Shown here piece after piece: positions 1 to 37,699 of a stretch of DNA of 37,699 nucleotides. This stretch comes from a virus. Each line of letters opens with the position of its first letter. Position 1 is the first letter of the stretch. The notes below the pieces were generated by a model, which saw only the letters and a program-made list of their open reading frames with translations, had not been told where the DNA came from and did no database searches. A program made the translations under genes and the position numbers. The DNA lies in IMG/VR virus record IMGVR_UViG_3300028429_000330. One strand, 5' to 3'.

Positions 1-141
1 GCCCGACGCCGCAGTTCGTGGGCACGCCTGACGCAATCACGTTCGCTTCAGGCATTCCGGCGTACTTCCGTATTCGTTGATTCCGGTGATTACCATGCTA
101 GAGGCTTTCGCGCTCGCGCTCACTATTGAGGTGGGCGCCAC
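1..141. repeat. Terminal overlap, identical to 37559-37699 (circular-contig closure; unit length 37,558 bp)
   Basis: Read base by base. Both copies run gcccgacgccgcagttcgtg ... cactattgaggtgggcgccac. Copy 1 holds the last 80 nt (stop TGA 78-80) of the CDS that starts at 36307, plus 61 nt downstream. Confidence 0.95.
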
Positions 142-220
142 GCCGGCGCTCAAGGCGTCAATCATCACCACGCCGGCCAGCGCGACCGAAAATCTCGCTC
201 TACGGTGCACGTATTTCTAA
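95..220 (+). CDS. Hypothetical 41-aa micro-ORF (MLEAFALALTIEVGATPALKASIITTPASATENLALRCTYF)
   Basis: ATG 95, TAA 218-220. Below the ORF-track cutoff. GC-rich third positions in frame, but no clear SD. Fills the gap between the tail-fibre stop and the next gene. Confidence 0.25.
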   Translation: MLEAFALALTIEVGATPALKASIITTPASATENLALRCTYF

Positions 221-225
221 CGGCG

Positions 226-678
226 ATGCGGATCATCTTCGCGCGGCGCCCAACGCTCGGTAGTGCGCTCATCCGCTGGTTCACCTGGAGCCGGTGGTCG
301 CACGTGGCGGTGACCTTCGACGGGCACACCGTCATCGACACCACGTTCAAGCACGGCGGCGTAAAGGTGCACAGCTGGCGCGCGTTCACGGACGATTACG
401 CCGACCGCGAGATCCTCGACATGCCGCTGCCTGACGAGGCCGCCGCCGAGCGCTGGCTGTTGAGGCAGCTGCACAAGCCCTACGACTGGACCGCGCTGGT
501 CGGCCTGGTCCTGCGCTCGCGCCGCTGGGCCGACGCCGACAGCTGGTTCTGCAGCGAGCTGGTGGCCGCAGCCTGCGCCGCCGGCGGCCTGCCGCTGTTC
601 CGTGAAGACGCGGCGCGCATCACCCCGCGCGACCTGGCGGTGCTGAACCTGCCGCGACTGGTGCTGGCCGCCCCGTAA
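226..678 (+). CDS. Permuted papain-fold hydrolase (NlpC/P60 superfamily, YiiX/C92-like), virion- or lysis-associated
   Basis: ORF track 205..678; ATG 226 (MRIIFARRP) preferred. His motif SRWSHVAV comes before Cys motif DSWFCSELVAAA, the permuted order of YiiX-like amidases. Last gene before terminator 733-772. Confidence 0.6.
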   Translation: MRIIFARRPTLGSALIRWFTWSRWSHVAVTFDGHTVIDTTFKHGGVKVHSWRAFTDDYADREILDMPLPDEAAAERWLLRQLHKPYDWTALVGLVLRSRRWADADSWFCSELVAAACAAGGLPLFREDAARITPRDLAVLNLPRLVLAAP

Positions 679-732
679 AGAGTGTCTCCCTCGCGCCGTG
701 CGGCCTGCAGGTCCGCCGGCGCGTTCTCAGCA

Positions 733-772
733 GCGGCCCCGGTGATTCATGGCACCGGGGCCGCTTCTTTTT
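733..772 (+). terminator. Rho-independent terminator closing the tail operon
   Basis: Perfect 12-bp stem GCGGCCCCGGTG / CACCGGGGCCGC with an 8-nt loop, followed by TTCTTTTT. Confidence 0.8.
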
Positions 773-837
773 CCACCCCGCATTCCCCGGAGCTGGCCTT
801 GGCCGATCACCTCTCTACCGGCGCCGCCGTGGTTAGC

Positions 838-1191
838 ATGGCCGCGGGCGCCAGCCTCACGGCCGTGCTCGAGCAGGCCAGCGTGGCCTTCTTTGGCGTG
901 CCGCTGGCCGCCGTGACCGCCGCCATGACCGGCGCCATGGTCCCGGCGCTGCTGCTCGACGCCGAGCCCCTGCGCGAGGCCCTGCGCCGGTGGCTGGGCA
1001 GCGTGGCGCTCGCCCTCGTGGCCACCGCGCTGCTGCTGCACGTCCTTGGCCTCGAAAAGCCCCACGCGATTGGCGTGGCCGGCCTGGTGGCCGCCTTTGG
1101 GCGAGACATCTTCTCGGCCGTGCGTGGCCAGCTCGGCCCCCTGGCCGCGGCCGTGCGCGAGCTCGTCACCCGCAACCGCAAGGAGGGCTGA
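838..1191 (+). CDS. Putative holin-like lysis membrane protein (117 aa)
   Basis: In frame with ORF 682..1191, but the terminator at 733-772 lies inside the long version, so ATG 838 is preferred. Several hydrophobic helices (FFGVPLAAVTAAMTGAMVPALLL; GSVALALVATALLLHVLGL; IGVAGLVAAFG). First gene of the lysis cassette. Confidence 0.55.
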   Translation: MAAGASLTAVLEQASVAFFGVPLAAVTAAMTGAMVPALLLDAEPLREALRRWLGSVALALVATALLLHVLGLEKPHAIGVAGLVAAFGRDIFSAVRGQLGPLAAAVRELVTRNRKEG

Positions 1192-1457
1192 TGGCCTCGG
1201 TCTTGACGATCGTCTCCACCGCGCTGCTGCTCGTGTGGTGCTTCTGGCGCCTGAACCTGACCGCCGGCCGCGGCCACTGGTGGCTCAAGCTCAGCGTGTG
1301 GGGCATCTTCGGCAGCGCCGCCTGGTGGCTCGCCGCGCAGCTGCAGGGCGAGCCCGCCGGCCCGGCGCAGGCCGCCACGCTGGCCAGCATGTGCTGCTAC
1401 CTCGCGTGGGGCATGTGGCGCGACTGGCTCAACCGCCGCGAGCGGGGCCTGCCATGA
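1191..1457 (+). CDS. Putative holin (88 aa, three hydrophobic segments, charged C-terminus)
   Basis: ATG 1191 overlaps the upstream stop (TGATG), with AGGAGGG SD upstream. TM-like segments VLTIVSTALLLVWCFW, LSVWGIFGSAAWWLAA and LASMCCYLAWGMW, then RDWLNRRERGLP. Lies directly upstream of the endolysin. Confidence 0.6.
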   Translation: MASVLTIVSTALLLVWCFWRLNLTAGRGHWWLKLSVWGIFGSAAWWLAAQLQGEPAGPAQAATLASMCCYLAWGMWRDWLNRRERGLP

Positions 1458-1921
1458 CCAGCCCCATCCTCCCCACCGATCGCCTCAGCGAGTACTTCAC
1501 CTGGCACGAGGCCACGCACAGCGAGACCGCCGTGCGTCTGGGCATCGACAACACCCCGCCGGCCACCGTGCGCGACAACATCCGCCACACCGCCGAGCGC
1601 ATGGACCGCCTGCGTCGCTTTGTCGGCCGGCCGCTGTGGGTCACGAGCTGGTACCGCAGCCTGCCGCTGAACCGCGCGCTCAACAGCCCGGCCAGCAGCG
1701 CGCACGTGCAGGGCTTCGCGGTCGACTTCGTGTCGCCCGGCTACGGCAGCACGCGCGAGCTGTTCGACCTGCTGGCCCCGCTGGCGCTGGACATGGGGTG
1801 CGACCAGGTCATCCAGGAGTTCGCCGGCAGCGCGCGCGGCGGCTGGGTGCATGTCTCGTTCGACCCGCGCGGGCGGGGGCAGAAGCTGGTGATTGATGGC
1901 AGCGGGACGAGGTTCGCGTGA
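1454..1921 (+). CDS. Endolysin, peptidase M15 (VanY / L-Ala-D-Glu peptidase-like) family
   Basis: ATG 1454 inside ORF 1046..1921. Zinc-ligand pattern SSAHVQGFAVDF ... GGWVHVSF (H-x6-D ... H), and the N-terminal FTWHEATHSETA motif typical of Peptidase_M15_3. Confidence 0.85.
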   Translation: MTSPILPTDRLSEYFTWHEATHSETAVRLGIDNTPPATVRDNIRHTAERMDRLRRFVGRPLWVTSWYRSLPLNRALNSPASSAHVQGFAVDFVSPGYGSTRELFDLLAPLALDMGCDQVIQEFAGSARGGWVHVSFDPRGRGQKLVIDGSGTRFA

Positions 1922-2076
1922 GCGCCGACCTGCTGCTGATCCTGCTGCTGGTGGCGCTGGCGCTGCTGCCGGCCTGCACCTCATCCGGCGGCCGGCCCAA
2001 CGTCAACCCGCGGCCAACCGGCCGGCGACCGCCGCCGCCGCCGGCGCCGCCGCCCAAGAAGAGGATCGCGCCATGA
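1918..2076 (+). CDS. 52-aa signal-peptide / lipoprotein-like, proline-rich micro-protein (MSADLLLILLLVALALLPAC|TSSGGRPNVNPRPTGRRPPPPPAPPPKKRIAP)
   Basis: GTG 1918 overlaps the endolysin stop (GTGA); its stop overlaps the next start (ATGA). Third positions are very GC-rich. Hydrophobic leader ends in LLPAC, a non-canonical lipobox with Pro at -2. Not in the ORF track (<60 aa). Confidence 0.45.
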   Translation: MSADLLLILLLVALALLPACTSSGGRPNVNPRPTGRRPPPPPAPPPKKRIAP

Positions 2077-2189
2077 CCAAGCCCAAGGCTACTTACCGCT
2101 ACCGCAGCGCCGTCACCGGCCGCTACGTGAAGGCCGCCTACGCCAAGCGGTACCCCGCGCGCACCGTGCGCGAGCGGGTGCGGCGGTGA
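2073..2189 (+). CDS. 38-aa highly basic micro-protein (MTKPKATYRYRSAVTGRYVKAAYAKRYPARTVRERVRR)
   Basis: ATGA overlap upstream and GTGA overlap downstream. Resembles the small YRSxxTGRFV..AK.HP family that I recall seeing in phages and plasmids; this is recollection, not a search. Confidence 0.45.
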   Translation: MTKPKATYRYRSAVTGRYVKAAYAKRYPARTVRERVRR

Positions 2190-2746
2190 TCCCCGGCCTG
2201 CCCGCGCCGCTGGCCAGCCTGCGCGCTGCGCTGGCCGTGGCGGGCCTGCTGGCGGTGCTGGCGGTGCTCGCTGCGGTCTACCTGCTCGGGCGCAGCCACG
2301 AGGCTGCTGGCTGGCGCCTGAAGGCCGCCCAGGCCGCCGCCGCCACCGAGCGCGCCATCGCCATCGAGCAGGGGCGCCAGCGCAGCATCGAGCAGCAATG
2401 GCGCGCCACCGTCGACCAGCAAGCCCAGGAGCTCACCCATGCCCGCAAGACCATCGCTGATCAGGCTGCTCGCCTCGCTGCTCTGCGGCTCGATGCTGGC
2501 CAGCTGCGCAACCAGCTCGCCGGCTACGCCGCCGGTCCCCCCGGCGCGGATCCCGCCGCCACCTGTCCAGCCCGGGCTGCCGCACTTGCAGCCTATGGTG
2601 CCGATCTTGGAGCCGCTGCTGCGGCGGTTGGACGAGCTGCTCGCCAGGCCGCCCTCGAGCGAGACCAGTTCGCTGCCGAAGTCCTCGCCTGCGCCCGCGC
2701 CTGGCCTACAGCGCCAGGCGTGATCGACCCGTTTCCTGGGCGGTAG
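2186..2746 (+). CDS. i-spanin (Rz-like): N-terminal TM anchor plus periplasmic coiled coil
   Basis: ORF track 186 aa. TM segment LAVAGLLAVLAVLAAVYLL, followed by an Ala/Gln/Arg-rich helical region. Contains an embedded +1-frame lipoprotein ORF. Last gene of the lysis cassette. Confidence 0.75.
   Translation: MIPGLPAPLASLRAALAVAGLLAVLAVLAAVYLLGRSHEAAGWRLKAAQAAAATERAIAIEQGRQRSIEQQWRATVDQQAQELTHARKTIADQAARLAALRLDAGQLRNQLAGYAAGPPGADPAATCPARAAALAAYGADLGAAAAAVGRAARQAALERDQFAAEVLACARAWPTAPGVIDPFPGR
2439..2723 (+). CDS. o-spanin (Rz1-like) outer-membrane lipoprotein, fully embedded in the i-spanin gene
   Basis: ORF track 94 aa. Signal peptide MPARPSLIRLLASLLCGSMLAS|C has a canonical lipobox L-A-S-C. 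The mature part is proline-rich (PATPPVPPARIPPPPVQPGLP). Confidence 0.75.
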   Translation: MPARPSLIRLLASLLCGSMLASCATSSPATPPVPPARIPPPPVQPGLPHLQPMVPILEPLLRRLDELLARPPSSETSSLPKSSPAPAPGLQRQA

Positions 2747-2750
2747 GTCG

Positions 2751-3062
2751 TTACTCTTCCTTCTCCCGCGCGAGCGCCCGGCAACTGAGCTTGGCCTCGC
2801 GCGCGGTCTTCTTCCGGTGCGCCTCAGTGGTCAGCCACTGCAGGTTGCTCACCGCGTCACTGCCGCCGCACTTCAGTGGCGTCACATGATCCACTTCCCA
2901 GCCCTTACACGCGCCCGTCGACTTCCCGGTCGAAGGGCAGGGCGCCAGCCGCTTGAACTCCGCCACCACGGCGCGCGATCGGCCCTGCGACAGTGCTACC
3001 CCACACGGGGCTAGCGTCAACGCAATGGCGAGGCTGTACGCAAGCAGGCGGGGCATCCTCAT
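2751..3062 (-). CDS. Secreted (periplasmic) small HNH / His-Me-finger motif protein; moron next to attP
   Basis: In ORF 2751..3167; start MRMPRLL at 3062 (or 3056). Signal peptide MRMPRLLAYSLAIALTLAPCGVALSQ. Motif GWEVDHVTPLKCGGSDAVSNLQWLTTEAHRKKT (D-H...N...H). Six Cys in the mature part. Convergent with the spanin genes across a 4-nt gap. Confidence 0.7.
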   Translation of the reverse strand: MRMPRLLAYSLAIALTLAPCGVALSQGRSRAVVAEFKRLAPCPSTGKSTGACKGWEVDHVTPLKCGGSDAVSNLQWLTTEAHRKKTAREAKLSCRALAREKEE

Positions 3063-3179
3063 GGCGCAGGCTACCTTGTTGGTAAACGGCCGCTTTTGGC
3101 CATGCGTCCCGCAGGCAAGGCACGACGCGTTACCAACCGCACGACGGCCAAGTCCTTGAAGTGTCACGAAACCGCCGGA

Positions 3180-3226
3180 GATTCGTAATCAGTAGGTCGG
3201 TGGTTCGAGTCCACTCAGCAGCACCA
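3180..3226 (+). other. attP core: 3' portion of a tRNA-Thr(CGU) gene, running from the anticodon-stem end to CCA
   Basis: Reads GA-TTCGTAA(anticodon loop, CGT)-TCAGT-AGGTC-GGTGG-TTCGAGT-CCACT-CAGCAGC-A-CCA. The T arm pairs (one G-U). No matching 5' acceptor (GCTGCTG), D arm or 5' anticodon-stem strand lies upstream, so this is a fragment and not a gene. Confidence 0.75.
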
Positions 3227-3256
3227 GGAATCAAGAACTTAGCGCTGCGATCCGAC

Positions 3257-3282
3257 CCGATTACCAACGCGTTGGTAATCGG
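3257..3282. repeat. Perfect 26-bp palindrome CCGATTACCAACG|CGTTGGTAATCGG next to the att core
   Basis: Read directly: the 13-nt arms are exact reverse complements with no loop. Contains TTACC/GGTAA half-sites like the operators, but with an 8-bp spacer. No T-run on either side. Confidence 0.7.
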
Positions 3283-3362
3283 CAGTTGCTACAGCAGGTC
3301 AGGCCGGTGCTTCTTGAGCCAGGCGATGACGTCGCTCAGCACCACCATCGTGCAGTTGGGCG

Positions 3363-3575
3363 TCAAGTGTTCCACTCGCTGCCCGGCGCACGCCGTAGAT
3401 CGACAACCACCTGCCTCAAGTACCGCGGCGCGATGTCTTCGATCTTGGTGATTTCCGTGCTGTGAATCTCGATACCATCGACGTAGCAGCCGGTGCGTTT
3501 CTCTAGGTCAGCCAGCAAGAAAGCGATCTGCCGCTGCACCGCGTCCACGATTCCGCGTCTATCAGTGTCGTACAT
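3363..3575 (-). CDS. Hypothetical 70-aa protein (cassette A, ORF2)
   Basis: ATG at 3575 inside ORF 3363..3677, preceded by GAGAGGAAG SD. GC content by eye is lower than in neighbouring genes. Last gene before attP. Confidence 0.55.
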   Translation of the reverse strand: MYDTDRRGIVDAVQRQIAFLLADLEKRTGCYVDGIEIHSTEITKIEDIAPRYLRQVVVDLRRAPGSEWNT

Positions 3576-3594
3576 CTTCCTCTCTCGGTAGGTC

Positions 3595-3651
3595 GCCCAA
3601 CTGTAGGTCAAGCGGACTCGCTGCGCTCGCCGCTTACCACGGCGTTGTGGC
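3595..3651 (-). promoter_or_regulatory. Conserved 57-nt imperfect hairpin element, copy A (intercistronic / 5'-UTR RNA structure)
   Basis: About 75% identical to 9051..9107 in the same orientation. Folds as P1 GCC(A)CAAC/GUUGGGC, P2 GUGGUAAGCGG/CCGCUU(G)ACC(U)AC, and an apical stem closed by a GCA loop. Differences from copy B are compensatory. Confidence 0.55.
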
Positions 3652-3760
3652 CACCCTCGTTTTCCGAGCGGATGCACAGCAAGCCGGTGGCCGAGTCGAC
3701 TTCCAAGCAGACCGGCAAACCCTCGGCAAGCTCGATCACGCCCTCCATTTGAGTGCTCAT
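3608..3760 (-). CDS. Hypothetical 50-aa protein (cassette A, ORF1; paralog of 9141..9371)
   Basis: ATG 3760 overlaps the integrase stop (ATGA). Sequence MSTQMEGVIELAEGLPVCLEVDSATGLLCIRSENEGGHNAVVSGERSESA. Shares GL.V...VD..TG.LL.(I/V)R...EN.EG with the 9141..9371 product. Not in the ORF track. Confidence 0.45.
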   Translation of the reverse strand: MSTQMEGVIELAEGLPVCLEVDSATGLLCIRSENEGGHNAVVSGERSESA

Positions 3761-4770
3761 CGCAGCGGCCTCACCTTCTCGCCCCGGCGGTAGACCCGCC
3801 GCGTCACCGACTCGCTGGTGTGACCCAGCAGCTCCTGCGCTTGGCGCAGCGAGTCCGAGTCACTGGCCGCCTTGGCCCGCAGATCGCGGAACTGCCAGGC
3901 GGCCAGCGCCACTTTCTCCTGATCCTTCCCGTCCCCACGCACGGCCTCGCGCGCGGCGTCAAAGCGCCGGCGCAGCTGCCAGTAGGTGAGCGGCGTGCCG
4001 TCGTCGTTGGCCAGCACCCACAGCGAGCTGGCTTGCCGCGTGCGGCCGAGCGCGCGCTCGATGATGCTGGCCAGCGCCGGCGTGATCTCGATGCGCAGCG
4101 CCTTGCGCGTCTTGGCCTGGCGCACCTGCAGGTGGCCGTCGACGATGTCGCTGCGCTTGGCGCCGAGAACGTCCTTGACGCGCTGGCCGATGAGCAGCGC
4201 CAGGTCCATGGCGTCCTGCAGCACGCCGTCGGCCTTGGCGTAGACCGCGGCGTACATGGCGTCGGTCACCAGCACGTCGCGCGGGCGTTCCTTGTTCTTG
4301 GTGACGCCGGCCACTGGGTTCTCGCCCTGGGTGTAGTCCCACTCGCGGGCGCGGTTGTAGACGTGGCTGAGCAGCGCCACCTCGCGGTTGGCCATGACCT
4401 TGGCGCTGCGCTTGTCGAGGTAGGCGCGCACGTCGGCGGGGCGAATGTCGGCCACCTGCATGGCGCCGAACACGGCCACCAGGCGCGTGAGCTGCGCGTC
4501 CTGCTCGATCTGCGTCTTCCGGCCCTTGGTGGGCAGCACTTCGCGGCGGTAGCGCGCGGCCACCTGGGCAAAGCTGCTGGCCGGCGCGGTGAGCGGGCCG
4601 GCCTCGAGCTGGGCCCACTGCTGCTTGGCGCGGCCGAGGTCATCGCCCAGCGGCAGCATGCGCTTGCCGCCGGTGTAGTAGTACAGCAGCCGGCCGCCGC
4701 TCTGCCGCGCGGTCATGCGCGGCGGCAGGTCCTTGTGCTTGTGCTTGGGGCGGCCCATGCGGTCCATCAT
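3757..4770 (-). CDS. int: Tyrosine recombinase (phage integrase)
   Basis: ORF 3757..4872; start MMDRMGRPKH at 4770 (4767 or 4758 also possible), an ATGA overlap with the upstream gene. Contains LALLIGQRVKDVL (box I Arg) and LLGHTSESVTRRVYRR (H-x-x-R ... Y). Confidence 0.9.
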   Translation of the reverse strand: MMDRMGRPKHKHKDLPPRMTARQSGGRLLYYYTGGKRMLPLGDDLGRAKQQWAQLEAGPLTAPASSFAQVAARYRREVLPTKGRKTQIEQDAQLTRLVAVFGAMQVADIRPADVRAYLDKRSAKVMANREVALLSHVYNRAREWDYTQGENPVAGVTKNKERPRDVLVTDAMYAAVYAKADGVLQDAMDLALLIGQRVKDVLGAKRSDIVDGHLQVRQAKTRKALRIEITPALASIIERALGRTRQASSLWVLANDDGTPLTYWQLRRRFDAAREAVRGDGKDQEKVALAAWQFRDLRAKAASDSDSLRQAQELLGHTSESVTRRVYRRGEKVRPLR

Positions 4771-5048
4771 GCCATCACCGCAATCTGTTCGCGCACCCGC
4801 ACCGGGGTGAAGCGCCAGCGGCGCAGGTGGTCGGTGCGGGTGCGGTACTGCGCGCGCTTGGCGCGGCACCACGCGACGGCGTCCTTCTTCCGGTCGAAAA
4901 GCAGCGGCCGCGTCGGCTCTCCAGCGTAGTGCGGAGACGGCGGCGGGCAGTTACATCCCGTGCCAAGCAGCTTGCGATGGCGGCCGCCGTCGCCGACCGT
5001 CCAGAACACCACGCCCCACTTGAGGCGGTCCCAGCCCTTGGCCTTCAT
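4767..5048 (-). CDS. Hypothetical 93-aa protein upstream of int
   Basis: ORF track. Strong GC3 in frame. ATGA overlaps at both ends. No motif recognised. Confidence 0.6.
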   Translation of the reverse strand: MKAKGWDRLKWGVVFWTVGDGGRHRKLLGTGCNCPPPSPHYAGEPTRPLLFDRKKDAVAWCRAKRAQYRTRTDHLRRWRFTPVRVREQIAVMA

Positions 5049-5278
5049 GTGATGGCAGCCAGGTTGGGTTCAGCCGCTCGCGGCGGTGAGCTGGTTGCCG
5101 CGCTGATTGGCAGGCGTGGATCCAGTGCAGCGCGCAGCAAGCGCGGCTTGCCGGCGGCGTTGCAGAAATAGTCCGCGCGCTCGGCAAAGCCGTTGCGCTC
5201 GAGCCAGGCGCGCTGCCTGGCCGCGGTCTTGTAGCCGCTCAGGTCGGCCAGCTCGGCGTCGGTGAGCCAGGCGGTCAT
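5045..5278 (-). CDS. DUF4224-like small protein (typical integrase-proximal phage gene)
   Basis: ATG 5278 (MTAWLTDAELADLSGYKTAARQRAWLERNGF...), an ATGA overlap with the upstream gene. The pattern L(T/S)..E(L)A.L(T/S)G.K....Q..WL..NG is recalled from DUF4224. Confidence 0.65.
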   Translation of the reverse strand: MTAWLTDAELADLSGYKTAARQRAWLERNGFAERADYFCNAAGKPRLLRAALDPRLPISAATSSPPRAAEPNLAAIT

Positions 5279-5793
5279 GCGCGGCGGAACTCCACCACCC
5301 AAACCCACGGGTTTGCGCGCCAAGAGTCGGCGCCGTTCAGGTCGCACCACAGGTGTTCGTACCAAACGCGCGGGTCTTCGCCGCGTGCCATGTTGACGAA
5401 AGGGCAACCTTCGGCCATCGCGTCGCCGCGCGTGATGTCTTGCAGCCGCTCGACGCGGACGCCGGTTATCACTAGCGTGATGCGGCTGGCGGCGCGCGGC
5501 ATGAAGATCGACGGGCGCCACTTCAGCGGGCCGTACTCGGCTTTGTCTGGTAGTTGGTCGGTCGCGCGATACCACAGCGCGTCGTCGTAGGGGTTGCATG
5601 CCCACGTCTCGCGCACCCAAAGCCTGTCGCCGGGCGCGCCGAAGGGGCAGCGCGACGGCCCACCATCAGCAGGGGCCACAAGGTCAAGGCGATAGTCGCC
5701 GCCGGGCTTCAGCACGCGCCGCGTCTGCGTCTTGGTCCCTGCCAGCAGGGCGCGCACCATCGGCGCGCTGAACAGGATGCCGCGCTCTTTCAT
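5275..5793 (-). CDS. ASCH-like phage protein (172 aa)
   Basis: ATG 5793, an ATGA overlap with the methyltransferase stop. N-terminus ILFSAPMVRALLAGTKTQTRRV is typical of ASCH-type proteins found next to phage methyltransferases (recollection). Only the last 172 codons of ORF 5275..7542 are used. Confidence 0.6.
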   Translation of the reverse strand: MKERGILFSAPMVRALLAGTKTQTRRVLKPGGDYRLDLVAPADGGPSRCPFGAPGDRLWVRETWACNPYDDALWYRATDQLPDKAEYGPLKWRPSIFMPRAASRITLVITGVRVERLQDITRGDAMAEGCPFVNMARGEDPRVWYEHLWCDLNGADSWRANPWVWVVEFRRA

Positions 5794-7334
5794 GCCGCCA
5801 CCATGCCGGCATCGATCGCCGCCTCGTGCGCAAAGTTCGCCCGCACCAGCGCCGCAGCGATCGGCGGGCAGACGCTGTTGCCGCACATGCGCACCTGCGC
5901 GTGCTTGGGCAGCGGGCGGCCGTTGTGCTGGAACTCGATCAAGTAGCTGTCGGGGAAGCCCTGCGCCCGGTACAGCTCCCGAGGCTGCAGCATGCGCATG
6001 CCGATGTCGGCGATGGCGTACTGCTCGCCGGCCACGGTGACCAGGCCAAAGCGGTCGCGCGTGGTGACCGTGTGCATCGGCTCGGTCAGCCGTGGATCCT
6101 GGTCGGTGCCGTAGAACTTCAGCAGCAGCGCGCGGACCTCGGCGAAGTGGGTGCCGTGCGCGGCGATGGTCTGCAACGGCTCGTCCGTGCCGTGGCCCGT
6201 GTTGGTGCCGCGCAGCTTGGTGATCGTACTGGCCACCAGCCCGTGATGGTCCTGCGTGGTGATGGTGTCGGTCGGGCGGTCCGCGGCTACGCCCGGCGTC
6301 TCGTTGCCGCCGTAGTGCTTGGCGAGGAACGCGGCCACCAGGGCGTGCTTCTGGCCGCCGGCGACCACGGTGCCGAGCGGCTTGTCGATGCCAGGCACGC
6401 GCGGCGCCTGGCCCTCGCGCTCGCCGTAGCCGGTCTGCACAAGCGTCGGCGCGCAAAGGGCCAGCTCGCCGCCGTTGGCGGTGGTCAGCGTGCGCACGGG
6501 CTCGTCGATGGGGTGCACGCGCGCATCGCCGGTGTGAGTTAGCGGCACGATGAACGGGTTGCCGCTGTTCACCACGTACTTCATCACCCCGCGCGCGATC
6601 CGGCGCAGCGTGTTCTCGGCCAGCGGCCGGCTGCGCTTGAAGATCGACGGGCACGGCAGCGACCAGTCGATGCACTCGGCCGCGCTGCGGTACGGCAGGC
6701 GGCCGGGTCCGTGCGTGGGCTCCGGCCAAACGACCGGCAGGCCGTCGCAGCGCGCGATGACAAAGAGGCGCTTGCGGGTCGTCGGAGCGCCGTAATCGCA
6801 GGCGCGCAGCTCGCGGTGCTCGACCTTGTAGCCGAATCGCCGCAGCTGGTTCAGCCACAGCGTGAAGGTCTTGCCGCGCCCGCGTGGGCACGGCTTGCCG
6901 TCCTCGGTCAGCGGTCCCCAGTCGGCAAACTCCTCGACGTTCTCCAGCATGATCACGCGAGGCCGCACGCGCTTGGCCCAGCGGATCACCACCCAGGCCA
7001 GCCCGCGCACTCGAGGTGAACGCGGCGCCCCGCCCTTGGCCTTGCTGTGATGTGTGCAGTCCGGGCTGAACCAGGCAAGGCCCACCGGCTGATTGCCCGT
7101 GATCTCGGTCGGCTCCACCTTGAACACCGACTCGCAGTAGTGCACGGTCGACGGATGGTTGACCCGGTGCATGGCGATGGCCTCCGGGTCGTGGTTGATC
7201 GCAATGTCGACCGGGCGGCCGACGGCCTGCTCGATGCCGGTGCTGGCACCGCCGCCGCCGGCAAAGTTGTCGACGATGAGCTCGGCGCGCAGGCCAAGCG
7301 GCAGGGTGAAGGCGTCGCGCTTCACCCCTGGCAC
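5790..7334 (-). CDS. DNA (cytosine-5)-methyltransferase
   Basis: ORF track 514 aa. Motif I DNFAGGGGAS, motif IV WFSPDCTHHS (PC), motif VI IMLENVEEF, motif VIII AQGFPDSY, motif X CGNSVCPPIA. Confidence 0.9.
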   Translation of the reverse strand: MPGVKRDAFTLPLGLRAELIVDNFAGGGGASTGIEQAVGRPVDIAINHDPEAIAMHRVNHPSTVHYCESVFKVEPTEITGNQPVGLAWFSPDCTHHSKAKGGAPRSPRVRGLAWVVIRWAKRVRPRVIMLENVEEFADWGPLTEDGKPCPRGRGKTFTLWLNQLRRFGYKVEHRELRACDYGAPTTRKRLFVIARCDGLPVVWPEPTHGPGRLPYRSAAECIDWSLPCPSIFKRSRPLAENTLRRIARGVMKYVVNSGNPFIVPLTHTGDARVHPIDEPVRTLTTANGGELALCAPTLVQTGYGEREGQAPRVPGIDKPLGTVVAGGQKHALVAAFLAKHYGGNETPGVAADRPTDTITTQDHHGLVASTITKLRGTNTGHGTDEPLQTIAAHGTHFAEVRALLLKFYGTDQDPRLTEPMHTVTTRDRFGLVTVAGEQYAIADIGMRMLQPRELYRAQGFPDSYLIEFQHNGRPLPKHAQVRMCGNSVCPPIAAALVRANFAHEAAIDAGMVAA

Positions 7335-7696
7335 CCCTTGCCAATGGCCCCGGCGTCATTGCTGGCAGTGAACCGCTGCCACGGGATCCAGCCCTCGCGC
7401 TCGCAGTGGAAGCCCCAGGTGCGCAGGCGCGGGCCGGTGATGAAGAGGGTGGTGCAAGGCTTGGGCTGGCGCACGCGCCGCACCACGCCGTCGGGCAGTC
7501 GCTCGGTGGTGCGGGTGAGCTCCAGCTCGATGCGGTGCGCACTCCACGGCGACCGCAGCTTGAGCTCGCCGGCCACGCGTCGCGCGCGGCGGTGGATGCC
7601 GCCGGCGGCGATCTCGCGCTCGATGGTCTTCATCGACACGCCGAGCTGCGCCGCGGCGTCGCGCAGCGTGAGCAGTTGTTGTTCAGCGGGTTTCAC
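7322..7696 (-). CDS. Excisionase/MerR-type helix-turn-helix DNA-binding protein (candidate Xis or regulator)
   Basis: GTG 7696. N-terminus LLTLRDAAAQLGVSMKTIEREIAAGGI matches the excisionase-family HTH pattern. The C-terminal 80 aa are unassigned. Overlaps the methyltransferase start by 13 nt. Confidence 0.6.
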   Translation of the reverse strand: MKPAEQQLLTLRDAAAQLGVSMKTIEREIAAGGIHRRARRVAGELKLRSPWSAHRIELELTRTTERLPDGVVRRVRQPKPCTTLFITGPRLRTWGFHCEREGWIPWQRFTASNDAGAIGKGCQG

Positions 7697-7825
7697 GGAT
7701 TGGTTATGCGGTCGGTCGGCTGCGGATTGAGCTGGGCAATCAATCAGTTGCGCGCGGATGTTCTCGTTGAGCCGAGGCAGGTTATTCGGCGGCCGGTGCG
7801 ATCGAAATCAAGTTAGATGCGCCAG

Positions 7826-8674
7826 TCAATCGGTGCATCCGATGCACTCGATGCCGTCCTCCGCTTCGGCGGCAGCGTGCCCAAAGGCATCGGCTTGCGC
7901 CTCCGTGAAGGCCAGCATCTGTGCGTAACTCGGGCGGTCTTTCCTGAAGGTGCCGCCGTTCTGAATATTCGCGTTCGTGATGCTGCTCTCCTGCTTGGCC
8001 CACCACACCCCGCGCCGCGGGTTCTCGGCAATGAGGCTCATCACAATGGCGCTGTGCTTCAAAAAGCACAGGTCGCAATTGCCGTGCATGGTCGCGCCGT
8101 TCACGTTCGGCAACGCCAGGTCAAACGGGGCGGTCTGCCAGTAGCGGCCCACTTCCTGCCGCGTCACGCCCAGGTCGGCCAGCGGGGCGCGGCGCTCAAT
8201 GCCGCGCGTGCCGCCACTCGGGTCGGCGCGCAGCTTCGCTATGCGCTTCGGCTCGTCAGCCCGCAGGCCCACCAGCACCTCGAATTCCTCGTGCCCCAGG
8301 CTGCGCATGTAGTCCGCGATGCGCAGTATCTTTAGCTCCACCGTGCAGAACCGCGCCACCGGGTTCGGGAGGTAGTTGCGCTTCCGAATCAGCGCCTCGA
8401 ACGGTTCTCCATTCCTGCTGGCGGTGTGGAAGTTCACTTGCCGCCAGCCTTCGCCGAAGTCGCAATACTCCACCCAGGCAATCGGCACGCGCCAGTAGCG
8501 GGCGCAGTCTTCCACAAACCGCAGCGTCTTCTCGTCTTCCTTGCCGGTGTTGGCAAACACCACATGGCAGTCGGGCGGCAGCGTGCCGCCGTGCGCGTCC
8601 AGCAGCAGGCGCAGCATGTAGGCGCTCGTCCTGCCTCCGCTGAAACTCACTACCGTTGGTCCGTCAATCGTCAT
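7826..8674 (-). CDS. PAPS-reductase-family PP-loop protein with C-terminal Cys cluster (DndC/APS-reductase-like)
   Basis: ORF 7826..8704; ATG 8674 preferred (GGAG SD 7 nt upstream). PP-loop VVSFSGGRTSAYM. Cys pairs HGNCDLCF and IECIGC suggest an Fe-S site. Confidence 0.8.
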   Translation of the reverse strand: MTIDGPTVVSFSGGRTSAYMLRLLLDAHGGTLPPDCHVVFANTGKEDEKTLRFVEDCARYWRVPIAWVEYCDFGEGWRQVNFHTASRNGEPFEALIRKRNYLPNPVARFCTVELKILRIADYMRSLGHEEFEVLVGLRADEPKRIAKLRADPSGGTRGIERRAPLADLGVTRQEVGRYWQTAPFDLALPNVNGATMHGNCDLCFLKHSAIVMSLIAENPRRGVWWAKQESSITNANIQNGGTFRKDRPSYAQMLAFTEAQADAFGHAAAEAEDGIECIGCTD

Positions 8675-8704
8675 TCGTTCGCTCCGGATACGCGCATCTA
8701 ACAC

Positions 8705-8745
8705 CCGGGTCGAGCTGACCCGCCGCTGGCGGGCAGCTCACCCGG
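8705..8745 (-). other. Long GC-rich hairpin immediately downstream of 8750..9028
   Basis: CCGGGT-C-GAGCTG-A-CCCGCC-gct-GGCGGG-CAGCTC-ACCCGG: 18 paired positions with two single-nt bulges. No U-run on the transcribed (-) strand. Confidence 0.5.
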
Positions 8746-8749
8746 CCCG

Positions 8750-9028
8750 TTAGGCCTTCTTGTCGCGGTCCATGCGCATCAGCGCTTCGCCCATGCCGCG
8801 CACAAGCGCGCGCATCAGAATCCACGTCTCCACATCCACAACCTTGATGCCGTCGCCGGTGGGCCCGCGGTAGATCACGCCGGGCCAGGGGTCGTCGGTC
8901 GTCCAGCGCTCATCGAACAGCAGGCGCTCCGCTTCCACCAGCTTGGCACGCTGCTCCAGCCACTTCGCTTCTGCCGCCTCGCGTGCGGGCTTGTCGTCAA
9001 TGAAGGCTTGCCACTGTTGCTTGTCCAT
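8750..9028 (-). CDS. Hypothetical 92-aa protein (cassette B, ORF2)
   Basis: ORF track. ATG 9028 preceded by GGAGAGGAAG SD, which is part of the conserved element. No motif recognised. Confidence 0.6.
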   Translation of the reverse strand: MDKQQWQAFIDDKPAREAAEAKWLEQRAKLVEAERLLFDERWTTDDPWPGVIYRGPTGDGIKVVDVETWILMRALVRGMGEALMRMDRDKKA

Positions 9029-9050
9029 GCTCTTCCTCTCCGGCCACCAG

Positions 9051-9107
9051 GCCTAACTGTCGGTTCAAGCGGACGCCGTGCCGGCGCCGCTTAACCTGGC
9101 GTTAGGC
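9051..9107 (-). promoter_or_regulatory. Conserved 57-nt imperfect hairpin element, copy B
   Basis: P1 GCCUAAC/GUUAGGC, P2 GGUUAAGCGG/CCGCUU(G)AACC, P3 CGCCG-GCA-CGGCG. Same length, orientation and position (upstream of an SD+ATG) as 3595..3651. Confidence 0.55.
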
Positions 9108-9140
9108 AGCCCCAATACATGCAGGCCGCCAGTCGTTGCT

Positions 9141-9371
9141 TCAGGCAAAGTCGTTGGTGCGCAACAGCTTCGGCATCGTGACGCTGCGGCCTTGGTTGCG
9201 CAGTCCTTCCACGTTTTCAGTCGTGCGACCCGGCATGCGCACCAGCAGGTTGCCGGTCTTCTTGTCCACGGTGTAAACCACCTTCAGGCCGTCGACCACC
9301 ATGTATTCGTCATCCATCCATGGGCGAGTTCTACGGCCAGCGACATCGGGGGCCAGTTCAGTCATCTGCAT
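9141..9371 (-). CDS. Hypothetical 76-aa protein (cassette B, ORF1; paralog of 3608..3760)
   Basis: ATG 9371 inside ORF 9141..9401, AAGGAA SD. The segment MVVDGLKVVYTVDKKTGNLLVRMPGRTTENVEG aligns with the 3608..3760 product. Confidence 0.55.
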   Translation of the reverse strand: MQMTELAPDVAGRRTRPWMDDEYMVVDGLKVVYTVDKKTGNLLVRMPGRTTENVEGLRNQGRSVTMPKLLRTNDFA

Positions 9372-9588
9372 TGCTTCGTTCCTTTTGTTTGGCGGCGTCA
9401 AGGGTGCCGCCTAACCCGTCATTCGAGCCGACCTTCGGCGGCTCAATTCCCACGTTGCGCGGCAGGATGAGCCAGCGCAGCAGGTAGGGCGAAGCCTCAC
9501 CGCCGATGATGAAGTCGGGCCGGCGGCTGGTAATCACGCGCTGGGCCCAGGCGGCCAGGCGGCGGGTGATGAAGGCGGGCAGGTGCAT
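9358..9588 (-). CDS. Hypothetical 76-aa protein; possibly the N-terminal remnant of a longer phage gene
   Basis: ORF track. RPDFIIGGEASPYLLRWLILPRN resembles the start of a roughly 150-aa phage family that I recall continuing with ..YLH.F..SD.DRALHDHPW. That continuation is absent here. The 3' end overlaps the 9141..9371 start. Confidence 0.4.
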   Translation of the reverse strand: MHLPAFITRRLAAWAQRVITSRRPDFIIGGEASPYLLRWLILPRNVGIEPPKVGSNDGLGGTLDAAKQKERSNADD

Positions 9589-9593
9589 GTGGG

Positions 9594-9800
9594 TCAGTCG
9601 TCGTTATGTGCGGCCAGCGCCTTGGGGTCTGGCCGGCGGTTGCGGTTGGGGTTGCGGATGAAGGCCACGCCGATCTCCAGGGCCGTGCGCCGGTAAGGCA
9701 GCAGCAGCGCCGCGCGGAAGCTCACGCCGCAGCGGTGCAGGCCGCTGCGGTGGTAGGCCTCGAGCAGCTCGGCCTCGGTGGCGGGCGGGGTCAGGGCCAC
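9594..9800 (-). CDS. Hypothetical 68-aa protein
   Basis: GTG 9800 inside ORF 9594..9968, 2 nt after the upstream stop. GC3-rich frame (ALTPPATEAELLEAYHRSGLHRCGVSF...). Confidence 0.45.
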   Translation of the reverse strand: MALTPPATEAELLEAYHRSGLHRCGVSFRAALLLPYRRTALEIGVAFIRNPNRNRRPDPKALAAHNDD

Positions 9801-9802
9801 GG

Positions 9803-9952
9803 TTACTCGGCGTGCTCGGGGCGCGGGTCGAACGGCACCAGCACCAGGTACAGCAGCGCGGTCTCGCGCTCGAGCAGCAGGTCGAGCCACTGCCAAAGCG
9901 CGAGGGCGAAGGCGCAGCTGGCGAACCAGAGGGGCAGGGCGGCGGTCAGCAC
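9803..9952 (-). CDS. Hypothetical 49-aa single-pass membrane peptide
   Basis: GTG 9952 overlaps the upstream stop region. Sequence VLTAALPLWFASCAFALALWQWLDLLLERETALLYLVLVPFDPRPEHAE. It is the tail of ORF 9803..10294. Confidence 0.35.
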   Translation of the reverse strand: MLTAALPLWFASCAFALALWQWLDLLLERETALLYLVLVPFDPRPEHAE

Positions 9953-10206
9953 ACGCGGCCCAGCACATTGCGCGAAAACTCGCTGGCCAGAGCGAACACC
10001 CGCTCGCGGTCGCCCACGCGCGAGGCCAGGAAGATGGCCGCGATGGTGGTGTTGGCGGTCGCCTGCAGCCTCTCGGTCACCATGGCCTGCAGCTGCACCA
10101 GCTCGTCGTGGTCGAGGTCGTCGACAATGCTTGCCAGGTCGAGATCGACGTCGACGCAGGTTGAAACGTCGACCGTCGTGTTGATGGTGAGGCGGCTCTT
10201 GCTCAT
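9946..10206 (-). CDS. Hypothetical 86-aa acidic protein
   Basis: ATG 10206 (AAGGGGGAG SD, ATGA overlap with the upstream stop) inside ORF 9946..10410. Begins MSKSRLTINTTVDVSTCVDVDLDLASIVDDLDHDELVQLQ... Confidence 0.6.
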   Translation of the reverse strand: MSKSRLTINTTVDVSTCVDVDLDLASIVDDLDHDELVQLQAMVTERLQATANTTIAAIFLASRVGDRERVFALASEFSRNVLGRVC

Positions 10207-10511
10207 CGCTGCTCCCCCTTCGCCAGCGGGCTCCCCAGCGGCGCCCGCGCCTTGTTGAGCAGCCGGCCGCTGCCGCCGGCACACACCCACACATCGTCGA
10301 TGGGGTACTGGCCGGTGATGAGCACGGCGCGCTCTTGCTCGGTGCACAGGCCTACGGCGGCCTGGCGGTCGGCCTGCATGAGCAGGCGCGCGTCGCGCTG
10401 GCCGACCCACATGCCCCAGGGCCAGATCACCAGCAGCGCGGCCACGCTGGCGACTGCAAGGCCGGCGGTGAAGCCGAAGACGTACTCAATGCGGTCGATG
10501 CGCGGCCTCAC
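10203..10511 (-). CDS. Hypothetical 102-aa membrane-anchored protein
   Basis: GTG 10511 (GTGA overlap with the upstream stop) inside ORF 10203..10670. TM segment YVFGFTAGLAVASVAALLVIWPWGMW. Confidence 0.5.
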   Translation of the reverse strand: MRPRIDRIEYVFGFTAGLAVASVAALLVIWPWGMWVGQRDARLLMQADRQAAVGLCTEQERAVLITGQYPIDDVWVCAGGSGRLLNKARAPLGSPLAKGEQR

Positions 10512-10915
10512 GAGCGCGCTCCCGATGCGATGCCGCCCTCGCGCGCCGCTTTGCGGGCGCGGCAGCGCGCCACGTGGCACGGCTTGCAGTACGCGTGCAA
10601 ACGCAATCGTCCCCGGATCGTCAGCGAGTAATAGTGCGCCGCCGGCTTGACCTCGGAGCACAGTGCGCACCGCTTCTGGTCCGGTAGCGGGACGGGCGGC
10701 GTACGAGTGCGCTCGCGCCCTCGGATGGGCGCGGCGTCCGGAAGGGTCGGCGGCGGCATCGTGACGCGGCGCGGTTCGAGCACAAGCTCAACACCGGGAT
10801 GGCTGAGCTGCACGGCGCTGACCGTGAAGCCGCCCTGGCCGTCGGGCCGGCCGATGTAGTAGCGGTGGTGGGGCGTGCCGGCCAGGGGGCGGCGAAAGCA
10901 GACGGTGCGGTGCAT
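10508..10915 (-). CDS. Hypothetical protein with C-terminal C4 zinc-ribbon (CALC ... CKPC)
   Basis: ORF track 135 aa. ATG 10915 overlaps the upstream stop by 1 nt (TAATG). Contains KRCALCSEVKPAAHYYS...HAYCKPCHVARCRARK. Confidence 0.55.
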   Translation of the reverse strand: MHRTVCFRRPLAGTPHHRYYIGRPDGQGGFTVSAVQLSHPGVELVLEPRRVTMPPPTLPDAAPIRGRERTRTPPVPLPDQKRCALCSEVKPAAHYYSLTIRGRLRLHAYCKPCHVARCRARKAAREGGIASGARS

Positions 10916-11379
10916 TACGCCAGCCTCCAGACGCGGTACCGGCCGTCAAGCTCCTGGCGCTGCGTGGGCTTGGCGCCCAGGCGGCGCAGGGCGGAAGACA
11001 GGCCGTTGGCCTCATTGGCGGTGGCCACGGCCACGCTGTCGCCGGGCGCCATGTGTACGGCCACGCGCGCCCACTTGCCGAAGTGGCCGTTGATGGGTAG
11101 CGGCACGTTGCGCTCGATGGGGGGCAGGCCGTTGGCGGGCGCGCCGGTCGCGGCGGCTGGCGCCAAAGGGCTGGCGGGTTGGCTGGCGGGCTGCACTCTC
11201 ACGGTGGGCTGGCCTTTCTCGTTGGTGGTGACAACTCGCACCAGGCGCTCGGGGTTGCGCTCGGTGCGGCGTTGGGCGGCGGGGGTGCGCAGGGCGGCTT
11301 CACCCCACAGCGGGTCGGTGCCGTCGTCATCGCTCAGGCGGTGGCGGCGGCTGGTGGGCAGGTCGGCCATGCGGGTCAT
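10915..11379 (-). CDS. Hypothetical 154-aa protein
   Basis: ATG 11379 (ATGA overlap) inside ORF 10915..11424. No motif recognised. Confidence 0.55.
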   Translation of the reverse strand: MTRMADLPTSRRHRLSDDDGTDPLWGEAALRTPAAQRRTERNPERLVRVVTTNEKGQPTVRVQPASQPASPLAPAAATGAPANGLPPIERNVPLPINGHFGKWARVAVHMAPGDSVAVATANEANGLSSALRRLGAKPTQRQELDGRYRVWRLA

Positions 11380-11636
11380 CGCTTGGCCTCCGGCCACCAG
11401 ACGATGCAGTCGTCGAGCTCGCACCAGCGCCAGCTGCTCACGCTCCAGTGGCGCAGGTGGGCGCTGTCCAGGTGGTCGGCCAGGCGGCCGGGGTGGCGCA
11501 GCACGATGACGGCGCGGCCGGCGCCAGCCTGTACGTGGTCGATGTCGGCCTCGAGCTCAGCCAGGCGCATGACGGCCAGCTGCGCCAGCTGCAATCGGCC
11601 GGTGACGGCGGCGGCGGTGCGGGCGGTGGTGGTCAT
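11376..11636 (-). CDS. Hypothetical 86-aa protein
   Basis: ATG 11636 (ATGA overlap) inside ORF 11376..11897. Begins MTTTARTAAAVTGRLQLAQLAVMRLAELEADIDHV... Confidence 0.5.
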   Translation of the reverse strand: MTTTARTAAAVTGRLQLAQLAVMRLAELEADIDHVQAGAGRAVIVLRHPGRLADHLDSAHLRHWSVSSWRWCELDDCIVWWPEAKR

Positions 11637-11881
11637 GTGGTGGGTCTCCCGCCCAGCAGCAGGGTCTGCTGCAGCTCGTGCTCGGCCGCAAGCACCGGCT
11701 GCGCAATCTCCATGGTGTTGAGCCAGCGCACACAAGCGGCGCTCAGCGCGTCGAGCGCGGCGCGTTCTGCCGGGGTCTGCGGGCGCGGCAAGGTGGCGGC
11801 GTAGTGCGTGGCCGCGTCGGCCAGCGCGGTGCCGGCCTGCAGGCTCTGAATCAGCGCGTAGGCGCAGCGCAGGCGGTTCAC
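11633..11881 (-). CDS. Hypothetical 82-aa protein
   Basis: ORF track. ATGA overlaps on both sides. Confidence 0.55.
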   Translation of the reverse strand: MNRLRCAYALIQSLQAGTALADAATHYAATLPRPQTPAERAALDALSAACVRWLNTMEIAQPVLAAEHELQQTLLLGGRPTT

Positions 11882-12123
11882 GACTCACCCCGGCCACAGT
11901 AGAAATCGGCAGAGCCGGAGGGCAGGAAGTCCGGCGCGTCGAGGCAGTGGTGGGCCTCTTCCACGTCGGCGAGCATTGCCTCGATGGTGGTGCCCCGCAT
12001 GCAATTGGCCGCGTTGATGGCGCGGAAGTAGCTCTGCAGGTCGACGGGCTGGCCGCTGTAGGCGGCCATGTCCCGAATGATCGGGACGCGGTAGGAGAAG
12101 AGGGGAGAGCGTTGCACGTCCAA
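11878..12123 (-). CDS. Hypothetical protein, first gene of the early-left operon
   Basis: ORF track (TTG 12123). GTG 12117 is more likely, with GGAG 6 nt upstream. About 20 nt downstream of the predicted PL-like promoter. Confidence 0.55.
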   Translation of the reverse strand: MDVQRSPLFSYRVPIIRDMAAYSGQPVDLQSYFRAINAANCMRGTTIEAMLADVEEAHHCLDAPDFLPSGSADFYCGRGES

Positions 12124-12144
12124 CTCCGTCAGAAGACGGAGCGG

Positions 12145-12173
12145 ACGTTACCTACAGGTTAATCCTGTGTCAA
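12145..12173 (-). promoter_or_regulatory. Leftward early promoter (lambda PL analogue): -35 TTGACA, 17-bp spacer, -10 TAACGT
   Basis: Minus strand reads tttacctacgggtaTTGACAcaggattaacctgtaggTAACGTccgc. The -35 is at 12173-12168 and the -10 at 12150-12145. Both operator copies overlap it. Confidence 0.6.
12149..12160. promoter_or_regulatory. Operator-like site OL-a, TACCTACAGGTT (one mismatch to TACC-N4-GGTA)
   Basis: Lies in the spacer and -10 of the PL-like promoter. Shares its core with the sites at 12174, 13612 and 13662. Confidence 0.5.
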
Positions 12174-12185
12174 TACCCGTAGGTA
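12174..12185. promoter_or_regulatory. Operator-like site OL-b, TACCCGTAGGTA (TACC-N4-GGTA)
   Basis: Abuts the -35 hexamer and lies 5 nt from the stop codon of 12190..12900. Confidence 0.55.
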
Positions 12186-12189
12186 AATG

Positions 12190-12900
12190 TCAGGCGACCA
12201 GCCGGTCTACCAGCTCTTCGGGCAGGTAAACCCACACGCCGTAGTTGCGGTCCTTGCCGCGCACCTCGGCCGGGGCTGTGAGCTCGGGGGTGCCGCTGGA
12301 GACATTGAAGTGCGCGCACACCGCACCGGCGTAGCGCTTGGCTATCTCGCGCGGCAGGTAGCCCACCAGGCGGCCGGCCAGCTCAACGCGCACCGCGTTC
12401 TTGTCGTGCGCGTTGGTGGGCTCGGGCCGCAGCGTTGCGGTGAGCAGGCGCGGCGTGTTGAAAGACGCGTGGATCTCGGCAATCGGGCGCAGCGCGTCCT
12501 GGTAGTTGGACTCGCCCACCACCTCCAGCTCGTCGAGCCCGTCGGTGTGGGTGTCGTTGCTCAGGCTGCGCTTCACGTCTTCGGTGATCAGGTCGTGGCC
12601 GCAGTGCTTGCACTTGAAGGCATCGCGCAGCACCCACTCCGCACACGCGGGGCACTTGCGGTGCGTGGCTTCGGTGATTACGGGCTCGGCCGGCCTGGCG
12701 CTGGCCGCAGCGGCCGCCGCGGCCAACTGCGCGGCCTGCTGCTGGGTGCGCAGGTTGGGCAGCACCAGCACCAGCAGAATGCCAATGAGCGGCGAGAGCA
12801 GCACGCTCAACACAAACCAGCCAAAGCCGCTGCGCCCGCGGCTGCTGGCGGCCACACCGGCCACCACCGCGAACATGAACCACAGGAAGACGATCTCCAT
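12190..12900 (-). CDS. Membrane-anchored zinc-ribbon + HIRAN-domain protein, co-transcribed with the repressor (candidate exclusion/defence factor)
   Basis: ORF track 236 aa. Two N-terminal TM helices; CPAC-x10-CKHC zinc ribbon. C-terminal HIRAN hallmarks VVGESNYQ, LRPEPTNAHDKNAVRV, GRLVGYLPREIA. Starts 12 nt after the repressor stop, with GAGGGGG SD. Confidence 0.75.
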   Translation of the reverse strand: MEIVFLWFMFAVVAGVAASSRGRSGFGWFVLSVLLSPLIGILLVLVLPNLRTQQQAAQLAAAAAAASARPAEPVITEATHRKCPACAEWVLRDAFKCKHCGHDLITEDVKRSLSNDTHTDGLDELEVVGESNYQDALRPIAEIHASFNTPRLLTATLRPEPTNAHDKNAVRVELAGRLVGYLPREIAKRYAGAVCAHFNVSSGTPELTAPAEVRGKDRNYGVWVYLPEELVDRLVA

Positions 12901-12912
12901 GCGCGCACCCCC

Positions 12913-13590
12913 TCAGATGCTGCGATACAGACTCGCCTTCACGATACCGCCGACGTAGTGCATCAGCTCGATCTCGGACTCTTCGAGCGTGATGGGCGGG
13001 TGGTTCTCGTTGACAGAACGCAACTCCACCAGGCCGTTTCGCCTATTGGACAACATCTTGACCATGCTGCGGCCGTCGCGCGTCTTGACCAGGACCTCGT
13101 CGCCGGGCTCCACCGCTGAGTTGGGCTCCACGATCACGAACTCGCCGGGCCGGATGCGCGGCCGCATGCTGTCGCCCTTCACGCGCAGCGCGTAGGCGTT
13201 GCGGTCCCGCGTGGGGTAGCGGATCAGGCCATCGCCAAAGCCGGGCGGGTGCTGCAATTCGTCCCAGTAGCCGTCGTCGCCCATCTGAGCGGTGCCCACC
13301 ACCGGAATGTCGCGTAGCCACGAGTCGGTGTACTCCCAGGCGGCGGTTGGCTCCTGCACGCGGTGGGTCGGCTGCACGATGTCCAGCACGCCCGGCGGCA
13401 GCCCCAGCCGCTGCTCGATCTCGCGCGCCACCTGCTCGCCAATGCGCTTGCGGTGCACGGTCTCGGTAAACCAGCGCGAGACGTAAGTGGCGTCCTTGCC
13501 CACTTCGCGCGCCAGCGCGGCCTGGTTGCCGTCAAACCGCTCGGCCAGCAGGGCGCGCACGTTGGCCAGCCGGATGTCGTGAATGTCCAT
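12913..13590 (-). CDS. CI-like prophage repressor (N-terminal XRE-type HTH + C-terminal S24/LexA-like peptidase)
   Basis: ATG 13590 (MDIHDIRLANVRALL...) inside ORF 12913..13761. HTH NQAALAREVGKDATYVSRW. S24 catalytic motifs VKGDSMRP and VLVKTRDGRSMVKML. Divergent from the Cro-like gene. Confidence 0.85.
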   Translation of the reverse strand: MDIHDIRLANVRALLAERFDGNQAALAREVGKDATYVSRWFTETVHRKRIGEQVAREIEQRLGLPPGVLDIVQPTHRVQEPTAAWEYTDSWLRDIPVVGTAQMGDDGYWDELQHPPGFGDGLIRYPTRDRNAYALRVKGDSMRPRIRPGEFVIVEPNSAVEPGDEVLVKTRDGRSMVKMLSNRRNGLVELRSVNENHPPITLEESEIELMHYVGGIVKASLYRSI

Positions 13591-13611
13591 CTCCGGATTG
13601 CATCCCCTCAT

Positions 13612-13623
13612 TACCATTGGGTA
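13612..13623. promoter_or_regulatory. Operator-like site OR-a, TACCATTGGGTA (TACC-N4-GGTA)
   Basis: In the 97-bp divergent region between the repressor and Cro-like genes. Extended form TTACCATTGGGTAA is a palindrome. Confidence 0.6.
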
Positions 13624-13625
13624 AA

Positions 13626-13641
13626 TTGCCCCATGGGGTAA
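13626..13641. promoter_or_regulatory. Variant palindrome OR-b, TTGCCCCATGGGGTAA
   Basis: Near-perfect 16-bp palindrome with similar outer bases but a 2-bp longer core. Assignment to the same repressor is uncertain. Confidence 0.35.
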
Positions 13642-13661
13642 CGATGGACTTGCGTGGCCTT

Positions 13662-13673
13662 TACCTATGGGTA
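13662..13673. promoter_or_regulatory. Operator-like site OR-c, TACCTATGGGTA (TACC-N4-GGTA)
   Basis: 15 nt upstream of the Cro-like ATG. Overlaps a possible rightward promoter (TTGCGT 13650-13655 / TATACC 13672-13677). Confidence 0.6.
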
Positions 13674-13687
13674 TACCATGCGGGGTC

Positions 13688-13945
13688 ATGACGCTCCGTG
13701 AATACCTGAAATCGCTGCCCGACACCGCTGCCCGCGAGGCCTTTGCGCTTCGGTGTGGCACCTCGCTCGGTTACCTGCGGCTCGTGAGCTACGGCCACAA
13801 GACCGCGTCCGAGTCCTTGGCCCTTCGGGTGCAGGCCGAATCCGGCAATGCGGTGCAGGCGGCGCAGCTGCTGCCGAGCGTCGACTTTTCCTTCGTTGAC
13901 CGGCTGCAGGGCGCTGACAGCGCGGCTGCCACCGGGGCCGAGTAA
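13688..13945 (+). CDS. Cro/YdaS-like HTH regulator
   Basis: ATG 13688 (MTLREYLKSL...) inside ORF 13667..13945. The pattern ..FALRCGTSLGYLRLVSYGHKTAS..LALRV...SGN.V resembles YdaS/Cro-family proteins. Divergent from the repressor. Confidence 0.65.
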   Translation: MTLREYLKSLPDTAAREAFALRCGTSLGYLRLVSYGHKTASESLALRVQAESGNAVQAAQLLPSVDFSFVDRLQGADSAAATGAE

Positions 13946-13957
13946 AGGGCCATCGCA

Positions 13958-14206
13958 GTGGCACTCGAGAAGAAAGACACCAAGATCTACCTGGACCCGT
14001 CCGTGCACGCGGTCTTTGCCGAGATCGCGCAGGCGCGCGGCCTTACCCTGTCGCAGCTGGCCAGCTCGGTCGTGCAGCGCTATGTGGTTGATCAAGCCCA
14101 TGCCGCCACTGTGATCGCAGACGCCGCCAAGCGTGCGGGAATCGACCGGGTTGCAGCAGGAACTGCGTGGGAAAGTGCCGGAATGGCCGGGAGCGCGCAG
14201 GAATGA
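13958..14206 (+). CDS. Small possible ribbon-helix-helix protein (82 aa)
   Basis: ORF track (GTG 13958). KKDTKIYLDPSVHAVFAEIAQARGLTLSQLASSVVQRYV looks like a strand-helix-helix. The RHH call is tentative. Confidence 0.5.
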   Translation: MALEKKDTKIYLDPSVHAVFAEIAQARGLTLSQLASSVVQRYVVDQAHAATVIADAAKRAGIDRVAAGTAWESAGMAGSAQE

Positions 14207-14505
14207 CGCGCCTCGGCCGCCCTTCCGGCTCCCTCGGCGAGTTCGGCGCCCGCGCGCTGGAGCTGGCCGCCGCCCGCCCCATCAGCTACCGCGACCTGCA
14301 CCTCGAGCTCGGCATGTCGCGCGAGGTGGCCAGCTACACGCTGCGCAACCTGCTCGCCGCCGGTCATGTGGAAGAGGTCAGCCGTGCGCAGGTGCCCGGC
14401 GCCCGCAAGCCGGTGCCGGTGGTGCGCGCCAAGCCGCCCGCCACCGTGGAAGACAAGCTCGCCGCACTCATGGCCTGGCCGCGCAGCACCGGCGTCCCTG
14501 CCTAG
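14203..14505 (+). CDS. Winged-helix (MarR-like) DNA-binding protein, 100 aa
   Basis: ATG 14203 (ATGA overlap with the upstream stop) inside ORF 14167..14505. Contains ISYRDLHLELGMSREVASYTLRNLLAAGHVEEV. Confidence 0.55.
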   Translation: MTRLGRPSGSLGEFGARALELAAARPISYRDLHLELGMSREVASYTLRNLLAAGHVEEVSRAQVPGARKPVPVVRAKPPATVEDKLAALMAWPRSTGVPA

Positions 14506-14544
14506 CCCCGTTTCCAACTGACCAGCGCACCCCCGGGCGCCCGC

Positions 14545-17019
14545 GTGCCAGGACCTCACTCCCGCCTCGACTTTGATGCCATTGCCTCGGCTGCACTGCT
14601 GCATGCCGAGCAGCTGGTGGCGCAGTGGCTGCCCGGCGGCCGGCGCGACGGCCAGGAATGGAAGTGCGGCTCGCTCGGGGGTGACAAGGGCGACAGCTGC
14701 TCGGTCAACCTGCGCACGGGTGCCTGGGCGGACTTCGCCACGGAAGACCGCGGCGGCGACCTGATCTCGCTGTACGCCGCCATCCGCGGCTGCAATCAGG
14801 GCCAGGCTGCGCGCGATCTCGCGCGCGAGCTGGGCATCAGCATCACCGATCAAAGGGCCGGTAGCTCAGAGACCGCGCGCACGGGGCCAACAGAGGCGCG
14901 CGGTCAGGCAGAGCATCGTCGGGGGACGAAGGACGCGGCGCAGCCCGCCGCCCGGCCCACCTCCACCGAAGACGCCTGGCACGACGCCGGCGCCTGGCCG
15001 GAAGACGGGCCGCCGGCTCCGGTGGCGCATCTGGTGCGCGGCAAGCCGGTGGCCTCTTGGGCCTACCGCAACGCCGAAGGCGCGCTGCTGGGCCATGTGC
15101 ACCGCTTTGTCACCAGCTCGGGCGGCAAGGAAGTGCTGCCGTGCGTGTGGAGCAAACACCCGCAGAAGGGTGCGGCCTGGAAGTGGCGCGCCTTCAGCGA
15201 CCCGCGGCCGTTGTACGGGCTGCACCTGCTCGCTCAGCGCCCGCAGGCGCCCGTCCTGGTGGTGGAAGGCGAGAAGTGCGCCGACGCCGCCCAGGCTGCG
15301 CTCGGTGACAAGGCGGTGGTGATCACATGGCCGGGCGGCAGCAAGGCGGTGACCAAGGCCGACTGGCAGCCGCTGGCCGGGCGCCGCGTGGTGCTTTGGC
15401 CCGACGCCGATGCCAAGCGCGACAAAGCCGGCGTGCTCTTGCCCTTGCCGCGGCAGCCCGGCCAGAAGGCTATGGAAGACGTGGGCCGCGCGCTGTCTGC
15501 TCTCGGCTGCGACGTGCGCATGGTGGCCCTGCCGCCTCCCGGCGAGCTGGCCGACGGCTATGACGTGGCCGACGTGGTGGCCAGCGCCGAGCAGGCCGGC
15601 CAGAGCGCGGCCGATGCCGTGCGCGCCTCGCTGGCGGCCGATCGGCTGCGCCAGTTGACGCCGCTGCCCGCTGCCGCGCCTCCCCCCGGCCCCCCACCCG
15701 CCTACGGAGCTCCGCAGGGGAAAGGGGATGGCGACGGCAGCTGCCGCACGCGCCTGCGCTGGGGGCGCAACGGCGCCGAGGCCAGCCTCGCCAACGTCAC
15801 CCTAATCCTGCGCTGCGACGCGCGCTGGCGCGGCGTGCTGGGCTTTGACGAGTTCAGCCAGCGCACGCTCAAGCGCGTCGTGCCGCCCTACGCCTTCGGC
15901 CGCCTGGGCGAGTGGGACAGCGAAGACGACAGCCGCACGGCCATCTGGCTCAGCGATCACTTCGCCATGACCGTGCGCGCCGACCTCGTGGCCGAGGCCG
16001 TCGAGACCGTGGCGCGCGAGCACCGCTTCCACCCGGTGGTCGAGCACCTGCGCGGCCTGACATGGGACGGCCAGCGCCGGCTGGAAGAGTGGCTTATCAC
16101 CTGCGCGGGCGTGGTCGACTGCGAGTACACCCGGGCGGTGTCGAGCTACTTCCTGCGCGGCATGGTGCGGCGGGTCATGGAGCCCGGGTGCAAGTTCGAT
16201 TACGCGCTGGTGCTGGAAGGTGAAGAGGGCCTGCGCAAGAGCACGCTGTGCGCGGTGCTCGGCGGGCCCTGGTACAGCGACACCGACCTCGACCTCACGC
16301 ACAAGGACTCCATGTCTGCACTGCGTGGGAAGTGGCTGCACGAGTTCAGCGAGATGGACTCCGTCACCCGGGCCGAGGCCAGCAAGCAGAAGAGCTTTCT
16401 GTCGCGCTCGGTGGATGAGTTCCGCCCGGTCTATGGCCGGCGCGAGATCCGCTGCCCCCGCCAGGTGGTGTTCGTTGGCACCACCAACGAGGACGAGTAC
16501 ATCAAGGAAGGGCAGGGCGCCCGGCGCTTCTGGCCGGTGCGGGTGACGCGGCCCATCGACATCGACTGGCTGCGGCGCAACCTGCCGCAGCTCATGGCCG
16601 AAGCCGTGGCCGACTATGACGCCGGCGAGGGCTACTACCCGTCGCCAGAGCAGCAGCGCGGCCTGTTCCAGCCCGAGCAGAAGCGCCGGGTGGTGCAGGA
16701 GTCGCTGATCGACGCTCTGCACGACTGGGTGCTCGAGCCCGACGTTGAAGAGCTGGCCGTGCGCACCGCCAACGGCGGCATGTTCTCCGTGGCCGATGCC
16801 GCCTTCCGCTGCCTCAAGGTGGCCTACGCCCAGCTCACGCGCGACCTGCAGACCCGCATTGGCAAGGCCCTTGGCGCCCTCGGGTGCACCAAGGTCGAAC
16901 GACGCAACGGCATGACCCGCTACTGGTACAAGCCCCCGCAGAAGGTGGCCACGTCCTCTGTAGCCGCACGGCCCGCGCAGCACTCCCAGGAGGTGGACGA
17001 TGACCCGCTGCCGTTCTGA
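14545..17019 (+). CDS. Replication protein: zinc-finger/Toprim primase fused to a VapE (virulence-associated protein E) P-loop helicase-like domain
   Basis: ORF track 824 aa. N-terminus WKCGSLGGDKGDSCSVNLRTGAWADFA. Toprim VLVVEGEKCADAA ... VVLWPDADAKRD. VapE region HPVVEHLRGLTWDG, VLEGEEGLRKSTL (Walker A-like), RQVVFVGTTNEDEY. Confidence 0.85.
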   Translation: MPGPHSRLDFDAIASAALLHAEQLVAQWLPGGRRDGQEWKCGSLGGDKGDSCSVNLRTGAWADFATEDRGGDLISLYAAIRGCNQGQAARDLARELGISITDQRAGSSETARTGPTEARGQAEHRRGTKDAAQPAARPTSTEDAWHDAGAWPEDGPPAPVAHLVRGKPVASWAYRNAEGALLGHVHRFVTSSGGKEVLPCVWSKHPQKGAAWKWRAFSDPRPLYGLHLLAQRPQAPVLVVEGEKCADAAQAALGDKAVVITWPGGSKAVTKADWQPLAGRRVVLWPDADAKRDKAGVLLPLPRQPGQKAMEDVGRALSALGCDVRMVALPPPGELADGYDVADVVASAEQAGQSAADAVRASLAADRLRQLTPLPAAAPPPGPPPAYGAPQGKGDGDGSCRTRLRWGRNGAEASLANVTLILRCDARWRGVLGFDEFSQRTLKRVVPPYAFGRLGEWDSEDDSRTAIWLSDHFAMTVRADLVAEAVETVAREHRFHPVVEHLRGLTWDGQRRLEEWLITCAGVVDCEYTRAVSSYFLRGMVRRVMEPGCKFDYALVLEGEEGLRKSTLCAVLGGPWYSDTDLDLTHKDSMSALRGKWLHEFSEMDSVTRAEASKQKSFLSRSVDEFRPVYGRREIRCPRQVVFVGTTNEDEYIKEGQGARRFWPVRVTRPIDIDWLRRNLPQLMAEAVADYDAGEGYYPSPEQQRGLFQPEQKRRVVQESLIDALHDWVLEPDVEELAVRTANGGMFSVADAAFRCLKVAYAQLTRDLQTRIGKALGALGCTKVERRNGMTRYWYKPPQKVATSSVAARPAQHSQEVDDDPLPF

Positions 17020-17050
17020 GGGTTCCTAACGTTCCCAACTGAAATTCGCA

Positions 17051-17115
17051 CGCTCACGTGGCGCACAGGCGCGACGGGCGCGATGCGGGCGACGCGCCCG
17101 CGCGTCACGTGACGC
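17051..17115. promoter_or_regulatory. Cluster of palindromes/hairpins downstream of the primase gene
   Basis: CGCTCACGTGGCGC (17051-17064); hairpin GGGCGCG-n10-CGCGCCC; perfect 14-bp palindrome GCGTCACGTGACGC (17102-17115). Two copies of the TCACGTG core. Followed by CTCATTTCCC and the SD of the next gene. Confidence 0.4.
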
Positions 17116-17143
17116 CTCATTTCCCAGTTAGGAGGTTAGGAAG

Positions 17144-17356
17144 GTGGAAGTCCCCAAGCTGAAAAGCGGCGATCGGCAGGCCCTCAGAAGGGCGGCGCAT
17201 CAGCAGGCGCAGTTCATCGGCCGGCGGCTGTACGAAGCCACGCTGGTGATCCTGGAGCAGAAGGCCGACGCTTGCGGTACCCAGGCCGCGCTGCAGCCCG
17301 ACGTCCTTGAGGCGGCGGTCGAGCAGGCGCTGCAGCACGTGGCGGAGACGCTGTGA
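17144..17356 (+). CDS. Hypothetical 70-aa protein
   Basis: ORF track. GTG 17144 with GGAGG SD 8 nt upstream. Confidence 0.6.
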   Translation: MEVPKLKSGDRQALRRAAHQQAQFIGRRLYEATLVILEQKADACGTQAALQPDVLEAAVEQALQHVAETL

Positions 17357-17580
17357 GCCTGCGCCACGAGATGCCGCACACCGCCGCCTTCATTGACGAG
17401 CTGCGCGCCGCCTTCGGTGCCGAGGGCATTGATGCGGCGATCCGCGCCGGGCTCAAGGGCGAGCCCGATCGCTTCCACGCCACCGAGGCCGGCCGCGAGG
17501 TCGGCACGCCCTTCCGCCGCGGCGCCCAGTTCGATGCCAGGCCGTCGCCCGCCTGGCTGCGCCAGGAGCCCGGCCGATGA
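17353..17580 (+). CDS. Hypothetical 75-aa protein
   Basis: ORF track. GTGA overlap upstream and ATGA overlap downstream. Confidence 0.55.
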   Translation: MSLRHEMPHTAAFIDELRAAFGAEGIDAAIRAGLKGEPDRFHATEAGREVGTPFRRGAQFDARPSPAWLRQEPGR

Positions 17581-18047
17581 GCGCGCGCCGCAAGCCCACC
17601 TACTGGGCCCTGCGCCTGGAACGCTGGGGCGCGTGGCGCGTCGGCGCCGGTGGTGCCAAGGTCGCCACCTGGGCCCGCATGCGCGCCGGCGACAGCCCGC
17701 TCGGCAATTGGGCCGCCAGCGACGAAGGCGTGCCCCGGCTGTACCTCGAGGAACGCGAGACCCACGAGTTCATCGGCCTGCTCGCCCACCGGCCCGACAC
17801 CGCCGAGCTGGCCCGCTTTGCCGTGGCCGCCTACCCGCACAGCGCCCGCCTGGCGCAGACCCTCGGCCTGGCGGCCAGCAGCCTGGCCGAGCGCCACAAG
17901 CGCCTGTACCGCACCCTCGCGCGGCTGCTCGATCAACGCAAGAAGGGCGAGCCGCTCGACCCCGTGCGCCGCCCGCCACGGGTCAAGCGCACCAGCACCC
18001 GCCTCGCACGCACGCGCGTGGCCGCCGTCCTGGTCGACGAAACCTGA
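17577..18047 (+). CDS. Hypothetical 156-aa protein; candidate late-gene regulator (C-terminal HTH-like segment)
   Basis: ORF track. The segment ARLAQTLGLAASSLAERHKRLYRTLARLL resembles a sigma-70 region-4-type HTH. It is the last gene before the AT-richer promoter-like region upstream of the packaging genes. Function is inferred from position only. Confidence 0.5.
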   Translation: MSARRKPTYWALRLERWGAWRVGAGGAKVATWARMRAGDSPLGNWAASDEGVPRLYLEERETHEFIGLLAHRPDTAELARFAVAAYPHSARLAQTLGLAASSLAERHKRLYRTLARLLDQRKKGEPLDPVRRPPRVKRTSTRLARTRVAAVLVDET

Positions 18048-18060
18048 TGCGCCGGACTTT

Positions 18061-18088
18061 TTGTCATTTGGTATTTTCCGTGCAGAAT
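18061..18088 (+). promoter_or_regulatory. Candidate late promoter: -35 TTGTCA, 16-bp spacer, -10 CAGAAT
   Basis: Lies in the locally AT-richer stretch ggactttttgtcatttggtattttccgtgcagaatcc. It is the only sigma-70-like match between the early-right genes and the HNH/terminase genes. Confidence 0.35.
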
Positions 18089-18098
18089 CCGCCAAACT

Positions 18099-18140
18099 CA
18101 GCGGCACGTGCACCCAGTCGATCGGCGTGCCGTGCCGCTG
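18099..18140 (+). promoter_or_regulatory. Hairpin at the predicted 5' end of the late transcript (possible antitermination target)
   Basis: 10-bp perfect stem CAGCGGCACG / CGTGCCGCTG, extendable by GCAC/GTGC with one bulge. Followed by GTGCTTTGG, a weak U-tract. Lies between the candidate promoter and the HNH gene SD. Confidence 0.4.
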
Positions 18141-18159
18141 GTGCTTTGGAGTGTGGTTG

Positions 18160-18519
18160 ATGCCCCGCGCCGCACCGCGTCCTTGCGTCGAGCCCGGCTG
18201 CAATGCCATGGCCACCGAGCGCGGCCGCTGCGCCGAGCACGCCAAGCGCCAGCAGCAGCAGCTCGACGCGCGCCGCGGCTCATCGTCCCAGCGCGGCTAC
18301 GGCAGCCAGTGGCAGAAGGCGCGCGCAGGGTTCCTGCGTTCGCACCCGCTTTGTCTGCACTGCCAGCGTCAAGGCAAGCTGGTGCCGGCGACCGACGTTG
18401 ACCACATCCAGCCGCACAAGGGCGACCGCGCGCTCTTCTGGGACTCGGATAACTGGCAGGGGCTGTGCAAGCCCTGCCACAGCGCCAAGACCGCAACCGA
18501 GGACGGCCGCTGGTCCTGA
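18160..18519 (+). CDS. Phage HNH endonuclease (packaging-associated)
   Basis: ATG 18160 (GGAG SD) inside ORF 17650..18519. Contains HPLCLHCQRQGKLVPATDVDHIQPHKGDRALFWDSDNWQGLCKPCHSAKT. Immediately upstream of terS/terL. Confidence 0.85.
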   Translation: MPRAAPRPCVEPGCNAMATERGRCAEHAKRQQQQLDARRGSSSQRGYGSQWQKARAGFLRSHPLCLHCQRQGKLVPATDVDHIQPHKGDRALFWDSDNWQGLCKPCHSAKTATEDGRWS

Positions 18520-18630
18520 GCGCTGCAGGGGAGGGGCGGTGCCAATCTCTGGCCCCGCCACACATAGACCGGGCTCCCCAGCTCTTTTCTGCGTGGCTGA
18601 GTTTCCAGATTTTTTTCAGGTAGGTGGGTC

Positions 18631-19173
18631 ATGGGTCAACGTGGACCGAAGCCGACGCCAACGGCGTTGAAAGCGGTAACCGGTGCCCGGATCCGCGTGG
18701 CGGCCGACCTGGGCGAGGGCATCAACCCGCCGGTCAAGGCGCCGCCGATGCCGAAAGACCTGCAGGGCCCGGCGCGTGCAGAGTGGAAGCGCATCACGCC
18801 GCTGCTCATCGAGCTCGGCCTGCTCACCGAGCTGGACCGGGCCGCGCTTACCAACTACTGCACCGCGTGGGGTGAGCGCTGCCGCCTGCAGGCCCAGATC
18901 AACGCCGACATGCGCGCGGCGGCTGAGGCGGGCAAGCTCGAGACCGACGCGCTGTGGCGCACGCTGCCCAGCGGCATCGCGCGGCCGAGCGTGCTGGTCA
19001 AGCTGCGCGACGACGCCGAGGCGCGCTGCGACCGCTATCTGGCGCACTTCGGCCTGAGCCCGGCCACCCGGGCCCGCGTGACCGCCTCGCGCGAGCTCAG
19101 CAGCCAGCCGCAGCTGCCGGGCATGGAAGACCCGGTGGCCAAGCGCCTGCAGACGCTGGCACTGGTCAAGTAG
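18631..19173 (+). CDS. terS: Terminase small subunit (P27 family)
   Basis: ORF track 180 aa. N-terminus GQRGPKPTPTALKAVTG ... WKRITPLLIELGLLTELDRAALTNYC is typical of the P27 family. Confidence 0.85.
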   Translation: MGQRGPKPTPTALKAVTGARIRVAADLGEGINPPVKAPPMPKDLQGPARAEWKRITPLLIELGLLTELDRAALTNYCTAWGERCRLQAQINADMRAAAEAGKLETDALWRTLPSGIARPSVLVKLRDDAEARCDRYLAHFGLSPATRARVTASRELSSQPQLPGMEDPVAKRLQTLALVK

Positions 19174-19189
19174 TGCACCCGTCTGCACT

Positions 19190-20860
19190 GTGACGCACGG
19201 CTATGTCGAGCGTGCGCTGCGCTACGCGCGCGGCGTGGTGGCTGGCGACCTTCCGGCCTGCCAGTGGACGCGCCTGGCCTGCGAGCGCCAGCTCAAGGAC
19301 CTGGAGCGCAGCGAGTCCGACGCCGGCTGGCCGTGGCGCTTCGATGTTGAGCTCGCCGAGCGGCCCTGCCTGCTGATCGAGTGCCTGCCCCACATCAAGG
19401 GCAAGTGGGCCAGCAGCACCATCCAGCTCGAGGACTGGCAGTGCTTCATCGAGTGCACCGTGTTCGGCTGGGTGCACCGCGAGACCGGCAAGCGCCGCTA
19501 CCGCTTCGCGTACACCGAGGTGCCGCGCAAGAACGCCAAGAGCACGCTCACCAGCGGCAACGCCATCTACATGCTGGCCGCCGACGGTGAAGAAGGCGCC
19601 GAGATCTACAGCGCCGCCACCACCGGCGACCAGGCGCGCATCGTGTTTGACGTCAGCAAAGCCATGCTGCGCAAGGACCCGCGCATCGCGGCGCAGTTTG
19701 GGATCGGCGTTGGCGAGCACGCCATCTGGGTGCGCGAGGCCGCCAGCACCTTCAAGCCGCTCAACGCCGAAGGCAGCACGCTCGACGGCCTCAACGTTCA
19801 CTTCGCCTCCGTCGACGAGCTGCACGCACACAAGCGGCGCGACGTGTGGGACGTGCTTGAGACCGCCACCGGCAGTCGCAGCCAGCCGCTCGTGTGGGCC
19901 ATCACCACCGCCGGCAGCGACCGCAGCGGCATCTGCTATGAGCAGCGCAACTACGTCTGCAAGGTCCTGCAGGGCGTGGTCGAGGATGACACCTACTTCG
20001 GCATCATCTACAGCATCGACGACGGCGACGACTGGACCGACGAGCAGGTCTGGGCCAAGGCCAATCCCAACCTCGGCGTCAGCGTGTCGCTGGAAGACCT
20101 GCGCGCCAAGTGCCGCAAGGCCATGGAGACCCCCAGCGCGGTCGGCAACTTCCTGACCAAGCACCTCAACGTCTGGGTCAACGCCGACAGCGCCTGGATG
20201 GACATGCGCGCTTGGGACCGCTGTGCCGACCCCGAGCTGCGCCTGGCCGACTTCGAGGGGCAAGACTCCTGGGAAGGACTCGACCTCGCCTCCAAGGTCG
20301 ACATCAACTCCCACCTGCGCGTCTTCGAGCGCGCCGACGGGAAGATCTGCATCTTCGACACCCACTGGCTGCCCGAGCGCGCCGTGGATGAGAGCAAGAA
20401 CAGCCAATACGAAGGCTGGGCCCGCCGCGAGCTGCTGCGCGTCACCGACGGCGAAGTCGTCGACATGGACGCCATCGAGGCCGAGATCCTCGAAGGCCAC
20501 CGGCGCTTCGCCCTGCAGGCGGTGGGCTATGACCCGTACCAGGCCACCCAGCTGGTGGGCCACCTGCTCGAGCACGGCGTGCCCATGGTCGAGATCAAGC
20601 CCACGGTGCTCAACTTTTCCGAGGCCATGAAGACCGTGGAGGCCTGGGTGCTGCAGGGGCGGCTGGTGCACAACGGCTCGCCCATCCTTACCTGGATGGT
20701 GTCCAACGTCGTCTGCCACCGCGACGCCAAGGACAACATCTACCCGCGCAAAGAGCGGCCCGAGAACAAGATCGACGGCGTGGTGGCACTCATCATCGCG
20801 GTCAACCGCTACCTGGCCGCGCGTGACAGCGCCGCGCCGGCCGAGCTGATTGTCCTGTAG
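19190..20860 (+). CDS. terL: Terminase large subunit
   Basis: ORF track 556 aa. Walker A-like VPRKNAKST. The segments DELHAH, VWAITTAGS and the C-terminal nuclease region (KIDGVVALIIA) are typical of Terminase_1. Confidence 0.9.
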   Translation: MTHGYVERALRYARGVVAGDLPACQWTRLACERQLKDLERSESDAGWPWRFDVELAERPCLLIECLPHIKGKWASSTIQLEDWQCFIECTVFGWVHRETGKRRYRFAYTEVPRKNAKSTLTSGNAIYMLAADGEEGAEIYSAATTGDQARIVFDVSKAMLRKDPRIAAQFGIGVGEHAIWVREAASTFKPLNAEGSTLDGLNVHFASVDELHAHKRRDVWDVLETATGSRSQPLVWAITTAGSDRSGICYEQRNYVCKVLQGVVEDDTYFGIIYSIDDGDDWTDEQVWAKANPNLGVSVSLEDLRAKCRKAMETPSAVGNFLTKHLNVWVNADSAWMDMRAWDRCADPELRLADFEGQDSWEGLDLASKVDINSHLRVFERADGKICIFDTHWLPERAVDESKNSQYEGWARRELLRVTDGEVVDMDAIEAEILEGHRRFALQAVGYDPYQATQLVGHLLEHGVPMVEIKPTVLNFSEAMKTVEAWVLQGRLVHNGSPILTWMVSNVVCHRDAKDNIYPRKERPENKIDGVVALIIAVNRYLAARDSAAPAELIVL

Positions 20861-20867
20861 GAGCGCT

Positions 20868-22196
20868 ATGTCCGCCACCTGGTACAACGCCGAGCGCGTC
20901 AAGCAGCCCGGCAGCACGGTGCTGGCCGCGGCGCTGCCCGCGCTGCGCGAGACCAACGCCGCGCGCCGCGCGCAACAGGCGCCGCAGGCGGCGCTCGAGC
21001 GCGGTGATGGGCCCATAACGCAGAAGGACCTGGCGCAGGCTCTGGGCGCCATGCTCGGCCCGGGCGGCCAGTCCGTCAGCGAGAAGACGGCCATGTCCAT
21101 CAGCGCCGTCTACGCCTGCGTGGCGTTGCTGGCCGGCGCCATTGCCACGCTGCCCATCAACATCTACCGCCGCAGCGGCGATGCACGCGAGCGCGTGCGC
21201 AATGACATCTGGTGGCTGCTCAATGAGCAGCCGCGCGACGAGATCTCCGCCGCCGTGGCCTGGGAGTACGCGGCCGCCAGCTACTTCCTGCACGGCGACA
21301 TGTTCGTGCAGATCATGCGGCCCAACTTCCGCAGTAGTGGCGTTGCGGGCCTGCTGCCCATCGACCCGCGCAAGGTGCGTGTCGACCAGCTCTACACCGG
21401 CGAGCTGGTGTATGAGATCGCCGACTTCGACGTGCTGGGCCCCCGCCGCGTCCTGCAGGCCGACATGATCCACGTGCCCGCGCTCGGCTTCGACGGCAAG
21501 CGCGGCATGAGCCCCGTGCGCTACGCCGGCACGCGGGCCATGCGCATTGCGCTGGCGGCCGAGGAGTTCAGCGAGGCCTTCTTCACCAACGGCGCGCGGC
21601 CCGACTTCGTCATCAAGACGCCCGGCAAGCTCACCACCGAACAGGCCGATGTGCTGCTGCACACGTGGAACCAGCGCTACATGGGCACCGCCAACCGCAT
21701 GAAGCCCGCGGTGCTCACGGGAGGCCTGGACATTGCTGAGCTGGCCATGAGCAATGAGGACGCCTCGCTCATTGCAACGCGTCAGTTCCAGGTCGAAGAC
21801 ATCTGCCGCATCTACGGCGTGCCGCCCTTCATGGTGGGCCACACCGACAAGACCACCAGCTGGGGTGCCGGGGTCGAGAACATGGGCCGCGGCTTCCTCA
21901 AGTTCACCCTGCAGCGGCACCTGGTGAAGATCGAGCAGGAGCTCAACCGCAAGCTGTGGCCCGTCCGTGACACCTACTTCTGCGAGTTCAACGTCACCGG
22001 CCTCGAGCGTGGTGACACCAAGACCCGCAACGACAGCTACCGCGTGGCGCTCGGCCGTGCCGGTGAGCCCGGCTGGATGACCATCAACGAAGTCCGCCGC
22101 AGCGAGAACCTGCCGCCGATCGACGGTGGCGACACCCTCAACATGGGAGCGCAGACCAATGCGCAAGAACCGAATCCTCCAGCTGCTGGCGGATAA
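20868..22196 (+). CDS. Portal protein (HK97 family)
   Basis: ATG 20868 (GGAG SD) inside ORF 20850..22196. Contains SAVYACVALLAGAIATLP and ICRIYGVPPFMVGH, typical of HK97-type portals. Position after terL. Confidence 0.9.
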   Translation: MSATWYNAERVKQPGSTVLAAALPALRETNAARRAQQAPQAALERGDGPITQKDLAQALGAMLGPGGQSVSEKTAMSISAVYACVALLAGAIATLPINIYRRSGDARERVRNDIWWLLNEQPRDEISAAVAWEYAAASYFLHGDMFVQIMRPNFRSSGVAGLLPIDPRKVRVDQLYTGELVYEIADFDVLGPRRVLQADMIHVPALGFDGKRGMSPVRYAGTRAMRIALAAEEFSEAFFTNGARPDFVIKTPGKLTTEQADVLLHTWNQRYMGTANRMKPAVLTGGLDIAELAMSNEDASLIATRQFQVEDICRIYGVPPFMVGHTDKTTSWGAGVENMGRGFLKFTLQRHLVKIEQELNRKLWPVRDTYFCEFNVTGLERGDTKTRNDSYRVALGRAGEPGWMTINEVRRSENLPPIDGGDTLNMGAQTNAQEPNPPAAGG

Positions 22197-22941
22197 CCGC
22201 CAGGCCACCGGCCGCCGCGTCGAGCTCGTGCGCGCCCAGGGCGCCGACGAAGCCACGCTGTACCTGTACGACGCCATCGTCAGCGAGGCGCTGATGGAAG
22301 AGTGGGGCTACGGCGTGGCCGCACAGAACCTCGTGCCGCAGATCCGCGAGCTCGACGTTGGCACCATCCACCTGCGCATCAACTCGCCGGGCGGTGACGT
22401 GTTTGCCGCCCAGGCCATTGCCCAGGCCCTCCGCGAGCACCGTGCGCACGTCGTGGCGCATGTTGACGGCGTGGCCGCCAGCGCGGCCAGCGTCATCATG
22501 GTCGCGGCTGACGAGGCCGTCATCGCCCCCGGCGGGTTCGTGATGATCCACAACGCGTGGACCTTCGCCATGGGCAACCGCAACGACCTGGTCGAGATCG
22601 CCGGAATGCTCGAGCAGGTCGACGACAGCATTGCCGCCCAGTACGCCGGCAAGGCCGGCGGCGAAAAGAAGAAGTGGGCCGACTTCATGGATGCGGAGAC
22701 CTGGTTCGCAGCCCAGGCAGCGGTCGACGAAGGCCTGGTCAACGCAATCGCCGATGGCGCCAAGGCCAACGCGGCCGCCTGGAATCTGAGGGCGTACAGC
22801 AAGCCGCCGGCTGACCAGTTGCAGGCGCGCCAGCAAGACCTGCAGCGCCAGGCGCAGCAGCAAGCGCAGGCTCAAGCCTCGCGCGATGCCCACGCCGCGG
22901 CCAGCCGTCGACTTCAACTCATCGAGCGCGCTGCCGCCTAG
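22159..22941 (+). CDS. Prohead protease (ClpP/S49-like) with C-terminal Gln/Ala-rich scaffold-like tail
   Basis: ATG 22159 (MRKNRIL) inside ORF 22126..22941. Contains HLRINSPGGDVFAAQAI and GVAASAASVIMVAADE (Ser nucleophile context). Position between portal and capsid. Confidence 0.85.
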   Translation: MRKNRILQLLADNRQATGRRVELVRAQGADEATLYLYDAIVSEALMEEWGYGVAAQNLVPQIRELDVGTIHLRINSPGGDVFAAQAIAQALREHRAHVVAHVDGVAASAASVIMVAADEAVIAPGGFVMIHNAWTFAMGNRNDLVEIAGMLEQVDDSIAAQYAGKAGGEKKKWADFMDAETWFAAQAAVDEGLVNAIADGAKANAAAWNLRAYSKPPADQLQARQQDLQRQAQQQAQAQASRDAHAAASRRLQLIERAAA

Positions 22942-22976
22942 CGCGCTTCACCCCGCTACTGCCTGCAGTAGGTGTT

Positions 22977-22999
22977 GCCCGCCGCGCGCGGGCTTTTTT
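22977..22999 (+). terminator. Terminator-like hairpin between the protease and capsid genes
   Basis: GCCCGC-cgcgc-GCGGGC followed by TTTTTT. The capsid SD AGGAGG lies 12 nt further on. Confidence 0.55.
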
Positions 23000-23019
23000 G
23001 TTTCCTTAGGAGGAACGAT

Positions 23020-24300
23020 ATGAGCTACTCCAAGAAGCTCCAGGAGCTTCGGGCCCAGCGCGCGCAGATCGCTGCCGACCTGCGCAAGCTGGTGGACGAC
23101 AACCCCGGCGACAAGTGGAACTCCGACTGCACGGCCAAGTACGACAACGGCCTCGCGCAGATCGACACCATCGACGCCGAGATCAAACGCATCGAGAAGG
23201 TCGTCAACATTGAAGGCGCCACCAGCAACGCGCTCGACCAGCGCGCCGGCCAGCGCGGCATCAGCGACCAGCGTGCCCAGGACGAGGCCAGCCAAGAAAT
23301 GCAGGCGTTCCTGGCTTACCTGCGTCACGGCATGGCCGAGATGCCGGACGATCTTCGCGCTGTCGCCCGCCAGCGCTTCATGGCGCCGCAGGGTGCCGGC
23401 GTGGGCACGGGCGCCGCGGGTGGCTTCACGGTGCCGCAGGAGTTCCTCGCGGTGCTCGAGACCGCCATGCGCGACCACGGTGGCATGGTCGACGTGGCCA
23501 CCATCATCAATACGGACAACGGCGCCGACATGCCGATGCCCACCAACAACGACACGTCCAACGCCGGCGTGATCCTCGCGGAGAACGCCCAGATGGCCAC
23601 TCTGGACGTGACGTTCGGCCAGGTCATCCTGCGCGCGTTCATGTACGCCTCAGGCCTGGTGCCGGTGAGCTTCCAGCTCCTGCAGGACACCGCGTTCGAC
23701 ATGGGCACCTGGCTGGCCCAGCAGCTCGGCATCCGCATCGCGCGGATCCAGAACACGCACTTCACGGTCGGCACGGGCACCACCGTGCAGCCGCAGGGCG
23801 CGTTCAACGCCGCCGTGGGCGCGACCATCGGCCACACGCTGCCGACCGGCAACACCACCGGCTTCACGTACACCGGCCTGGTGACGCTGCAGCACTCGGT
23901 CGACTCCGCCTACCGCCGCACCCCCAACTGCGTGTGGATGATGAGCGACACGGCGCTGCGCCAGGTGCGGCTGGTGCTCGACTCGCAGAACCGCCCGATC
24001 TTCGTGCCGGGCTACACCATCGGCAACGCCGCCGTGGGCGGCCAGCCCGACACCATCATGGGCTACCGCATCGTCGTCAACCAGGACGTGCCCGCGCCGG
24101 CCGCCAACGCGCGTTCCCTCGGCTTTGGCGACTTCTCGCGCTACTTCATCCGCCGGGTCGGCACGCCGATGGTTCTGCGCCTCAACGAGCGCTTTGCCGA
24201 CGCGCTGCAGATCGCCTTCATTGGCTTCCACCGGGCTGACGGCCGCATCGTGGACGCCGGCACCAACCCCTTCCGCCTGATCCAGAACTCTGCCACCTAA
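23020..24300 (+). CDS. Major capsid protein (HK97 family)
   Basis: ATG 23020 (AGGAGGAACGAT SD) inside ORF 22972..24300. Coiled N-terminal delta-like region followed by GAAGGFTVPQEFL ..., typical of HK97 MCPs. Confidence 0.9.
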   Translation: MSYSKKLQELRAQRAQIAADLRKLVDDNPGDKWNSDCTAKYDNGLAQIDTIDAEIKRIEKVVNIEGATSNALDQRAGQRGISDQRAQDEASQEMQAFLAYLRHGMAEMPDDLRAVARQRFMAPQGAGVGTGAAGGFTVPQEFLAVLETAMRDHGGMVDVATIINTDNGADMPMPTNNDTSNAGVILAENAQMATLDVTFGQVILRAFMYASGLVPVSFQLLQDTAFDMGTWLAQQLGIRIARIQNTHFTVGTGTTVQPQGAFNAAVGATIGHTLPTGNTTGFTYTGLVTLQHSVDSAYRRTPNCVWMMSDTALRQVRLVLDSQNRPIFVPGYTIGNAAVGGQPDTIMGYRIVVNQDVPAPAANARSLGFGDFSRYFIRRVGTPMVLRLNERFADALQIAFIGFHRADGRIVDAGTNPFRLIQNSAT

Positions 24301-24334
24301 GCGGCGGGCGCGTCAGCGCCCTCTGCTGCATCCG

Positions 24335-24379
24335 GTCGGCCCGGTGCGCGCGTGTGCGCCGGGCCGACTTTCTTTTCTT
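24335..24379 (+). terminator. Strong rho-independent terminator after the capsid gene
   Basis: Stem GTCGGCCCGG / CCGGGCCGAC, extendable to about 15 bp with two G-U pairs. 4-nt loop, followed by TTTCTTTTCTT. Confidence 0.8.
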
Positions 24380-24394
24380 CAGGAGAACCGCCTC

Positions 24395-24586
24395 ATGGCC
24401 AAGATCAAAGCCCGCGTGCTCGCCGACTGCGAGCACGGCAAACCCAACGACCTCGTCGAGCTCGAGGAGGTCGAAGTCAAGGCTGGCGAGAAAGCCGGCG
24501 TGCTGGACAGCGACAAGGCCGCCGTCGCCTACTCAGCCAAGCTGCCGCAGAACCAGCCCAAGCCGAAAGAAGACGCGGCCGAGTAG
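24395..24586 (+). CDS. Hypothetical 63-aa protein
   Basis: ATG 24395 (AGGAGAA SD) inside ORF 24344..24586. Begins MAKIKARVLADCEHGKPNDLVELEEVEVKAGEKAGVLD... Confidence 0.6.
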   Translation: MAKIKARVLADCEHGKPNDLVELEEVEVKAGEKAGVLDSDKAAVAYSAKLPQNQPKPKEDAAE

Positions 24587-24665
24587 CGCCTCACAGGCGC
24601 CCGGTGCCAGCCCCGCGCGCGGGACTGGCGCAGTTCGCCTGACCTGACCCCCACCGAGTCCGCCC

Positions 24666-25079
24666 ATGGCCTCACTTGCCAACGCCCAGCGCAACCGCGC
24701 TGCCGATGCCGTCACCGCCCGCTGCAACAGCGGCGTGCTGCGCATTTACAGCGGCACGCCGCCCGCCAACGCCGACGCCGCACTCAGCGGCAACACGCTG
24801 CTGGCCGAGCTGACGTTCGGCGCCACCGCATTCGGCGCTGCGGTCAACGGCGTGGCCACCGCCAACGCCATCGGGCAAGACGCCAGCAACGACAACACCG
24901 GCACGCCCAGCTTCTTCCGCGCCTTCGAGAGCGGCGGCAGCGTGGTGGTGTTTCAGGGCACAGCCAGTGGTACCGGTGGCGGCGGCGAGCTGCAGCTTGC
25001 CGGCCTCAGCGGCGGGCAGATCATCGCTGGCGGCACCTGCGGCATCAGCAGCCTCACCTACACGCAGGCGGCCTCCTAG
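24666..25079 (+). CDS. Hypothetical Gly/Ala-rich virion-module protein (137 aa)
   Basis: ORF track. GC3-rich frame. No motif recognised. Confidence 0.6.
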   Translation: MASLANAQRNRAADAVTARCNSGVLRIYSGTPPANADAALSGNTLLAELTFGATAFGAAVNGVATANAIGQDASNDNTGTPSFFRAFESGGSVVVFQGTASGTGGGGELQLAGLSGGQIIAGGTCGISSLTYTQAAS

Positions 25080-25081
25080 CC

Positions 25082-25549
25082 ATGGCCACCGACCAGAGCC
25101 TCGGCTACACCGAGGGCGCCGGCCGCAACTTTGCCACACTGCGCGATGCCGGCAGCGTCGACCATCAAAAGGCGCTGGTCGAGTTCCAGGGCGCCGACAC
25201 CGAGCCCGTCAAGGTCTCGGCCGCCAAGCCCATGCCCGTCGAGGCCTATGGCGAGCTGGTCGACGCCATTGAGGCCATGCGCATGGCCGTGCAGGCAATG
25301 ACCCGCACCATCGGCCTGATGCAGCCTGACACGGCGGCCCGCATGCGTGTGGCGCTCGACAGCATCACCGCCGGCCTCACGCTGGCCACCATCACCACCG
25401 TGAGCACCGTGACCACCTGCAGCACGGTCACCACGGTCGGCACGCTGACCAACCAGGCGCAGCTTGGTGGCATCGCCGCGCAGGACCAGGTGCCTGCGCT
25501 GATGCGCATGGCTGCAGACAACCTTCGCCGCAACATCTCGGTGACCTGA
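25082..25549 (+). CDS. Hypothetical virion-module protein (155 aa) with Thr/Val-rich segment
   Basis: ORF track. Contains TLATITTVSTVTTCSTVTTVGTLT. Tightly packed between neighbours. Confidence 0.6.
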   Translation: MATDQSLGYTEGAGRNFATLRDAGSVDHQKALVEFQGADTEPVKVSAAKPMPVEAYGELVDAIEAMRMAVQAMTRTIGLMQPDTAARMRVALDSITAGLTLATITTVSTVTTCSTVTTVGTLTNQAQLGGIAAQDQVPALMRMAADNLRRNISVT

Positions 25550-25550
25550 C

Positions 25551-26987
25551 ATGCCCACCACCAACGGTAACCGCAAGATCCTCGATCTGAAGCGCTGGGA
25601 GTTCTGCACGCCCGCGCCCGCGGCCAAGGTGGCCGGCGCGTTCTTCGCCAGCTCGCGCCACTACCGGCAGCAGCAGCTGTACGTCACCAGCAACACCGCC
25701 GCGTGGCTGTACAACCCCAACGAAGACGGCTGGGTTGCCGTGCCGTCGCCGGCGCTGGCCGGCACCTTTGGTGCGGGCGCCAGCGGCTGCGCCGCCGGCT
25801 TCAGCGTCGGCACCGCGGTCGGCGCAGCGTCGCTCACCGCCACGGGCGGCACCACCACCACCATCGTCACCAACCAGACCCTGGCGCGTGACATTCGTGG
25901 CTACAAGGTGCAGATCCTCGCCGGCCCCAACGCTGGCGCCACGCTCGACATCGTCTCCAACACTATCGGCGCCAACGCCACCATCACCATCACGCCGGCG
26001 CAGGGTGCGGCCTTCACGTCGTCCACCGTGTACCGGCTGCTCACGCCCACGTTCTACGTGGTGGGCGCGGGCACGCTGGCGTCGGGCAGCTTCCGCAAGT
26101 ACTGCTTCGCCACCAACAGCTGGACCACGCTGGCGCAGACCGGCTTGCCGGCCACCATCGGCACCGACGGCAAGCTGGTCTCCACGCCGAGCTGGATGGA
26201 CAATGCCTATCTGAACTTCGGCTCCGGCACGGCCACCAGTGGCGCGGCCAGCACGCTCACGCAAACCGGCAAGACCTGGGCCACCAACCAGTGGGCCAAC
26301 AGCCAGGTGCGCATCGTCACCGGCACCGGCGCAGGGCAGATCCGCACCATCGCCAGCAACACCGCCGCCACACTCACCGTCAGCGCCGCCTGGACCACCA
26401 ACCCGGACGCCACGTCGGTCTACGAGATCCAGGGCAACGACGACTTCCTGTACTACCTTGGCAACAACGCGGTCACGCTGTACCGCTACAGCATCAGCGC
26501 CAACACCTGGACCACGCTGTCGCCTGGCGTGGCGCGCGCCGGTGCGCCTGCCGCTGGCATGAGCGGGCACTGGGTGTGGGGCGCCACCGAGACCGACTGG
26601 ACCGCCGAGAGCGCCATCCAGAACGGCCGCTACATCTACAGCTTCCGCGGTGCCGGCGGCGTGGCACTCGACCGCTACGACATTGCCGCCAACACCTGGA
26701 CCGCCGTCACCTATGCGCCTGCGGTCGAGACCTTCACCACCGGCAGCAGCTACACGCTGATCGACGGTGACATCTACATCAACAAGGAAGCCACCGGCCG
26801 GTGGTTCCGCTTCAAGTGCGCCACGTCGGAGATGGACGGCTGGACCACCCAGCTGTACCCGCACGGCGCCGCGCTCGTCGGTGACACCAGCTTCGACGTC
26901 ACCTACTTCGACGGCGCCACCGAGATTCACTACGTCTACAGCATCCTCAACACCAGCAACATCATGCTGCGGCAGATGGTGATCTGA
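25551..26987 (+). CDS. Kelch-like beta-propeller repeat protein (478 aa) inside the head module
   Basis: ORF track. Recurrent blade signature (D/N)xW(T/V)x(L/V): DGWVAVPSP, NSWTTLAQTG, NTWTTLSPG, NTWTAVTYA, DGWTTQLYP. Each is preceded by Y-x-x-G-G or LYRY/LDRYD motifs, e.g. IYSFRGAGGVALDRYDIAANTWTAV. Confidence 0.6.
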   Translation: MPTTNGNRKILDLKRWEFCTPAPAAKVAGAFFASSRHYRQQQLYVTSNTAAWLYNPNEDGWVAVPSPALAGTFGAGASGCAAGFSVGTAVGAASLTATGGTTTTIVTNQTLARDIRGYKVQILAGPNAGATLDIVSNTIGANATITITPAQGAAFTSSTVYRLLTPTFYVVGAGTLASGSFRKYCFATNSWTTLAQTGLPATIGTDGKLVSTPSWMDNAYLNFGSGTATSGAASTLTQTGKTWATNQWANSQVRIVTGTGAGQIRTIASNTAATLTVSAAWTTNPDATSVYEIQGNDDFLYYLGNNAVTLYRYSISANTWTTLSPGVARAGAPAAGMSGHWVWGATETDWTAESAIQNGRYIYSFRGAGGVALDRYDIAANTWTAVTYAPAVETFTTGSSYTLIDGDIYINKEATGRWFRFKCATSEMDGWTTQLYPHGAALVGDTSFDVTYFDGATEIHYVYSILNTSNIMLRQMVI

Positions 26988-27157
26988 TGACCACGCGCGC
27001 AGAACTCATCGAGCTCGTCCGCTGCAAGATCGCCAACCTCAACGCGCTGCGCACCTCGGCGCAGGCCCTGGGTGACGTGCAGCGCGTGGCCGATCTCGAC
27101 ACCGAGATCACCGAGACCCAGATCACGCTCGACGAGCTGACCGCGCAGCAGGGGTAG
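26987..27157 (+). CDS. Hypothetical 56-aa helical micro-protein
   Basis: ATG 26987 overlaps the upstream stop (TGATG); TAG at 27155-27157. Sequence MTTRAELIELVRCKIANLNALRTSAQALGDVQRVADLDTEITETQITLDELTAQQG. Not in the ORF track. Confidence 0.5.
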   Translation: MTTRAELIELVRCKIANLNALRTSAQALGDVQRVADLDTEITETQITLDELTAQQG

Positions 27158-27161
27158 GCCG

Positions 27162-27635
27162 GTGTTCTTCACCGTCCTGCAAAGCCAGAACGTCAGCTCT
27201 GGCGTCGTCGGTGCCGGCGCCATCACGGTCGCCGGCCCCACGCTGGTGGCCGCCGGCGTGCATGCGCCGCCGCCGGTGCTGGGCAGTGGCGGCATCGTCA
27301 TCGGCGGGCCGGCCGCGGCGGGAAGCGGCACCCACGCCGCCCCTGGGCATGCCGGCACCGGTGCCGTGGCCATCGGTGGTCCGCTCGTCGCAGGGGCCGG
27401 GACCCACAGCGCGCCGTCCGGCGGCAGTGGTGCGGTGGCCATCGGTGGGCCGCTCATCAGCGCCAGCGGCCTGTGCCAGGCGCCGCAGGTCGCCGGCGCG
27501 CTCGGCGACCCGCGGGACGTGGATTCCGCCCGCCCCGAGCTGAGCAGCAGCCCGCGCCCGGCCGGCCGGTCCGGCAGCCGCGTCACCAGCAACAGCAGCA
27601 CGCGCCCCGTGCTCACCGGCGGCCGCCGCCGCTAG
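27162..27635 (+). CDS. Tandem-repeat Gly/Ala/Pro protein (157 aa) with Arg-rich C-terminus
   Basis: ORF track (GTG 27162). GC3-rich in this frame. Four repeats of about 23-26 aa with consensus GAVAIGGPLVAGxGTHxAP. The longer antisense ORFs here are judged spurious. Confidence 0.55.
   Translation: MFFTVLQSQNVSSGVVGAGAITVAGPTLVAAGVHAPPPVLGSGGIVIGGPAAAGSGTHAAPGHAGTGAVAIGGPLVAGAGTHSAPSGGSGAVAIGGPLISASGLCQAPQVAGALGDPRDVDSARPELSSSPRPAGRSGSRVTSNSSTRPVLTGGRRR
27210..27485 (+). repeat. Four in-frame tandem repeats (about 69-78 bp each) within 27162..27635
   Basis: Peptide units are GAGAITVAGPTLVAAGVHAPPPVLGS / GGIVIGGPAAAGSGTHAAPGHAGT / GAVAIGGPLVAGAGTHSAPSGGS / GAVAIGGPLISASGLCQAP. Confidence 0.7.
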
Positions 27636-27645
27636 GAGACCAGTC

Positions 27646-28227
27646 ATGCGCGTCCGCGTCATCACCGGCCCGTCGATCGAGGAGCCCGTCACGCTCGCCG
27701 AGGCCAAGCTCCACCTGCGCGTGGACACCACCGATGAGGACAGCCTCATCACCGGCCTCATCGTCGCCGCCCGCATGGCCGCCGAGCACGAGACTGGCCG
27801 CGCGCTCATCAACCAGACGCTGCGCCTCACGCTCGATGCGTTCCCGGCTGACGGCGCCATTGAACTGCTGCGCCCGCCGGTGGCCAGCATCACCCAGGTG
27901 CAGTACGTCGACACCGCCGGCGCCACGCAGACGCTGAGCAGCACCCTGTACAGCCTCGACAGCGCCAGCGCCTTCGCCACCCACTACCTGTTGCCCTCCT
28001 ACGGCAGCACCTGGCCCGCCACGCGCGACCAGGCCAACTCGGTCTGGGTTGACTACGTTGCCGGTTACGGCGCCGCGGCCACCGCGGTCCCGCAGCCCAT
28101 CAAGCAGTGGATCCTGCTGGCCATCGGCGACCTCTACGCCAACCGCGAGCGCAGCGCAGAGAAGCCCGCCGTGCCGCACGGCTTCGTCGCCGGGCTGTTG
28201 GACCCTTACCGCGTGTGGGGTGTGTAG
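27646..28227 (+). CDS. Head-tail connector protein (gp6-like / Phage_connect_1)
   Basis: ORF track 193 aa. Contains EPVTLAEAKLHLRVDTTDEDSLITGLIVAARMAAEHETGRALI, the classic N-terminal motif of this family. Confidence 0.8.
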   Translation: MRVRVITGPSIEEPVTLAEAKLHLRVDTTDEDSLITGLIVAARMAAEHETGRALINQTLRLTLDAFPADGAIELLRPPVASITQVQYVDTAGATQTLSSTLYSLDSASAFATHYLLPSYGSTWPATRDQANSVWVDYVAGYGAAATAVPQPIKQWILLAIGDLYANRERSAEKPAVPHGFVAGLLDPYRVWGV

Positions 28228-28580
28228 TGCTGGCCGCTGGTCGCCTCAACTCGCGCGTCACCTTCGAGCAGCCGGTCGAGACGCGCGACCCCGACTACGG
28301 CACCGCCGGCAAGAGCTGGGTCGCCGTGGCCACCGTCTGGGCTGCGGTCGAGCCGGGCGTTCTGCGCCCGCGCGAGAGCGAGATCAACCGCGAGGTGGTG
28401 GCCGTGCAGTACACGCGGGTGCGCTGCCGCTACAGCAGCGCGCTGGCCGTGCTCACGCCCAAGTGCCGCATCAATCTGGGCGGTGGCCGGCTGCTGCAGA
28501 TCGAGAGCCTGGCCAACACCCGCCAGGACAACGAAGAGCTCATCGCCATGTGCGTCGAGTTCAACGCCGCAGGGGCCTGA
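28227..28580 (+). CDS. Head closure / head-tail adaptor protein (SPP1 gp16-like)
   Basis: GTG 28227 overlaps the upstream TAG by 1 nt, in frame with ORF 28107..28580. Contains RLNSRVTFEQP....DYG....W..VATVWAAVEP, typical of the family. Confidence 0.7.
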   Translation: MLAAGRLNSRVTFEQPVETRDPDYGTAGKSWVAVATVWAAVEPGVLRPRESEINREVVAVQYTRVRCRYSSALAVLTPKCRINLGGGRLLQIESLANTRQDNEELIAMCVEFNAAGA

Positions 28581-28581
28581 C

Positions 28582-29127
28582 ATGGCGCTCGACATCAACA
28601 TCAGCGTCCAGAACCTGGAGCAGGTCACCGAGCGCATGTCGCTCCTCGAGCGGCGCCTGCAGGACAAGATCCTGCGCCAGGGCCTCAACGCCGCGGTGGG
28701 GGTGGTGCGCAAGGAAGTGCAGGCCAACGCCCCGGTGCAGACGGGTGCACTGAAGCGCGCCATTCGCAGCAGCACGCGCCGCTACACCGATGGGCGAATC
28801 GTCGGCAGCGTCACCATCGGCGGCATCAACAAGCGCACCGGCGAGAGGGTCTGGTACGCGCGCCTGGTCGAAGGCGGCGTCAAGCCGCACGAGATCCGGC
28901 CGAGCAAAGGCAAGCGCGCGCTGCGCATCAAGGTCGGCAGCTTTGCCCGCAGCGTCGGCGGCAAGGACGTGTTTTTCAAGAGTGCGCGGCACCCGGGCTT
29001 CAAGGGCCGCTTCTTCATCCGCCGCGCCTACCAGTCGAGCAAGGACCGCGCGGTGGGCGCGTTCGAGCGCTACGTCGCGGATCGTGTGCAGGCCCTCATC
29101 ACGGTGGGCCAGGACCCGGTGAGCTGA
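28582..29127 (+). CDS. HK97 gp10-family tail component
   Basis: ATG 28582 inside ORF 28483..29127. Contains LRQGLNAAVGVVRKEVQANAPVQTGALKRAI and WYARLVEGG. Gene order supports the call. Confidence 0.7.
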   Translation: MALDINISVQNLEQVTERMSLLERRLQDKILRQGLNAAVGVVRKEVQANAPVQTGALKRAIRSSTRRYTDGRIVGSVTIGGINKRTGERVWYARLVEGGVKPHEIRPSKGKRALRIKVGSFARSVGGKDVFFKSARHPGFKGRFFIRRAYQSSKDRAVGAFERYVADRVQALITVGQDPVS

Positions 29128-29128
29128 C

Positions 29129-29536
29129 ATGCGTGCCGAAAAGGTCATCACGTCCCTGCTGCAGAACGCCGCCGGCGTCACCAGCATCGTCGGCAGCGGC
29201 ACCGCGGCCCGCATCTACGGCAACGTGGCGCCGCAAGAGGCCACGCTGCCGCTCATCGTCTACAGCAAGCGCGATGCGGTTCGCGAGGCGGCCATCGACC
29301 TGACGGCCGCGCGCATCGTGCGCGCGCGCATCGACGTCATGGTCGTGGCCAAGACCTATGCCGAGGTCAAGGCCCTTGGCGAGCAGTGCCGGCTCGCCAT
29401 CGTCGGCGCCCGCGCCGACATCGCCGGCGTCACCGTCCTCGCGCGTGAGACCGAGGAAGAGGGCGCCGACGAGTACGAGCCCCAGCTCGACGAACACGCC
29501 CAGGTGTGGACGTTCCGCGTCTACCACATGGAGTGA
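29129..29536 (+). CDS. Tail completion / tail terminator-like protein (DUF3168-like)
   Basis: ORF track 135 aa. Contains VTSIVGSGTAARIYGNVAPQEATLPLIVY. Located just upstream of the major tail gene. Confidence 0.6.
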   Translation: MRAEKVITSLLQNAAGVTSIVGSGTAARIYGNVAPQEATLPLIVYSKRDAVREAAIDLTAARIVRARIDVMVVAKTYAEVKALGEQCRLAIVGARADIAGVTVLARETEEEGADEYEPQLDEHAQVWTFRVYHME

Positions 29537-29568
29537 CCTGAGTTTCCCGCCCGCAAGGGCAATGAGCA

Positions 29569-29602
29569 GCCGCGCCGGCCACGCCGTACCGCGGCTTTTT
29601 TT
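29569..29602 (+). terminator. Terminator-like hairpin upstream of the major tail gene
   Basis: GCCGCG ... CGCGGC stem (inner CGG/CCG pairs possible) followed by TTTTTTT. Flanked by two small GCCC-GCAA-GGGC tetraloop hairpins at about 29549 and 29606. Confidence 0.55.
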
Positions 29603-29638
29603 GTTGCCCCGCAAGGGCTTTTCCCGGAGTCCACCACC

Positions 29639-30280
29639 ATGGCCTACTTTTTTCCCGAAGGCTCTCAGTTCGCTTTCAGCACCACGCTCGCCGCCTCGGT
29701 CACCGTGACCGCCATCACCAACGCCAACCCGGGCGTGGCCACCGCCACCGCGCACGGCTACGCAAACAACGACGAGATCCTGCTGGCGAGCGGCTGGGAA
29801 GACGCCAACAACACCATCTTCCGTGCCGGCAGCGTGGCCGCCAACACGTTCAACCTCACTGGGCTGGACACCACCAACACCAGCTTCTACCCGGCCGGCG
29901 CCGGCGTCGGCACGGCTCGTCGCCTGTCGGGCTGGCAGTCCATCCTGCAGGTGCTGAGCGTGCAGTCGCAGGGTGGCGACGCCCGCTTCACGCAGATCCA
30001 GCCGCTGGCCGCGCGCAACGCCTTCCAGGTGCCCACTGGCTTCAACCCGTCCAGCTTCACCATGACGCTGGGCTATGACCCGTCGATCGCCAGCTTCCAG
30101 ACGCTCATCGGTCTGAGCCGCACGCTGGCGCCGCTGGCCATGCGGATCACGCTGTCGGGCAACGGCGCCATCTACTTCTACGGCTACATCAGCATCTCCG
30201 AGGTGCCGCAGATGCAGCCGCAGAACCCGCTGACCATCCAGGCCGCGGTCACCAACCTCGGCCGGATCATCAGCTACTGA
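29639..30280 (+). CDS. Major tail (tube) protein
   Basis: ORF track 213 aa. Position between the tail terminator and the G/GT chaperone genes. Own SD and flanking hairpins, as expected for a highly expressed gene. Confidence 0.75.
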   Translation: MAYFFPEGSQFAFSTTLAASVTVTAITNANPGVATATAHGYANNDEILLASGWEDANNTIFRAGSVAANTFNLTGLDTTNTSFYPAGAGVGTARRLSGWQSILQVLSVQSQGGDARFTQIQPLAARNAFQVPTGFNPSSFTMTLGYDPSIASFQTLIGLSRTLAPLAMRITLSGNGAIYFYGYISISEVPQMQPQNPLTIQAAVTNLGRIISY

Positions 30281-30286
30281 CCGGCT

Positions 30287-30350
30287 TGGCGCGCGGCGGG
30301 CGGGGCCTCGGCTCCGCTGCGGGTCCGTCCGAGCCCGCGGCCGCGCGCCA
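30287..30350 (+). other. Large GC-rich stem structure downstream of the major tail gene
   Basis: 11-bp perfect outer stem TGGCGCGCGGC / GCCGCGCGCCA encloses about 42 nt with further internal pairing. No U-run follows. Confidence 0.45.
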
Positions 30351-30386
30351 TCCTCACATCGGGCACATCGGACAAAAGGTTCGGAC

Positions 30387-30725
30387 ATGGCAGTTCGCAT
30401 CGAGATCGCCAACAAGGTCAAGTTCAAGGTCGAGGGCACCATCGCCAACGAGGCAGGCGCCGACGAGAAGTTCGACTTCTCCCTGACCGCCAAGCGCATC
30501 AACGCCGAGGGCGTTCGCACCCTCATCGACGAGCGGGGTGACGAGCCGATCGTCGACTTCCTCGTCACCGTGGTCGAAGGCTGGGCCGGCGTGCTCGACG
30601 GGGCCGGCCAGGCCGTGCCGTTCAGCGAAGACAGCCTGCGCAAGCTGCTCGGCAACATCCCTGGCCTGGGCCAGCTGGTCTTCACCCGCTACCTGCGGGA
30701 GATCGGCGCCAAGGCAAAAAACTAG
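30387..30725 (+). CDS. Tail assembly chaperone (gpG analogue)
   Basis: ORF track 112 aa. Located between the major tail and tape measure genes. Ends at a slippery heptamer. Confidence 0.8.
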   Translation: MAVRIEIANKVKFKVEGTIANEAGADEKFDFSLTAKRINAEGVRTLIDERGDEPIVDFLVTVVEGWAGVLDGAGQAVPFSEDSLRKLLGNIPGLGQLVFTRYLREIGAKAKN

Positions 30726-31114
30726 CGGCGCTCGCTGGCGCGCTGGCCGAGCACGGCGCGCGCAGCGGGCAGTCGCAGCTCCCTCCGGAGGACTCCGAGC
30801 TCGGCCGTGCCCTGCGCCAGGTACAGGCGCCGGTGAGCGGTCCTGCGGGTGATGAGGTGCTGTACCTCTGGCCCGACAACGTCACCGCCTGGCGCTGCTG
30901 GCAGGAGCTGCAAACGCAGTGGCGGGTCGGCGTGGCTGGTGCCACCGGTCTCGACTACGCAGGCGTCGCCGCCTACCTCGACGAAGAGCAGCGCGCCCGC
31001 CGCCTTCGCCGTCGAGAGCGTGCGGGCGTCTGGACCTCCCTGCGCGCGGCGGAGACCGCAGTGCTCGCAGTGTGGGGCGAGCAGCGTCGCAAACGCGAGC
31101 TGCAGAAGAGTTGA
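30387..31114 (+). CDS. Tail assembly chaperone frameshift fusion (gpGT analogue; C-terminal DUF1799-like T domain)
   Basis: Join of 30387..30722 and 30722..31114 by -1 slippage. The T part contains LWPDNVTAWRCWQELQTQWRVGVAGATGLDYAGVAAYL, typical of the T domain. Confidence 0.75.
30716..30722 (+). promoter_or_regulatory. -1 programmed ribosomal frameshift slippery site A_AAA_AAC
   Basis: The zero frame reads GCA AAA AAC TAG. The -1 frame (AAA AAA CTA GCG ...) stays open to 31114 and joins the frame of ORF 30833..31114. Confidence 0.8.
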
Positions 31115-31141
31115 AGAGCAGCAACGGCTAGGGGCTCACGC

Positions 31142-34100
31142 ATGGCAGAAAACACCGTAGGAATCCGCTTTGAGATCGGCGGCGCGGGTCAAGCCGAGGG
31201 TGACATCCGCCGCGTGCGCGGCGCCATGGATGGCGTGGGCGATACGGCCACCACCGTGCGCGGCGCGCTCGGCGGACTGGCTGCCGCATTCGCCGGCGCG
31301 TTCAGCGCGCAGCAGTTTCTGCAGGCGGCAGATGCCGTCACGCAGTTGCAGAACTCGCTGCGGCTGTCGACCGGAAGCGCCACCGCCGCGGCGCAGGCGT
31401 ATGAAGACCTGTTCGGGGTGGCGCAGCGCAGTCGCGTCTCGTTCACGGACCTCGGCAACACCTACGCCACGATTGCCCGCGCTACGCAGGGTTTGGGCGT
31501 CAGCCAGCGCGACCTGCTCACAGTGACCGAGGCGCTGGGCAACGCCATCGCCATCAGCGGCGGCAGCGCCGAAAGCGCCCGCGCCGCCATGATCCAGCTC
31601 ACCCAGGGCCTGGCCAGCGGCGCCCTGCGTGGTGAAGAGCTCAACAGCGTGCTCGAGCAGACCCCGCGCGTGGCCAAGGCCATTGCCGACGGACTGGGCA
31701 TCACCATCGGCCAGCTTAGGGAGTACGGCAAGGAAGGGCGCCTGAGCACCGAGGCCGTCATCACCGCGCTGCGCAATCAGGCGGACGTGCTGCGCAACGA
31801 GGTGGGCAGCAGCACCGTCACCGTGGGGCAGGGCTTTCAGGTGCTGACCAACTCGGTCATCAAGCTGGTTGGCTCGCTCGATCAAGCGACTGGTGTGTCG
31901 CGGACCGTCGGCCAGGGTCTCGTGCTGCTTGCGCAGAACATCGACCTCGTTGCCGCGGCCGCCACCGCGCTGACGGTTTCGGGCCTTGTGGTGTGGCTGT
32001 CTGCCACGCTGCCCGCCGCGATCGCAGTCACCAAAGCCGCGCTCGTTGCGCTGACCGGCCCTATTGGTCTTGCGGTGGTCGCAGCCACCGCGCTCGCCGT
32101 GGGCATTGCAGCCGTGTGGCGCAGTATGCGCGACGATGGCGGCGAAGCGGCCAAGGCCGAGGCCGAGCTAAACCGCCTGCGCGAAGCGCTGGAGCGGCAG
32201 CCGAACAACCTGCTGCTTAAAAACGCGGTCAAGGACCAGCAGGAGCTGGTTGACCGGCTGCGCGCTACCACCGGCGCCGTGCGCGAAAACGAGAACGAGC
32301 TGGCACGCCTGGGTGCTCGCCAGTCTGAGCGCCAAGGCCAACTGCGGCAGGAAGCCGCGCTGCTGGAGACGGTGGCCGACATCGAGCGTCAGCGCACTGG
32401 GCAAAGCAAGGACTTCCGGGCCAACCTAGACAAGCTGTTCCAGGCGTATGAGTCGGGCGCCATCTCGCTCGACCGCTACCGCACGCTGGTAGCAGACCTC
32501 ATCCAGCGTGAAGGCGGCGGGAAAAAGATCACCGACGAGCGCGCTCAGTCAATCAAGCAGCTCGCGGGCGAATACGACAAGATCATCGAGGCTGGGCGGG
32601 AGTACGCGCAGAAGCTACAGCTCGAACTTGACCTCGGAAACCAGTTAAGCGAGTCGCAACGCGCTCAGCTAAAGATCGGCGAATTCCTGGCGGCGAACGC
32701 GAAAAACTTGACGGCCGCGCGAGTGGCCGAATTGCAGCAACTGATCCTGCTGATTGCCAGGCTAGATCAAGAACGGCGTGGGCGCGATGCGGTCAACGAA
32801 GAAATCAAGGCCGGCAAGAAAGCGCAGGACGAGCTTTACACCGCCGGCGAGCGCAACGTACAACAAGCCGTGCAGCGCGTGCAGCAGCTAGAGGATGAAA
32901 AGCGCGCGGCCGATCTGGCGGCGCGCACCAACATCAGCCTCGCCGCCGCAATCGAAGAGGTGGCTATCGCTCGACTGAAAGAGCGGCAGGAAGTAGCGGC
33001 CATGGTCGGCGATGCGCGCATGGTTGAACTGCTGGGCCGCGAGATTGCGGCGCGCGAGCGCATCCGCGATCTGATCGTCGATAAAGAGACCGCCGAGGCG
33101 CAGAAGCGCAACGCCGAAGAGGCCGGGAAAGCGTGGCAGAAAGCCAGCGAGGACATCGAGAAGGCGCTGACCGATGCGCTGGTTCGCGGCTTTGAGTCGG
33201 GCCGTGGCCTTGTGCGCAGTGTCGGCGACTACATCGTCAACTTCTTCAAGACGACAATTGCTCGCGGCATCGCTCAGGCGCTGCTTGGGGCACTAGGTGC
33301 AGGCCTGTCCGGCGTCGCCAATGCGGGTGTGCGCTTGGTGGGCGGCGGCGGCGGTGGTGGCGGTGGCGGCGGCCTAGGCAGCATCATCAGCCTGATTAGT
33401 GGCGGCGGCTCTTTGGGCGCCGGCCTTATGGCGGGACTGTTCAACGGCGTCGGTCTGGGCGGGTCACTCACTGCGGCCGCGTCTCTGTTCGGCACCGGCA
33501 CGCTGGCCGGCGCAGGCGCGGGAGCCGGTCTTGCGCTCGGCGCCATTGCCCCCTACGCCGCCGCCGTGGCCGGCCTCTATGCGCTTATCACCGGGATCGG
33601 CACCGGACGCCAGCGCTCGCCCGCGCGGCAGAATTTCAGCCTGCTGACTGGCAGTGGTGAGTCCCTGCCTAGCATCTGGCCGACACCGAACCTATCCGGT
33701 CAGGGCACATACGACAGTTTGGTGCGCGGTGCGTTTTCGACCATCAGCGACGTGGCGCGCAGTTTAGGCGGCGTCGCCGATCAGACGTTGCGCCTCGGTC
33801 TGTTTACATCTGCGTCACCGGATAATCGCGGCGCGCAGGTAGTCGGGACTGCTTTTGATCGCTCCGGCCGCATCCTCTTCAACGCAGATCGACAGGTCAA
33901 CAACGATCAGATTGACGCCACGCTGCGCGATTTGGTGCCGCGGCTGATCCTGACCGGATTGCAACAAAGCAATTTGCCAGATCAGATCGCCGCCTACCTG
34001 CGCCGCATTGATGCCGCATCGGCCAGCGAGCAGGAGATCGACAACGTCATCAAGACCGCGCTTGCGGTCCAGGGCATGACCGATGCGGTCGCGTCCGCCG

Positions 34101-34714
34101 GCGGTGTGTTTGCGCGCCTAGCCGATCTGTCGGTCGATGCTCGCATTGAGCTTGCCAACCTGACCGGCGGCATCGAGGGGTTCGTGCAGAAGGTCGGCGG
34201 CTTCGTGCAGGACTACTACAGCGAGTCGGAGCGCGTGGGCATTACCGCGCGCCAGATCCAGGCCACGCTGCGCGCTGCCGGCATTCAGGGCGACTTCCGC
34301 ACCCGCGAGGAGTTCCGCGCCGCGCTTGAAGGCGTTGATCTCTCCAGCGAAGCCGGCCGCAAGCAGTTCGCCGCGCTGCTCAACGCCGCCAGCAGCTTCG
34401 CCAGCATCAGCGACTACCTCAAGGCCAACAGCCTCACGCTGGGGGGCGCCGCGGCGCTGAGCCCCGCCGGCGCGCTGGCCGACGCCATCAGCGCCAGCAG
34501 CAGCGACACCGCGGCGCAGACCGCCACGCTCAACGAGAGCCTGGTCGAAATCAACACCACGCTGACCGAAAAGCTCGAGGAGCAGCTTGCGGCGGTGGAA
34601 AAGGCGCGCGAAGAGGCCGCCGCCGCGGCTGCCGAGCTCATCGAGCAGGCGCGTCGCACGGCAGACGCGCTCGAGCAGTGGACCATCGACGGCCTGCCGG
34701 CCACTGCGAGCTGA
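31142..34714 (+). CDS. Tail tape measure protein
   Basis: ORF track 1190 aa. N-terminal tape-measure motif LRGEELNSVLEQTPRVAKAIADGLGITIGQLREYGKEG. TM-like segments, long coiled coils and an 11-Gly run. Confidence 0.9.
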   Translation: MAENTVGIRFEIGGAGQAEGDIRRVRGAMDGVGDTATTVRGALGGLAAAFAGAFSAQQFLQAADAVTQLQNSLRLSTGSATAAAQAYEDLFGVAQRSRVSFTDLGNTYATIARATQGLGVSQRDLLTVTEALGNAIAISGGSAESARAAMIQLTQGLASGALRGEELNSVLEQTPRVAKAIADGLGITIGQLREYGKEGRLSTEAVITALRNQADVLRNEVGSSTVTVGQGFQVLTNSVIKLVGSLDQATGVSRTVGQGLVLLAQNIDLVAAAATALTVSGLVVWLSATLPAAIAVTKAALVALTGPIGLAVVAATALAVGIAAVWRSMRDDGGEAAKAEAELNRLREALERQPNNLLLKNAVKDQQELVDRLRATTGAVRENENELARLGARQSERQGQLRQEAALLETVADIERQRTGQSKDFRANLDKLFQAYESGAISLDRYRTLVADLIQREGGGKKITDERAQSIKQLAGEYDKIIEAGREYAQKLQLELDLGNQLSESQRAQLKIGEFLAANAKNLTAARVAELQQLILLIARLDQERRGRDAVNEEIKAGKKAQDELYTAGERNVQQAVQRVQQLEDEKRAADLAARTNISLAAAIEEVAIARLKERQEVAAMVGDARMVELLGREIAARERIRDLIVDKETAEAQKRNAEEAGKAWQKASEDIEKALTDALVRGFESGRGLVRSVGDYIVNFFKTTIARGIAQALLGALGAGLSGVANAGVRLVGGGGGGGGGGGLGSIISLISGGGSLGAGLMAGLFNGVGLGGSLTAAASLFGTGTLAGAGAGAGLALGAIAPYAAAVAGLYALITGIGTGRQRSPARQNFSLLTGSGESLPSIWPTPNLSGQGTYDSLVRGAFSTISDVARSLGGVADQTLRLGLFTSASPDNRGAQVVGTAFDRSGRILFNADRQVNNDQIDATLRDLVPRLILTGLQQSNLPDQIAAYLRRIDAASASEQEIDNVIKTALAVQGMTDAVASAGGVFARLADLSVDARIELANLTGGIEGFVQKVGGFVQDYYSESERVGITARQIQATLRAAGIQGDFRTREEFRAALEGVDLSSEAGRKQFAALLNAASSFASISDYLKANSLTLGGAAALSPAGALADAISASSSDTAAQTATLNESLVEINTTLTEKLEEQLAAVEKAREEAAAAAAELIEQARRTADALEQWTIDGLPATAS

Positions 34715-34715
34715 C

Positions 34716-35627
34716 ATGCAAGTGATTCTCCCCGTCGCGGTGACCGACAGCATGGTCACCTTCAACAGCGCGCCGGCCGAGCCGGCCGCTGATGACCCTG
34801 CCGCCTGGAACAGCGGCACCACCTACGCGGCCGGCGCGCTAGTGCATCGGACCACCACCCACCGCCGCTATCGCAGCCTGCTTGCCAGCAACATCAACAA
34901 CATCCCCGAGAACACCCGCGGGGTATGGTGGGAGGAGGTCGGCGGGACCACCCGCTGGGCGATGTTCGACCAGCTTGCAAGCAGCAAGACGACCCGCACC
35001 ACGCCGCTCGACGTGACCGTCACGCCCGGCCTCATCAATGCCGTGGCGTGCCTAGGCATGACCGGCGGCACGCTCACAATCACCGTGCGCAACGGCGTGA
35101 CGGTGATCTACAGCAAGGTGCTACCGCTGGTCGATGGCACGCCGGTTACTACTTGGTGGGAGTATTTCTTTGCCAGCATCGATCAAAAGACCGACGTGGT
35201 GCTCACTGACATCCCTACGCTGGGCACCTCCACCGTGCAAGTGGAACTGACTGCCACCGCCGGCACGGTAAGCATGGGCTCGCTAGTGTTCGGTAGCGCG
35301 CGCGAGTTGGGCGTCACGCTGAGCGGCGTGGAGATCGGCATCAACGACTACTCGCGCAAAGAATTCGACCCGGCGCTCGGCATCACGCTGCTAGAGCAGC
35401 GCGCATTTAGCAGCCGGCTGAGCCTCAAAACGATCGTGCCCAACGGCGCGGTAGACGGCATGGTTGCGCTGCTGAAGAGCATCCGAGCGCGGCCGGTGGT
35501 CTGGATCGGCGACGAAAAGGGCCGTTTCCAAAGCTTGGTGCTGCTGGGTTTCGTGCGCGACTGGGCCAAGAACCTAGACCTGCCCGACCGTACCTACCTT
35601 TCCATCCGCGTCGAGGAGATGACCTGA
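34716..35627 (+). CDS. Distal tail / tail-tip protein (303 aa) with N-terminal W..G.TY..G..V carbohydrate-binding-like motif
   Basis: ATG 34716 inside ORF 34587..35627. Contains AAWNSGTTYAAGALVHRTTTHRRYRSLLASNINNIPENTRGVWWEEVG. First gene after the tape measure. Confidence 0.7.
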   Translation: MQVILPVAVTDSMVTFNSAPAEPAADDPAAWNSGTTYAAGALVHRTTTHRRYRSLLASNINNIPENTRGVWWEEVGGTTRWAMFDQLASSKTTRTTPLDVTVTPGLINAVACLGMTGGTLTITVRNGVTVIYSKVLPLVDGTPVTTWWEYFFASIDQKTDVVLTDIPTLGTSTVQVELTATAGTVSMGSLVFGSARELGVTLSGVEIGINDYSRKEFDPALGITLLEQRAFSSRLSLKTIVPNGAVDGMVALLKSIRARPVVWIGDEKGRFQSLVLLGFVRDWAKNLDLPDRTYLSIRVEEMT

Positions 35628-35628
35628 C

Positions 35629-36306
35629 ATGCCGATGACCGCATTGCCGACCCCGCCAACCAGGCAGGACCCGGCCAACTTCAACGCCCGCGCCGACTCG
35701 CTGCTGGCGGCGCTGCCCGGCTTCGTGAGCGAGGCCAACGCACTTGAAACGAACGTCAACACGCGCGAGGCCAACGCAATCACGCAGGCCGGCATCGCCA
35801 CCACGCAGGCGGCCGCTGCGGCGGCCAGCGCGACCAGTGCTGCGGCCAGCGCGACGGCGGCTGCAGCCAGCGCCGGTGCGCCGGCGTGGGTGAGCGGCAC
35901 CACTTACGCCATCGGCGAAGTGCGGTGGAGCCCCGTTACGCAGCTAATCTACCGGCGCCGCACGGTGGGCGGCGGCACCACCGATCCCAGTGCAGACCCC
36001 ACTAACTGGGGGCTTGCCGGCGGCGCTAGTCCGCAGATCGTGGAAGTCACTGGCACTAGCGTAACCTTGGCGGTCTATCAAGCAGCCATCCTGCGCAACG
36101 CTGCTACCAGCACCGCCACGCTGCCGCCAGCGCCGTCGGTGGGCGACGAGTGCTGGGTCACGCCCGAGAACGGGCGCGCGGACAACGTGATTGCCCGCAA
36201 CGGCCAGAACATTATGGGACTAGCCGAAGACATGCAGATTGATAACATCAACGCCACCGTGCAACTGCGCTTCCACGGTGGCACCCGCGGATGGAGCCTC
36301 GTCTAA
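35629..36306 (+). CDS. Tail fibre-like protein (225 aa)
   Basis: ORF track. N-terminus LPTPPTRQDPANFNARADSLLAALPGFVSEANALE is typical of phage tail-fibre N-termini. Ala-rich helix, then PAWVSGTTYAIGEVRWSP....DPTNW motif. Confidence 0.7.
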   Translation: MPMTALPTPPTRQDPANFNARADSLLAALPGFVSEANALETNVNTREANAITQAGIATTQAAAAAASATSAAASATAAAASAGAPAWVSGTTYAIGEVRWSPVTQLIYRRRTVGGGTTDPSADPTNWGLAGGASPQIVEVTGTSVTLAVYQAAILRNAATSTATLPPAPSVGDECWVTPENGRADNVIARNGQNIMGLAEDMQIDNINATVQLRFHGGTRGWSLV

Positions 36307-37638
36307 ATGAGCACTCTGAGCCAGTTCGCCGGCGGCGCCGGCATTCCAATCGGCGGCGTGCTGCCTTACCTGCCGGCCGGTGCCGGCGTTGCCTCGCAAT
36401 TGGTGATGGGCGGTCAGGAATACTTGCGCGCCGGCCTCCCGCTCGTGCCCTACAGCGCCAACTACGCGGCCGCGGTCGCGGTCAACCCGCTGATAGCCCG
36501 CTTTGGTCGGCTGCTCGACTTGGGCTTGGGAAGCAATGGAACCACTCCAACGTATCGCCTTATCTGGGACGGTACGCGCTACCAGTTATTTGAGCTGCAA
36601 TTTAGCGCCGGCGAACTGCAAACGGTCCGCAACAGCACAAACCTGAGCACATGGTCGGCCGCCCAGAACGTCCTTGCGCTAGGTTCTGACAACTATGTTC
36701 ACGGGAGTATCGTGGGCTACGGCGGTGGGTGGGCGGGCGTCTTCCAGGATGGCCTTCGCTGGCGCCTTGTAACCGGCACAGACGGCGGCGGCTCCCAGCG
36801 GACGGCGCTCAGCGCCAGCACCAGCTTCAGTCCTCAGCCTAGCAACATCGAGTTTGACGGCACCACCGGCGCCGTCCTTTTCACGGACGGCACGACGCAG
36901 GTAGCTCGGCGCGTGGCGGCCAGCCCGGACGGTGTATGGACAGCCAGCGCCCGCACCGGCGCGACAGTGAACAGCGACAGCAGTCTCGCCGGCAGCGGCA
37001 CCGCTTGGGTAGCCATAGCCCGTCAAAGCGCAGTCACTATTCGCAGTTCGACTGACGCAATCAACTGGACGGCGCGAACGCTGACTGTGCCGGCGAATTT
37101 AAGCCTGTCCAGCCCGCGCGGCACTAATCTTGTGTGGACCGGCTCAACGTTTCTTGCGGCTTTCATGGACAGCGCGACGTCGCAAATCTGGACCGCGCGC
37201 AGCACGGACGGCGTGACCTGGACGCTTGATGCGCCAGTGCCGGGGCTTATCGGTGGCGTTGGCGCTGGATCTACAGACATGTGCATCTGTACCGACCGCG
37301 CCGGTCGCGTTGCGCTGGCTGTTGGATTTGACAACCAGACATCAAGCATTGCCTACAGCACCGACAGCGGTCTTAATTGGAGCATGGCCCGGCTTCCTGG
37401 TGTGGTCACGCTGCGCGGCGTCACCATCCCTAATAACCCCGTGCCGTGCGGCCAGATGAACTTTGCAAACGGCGAGCTGATCCTCAACCGGGTCAACTTT
37501 ACCGGCAGTGGCTTTGGTCGCCCCACGCTGGTCGGCGCAACCGTCTCGCAACTTGCCAGCCCGACGCCGCAGTTCGTGGGCACGCCTGACGCAATCACGT
37601 TCGCTTCAGGCATTCCGGCGTACTTCCGTATTCGTTGA
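36307..37638 (+). CDS. Receptor-binding tail protein with BNR/Asp-box-like repeats (sialidase-type propeller-like)
   Basis: ORF track 443 aa. Asp-box-like motifs SSTDAINWT, STDGVTWT, STDSGLNWS. Its last 80 nt lie in the terminal overlap. Confidence 0.65.
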   Translation: MSTLSQFAGGAGIPIGGVLPYLPAGAGVASQLVMGGQEYLRAGLPLVPYSANYAAAVAVNPLIARFGRLLDLGLGSNGTTPTYRLIWDGTRYQLFELQFSAGELQTVRNSTNLSTWSAAQNVLALGSDNYVHGSIVGYGGGWAGVFQDGLRWRLVTGTDGGGSQRTALSASTSFSPQPSNIEFDGTTGAVLFTDGTTQVARRVAASPDGVWTASARTGATVNSDSSLAGSGTAWVAIARQSAVTIRSSTDAINWTARTLTVPANLSLSSPRGTNLVWTGSTFLAAFMDSATSQIWTARSTDGVTWTLDAPVPGLIGGVGAGSTDMCICTDRAGRVALAVGFDNQTSSIAYSTDSGLNWSMARLPGVVTLRGVTIPNNPVPCGQMNFANGELILNRVNFTGSGFGRPTLVGATVSQLASPTPQFVGTPDAITFASGIPAYFRIR

Positions 37639-37699
37639 TTCCGGTGATTACCATGCTAGAGGCTTTCGCGCTCGCGCTCACTATTGAGGTGGGCGCCAC
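37559..37699. repeat. Terminal overlap, second copy (identical to 1-141)
   Basis: See the 1..141 feature. Confidence 0.95.

Follow-up and report, generated by a model that had tools for sequence, protein, structure and literature searches.

Hairpin elements repeated in a lake temperate phage genome are very probably attC sites of integron gene cassettes

The minus strand of a 37,699-nt viral genome (IMG/VR record IMGVR_UViG_3300028429_000330; the whole stretch analyzed is referred to as the window) contains two similar 57-nt segments, each of which precedes a gene. What kind of element do these segments represent, and how may they have come to lie there? An earlier note, made from the nucleotide sequence, had proposed that they might serve in RNA processing, couple or occlude translation, or act as an RNA to which a protein binds. 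The homology to attC sites, the crossover signature and the cassette mobility described below point instead to sites of integron-type recombination.

The window is a complete temperate phage genome, circular or terminally redundant, since it carries an exact 141-nt terminal direct repeat (bases 1-141 are identical to 37559-37699). Its G+C content is 68%. A block of genes on the minus strand (approximately 2.7-13.8 kb) encodes an S24/CI-type repressor, a PAPS-reductase-like protein, a C5 DNA methyltransferase, a DUF4224 protein and a tyrosine integrase, and the late genes are located on the plus strand. Near-identical genomes of 37.5-37.7 kb have been assembled from many lake metagenomes (among them JGI 3300032116, 3300042691 and 3300008105), and the strand of every gene in the minus-strand arm agrees with independent gene calls in these assemblies. 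A related phage genome was not found in GenBank. The coordinates of the elements and of neighboring features are collected in Table 1.

Table 1. Putative attC sites, cassettes and neighboring features of the window. R1 and R2, covariance models (see text); SD, Shine-Dalgarno sequence; ↓, crossover point.
Feature	Coordinates	Strand	Match	Details
Split small phage gene	3292..3760	-		N-terminal part 3760-3645 (...NEGGHN); C-terminal part 3355-3292 (CTMVVLSDVIAWLKKHRPDLL, then stop)
Putative cassette 0 (289 nt)	3356..3644	-		attC0 body, SD, 70-aa ORF 3575-3363; own 3' box GTTGGGC; closing box GCCCAAC (3361-3355), its perfect complement; end GCCCAA↓C
Putative attC0 (copy A, 3595-3651)	3592..3652	-	R1 58.5 bits, E=8e-16; R2 57.3 bits	5' box GCC(A)CAAC, hybrid with target gene; 3' box GTTGGGC; apical stem with tandem G.A pairs
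Phage tyrosine integrase	3757..4770	-	PF00589, 50 bits	
Array end	7795..7818	-		ATCTAAC followed by TTGATTTCGATCG
Putative cassette 1 (937 nt)	7813..8749	-		attC1 body, SD, PAPS-reductase-like ORF 8674-7826; own 3' box GTTAGAT; closing box ATCTAAC (7818-7812), its perfect complement; end ATCTAA↓C
Putative attC1 (newly found, diverged)	8693..8757	-	R1 33.6 bits, E=6e-8; R2 49.1 bits	GCCTAAC ... GTTAGAT; bulged T and G
Putative cassette 2 (352 nt)	8750..9101	-		attC2 body, SD GAGAGGAAG, 92-aa ORF 9028-8750; own 3' box GTTAGGC; closing box GCCTAAC
Putative attC2 (copy B, 9051-9107)	9048..9109	-	R1 83 bits	GCCTAAC ... GTTAGGC; bulged T and G; 74-76% identical to aadA5 attC bottom strand
Putative cassette 3 (353 nt)	9102..9454	-		attC3 body, SD, 76-aa ORF 9371-9141; own 3' box GTTAGGC; closing box GCCTAAC; end GCCTAA of attC2 5' box, complement of own GTTAGGC
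Putative attC3 (newly found, diverged)	9406..9462	-	R1 26.5 bits, E=1e-5; R2 43.5 bits	GCGCAAC ... GTTAGGC; L box ATTGAGCCG / CGGCTC-G-AAT; bulged T and G

The positions and strand given previously for the two 57-nt segments are correct, as is their identity of about 75% (44 of 58 aligned columns, 76%, with one 1-nt indel), and each is followed by an SD and an ATG. The similarity does extend past the stop codon of the ORF upstream of copy A, the TGA of this 50-aa ORF being located inside the element (GCTTGACC). Both helices and the bulged G were found as described, together with a second conserved bulge (T). The statement that the two copies share a hairpin fold holds fully for copy B (z = -5.2 as RNA and z = -5.2 as DNA) and weakly for copy A RNA, which adopts the same architecture (z = -1.6), but not for copy A DNA, whose minimum-energy fold is different (z = -0.3).

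The core pattern of the element, TAAGCGGCG-N3-GCA-N4-GTCCGCTTGA, is present exactly twice in the window and was absent from 100 shuffled versions. Scanning of IMG/VR with this pattern identified 28 loci, 26 of which contain the whole element, and covariation was analyzed in a set of 23 distinct sequences and 22 base pairs. Pairing is retained in 92% of the paired cells, nine of the 22 pairs show changes on both sides, and the covariation score (0.239) exceeds those of shuffled sequences (0.077) and of slid partners (0.02-0.06). Compensatory change, first noticed between the two copies, is therefore borne out in the larger set, and the retained pairing supports selection on nucleic-acid structure rather than on protein. 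The bulged G (column 46) and the bulged T (column 39) are unpaired and invariant in all 23 sequences, and the AAC and GTT triplets of the outer boxes are invariant or nearly so. The mispairs comprise seven G.T and five A.C, which does not indicate an RNA-type wobble bias.

A comparison of copy B with plasmid sequences (blastn) yielded matches in approximately 900 enterobacterial plasmids, over 55 nt and with 74-76% identity. In two annotated examples the matching sequence is the spacer between aadA5 and qacEdelta1 and, because of this location, it was assigned to the attC of the aadA5 cassette. The minus strand of the window aligns with the strand opposite to aadA5, i.e. with the attC bottom strand, including the extrahelical G of the 3' arm (GCTT-G-AAC). 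The likeness to the aadA5 (aadA-type) attC of class 1 integrons extends to the length of 57 nt, the RYYYAAC/GTTRRRY boxes, the GCA apical loop and the inner stem AAGCGG/CCGCTT with an extrahelical G and T. Some viral relatives of the element (e.g. that of contig L025) share the aadA5 attC core almost exactly. GenBank phages contain no full-length match to either copy.

A covariance model (R1), an approach already suggested in the earlier note, was built from the 23 sequences and found further sites, including known attCs. With R1 the bottom strand of the aadA5 attC scored 70-74 bits and its top strand 18-25 bits, so that one model recognizes both this site and the phage element. R1 was too narrow for the arrays located beside viral intI genes, and a broader model (R2) was prepared; the bottom strand of the aac(6')-Ib attC scored 21.6 bits with R1 and 50.7 bits with R2. 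The same pattern and model detected long arrays in bacterial genomes, and several of these loci encode integron integrases 55-72% identical to IntI1. The length of the model matches ranges from 52 to approximately 130 nt, with a variable apical part. The attC sites of integrons are about 57-141 nt long and retain their structure while their sequence varies. Given the outer boxes, the L boxes with extrahelical bases, a structure more conserved than the sequence and the homology to an established attC, the 57-nt elements are very probably attC sites (59-base elements) of integron gene cassettes.

The functional form of such a site would be a single-stranded DNA hairpin formed by the attC bottom strand, which corresponds to the minus strand of the window. 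In this hairpin the 5'-RYYYAAC and GTTRRRY-3' boxes would be paired, and the inner stem, with its extrahelical T and G, would mark the strand. IntI would bind the folded strand, and the exchange would take place at the A-C step of AAC, which in the top strand is G↓TT.

When R1 was run on the window with filters switched off, two diverged sites (8693-8757 and 9406-9462) were detected on the same strand. The element, described previously as present twice, therefore occurs four times, and the outer boxes of all four sites fit RYYYAAC ... GTTRRRY (CCACAAC/GTTGGGC in attC0). The inner stem with its extrahelical bases is likewise common to the four sites. Their arrangement suggests that the four attC sites define four gene cassettes, each composed of one attC followed by an SD and a single ORF. 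Three of these form an array (7813-9454) with the minus-strand order attC3, SD, 76-aa ORF; attC2, SD, 92-aa ORF; attC1, SD, PAPS-reductase-like ORF; ATCTAAC. The fourth (3356-3644) is a single cassette situated between int and the probable attP. Recent duplication followed by drift was rejected as the source of copies A and B: they belong to different cassettes with different ORFs, and the closer relatives of each lie elsewhere than in the window.

The putative attC3 is 89% identical to a site shared by three other loci (L001, L005 and L027), and cassette 3 is supported by independent gene calls in L201-L205. The TAA stop codon of the 92-aa ORF of cassette 2 lies inside the next GCCTAAC box, and its product has 15 protein homologues (48-100% identity). 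The ORF of cassette 1 matches PF01507 and phrog_424, and searches of Pfam, NCBIfam and PHROGs gave no matches for the 70-, 76- and 92-aa cassette products. A gene encoding a 514-aa C5 DNA methyltransferase (5790-7334) is located two genes downstream of the PAPS-reductase-like cassette gene (7826-8674), which suggests a DNA-modification or anti-restriction module.

The boxes of these cassettes bear a distinctive signature. In all four window cassettes the closing RYYYAAC box is complementary at seven of seven positions to the GTTRRRY box of the cassette's own attC (Table 1), and the two boxes within one physical site are often mismatched (attC1, attC0 and attC3). In viral arrays this own-box signature was observed in 24 of 29 informative neighbor pairs, with a mean complementarity of 6.7/7, compared to 5.3/7 between the boxes of one physical site. 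In bacterial arrays own-box complementarity was the better of the two in 44 cases and the worse in eight. Own-box complementarity is the signature left by the G↓TT crossover in integron arrays.

Comparison with other genomes indicated that single cassettes have moved. A viral contig (L026) shares only region 8749-9108 with the window, at 99.2% identity; the identity starts at TGCCTAAC and stops at GGCCTAAC, both flanks are unrelated, and each break coincides exactly with one of the two GCCTAAC boxes. Cassette 2 thus resides in two contexts, and the 99% identity in a different context implies its recent transfer. In a Rhizobacter chromosome, an attC2-like site (98% identity) directly precedes a homologue of the PAPS-reductase-like gene, and the 92-aa cassette is missing. 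As discrete mobile units, the cassettes are represented both by cassette 2 in L026 and by cassette 0, which splits a gene.

The N-terminal part of this split gene is the 50-aa ORF whose stop codon lies in copy A, and the gene is interrupted at CACAA↓CTGC (bottom strand). Removal of region 3356-3644 joins ...GGC CAC AA with C TGC ACG... in frame and restores a 60-aa ORF ending in AWLKKHRPDLL. An intact 70-aa homologue (P0002) aligns across the junction (...NEGGHNC...AWLKKHRPDLL; BLASTP 1e-16 with the restored protein as query). The P0002 DNA at the junction reads CACAACTGC, and the empty-site junction of the window (cassette 0 absent) would read GGTGGCCACAACTGCACGATGG. Copy A thus marks a cassette inserted at a GTT secondary site within a gene, and this insertion accounts for its odd 5' box, GCC(A)CAAC. 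Insertion outside att sites, at IntI secondary (attG) sites with a GWT consensus, has been described (Loot et al., bioRxiv 10.1101/2022.09.11.507474), and the target of cassette 0 fits this consensus. As in that system, cassette 0 interrupts a gene at G↓TT and has a hybrid 5' box, with its own half-box displaced to the far end; the empty site is defined by an intact homologue. The cited events were experimental and concerned E. coli chromosomes, whereas that in the window is a natural one, in the region of a phage genome that separates int from the probable attP.

The probable attP core is a 47-nt stretch (3180-3226, minus strand) that corresponds, in reverse complement, to the 3' portion of a tRNA. 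It lies approximately 530 nt downstream of int, with cassette 0 between the two, and contains a T-arm (GGTTCGAGTCC), an acceptor end and the anticodon loop TTCGTAA, possibly of a Thr-CGU tRNA; ARAGORN did not find a complete tRNA at this position. A perfect 22-nt palindrome (3259-3280, GATTACCAACGCGTTGGTAATC) directly follows the stop codon of the restored 60-aa ORF.

A second gene, of the phrog_4786 family, also appears to be broken: its pieces are located at 9454-9588 and 7322-7696 (minus strand), with the three-cassette array between them. The first 45 residues end at AA↓C of attC3, the middle of the gene is missing, and the C-terminal part (profile positions 99-162) is fused behind an HTH_17/excisionase-like N-terminus in a 124-aa ORF.

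Could the hairpins nevertheless act as RNA? At each of the four sites the hairpin is on the coding strand of the early leftward transcript and precedes an SD and ATG by 10-15 nt, a position in which it might serve as an RNase III or RNase E processing site, an mRNA stabilizer or a translational control hairpin; copy B, moreover, folds very stably as RNA. Irregular bulged hairpins repeated along an early transcript before translation starts are also known from other phages (T7 RNase III sites, lambda sib and nut, HK022 put), but the window element has, as far as Rfam covers them, no sequence or model similarity to these, and conserves features of a DNA recombination site. Nothing in Rfam matched the element, neither at the gathering threshold (whole window) nor, with any relevance, at E<=1 (3300-9700), and the G.T and A.C mispairs show no wobble bias of the RNA type. 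A cis-acting RNA would also leave unexplained the homology to the aadA5 attC, the own-box complementarity, the cassette-sized mosaic shared with L026 and the splitting of a gene at CACAA↓CTGC. Since the bacterial counterparts of the element are antisense to genes, sense RNA is not its general functional form, and this explanation is highly improbable. The hairpin may still have a secondary effect in the mRNA, upstream of the SD; attC hairpins in integron mRNAs have been reported to lower the translation of the downstream cassette, a point that speaks for an RNA role. Still less credit, next to none, is due to a generic REP/MITE-like palindrome, or an intrinsic terminator without U residues, spread by duplication in a high-GC genome. 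The element is intergenic, palindromic and repeated, and often overlaps stop codons. However, it is not a plain terminator, as the earlier note had recognized: a T-run does not follow any of the four sites, and none of the three terminator-like sites predicted in region 2000-14500 coincides with an attC (a promoter scan of the same region gave nothing at the sites either). Moreover, the boxes conform to RYYYAAC/GTTRRRY, the element moves together with one ORF and no more, and many of the loci also have an integron integrase.

A more serious alternative, although an unlikely one, is that the elements are genuine attC sequences but are now fossils, left over from earlier cassette capture, unable to recombine and retained only as spacers between phage genes. 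The absence of IntI from the window, the weak DNA folding of copy A and attC3 (z = -0.5 for the latter), their hybrid 5' boxes and the recovery of the genome, nearly unchanged, from many metagenomes are consistent with this. On the other hand, attC2 and attC1 have a near-perfect architecture and fold strongly (z = -5.2 and -6.1, respectively, as DNA), the extrahelical bases are invariant, and the 99% identity of cassette 2 in L026 implies recent transfer. The attC sites are probably still active. Because of their poor DNA folds, and in copy A also the hybrid 5' box and the tandem G.A pairs, copy A and attC3 may be weak or fossil sites.

If the elements are functional attC sites, which recombinase acts on them? 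An integron integrase is not encoded in the window: the phage integrase matches PF00589 and, weakly, Xer models, but not TIGR02249 (the IntI1 control scored 507 bits), and tblastn with IntI1 gave no match in the window. The phage's own tyrosine integrase was considered as the attC recombinase and rejected, as it has no IntI features. A clear attI or Pc was likewise not found in the window. Since no IntI is encoded, the window represents a CALIN plus a solitary site rather than a complete integron, and the recombinase would be supplied by an IntI of a Burkholderiales host or of a co-resident element.

Candidate sources of such an enzyme were identified. In a Rubrivivax MAG a full IntI is located beside a site 98% identical to copy B. 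The viral contig L010 contains a truncated intI after its array (193-aa ORF, 54% identical to IntI1 residues 9-134), and approximately 65 IMG/VR contigs (L120-L184) encode full-length IntI proteins 50-76% identical to a Rubrivivax IntI. In the IntI-bearing loci, 61 of 63 model matches are located upstream of intI and on the intI strand. Many intI genes of L120-L184 lie at a contig end, and the upstream arrays have the canonical attC polarity, with ORFs mostly co-directional with intI.

Although no clear attI is present in the window, the array end (7795-7818) is tentatively regarded as an attI-like sequence or a secondary-site remnant. By eye, the window junction, AAC followed by TTGATTTCGAT, resembles those of L026 (approximately 7720-7745; GCCTAAC followed by TTAATTTAGGC) and L010 (approximately 10665-10735; GGCTAAC followed by TCAAATTC). 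The array ends of the window, L026 and L010 may be attI remnants, a likeness that was partly judged against attI1. Alignment of another contig (L022) with the window at the array end did not reveal a clean breakpoint.

The unusual feature of the window cassettes is that the attC bottom strand encodes their ORFs, an orientation opposite to that of ordinary cassettes. In class 1 integrons the cassette ORF lies on the top strand with attC 3' of it, whereas each of the four window ORFs is encoded on the bottom strand and has its attC on the 5' side, and independent gene calls agree; the window further differs from class 1 integrons by having no intI, attI or Pc. Control bacterial and plasmid arrays showed the usual layout, with ORFs opposite to the model strand.

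Orientation was counted only in intervals where the ORF of one strand fills at least 80% of the gap. ORFs on the bottom strand predominated in the viral pattern loci together with the window (24 bottom, 5 top) and in the IntI-bearing viral loci (21 and 10, respectively), and ORFs on the top strand in the bacterial loci (8 bottom, 26 top) and in the plasmid and bacterial controls (2 and 10, respectively). The pooled bottom-to-top ratios were 45:15 for viral and 10:36 for bacterial and plasmid arrays (Fisher p = 6e-8), figures that come from a crude, greedy ORF picker and phylogenetically non-independent loci, one of them (L032) ambiguous. In 20 of 31 viral loci most of the coding sequence in the 4 kb upstream of intI was on the strand of intI, and in one of 31 most of it was on the opposite strand, compared to five of five controls with the opposite strand. 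The apparent enrichment of the reversed orientation in viral arrays should be treated as a lead rather than as a result.

These counts leave room for a tentative proposal, possible although somewhat short of probable, that temperate phages of freshwater Burkholderiales carry a phage-adapted integron, in which arrays are placed in the early operon, all ORFs lie on the attC bottom strand, and transcription from a phage promoter proceeds towards attI, with or without a co-directional intI. Were this so, a pool of "reverse" cassettes would exist apart from the bacterial integron pool, transcription would expose the recombinogenic strand as the non-template strand, and IntI would shuffle phage accessory genes, of which the PAPS-reductase-like DNA-modification gene and some anti-defense genes may be examples. 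It could also be relevant to the way in which genes and attC sites come together. If the reversed orientation were general, the cassettes of phages would form a pool of their own, governed by a distinct expression logic and relevant to the unsolved origin of cassettes (gene plus attC).

The occurrence of attC sites and CALINs in phages has been reported (Qi et al. 2023, Front Microbiol, PMC9892861). That survey of deposited phage genomes identified 21 phages with attC and noted methyltransferase cassettes; the cassettes were typical co-oriented ones, and none of the 21 phages was found to be of the host group of the window. The window resembles these phages in containing attC without an integron integrase inside a phage genome, and in having DNA-modification genes among or next to the cassettes (here, the PAPS-reductase-like cassette near the C5 methyltransferase). 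It differs in its attC subfamily, for which GenBank phages gave no full-length match and which is common among IMG/VR contigs, mostly with reversed ORFs. In the literature searched, the coverage of which was partial, no report described phages with this attC subfamily, or phage arrays in the reversed orientation.

The kind of element is known and has rarely been described in phages; the carrier is new, and the footprints of cassette capture are unusually clear. What had been an anonymous hairpin points to a mechanism, integron-type site-specific recombination that would rewrite the accessory region of a phage and whose capture, exchange and gene-splitting events have left base-pair footprints. 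The few phages known to carry attC are joined by a lake phage that has been recovered widely and by dozens of viral contigs related to it, and through these carriers phage mosaicism would be linked with integron cassette traffic in Burkholderiales.

Two further observations were made outside the cassette regions. The repressor-adjacent gene (12190-12900) encodes a product with two N-terminal hydrophobic segments and, according to precomputed Pfam matches of the source contigs, a HIRAN domain. Within a late gene for a 478-aa protein, region 26095-26702 contains three direct repeats of approximately 32-37 nt, spaced by 190-390 nt (...AACACCTGGACC...), which suggest a repeated motif in a protein of the tail or fiber type.

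Follow-up and report, generated by a model that had tools for sequence, protein, structure and literature searches.

The 37,699-nucleotide stretch of DNA analysed here (the window; IMG/VR record IMGVR_UViG_3300028429_000330) carries, directly downstream of its CI-like repressor gene and on the same strand, a gene for a 236-aa protein that combines two N-terminal transmembrane helices (2TM), a zinc ribbon and, at the C-terminus, a HIRAN domain. This architecture had been proposed in a preliminary description of the sequence and is supported by our analysis. We tentatively regard the product as a lysogen-expressed inner-membrane protein whose cytoplasmic HIRAN head binds DNA 3' ends and which gives exclusion or abortive infection, a reading that we place a little below an even chance; the status of the gene as an accessory gene of the phage immunity region is part of this reading and is held with the same reserve. 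The features on which the argument depends are as follows.

12116 to 12148, minus strand: strong hairpin ACGUCCGCUCCGUC-UUCU-GACGGAGUUGGACGU (RNA fold)
12145 to 12186, minus strand: putative leftward operator/promoter block (palindrome statistics; hexamers read from the sequence)
12190 to 12900, minus strand: 2TM, zinc-ribbon and HIRAN gene, stop codon at 12190-12192 (Pfam, AlphaFold)
12193 to 12537, minus strand: HIRAN domain, about residues 122-236 (Pfam PF08797, PDB profile, Foldseek)
12589 to 12660, minus strand: zinc ribbon CPAC-x10-CKHC, residues 81-104 (C83, C86, C97, C100), with short beta strands at 80-91 in the model
12760 to 12894, minus strand: N-terminal hairpin of helix 1 (~3-20), an SSRGRSG loop and helix 2 (~25-47); helices at 2-20 and 25-46 in the model
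12908 to 12914, minus strand: Shine-Dalgarno sequence GAGGGGG of the HIRAN gene, over the cI stop codon (sequence)
12913 to 13590, minus strand: CI-like repressor gene (HTH and S24 peptidase), preceding the HIRAN gene in one transcription unit (Pfam and PHROG)
13611 to 13674, no strand assigned: rightward/maintenance operator cluster from cI to the cro-like gene (13611-13624, a variant at 13626-13641, and 13661-13674)
13688 to 13945, plus strand: divergent cro-like gene, 85 aa (gene call in the metagenome record)

The window is a circular assembly with a 141-bp terminal repeat and has integrase, terminase and portal genes aboard; it is a complete temperate phage genome of ~37.6 kb. The HIRAN open reading frame is real (ORF list and sequence), and all the motifs previously quoted from it are present: FLWFMFAVVAGVAA, FGWFVLSVLLSPLIGILLVLVL, CPAC-x10-CKHC, VVGESNYQ, LRPEPTNAHDKNAVRV and GRLVGYLPREIA. 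The identical protein is called on 22 metagenomic contigs among those read. In both GC and GC3 the gene is at the genome average, which gives no sign of a recent moron acquisition.

The protein encoded upstream matches Peptidase_S24 at 68 bits and, weakly, HTH_3 in Pfam, and it has a match at 9.5e-31 to PHROG 4 “transcriptional repressor”. Its TGA occupies 12915-12913 and the HIRAN ATG stands at 12900, leaving a gap of exactly 12 nt (12901-12912), so that the spacing and the separate ribosome-binding site first described for the HIRAN gene are both borne out. A sequence scan found no terminator-like site between the two genes, and an Rfam search over 11500-14500 gave no match. Relatives of the window’s CI in IMG/VR amount to one locus, 38% identical, in which no gene adjoins. 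On the other side of cI, a longer cro-like ORF starting at 13667 matches PHROG 35 “transcriptional repressor” at 5e-6.

An operator/promoter block had also been read beyond the gene, and its operators are real. The operator TTACCNNNNGGTAA, allowing at most one mismatch, occurs in four copies in 37.7 kb against 0.08 expected, a count reached in 0 of 100 shuffles. It is a palindrome of 14 bp; a pattern with a long spacer gave zero matches. Two copies (12148-12161 and 12173-12186) lie just past the HIRAN gene and two separate cI from the cro-like gene (13611-13624 and 13661-13674); the cI–HIRAN pair is bracketed by these four copies, the only ones in the genome. The nearest operator starts 3 nt past the stop codon of the HIRAN gene, not 5 nt as was given before. 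Because a consensus promoter scan returned zero sites, the promoter assignments are our own readings of the sequence, the leftward one being a putative -35 TTGACA at 12173-12168, N17 and -10 TAACGT at 12150-12145. The RNA of 12105-12195 (minus strand) folds at -40.1 kcal/mol (z = -5.3), and the hairpin within it, which has no U tract, takes in the GGAG of the first leftward early gene together with the opening bases of its GTG (12117). We infer that it may form the 3' end of the cI–HIRAN transcript or serve translational control.

The HIRAN assignment was originally made from motifs, and both the Pfam search and the structure comparison agree with it. PF08797 scores 32.5 bits over residues 156-196, where the cut-off is 24.7, and HIRAN is also among the precomputed Pfam matches for the identical protein. 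With a PDB sequence profile, the HIRAN domain of HLTF is matched at E 6e-5, NNPYDKNAIKV pairing with TNAHDKNAVRV. The full-length AlphaFold model has a pLDDT of 95 and the model of the HIRAN domain alone 93.6, and both give clear PDB matches only to HIRAN structures. For the domain-only model, 17 of the 18 top Foldseek matches in the PDB are chains of HLTF HIRAN (4S0N) or lp_0118 (3K2Y), the matches to HIRAN chains having a best E of 7e-5 and probabilities of 0.98-1.0. TM-scores against the solved HIRAN structures are only 0.38-0.51, with an rmsd of about 6 Å, from which we take the C-terminal domain, as modelled, to be a divergent HIRAN member with two long extra helices.

HIRAN has, to our knowledge, been studied so far almost only in eukaryotic fork remodelling, where the domain of HLTF reads 3' ssDNA ends. 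The conserved HIRAN core N-P-x-D-x-N-A-[IV] is kept in the window protein, and its D166 pairs with HLTF D94, the Asp contacting the 3'-OH in the HLTF structures. N163, D166 and A169 are invariant in a 33-sequence alignment. HLTF Y93 is replaced by H165 and the RYY stretch of HLTF by ESNYQ; given these differences, the ligand of the window HIRAN domain may not be that of HLTF.

The four cysteines of the zinc ribbon are invariant in six full-length relatives, as are R21, G22, R23, S24, G27, W28, P37 and L38 of the hairpin. Pfam scores of the ribbon stay below cut-off for Zn_ribbon_3 (PF13248; 22.2 bits against 27) and for UPF0547 (21.1 against 29), and one relative (P0123) is above the cut-off for both. 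PHROGs 8436 and 9201 cover the N-terminal hairpin. The idea that the hairpin is related to the PLDc_N module of cardiolipin synthases was dropped, Pfam being negative for it with the window protein and eight relatives.

We propose that the HIRAN gene would share the maintenance promoter with the CI-like repressor and be transcribed together with it, as the gene layout suggests, and translated by coupling to cI, because its Shine-Dalgarno sequence overlaps the cI stop codon; with both, the lysogen would make the protein continuously. The two N-terminal helices would insert into the inner membrane as a hairpin, with the zinc ribbon and the HIRAN domain facing the cytoplasm, and the HIRAN head, by analogy with HLTF, would bind, close to the membrane, DNA ends that have a free 3'-OH. 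In the least certain step, the protein would shield the lysogen from incoming foreign DNA, chiefly from superinfecting phages. By an exclusion route, the end of the entering genome would be capped or held, so that completion of entry, circularisation or priming of replication is blocked; by an abortive route, binding of the end would trigger a response at the membrane, as is thought for AbiP and PdpSau. The protein would act alone, without a conserved partner gene.

The membrane topology on which this proposal depends is not self-evident, since, judged from sequence, the conserved RGRS loop and the relatives with a third helix point in opposite ways. Among 201 relatives, the loop between the helices carries on average 2.1 K/R and almost no acidic residues, and the 15 residues past helix 2 are net neutral; by the positive-inside rule, such an Arg-rich loop fits a cytoplasmic location, and the HIRAN domain would then lie outside the cytoplasm. 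In that case the zinc ribbon and HIRAN domain would be exported, and in the periplasm they would encounter DNA, or else a tail or ejection protein of a phage, with which it agrees that two close homologues directly adjoin lipoprotein genes, one of them for a lipoprotein SNase-type nuclease, 30 nt downstream. However, the flank on the HIRAN side is the more positive one in 10 of 11 relatives with a third helix, and one relative runs on past that helix into a VasI domain, which we take to be periplasmic; third-helix flanks together with VasI or Pro-rich tails put the HIRAN side in the cytoplasm. The pneumococcal TM-HIRAN protein discussed below has its hairpin flanked on either side by strongly basic segments, and zinc ribbons of the four-Cys kind are, like HIRAN, intracellular domains. 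Related HIRAN proteins of ~150 aa begin with a hydrophobic helix followed by Arg/Lys, which is the pattern of an N-out/C-in anchor. We consider a periplasmic HIRAN domain very improbable.

The complete architecture is rare: 1.84 billion representatives yield about 14 clusters at 50% identity. A survey of homologues, suggested in the preliminary description, supported prophage-type positions for the N-terminal half, but not a family confined to phages: close homologues without a repressor are found on chromosomes, some of them amid housekeeping genes, and on plasmid-like contigs, and the protein family is not phage-specific. The whole protein gave zero tblastn matches at 1e-5 in 50,697 GenBank phage records, and at E up to 1 the leads came via the HIRAN core alone. 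A genome collection scanned with the HIRAN half contained neither a close relative (segments 43-55% identical at best) nor a host of this phage. Relatives of the 2TM and zinc-ribbon part are encoded at 55 IMG/VR loci, and this half is a common prophage moron. Some of these genes stand directly after HTH, S24, CI or Mu-type repressor genes (at L024, a CI-like gene on the same strand ends 9 nt upstream) and others directly before tape-measure genes, while two loci (L055 and L057) encode fusions of the same zinc ribbon with a superinfection-immunity domain of the T4 Imm type (PF14373, about 61-62 bits). The genomic neighbours of the HIRAN subfamily are heterogeneous across the 80 loci surveyed, and a two-gene system was rejected, a conserved partner being absent from these loci.

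This distribution could also mean that an ordinary bacterial protein of the membrane or of DNA metabolism, serving a damage response or the tethering and protection of DNA ends, is merely carried by the phage and has no role in conflict. A 54%-identical relative occurs in near-identical copies amid PTS-Ntr, P-II, SbtA and metX/metW-like genes on chromosomal contigs, the gene of another (P0002) comes after those for a lipoprotein and a large hydrolase-like protein, and that of a third (P0004) is divergent from a LexA gene, a position at which SOS-induced membrane proteins are often found; the varied neighbourhoods and the phage-average composition of the gene agree with such a role. Against this, so rare and patchy a family is unlike a housekeeping function, and its contexts include mobile ones, namely a plasmid-like contig that also encodes resolvases, Rep3 and AbiJ, and another contig that carries IS110 and ParE. 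In viral contigs, moron positions are repeatedly occupied by the N-terminal half, and HK97 gp15 has non-phage homologues too, yet is an exclusion protein (PMC3594210). We judge the carried cell protein to be unlikely, and we give about the same weight to a sensor of the prophage’s own lifecycle. Here HIRAN would report DNA ends or imported ssDNA, arising from damage, transformation or conjugation, to the prophage, and the protein would tune induction or excision, or block homologous DNA able to delete the prophage (chromosomal curing). Such a role is suggested by the regulatory unit that the gene shares with a RecA-type cleavable S24 repressor, by the established reading of 3' ssDNA ends by HLTF, and by SzaL, a pneumococcal surface protein that is encoded in the same type of lysogeny module as thaL and sensitises its prophage to competence induction (PMC12637031). 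It is weakened by the want of evidence that the host is transformable, by the short 2TM and zinc-ribbon relatives next to tape-measure genes, which is not a regulatory position, and by the lack of an evident partner passing a signal to CI.

If the protein does exclude or abort infection, a single gene would provide a defence with a sensor for DNA ends, and a function would be given to unexplained lysogeny-module genes of pneumococcal and staphylococcal prophages, including those of clinical strains. Two questions would then follow: what role the very common 2TM and zinc-ribbon prophage morons play, and whether prophages hinder transformation or conjugation where DNA enters the cell. More broadly, membrane-anchored HIRANs, located at the inner membrane and produced along with the repressor, might be a convergent class of single-gene prophage immunity that senses an entering genome, or imported ssDNA, by its free 3'-OH end and stops it, in Gram-negative (this phage) and Gram-positive prophages (thaL, P954 gp04); the sensing of DNA ends would in that case be a principle new to bacterial defence. 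This generalisation appears to us rather less likely than not. If the protein has no part in defence, it is one more accessory membrane protein.

On the lambda map, rexAB lies between cI and OL/PL and is co-transcribed with the repressor in the lysogen. The comparison with this position, made at the outset, holds for the window gene, which is tightly coupled to cI and has an operator-controlled leftward block beyond it, with co-transcription suggested by the layout. The concept is also similar, a DNA-related trigger being coupled to a membrane component; RexAB, however, is a pair of sensor and channel, whereas the window encodes one polypeptide without sequence relation to it, and no Rex model was among the PADLOC matches of the protein at E up to 1.

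The window protein further resembles SieA, HK97 gp15 and T4 Imm, small inner-membrane proteins of prophages and phages that block genome entry (PMC10883804, PMC3594210). SieA of P22 is an inner-membrane injection blocker (PMC10883804), and gp15 is an exclusion moron located before the tape-measure gene (PMC3594210), where short relatives of the window’s N-terminal half are also found. None of these three has a DNA-binding head, and the window protein had no match to PF14373 (T4 Imm-type) in Pfam at E up to 1. Membership of any PADLOC-listed system was rejected: PDC-M03B is matched weakly by residues 155-191 only, that is, by the HIRAN core, and Cas12f and LmuB match the zinc ribbon at chance level. 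PDC-M03 is a candidate defence pair of HipA and HIRAN (PMC13245101), and no HipA family is listed for the genes called in the locus (L001; window 2190-22900). The likeness to HLTF lies in the HIRAN motif and fold; HLTF has a helicase/RING context, whereas the window protein is membrane-anchored without these.

The preliminary description knew of no characterised defence protein with this architecture, and to this there are close approaches among membrane-anchored abortive infection proteins. AbiP of Lactococcus and PdpSau of S. aureus prophages are single proteins anchored in the membrane by their N-terminal part, with a domain in the cytoplasm. AbiP binds nucleic acids; PdpSau causes abortive infection, its cytoplasmic part being positively charged with a predicted OB-fold-like region, and its gene adjoins lysis genes rather than a repressor (PMC10127798). 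The binding domains of both are OB-like, not HIRAN, and the resemblance, compared by description, is architectural.

The nearest parallel is thaL, the name and definition given to a TM-HIRAN gene of the pneumococcal lysogeny module (PMC12637031). Both proteins have a membrane hairpin and a C-terminal HIRAN domain, both genes stand beside a repressor in a lysogeny module, and in the pneumococcal order of regulator, [ImmA], TM-HIRAN and integrase, the TM-HIRAN gene is on the repressor strand, as in the window. In contrast, the pneumococcal protein has a Gram-positive host, 304 aa and a long basic N-terminal extension, with its hairpin in mid-protein and with neither zinc ribbon nor RGRS loop. 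The two align by tblastn in the HIRAN core only (48 residues, E 2e-4), their domain order differs, and common descent of the window and ThaL-type proteins was not found outside that core; by their sequences, they are probably independent fusions. HIRAN genes occur in the lysogeny module of pneumococcal and staphylococcal phages, that of S. aureus phage P954 lying downstream of a cI-like regulator. The theme of HIRAN in the lysogeny module has a precedent, and the architecture described here is a variant of an already noticed gene type.

The window carries an exact 141-bp direct repeat at its ends (1-141 and 37559-37699), which is an assembler k-mer overlap, and the assembly is circular: a complete phage genome of about 37,558 bp with 68% GC, which encodes integrase, HNH, both terminase subunits (small and large), portal and a VapE-like primase. 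Gene calls on 22 of the contigs read give a protein identical to the HIRAN protein; two of these are JGI contigs of 37,672 bp. We are therefore dealing with a temperate phage recurring in several metagenomes. The two JGI contigs have the same genes as the window in different coordinate ranges. The early-left operon includes genes for a C5 DNA methylase (PF00145, 511 aa; 5790-7325, minus strand) and a PAPS-reductase-like protein (weak match; 7826-8674, minus strand), which may serve anti-restriction or DNA modification.

Just as the preliminary description read it, the HIRAN gene starts 12 nt after the cI TGA and has its own Shine-Dalgarno sequence GAGGGGG. This lies at 12914-12908 and overlaps the cI stop codon; a terminator scan between the two genes found no terminator-like site. 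The palindrome TTACCNNNNGGTAA, allowing at most one mismatch, occurs in four copies in this genome against 0.08 expected; in 100 shuffles the count never came to four.

Genes and control elements of the immunity region
12116-12148, minus strand: GC-rich hairpin of 33 nt lacking a U tract, directly beyond the predicted leftward promoter
12148-12161: operator copy, 3' of the HIRAN gene stop
12173-12186: operator copy (the nearer one), 3 nt past the HIRAN gene stop codon
12190..12900, minus strand: HIRAN gene, 236 aa, ORF confirmed
12913..13590, minus strand: CI-like repressor gene (Peptidase_S24 68 bits, weak HTH_3 match, PHROG 4 "transcriptional repressor")
13611-13624: operator copy, between cI and the divergent cro-like gene
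13626-13641: operator variant, between cI and the cro-like gene
13661-13674: operator copy, between cI and the divergent cro-like gene

The cI-HIRAN pair thus forms a single unit with two operator copies on either side, an OR-like and an OL-like cluster. The lambda cI-rexA-rexB set lies between OR and OL in the same way, and the proposed analogy to the rexAB slot holds. Operators do follow the HIRAN stop codon as claimed, although the nearest lies at 3 nt instead of 5 nt. Those at 12148-12161 and 12173-12186 flank TTGACA (12173-12168), with TAACGT 17 nt downstream. Together with an operator hairpin, the region of the strong hairpin at 12116-12148 folds as RNA at -40.1 kcal/mol (z = -5.3). The 12116-12148 hairpin sequesters the GGAG (SD) of the first early-left gene along with its GTG start codon (12117). 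It could represent the 3' end or terminator of the immunity transcript, a translational control or a nut-like element.

The suggested protein architecture (two N-terminal helices, a zinc ribbon and HIRAN) is supported: Pfam assigns HIRAN with 32.5 bits (cut-off 24.7), zinc-ribbon families fall just under their cut-offs, and the confident full-length AlphaFold model (88-sequence alignment; pLDDT 95) contains the following elements.

Elements of the AlphaFold model
residues 2-20 and 25-46: helical hairpin
residues 50-67: linker helix
residues 80-91: small ribbon
residues 122-235: alpha/beta domain

Foldseek searches of the PDB gave clear matches only to HLTF HIRAN structures and the bacterial HIRAN protein lp_0118, both for the whole model and for the domain alone (pLDDT 93.6; E down to 7e-5). 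TM-scores to HIRAN structures are modest (0.38-0.51), which marks the domain as a divergent HIRAN carrying two long additional helices. A profile of six full-length relatives matches HLTF HIRAN (E 6e-5), aligning LQRDPNNPYDKNAIKV..GNQVGHLKKELA with LRPEPTNAHDKNAVRV..GRLVGYLPREIA. In HLTF structures, D94 touches the 3'-OH and Y93 forms a stack with the last base; the Asp is kept here as D166, and H165 takes the place of the Tyr. Where HLTF has its GLRYY stretch, the subfamily has the signature VVGESxYQ, so the ligand may differ from that of HLTF.

The full architecture is rare. A word-indexed search gave five clusters beside the exact protein (38-54% identity); an exhaustive profile search of 1.84 billion representatives yielded 23,585 partial relatives, and reading of the sequences left only about 14 clusters with 2TM, ribbon and HIRAN. 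Full-architecture homologues are not phage-bound and also occur on chromosomes and plasmid-like contigs. On a plasmid-like contig, homologue P0003 (54% identical) is accompanied by resolvases, Rep3 and AbiJ_NTD4; its near-identical variant P0267 lies between housekeeping genes on chromosomal contigs. A lipoprotein SNase-type nuclease (L004:5272-5787; signal MRRLLALVVAACVAGC) is encoded 30 nt downstream of P0003 and may be an operon partner or a coincidence. P0002 has a lipoprotein gene upstream, and P0121 lies near IS110 and ParE. P0004 (L006:1311-3054), which has lost the NPxD motif and gives no Pfam match to HIRAN, is divergent from lexA, where SOS-induced membrane proteins are typically encoded. 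Scanning genomes with the HIRAN half gave no close relative, and the loci detected had no conserved neighbour.

On its own, the N-terminal half is very common: it accounts for most of the 4,905 representatives matched at E <=1e-10, and its relatives occur in 55 IMG/VR loci. In viral contigs it occupies classic moron positions. Such genes lie directly 3' of HTH, S24, CI or Mu-type repressor genes (in L024, the CI-like gene ends 9 nt upstream on the same strand) or immediately upstream of tape-measure genes of 1,000-1,750 aa (L009, L013, L018, L030 and L048; match at about 6001-6300, 3953-4255 in L009), where the short 2TM and zinc-ribbon proteins are about 96 aa (three translated). The HK97 exclusion moron gp15 is likewise placed before the tape-measure gene (PMC3594210). 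At L055:1007-1315 and L057:287-625, a T4 Imm-type domain for superinfection immunity (PF14373, about 61-62 bits) stands in place of the RGRS hairpin, fused to the same H[RK]KCPxCAE...CKHCG ribbon; the ribbon is a module common to different small phage membrane proteins. Loci L012, L015-L017, L020, L021, L023 and L027-L029 encode a conserved variant, about 131 aa long, in which 2TM and zinc ribbon are followed by an acidic stretch and a third, C-terminal hydrophobic helix; upstream lie S24 repressors, DUF7946/DUF7947 or DUF1828 proteins, depending on the locus.

Topology is the weakest descriptive point of our analysis. In 201 relatives, the inter-helix loop averages 2.1 Arg/Lys with acidic residues almost absent, and the segment beyond helix 2 is net neutral. 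Such a loop fits the cytoplasm, and the C-terminal part, HIRAN included, would then be exported. We consider this periplasmic variant improbable: in 10 of 11 relatives with a third helix after the HIRAN domain, the more positive flank (e.g., RPGRRRS, PPARRKG) faces the HIRAN side. Beyond this helix lie Pro-rich tails (P0006, P0125, P0135, P0139) or, in the 450-aa P0123 (2TM, ribbon, HIRAN and third helix), a C-terminal type VI secretion-associated VasI domain. VasI is taken to be periplasmic, and some family members thus seem to cross the membrane and to have a periplasmic portion. Related genomic HIRAN proteins of about 150 aa open directly with a hydrophobic helix and then Arg/Lys, as an N-out/C-in anchor does; in the pneumococcal TM-HIRAN protein, basic stretches flank the hairpin on both sides. 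Zinc ribbons and HIRAN domains are also intracellular domain types. On all these grounds, the HIRAN head of the protein is probably cytoplasmic.

HIRAN genes recur in the lysogeny modules of temperate phages that are not related to one another. Pneumococcal phages have a regulator, then ImmA, then the HIRAN protein (304 aa, membrane hairpin, C-terminal HIRAN) and lastly integrase, and this TM-HIRAN gene, thaL, has already been noted (PMC12637031). S. aureus phage P954 encodes a 248-aa HIRAN protein without an obvious hydrophobic segment; its gene lies 3' of those for a cI-like regulator and a small ORF, all on one strand. This gene, gp04 (L146:2902-3755), overlaps the 49-aa ORF gp05, next to the regulator; the N-terminal 150 residues of its product have no Pfam match. 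Lytic Xanthomonas and Stenotrophomonas phages have short HIRAN proteins located elsewhere, that of DLP4 in the replication and repair module.

Beyond the observed gene layout, domains, operator frame and recurrence of related genes at lysogen-expressed positions, we propose that the HIRAN gene is probably co-transcribed with cI and that a cytoplasmic HIRAN head would bind 3'-OH ends. Most speculatively, the protein might stop incoming phage genomes by holding or capping the entering end or via a membrane response. Defence of this kind is our tentative reading, at somewhat less than an even chance. A lifecycle or anti-curing sensor, comparable to the pneumococcal prophage surface protein SzaL, is rather unlikely, and we give similarly little weight to a cellular membrane or DNA-damage protein merely carried by the phage.

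What the preliminary description observed is confirmed, and its interpretation is supported in part. Its remark that no characterised defence protein is known with this architecture needs narrowing: a TM-HIRAN protein with an RGRS hairpin and a zinc ribbon is new as an architecture, but a TM-HIRAN protein in a lysogeny module is a theme noted before, and the functional logic has characterised analogues among Abi and exclusion proteins. The protein is a good and cheap experimental target, above all beside thaL and P954 gp04. The candidate pair PDC-M03 combines HipA with HIRAN; among the genes called across L001 (window 2190-22900), none is listed with a HipA family. Of the characterised proteins, those closest in function are AbiP, which binds nucleic acids, and PdpSau, both membrane-anchored Abi proteins (PMC10127798); SieA and gp15, which block injection at the inner membrane, are also near.
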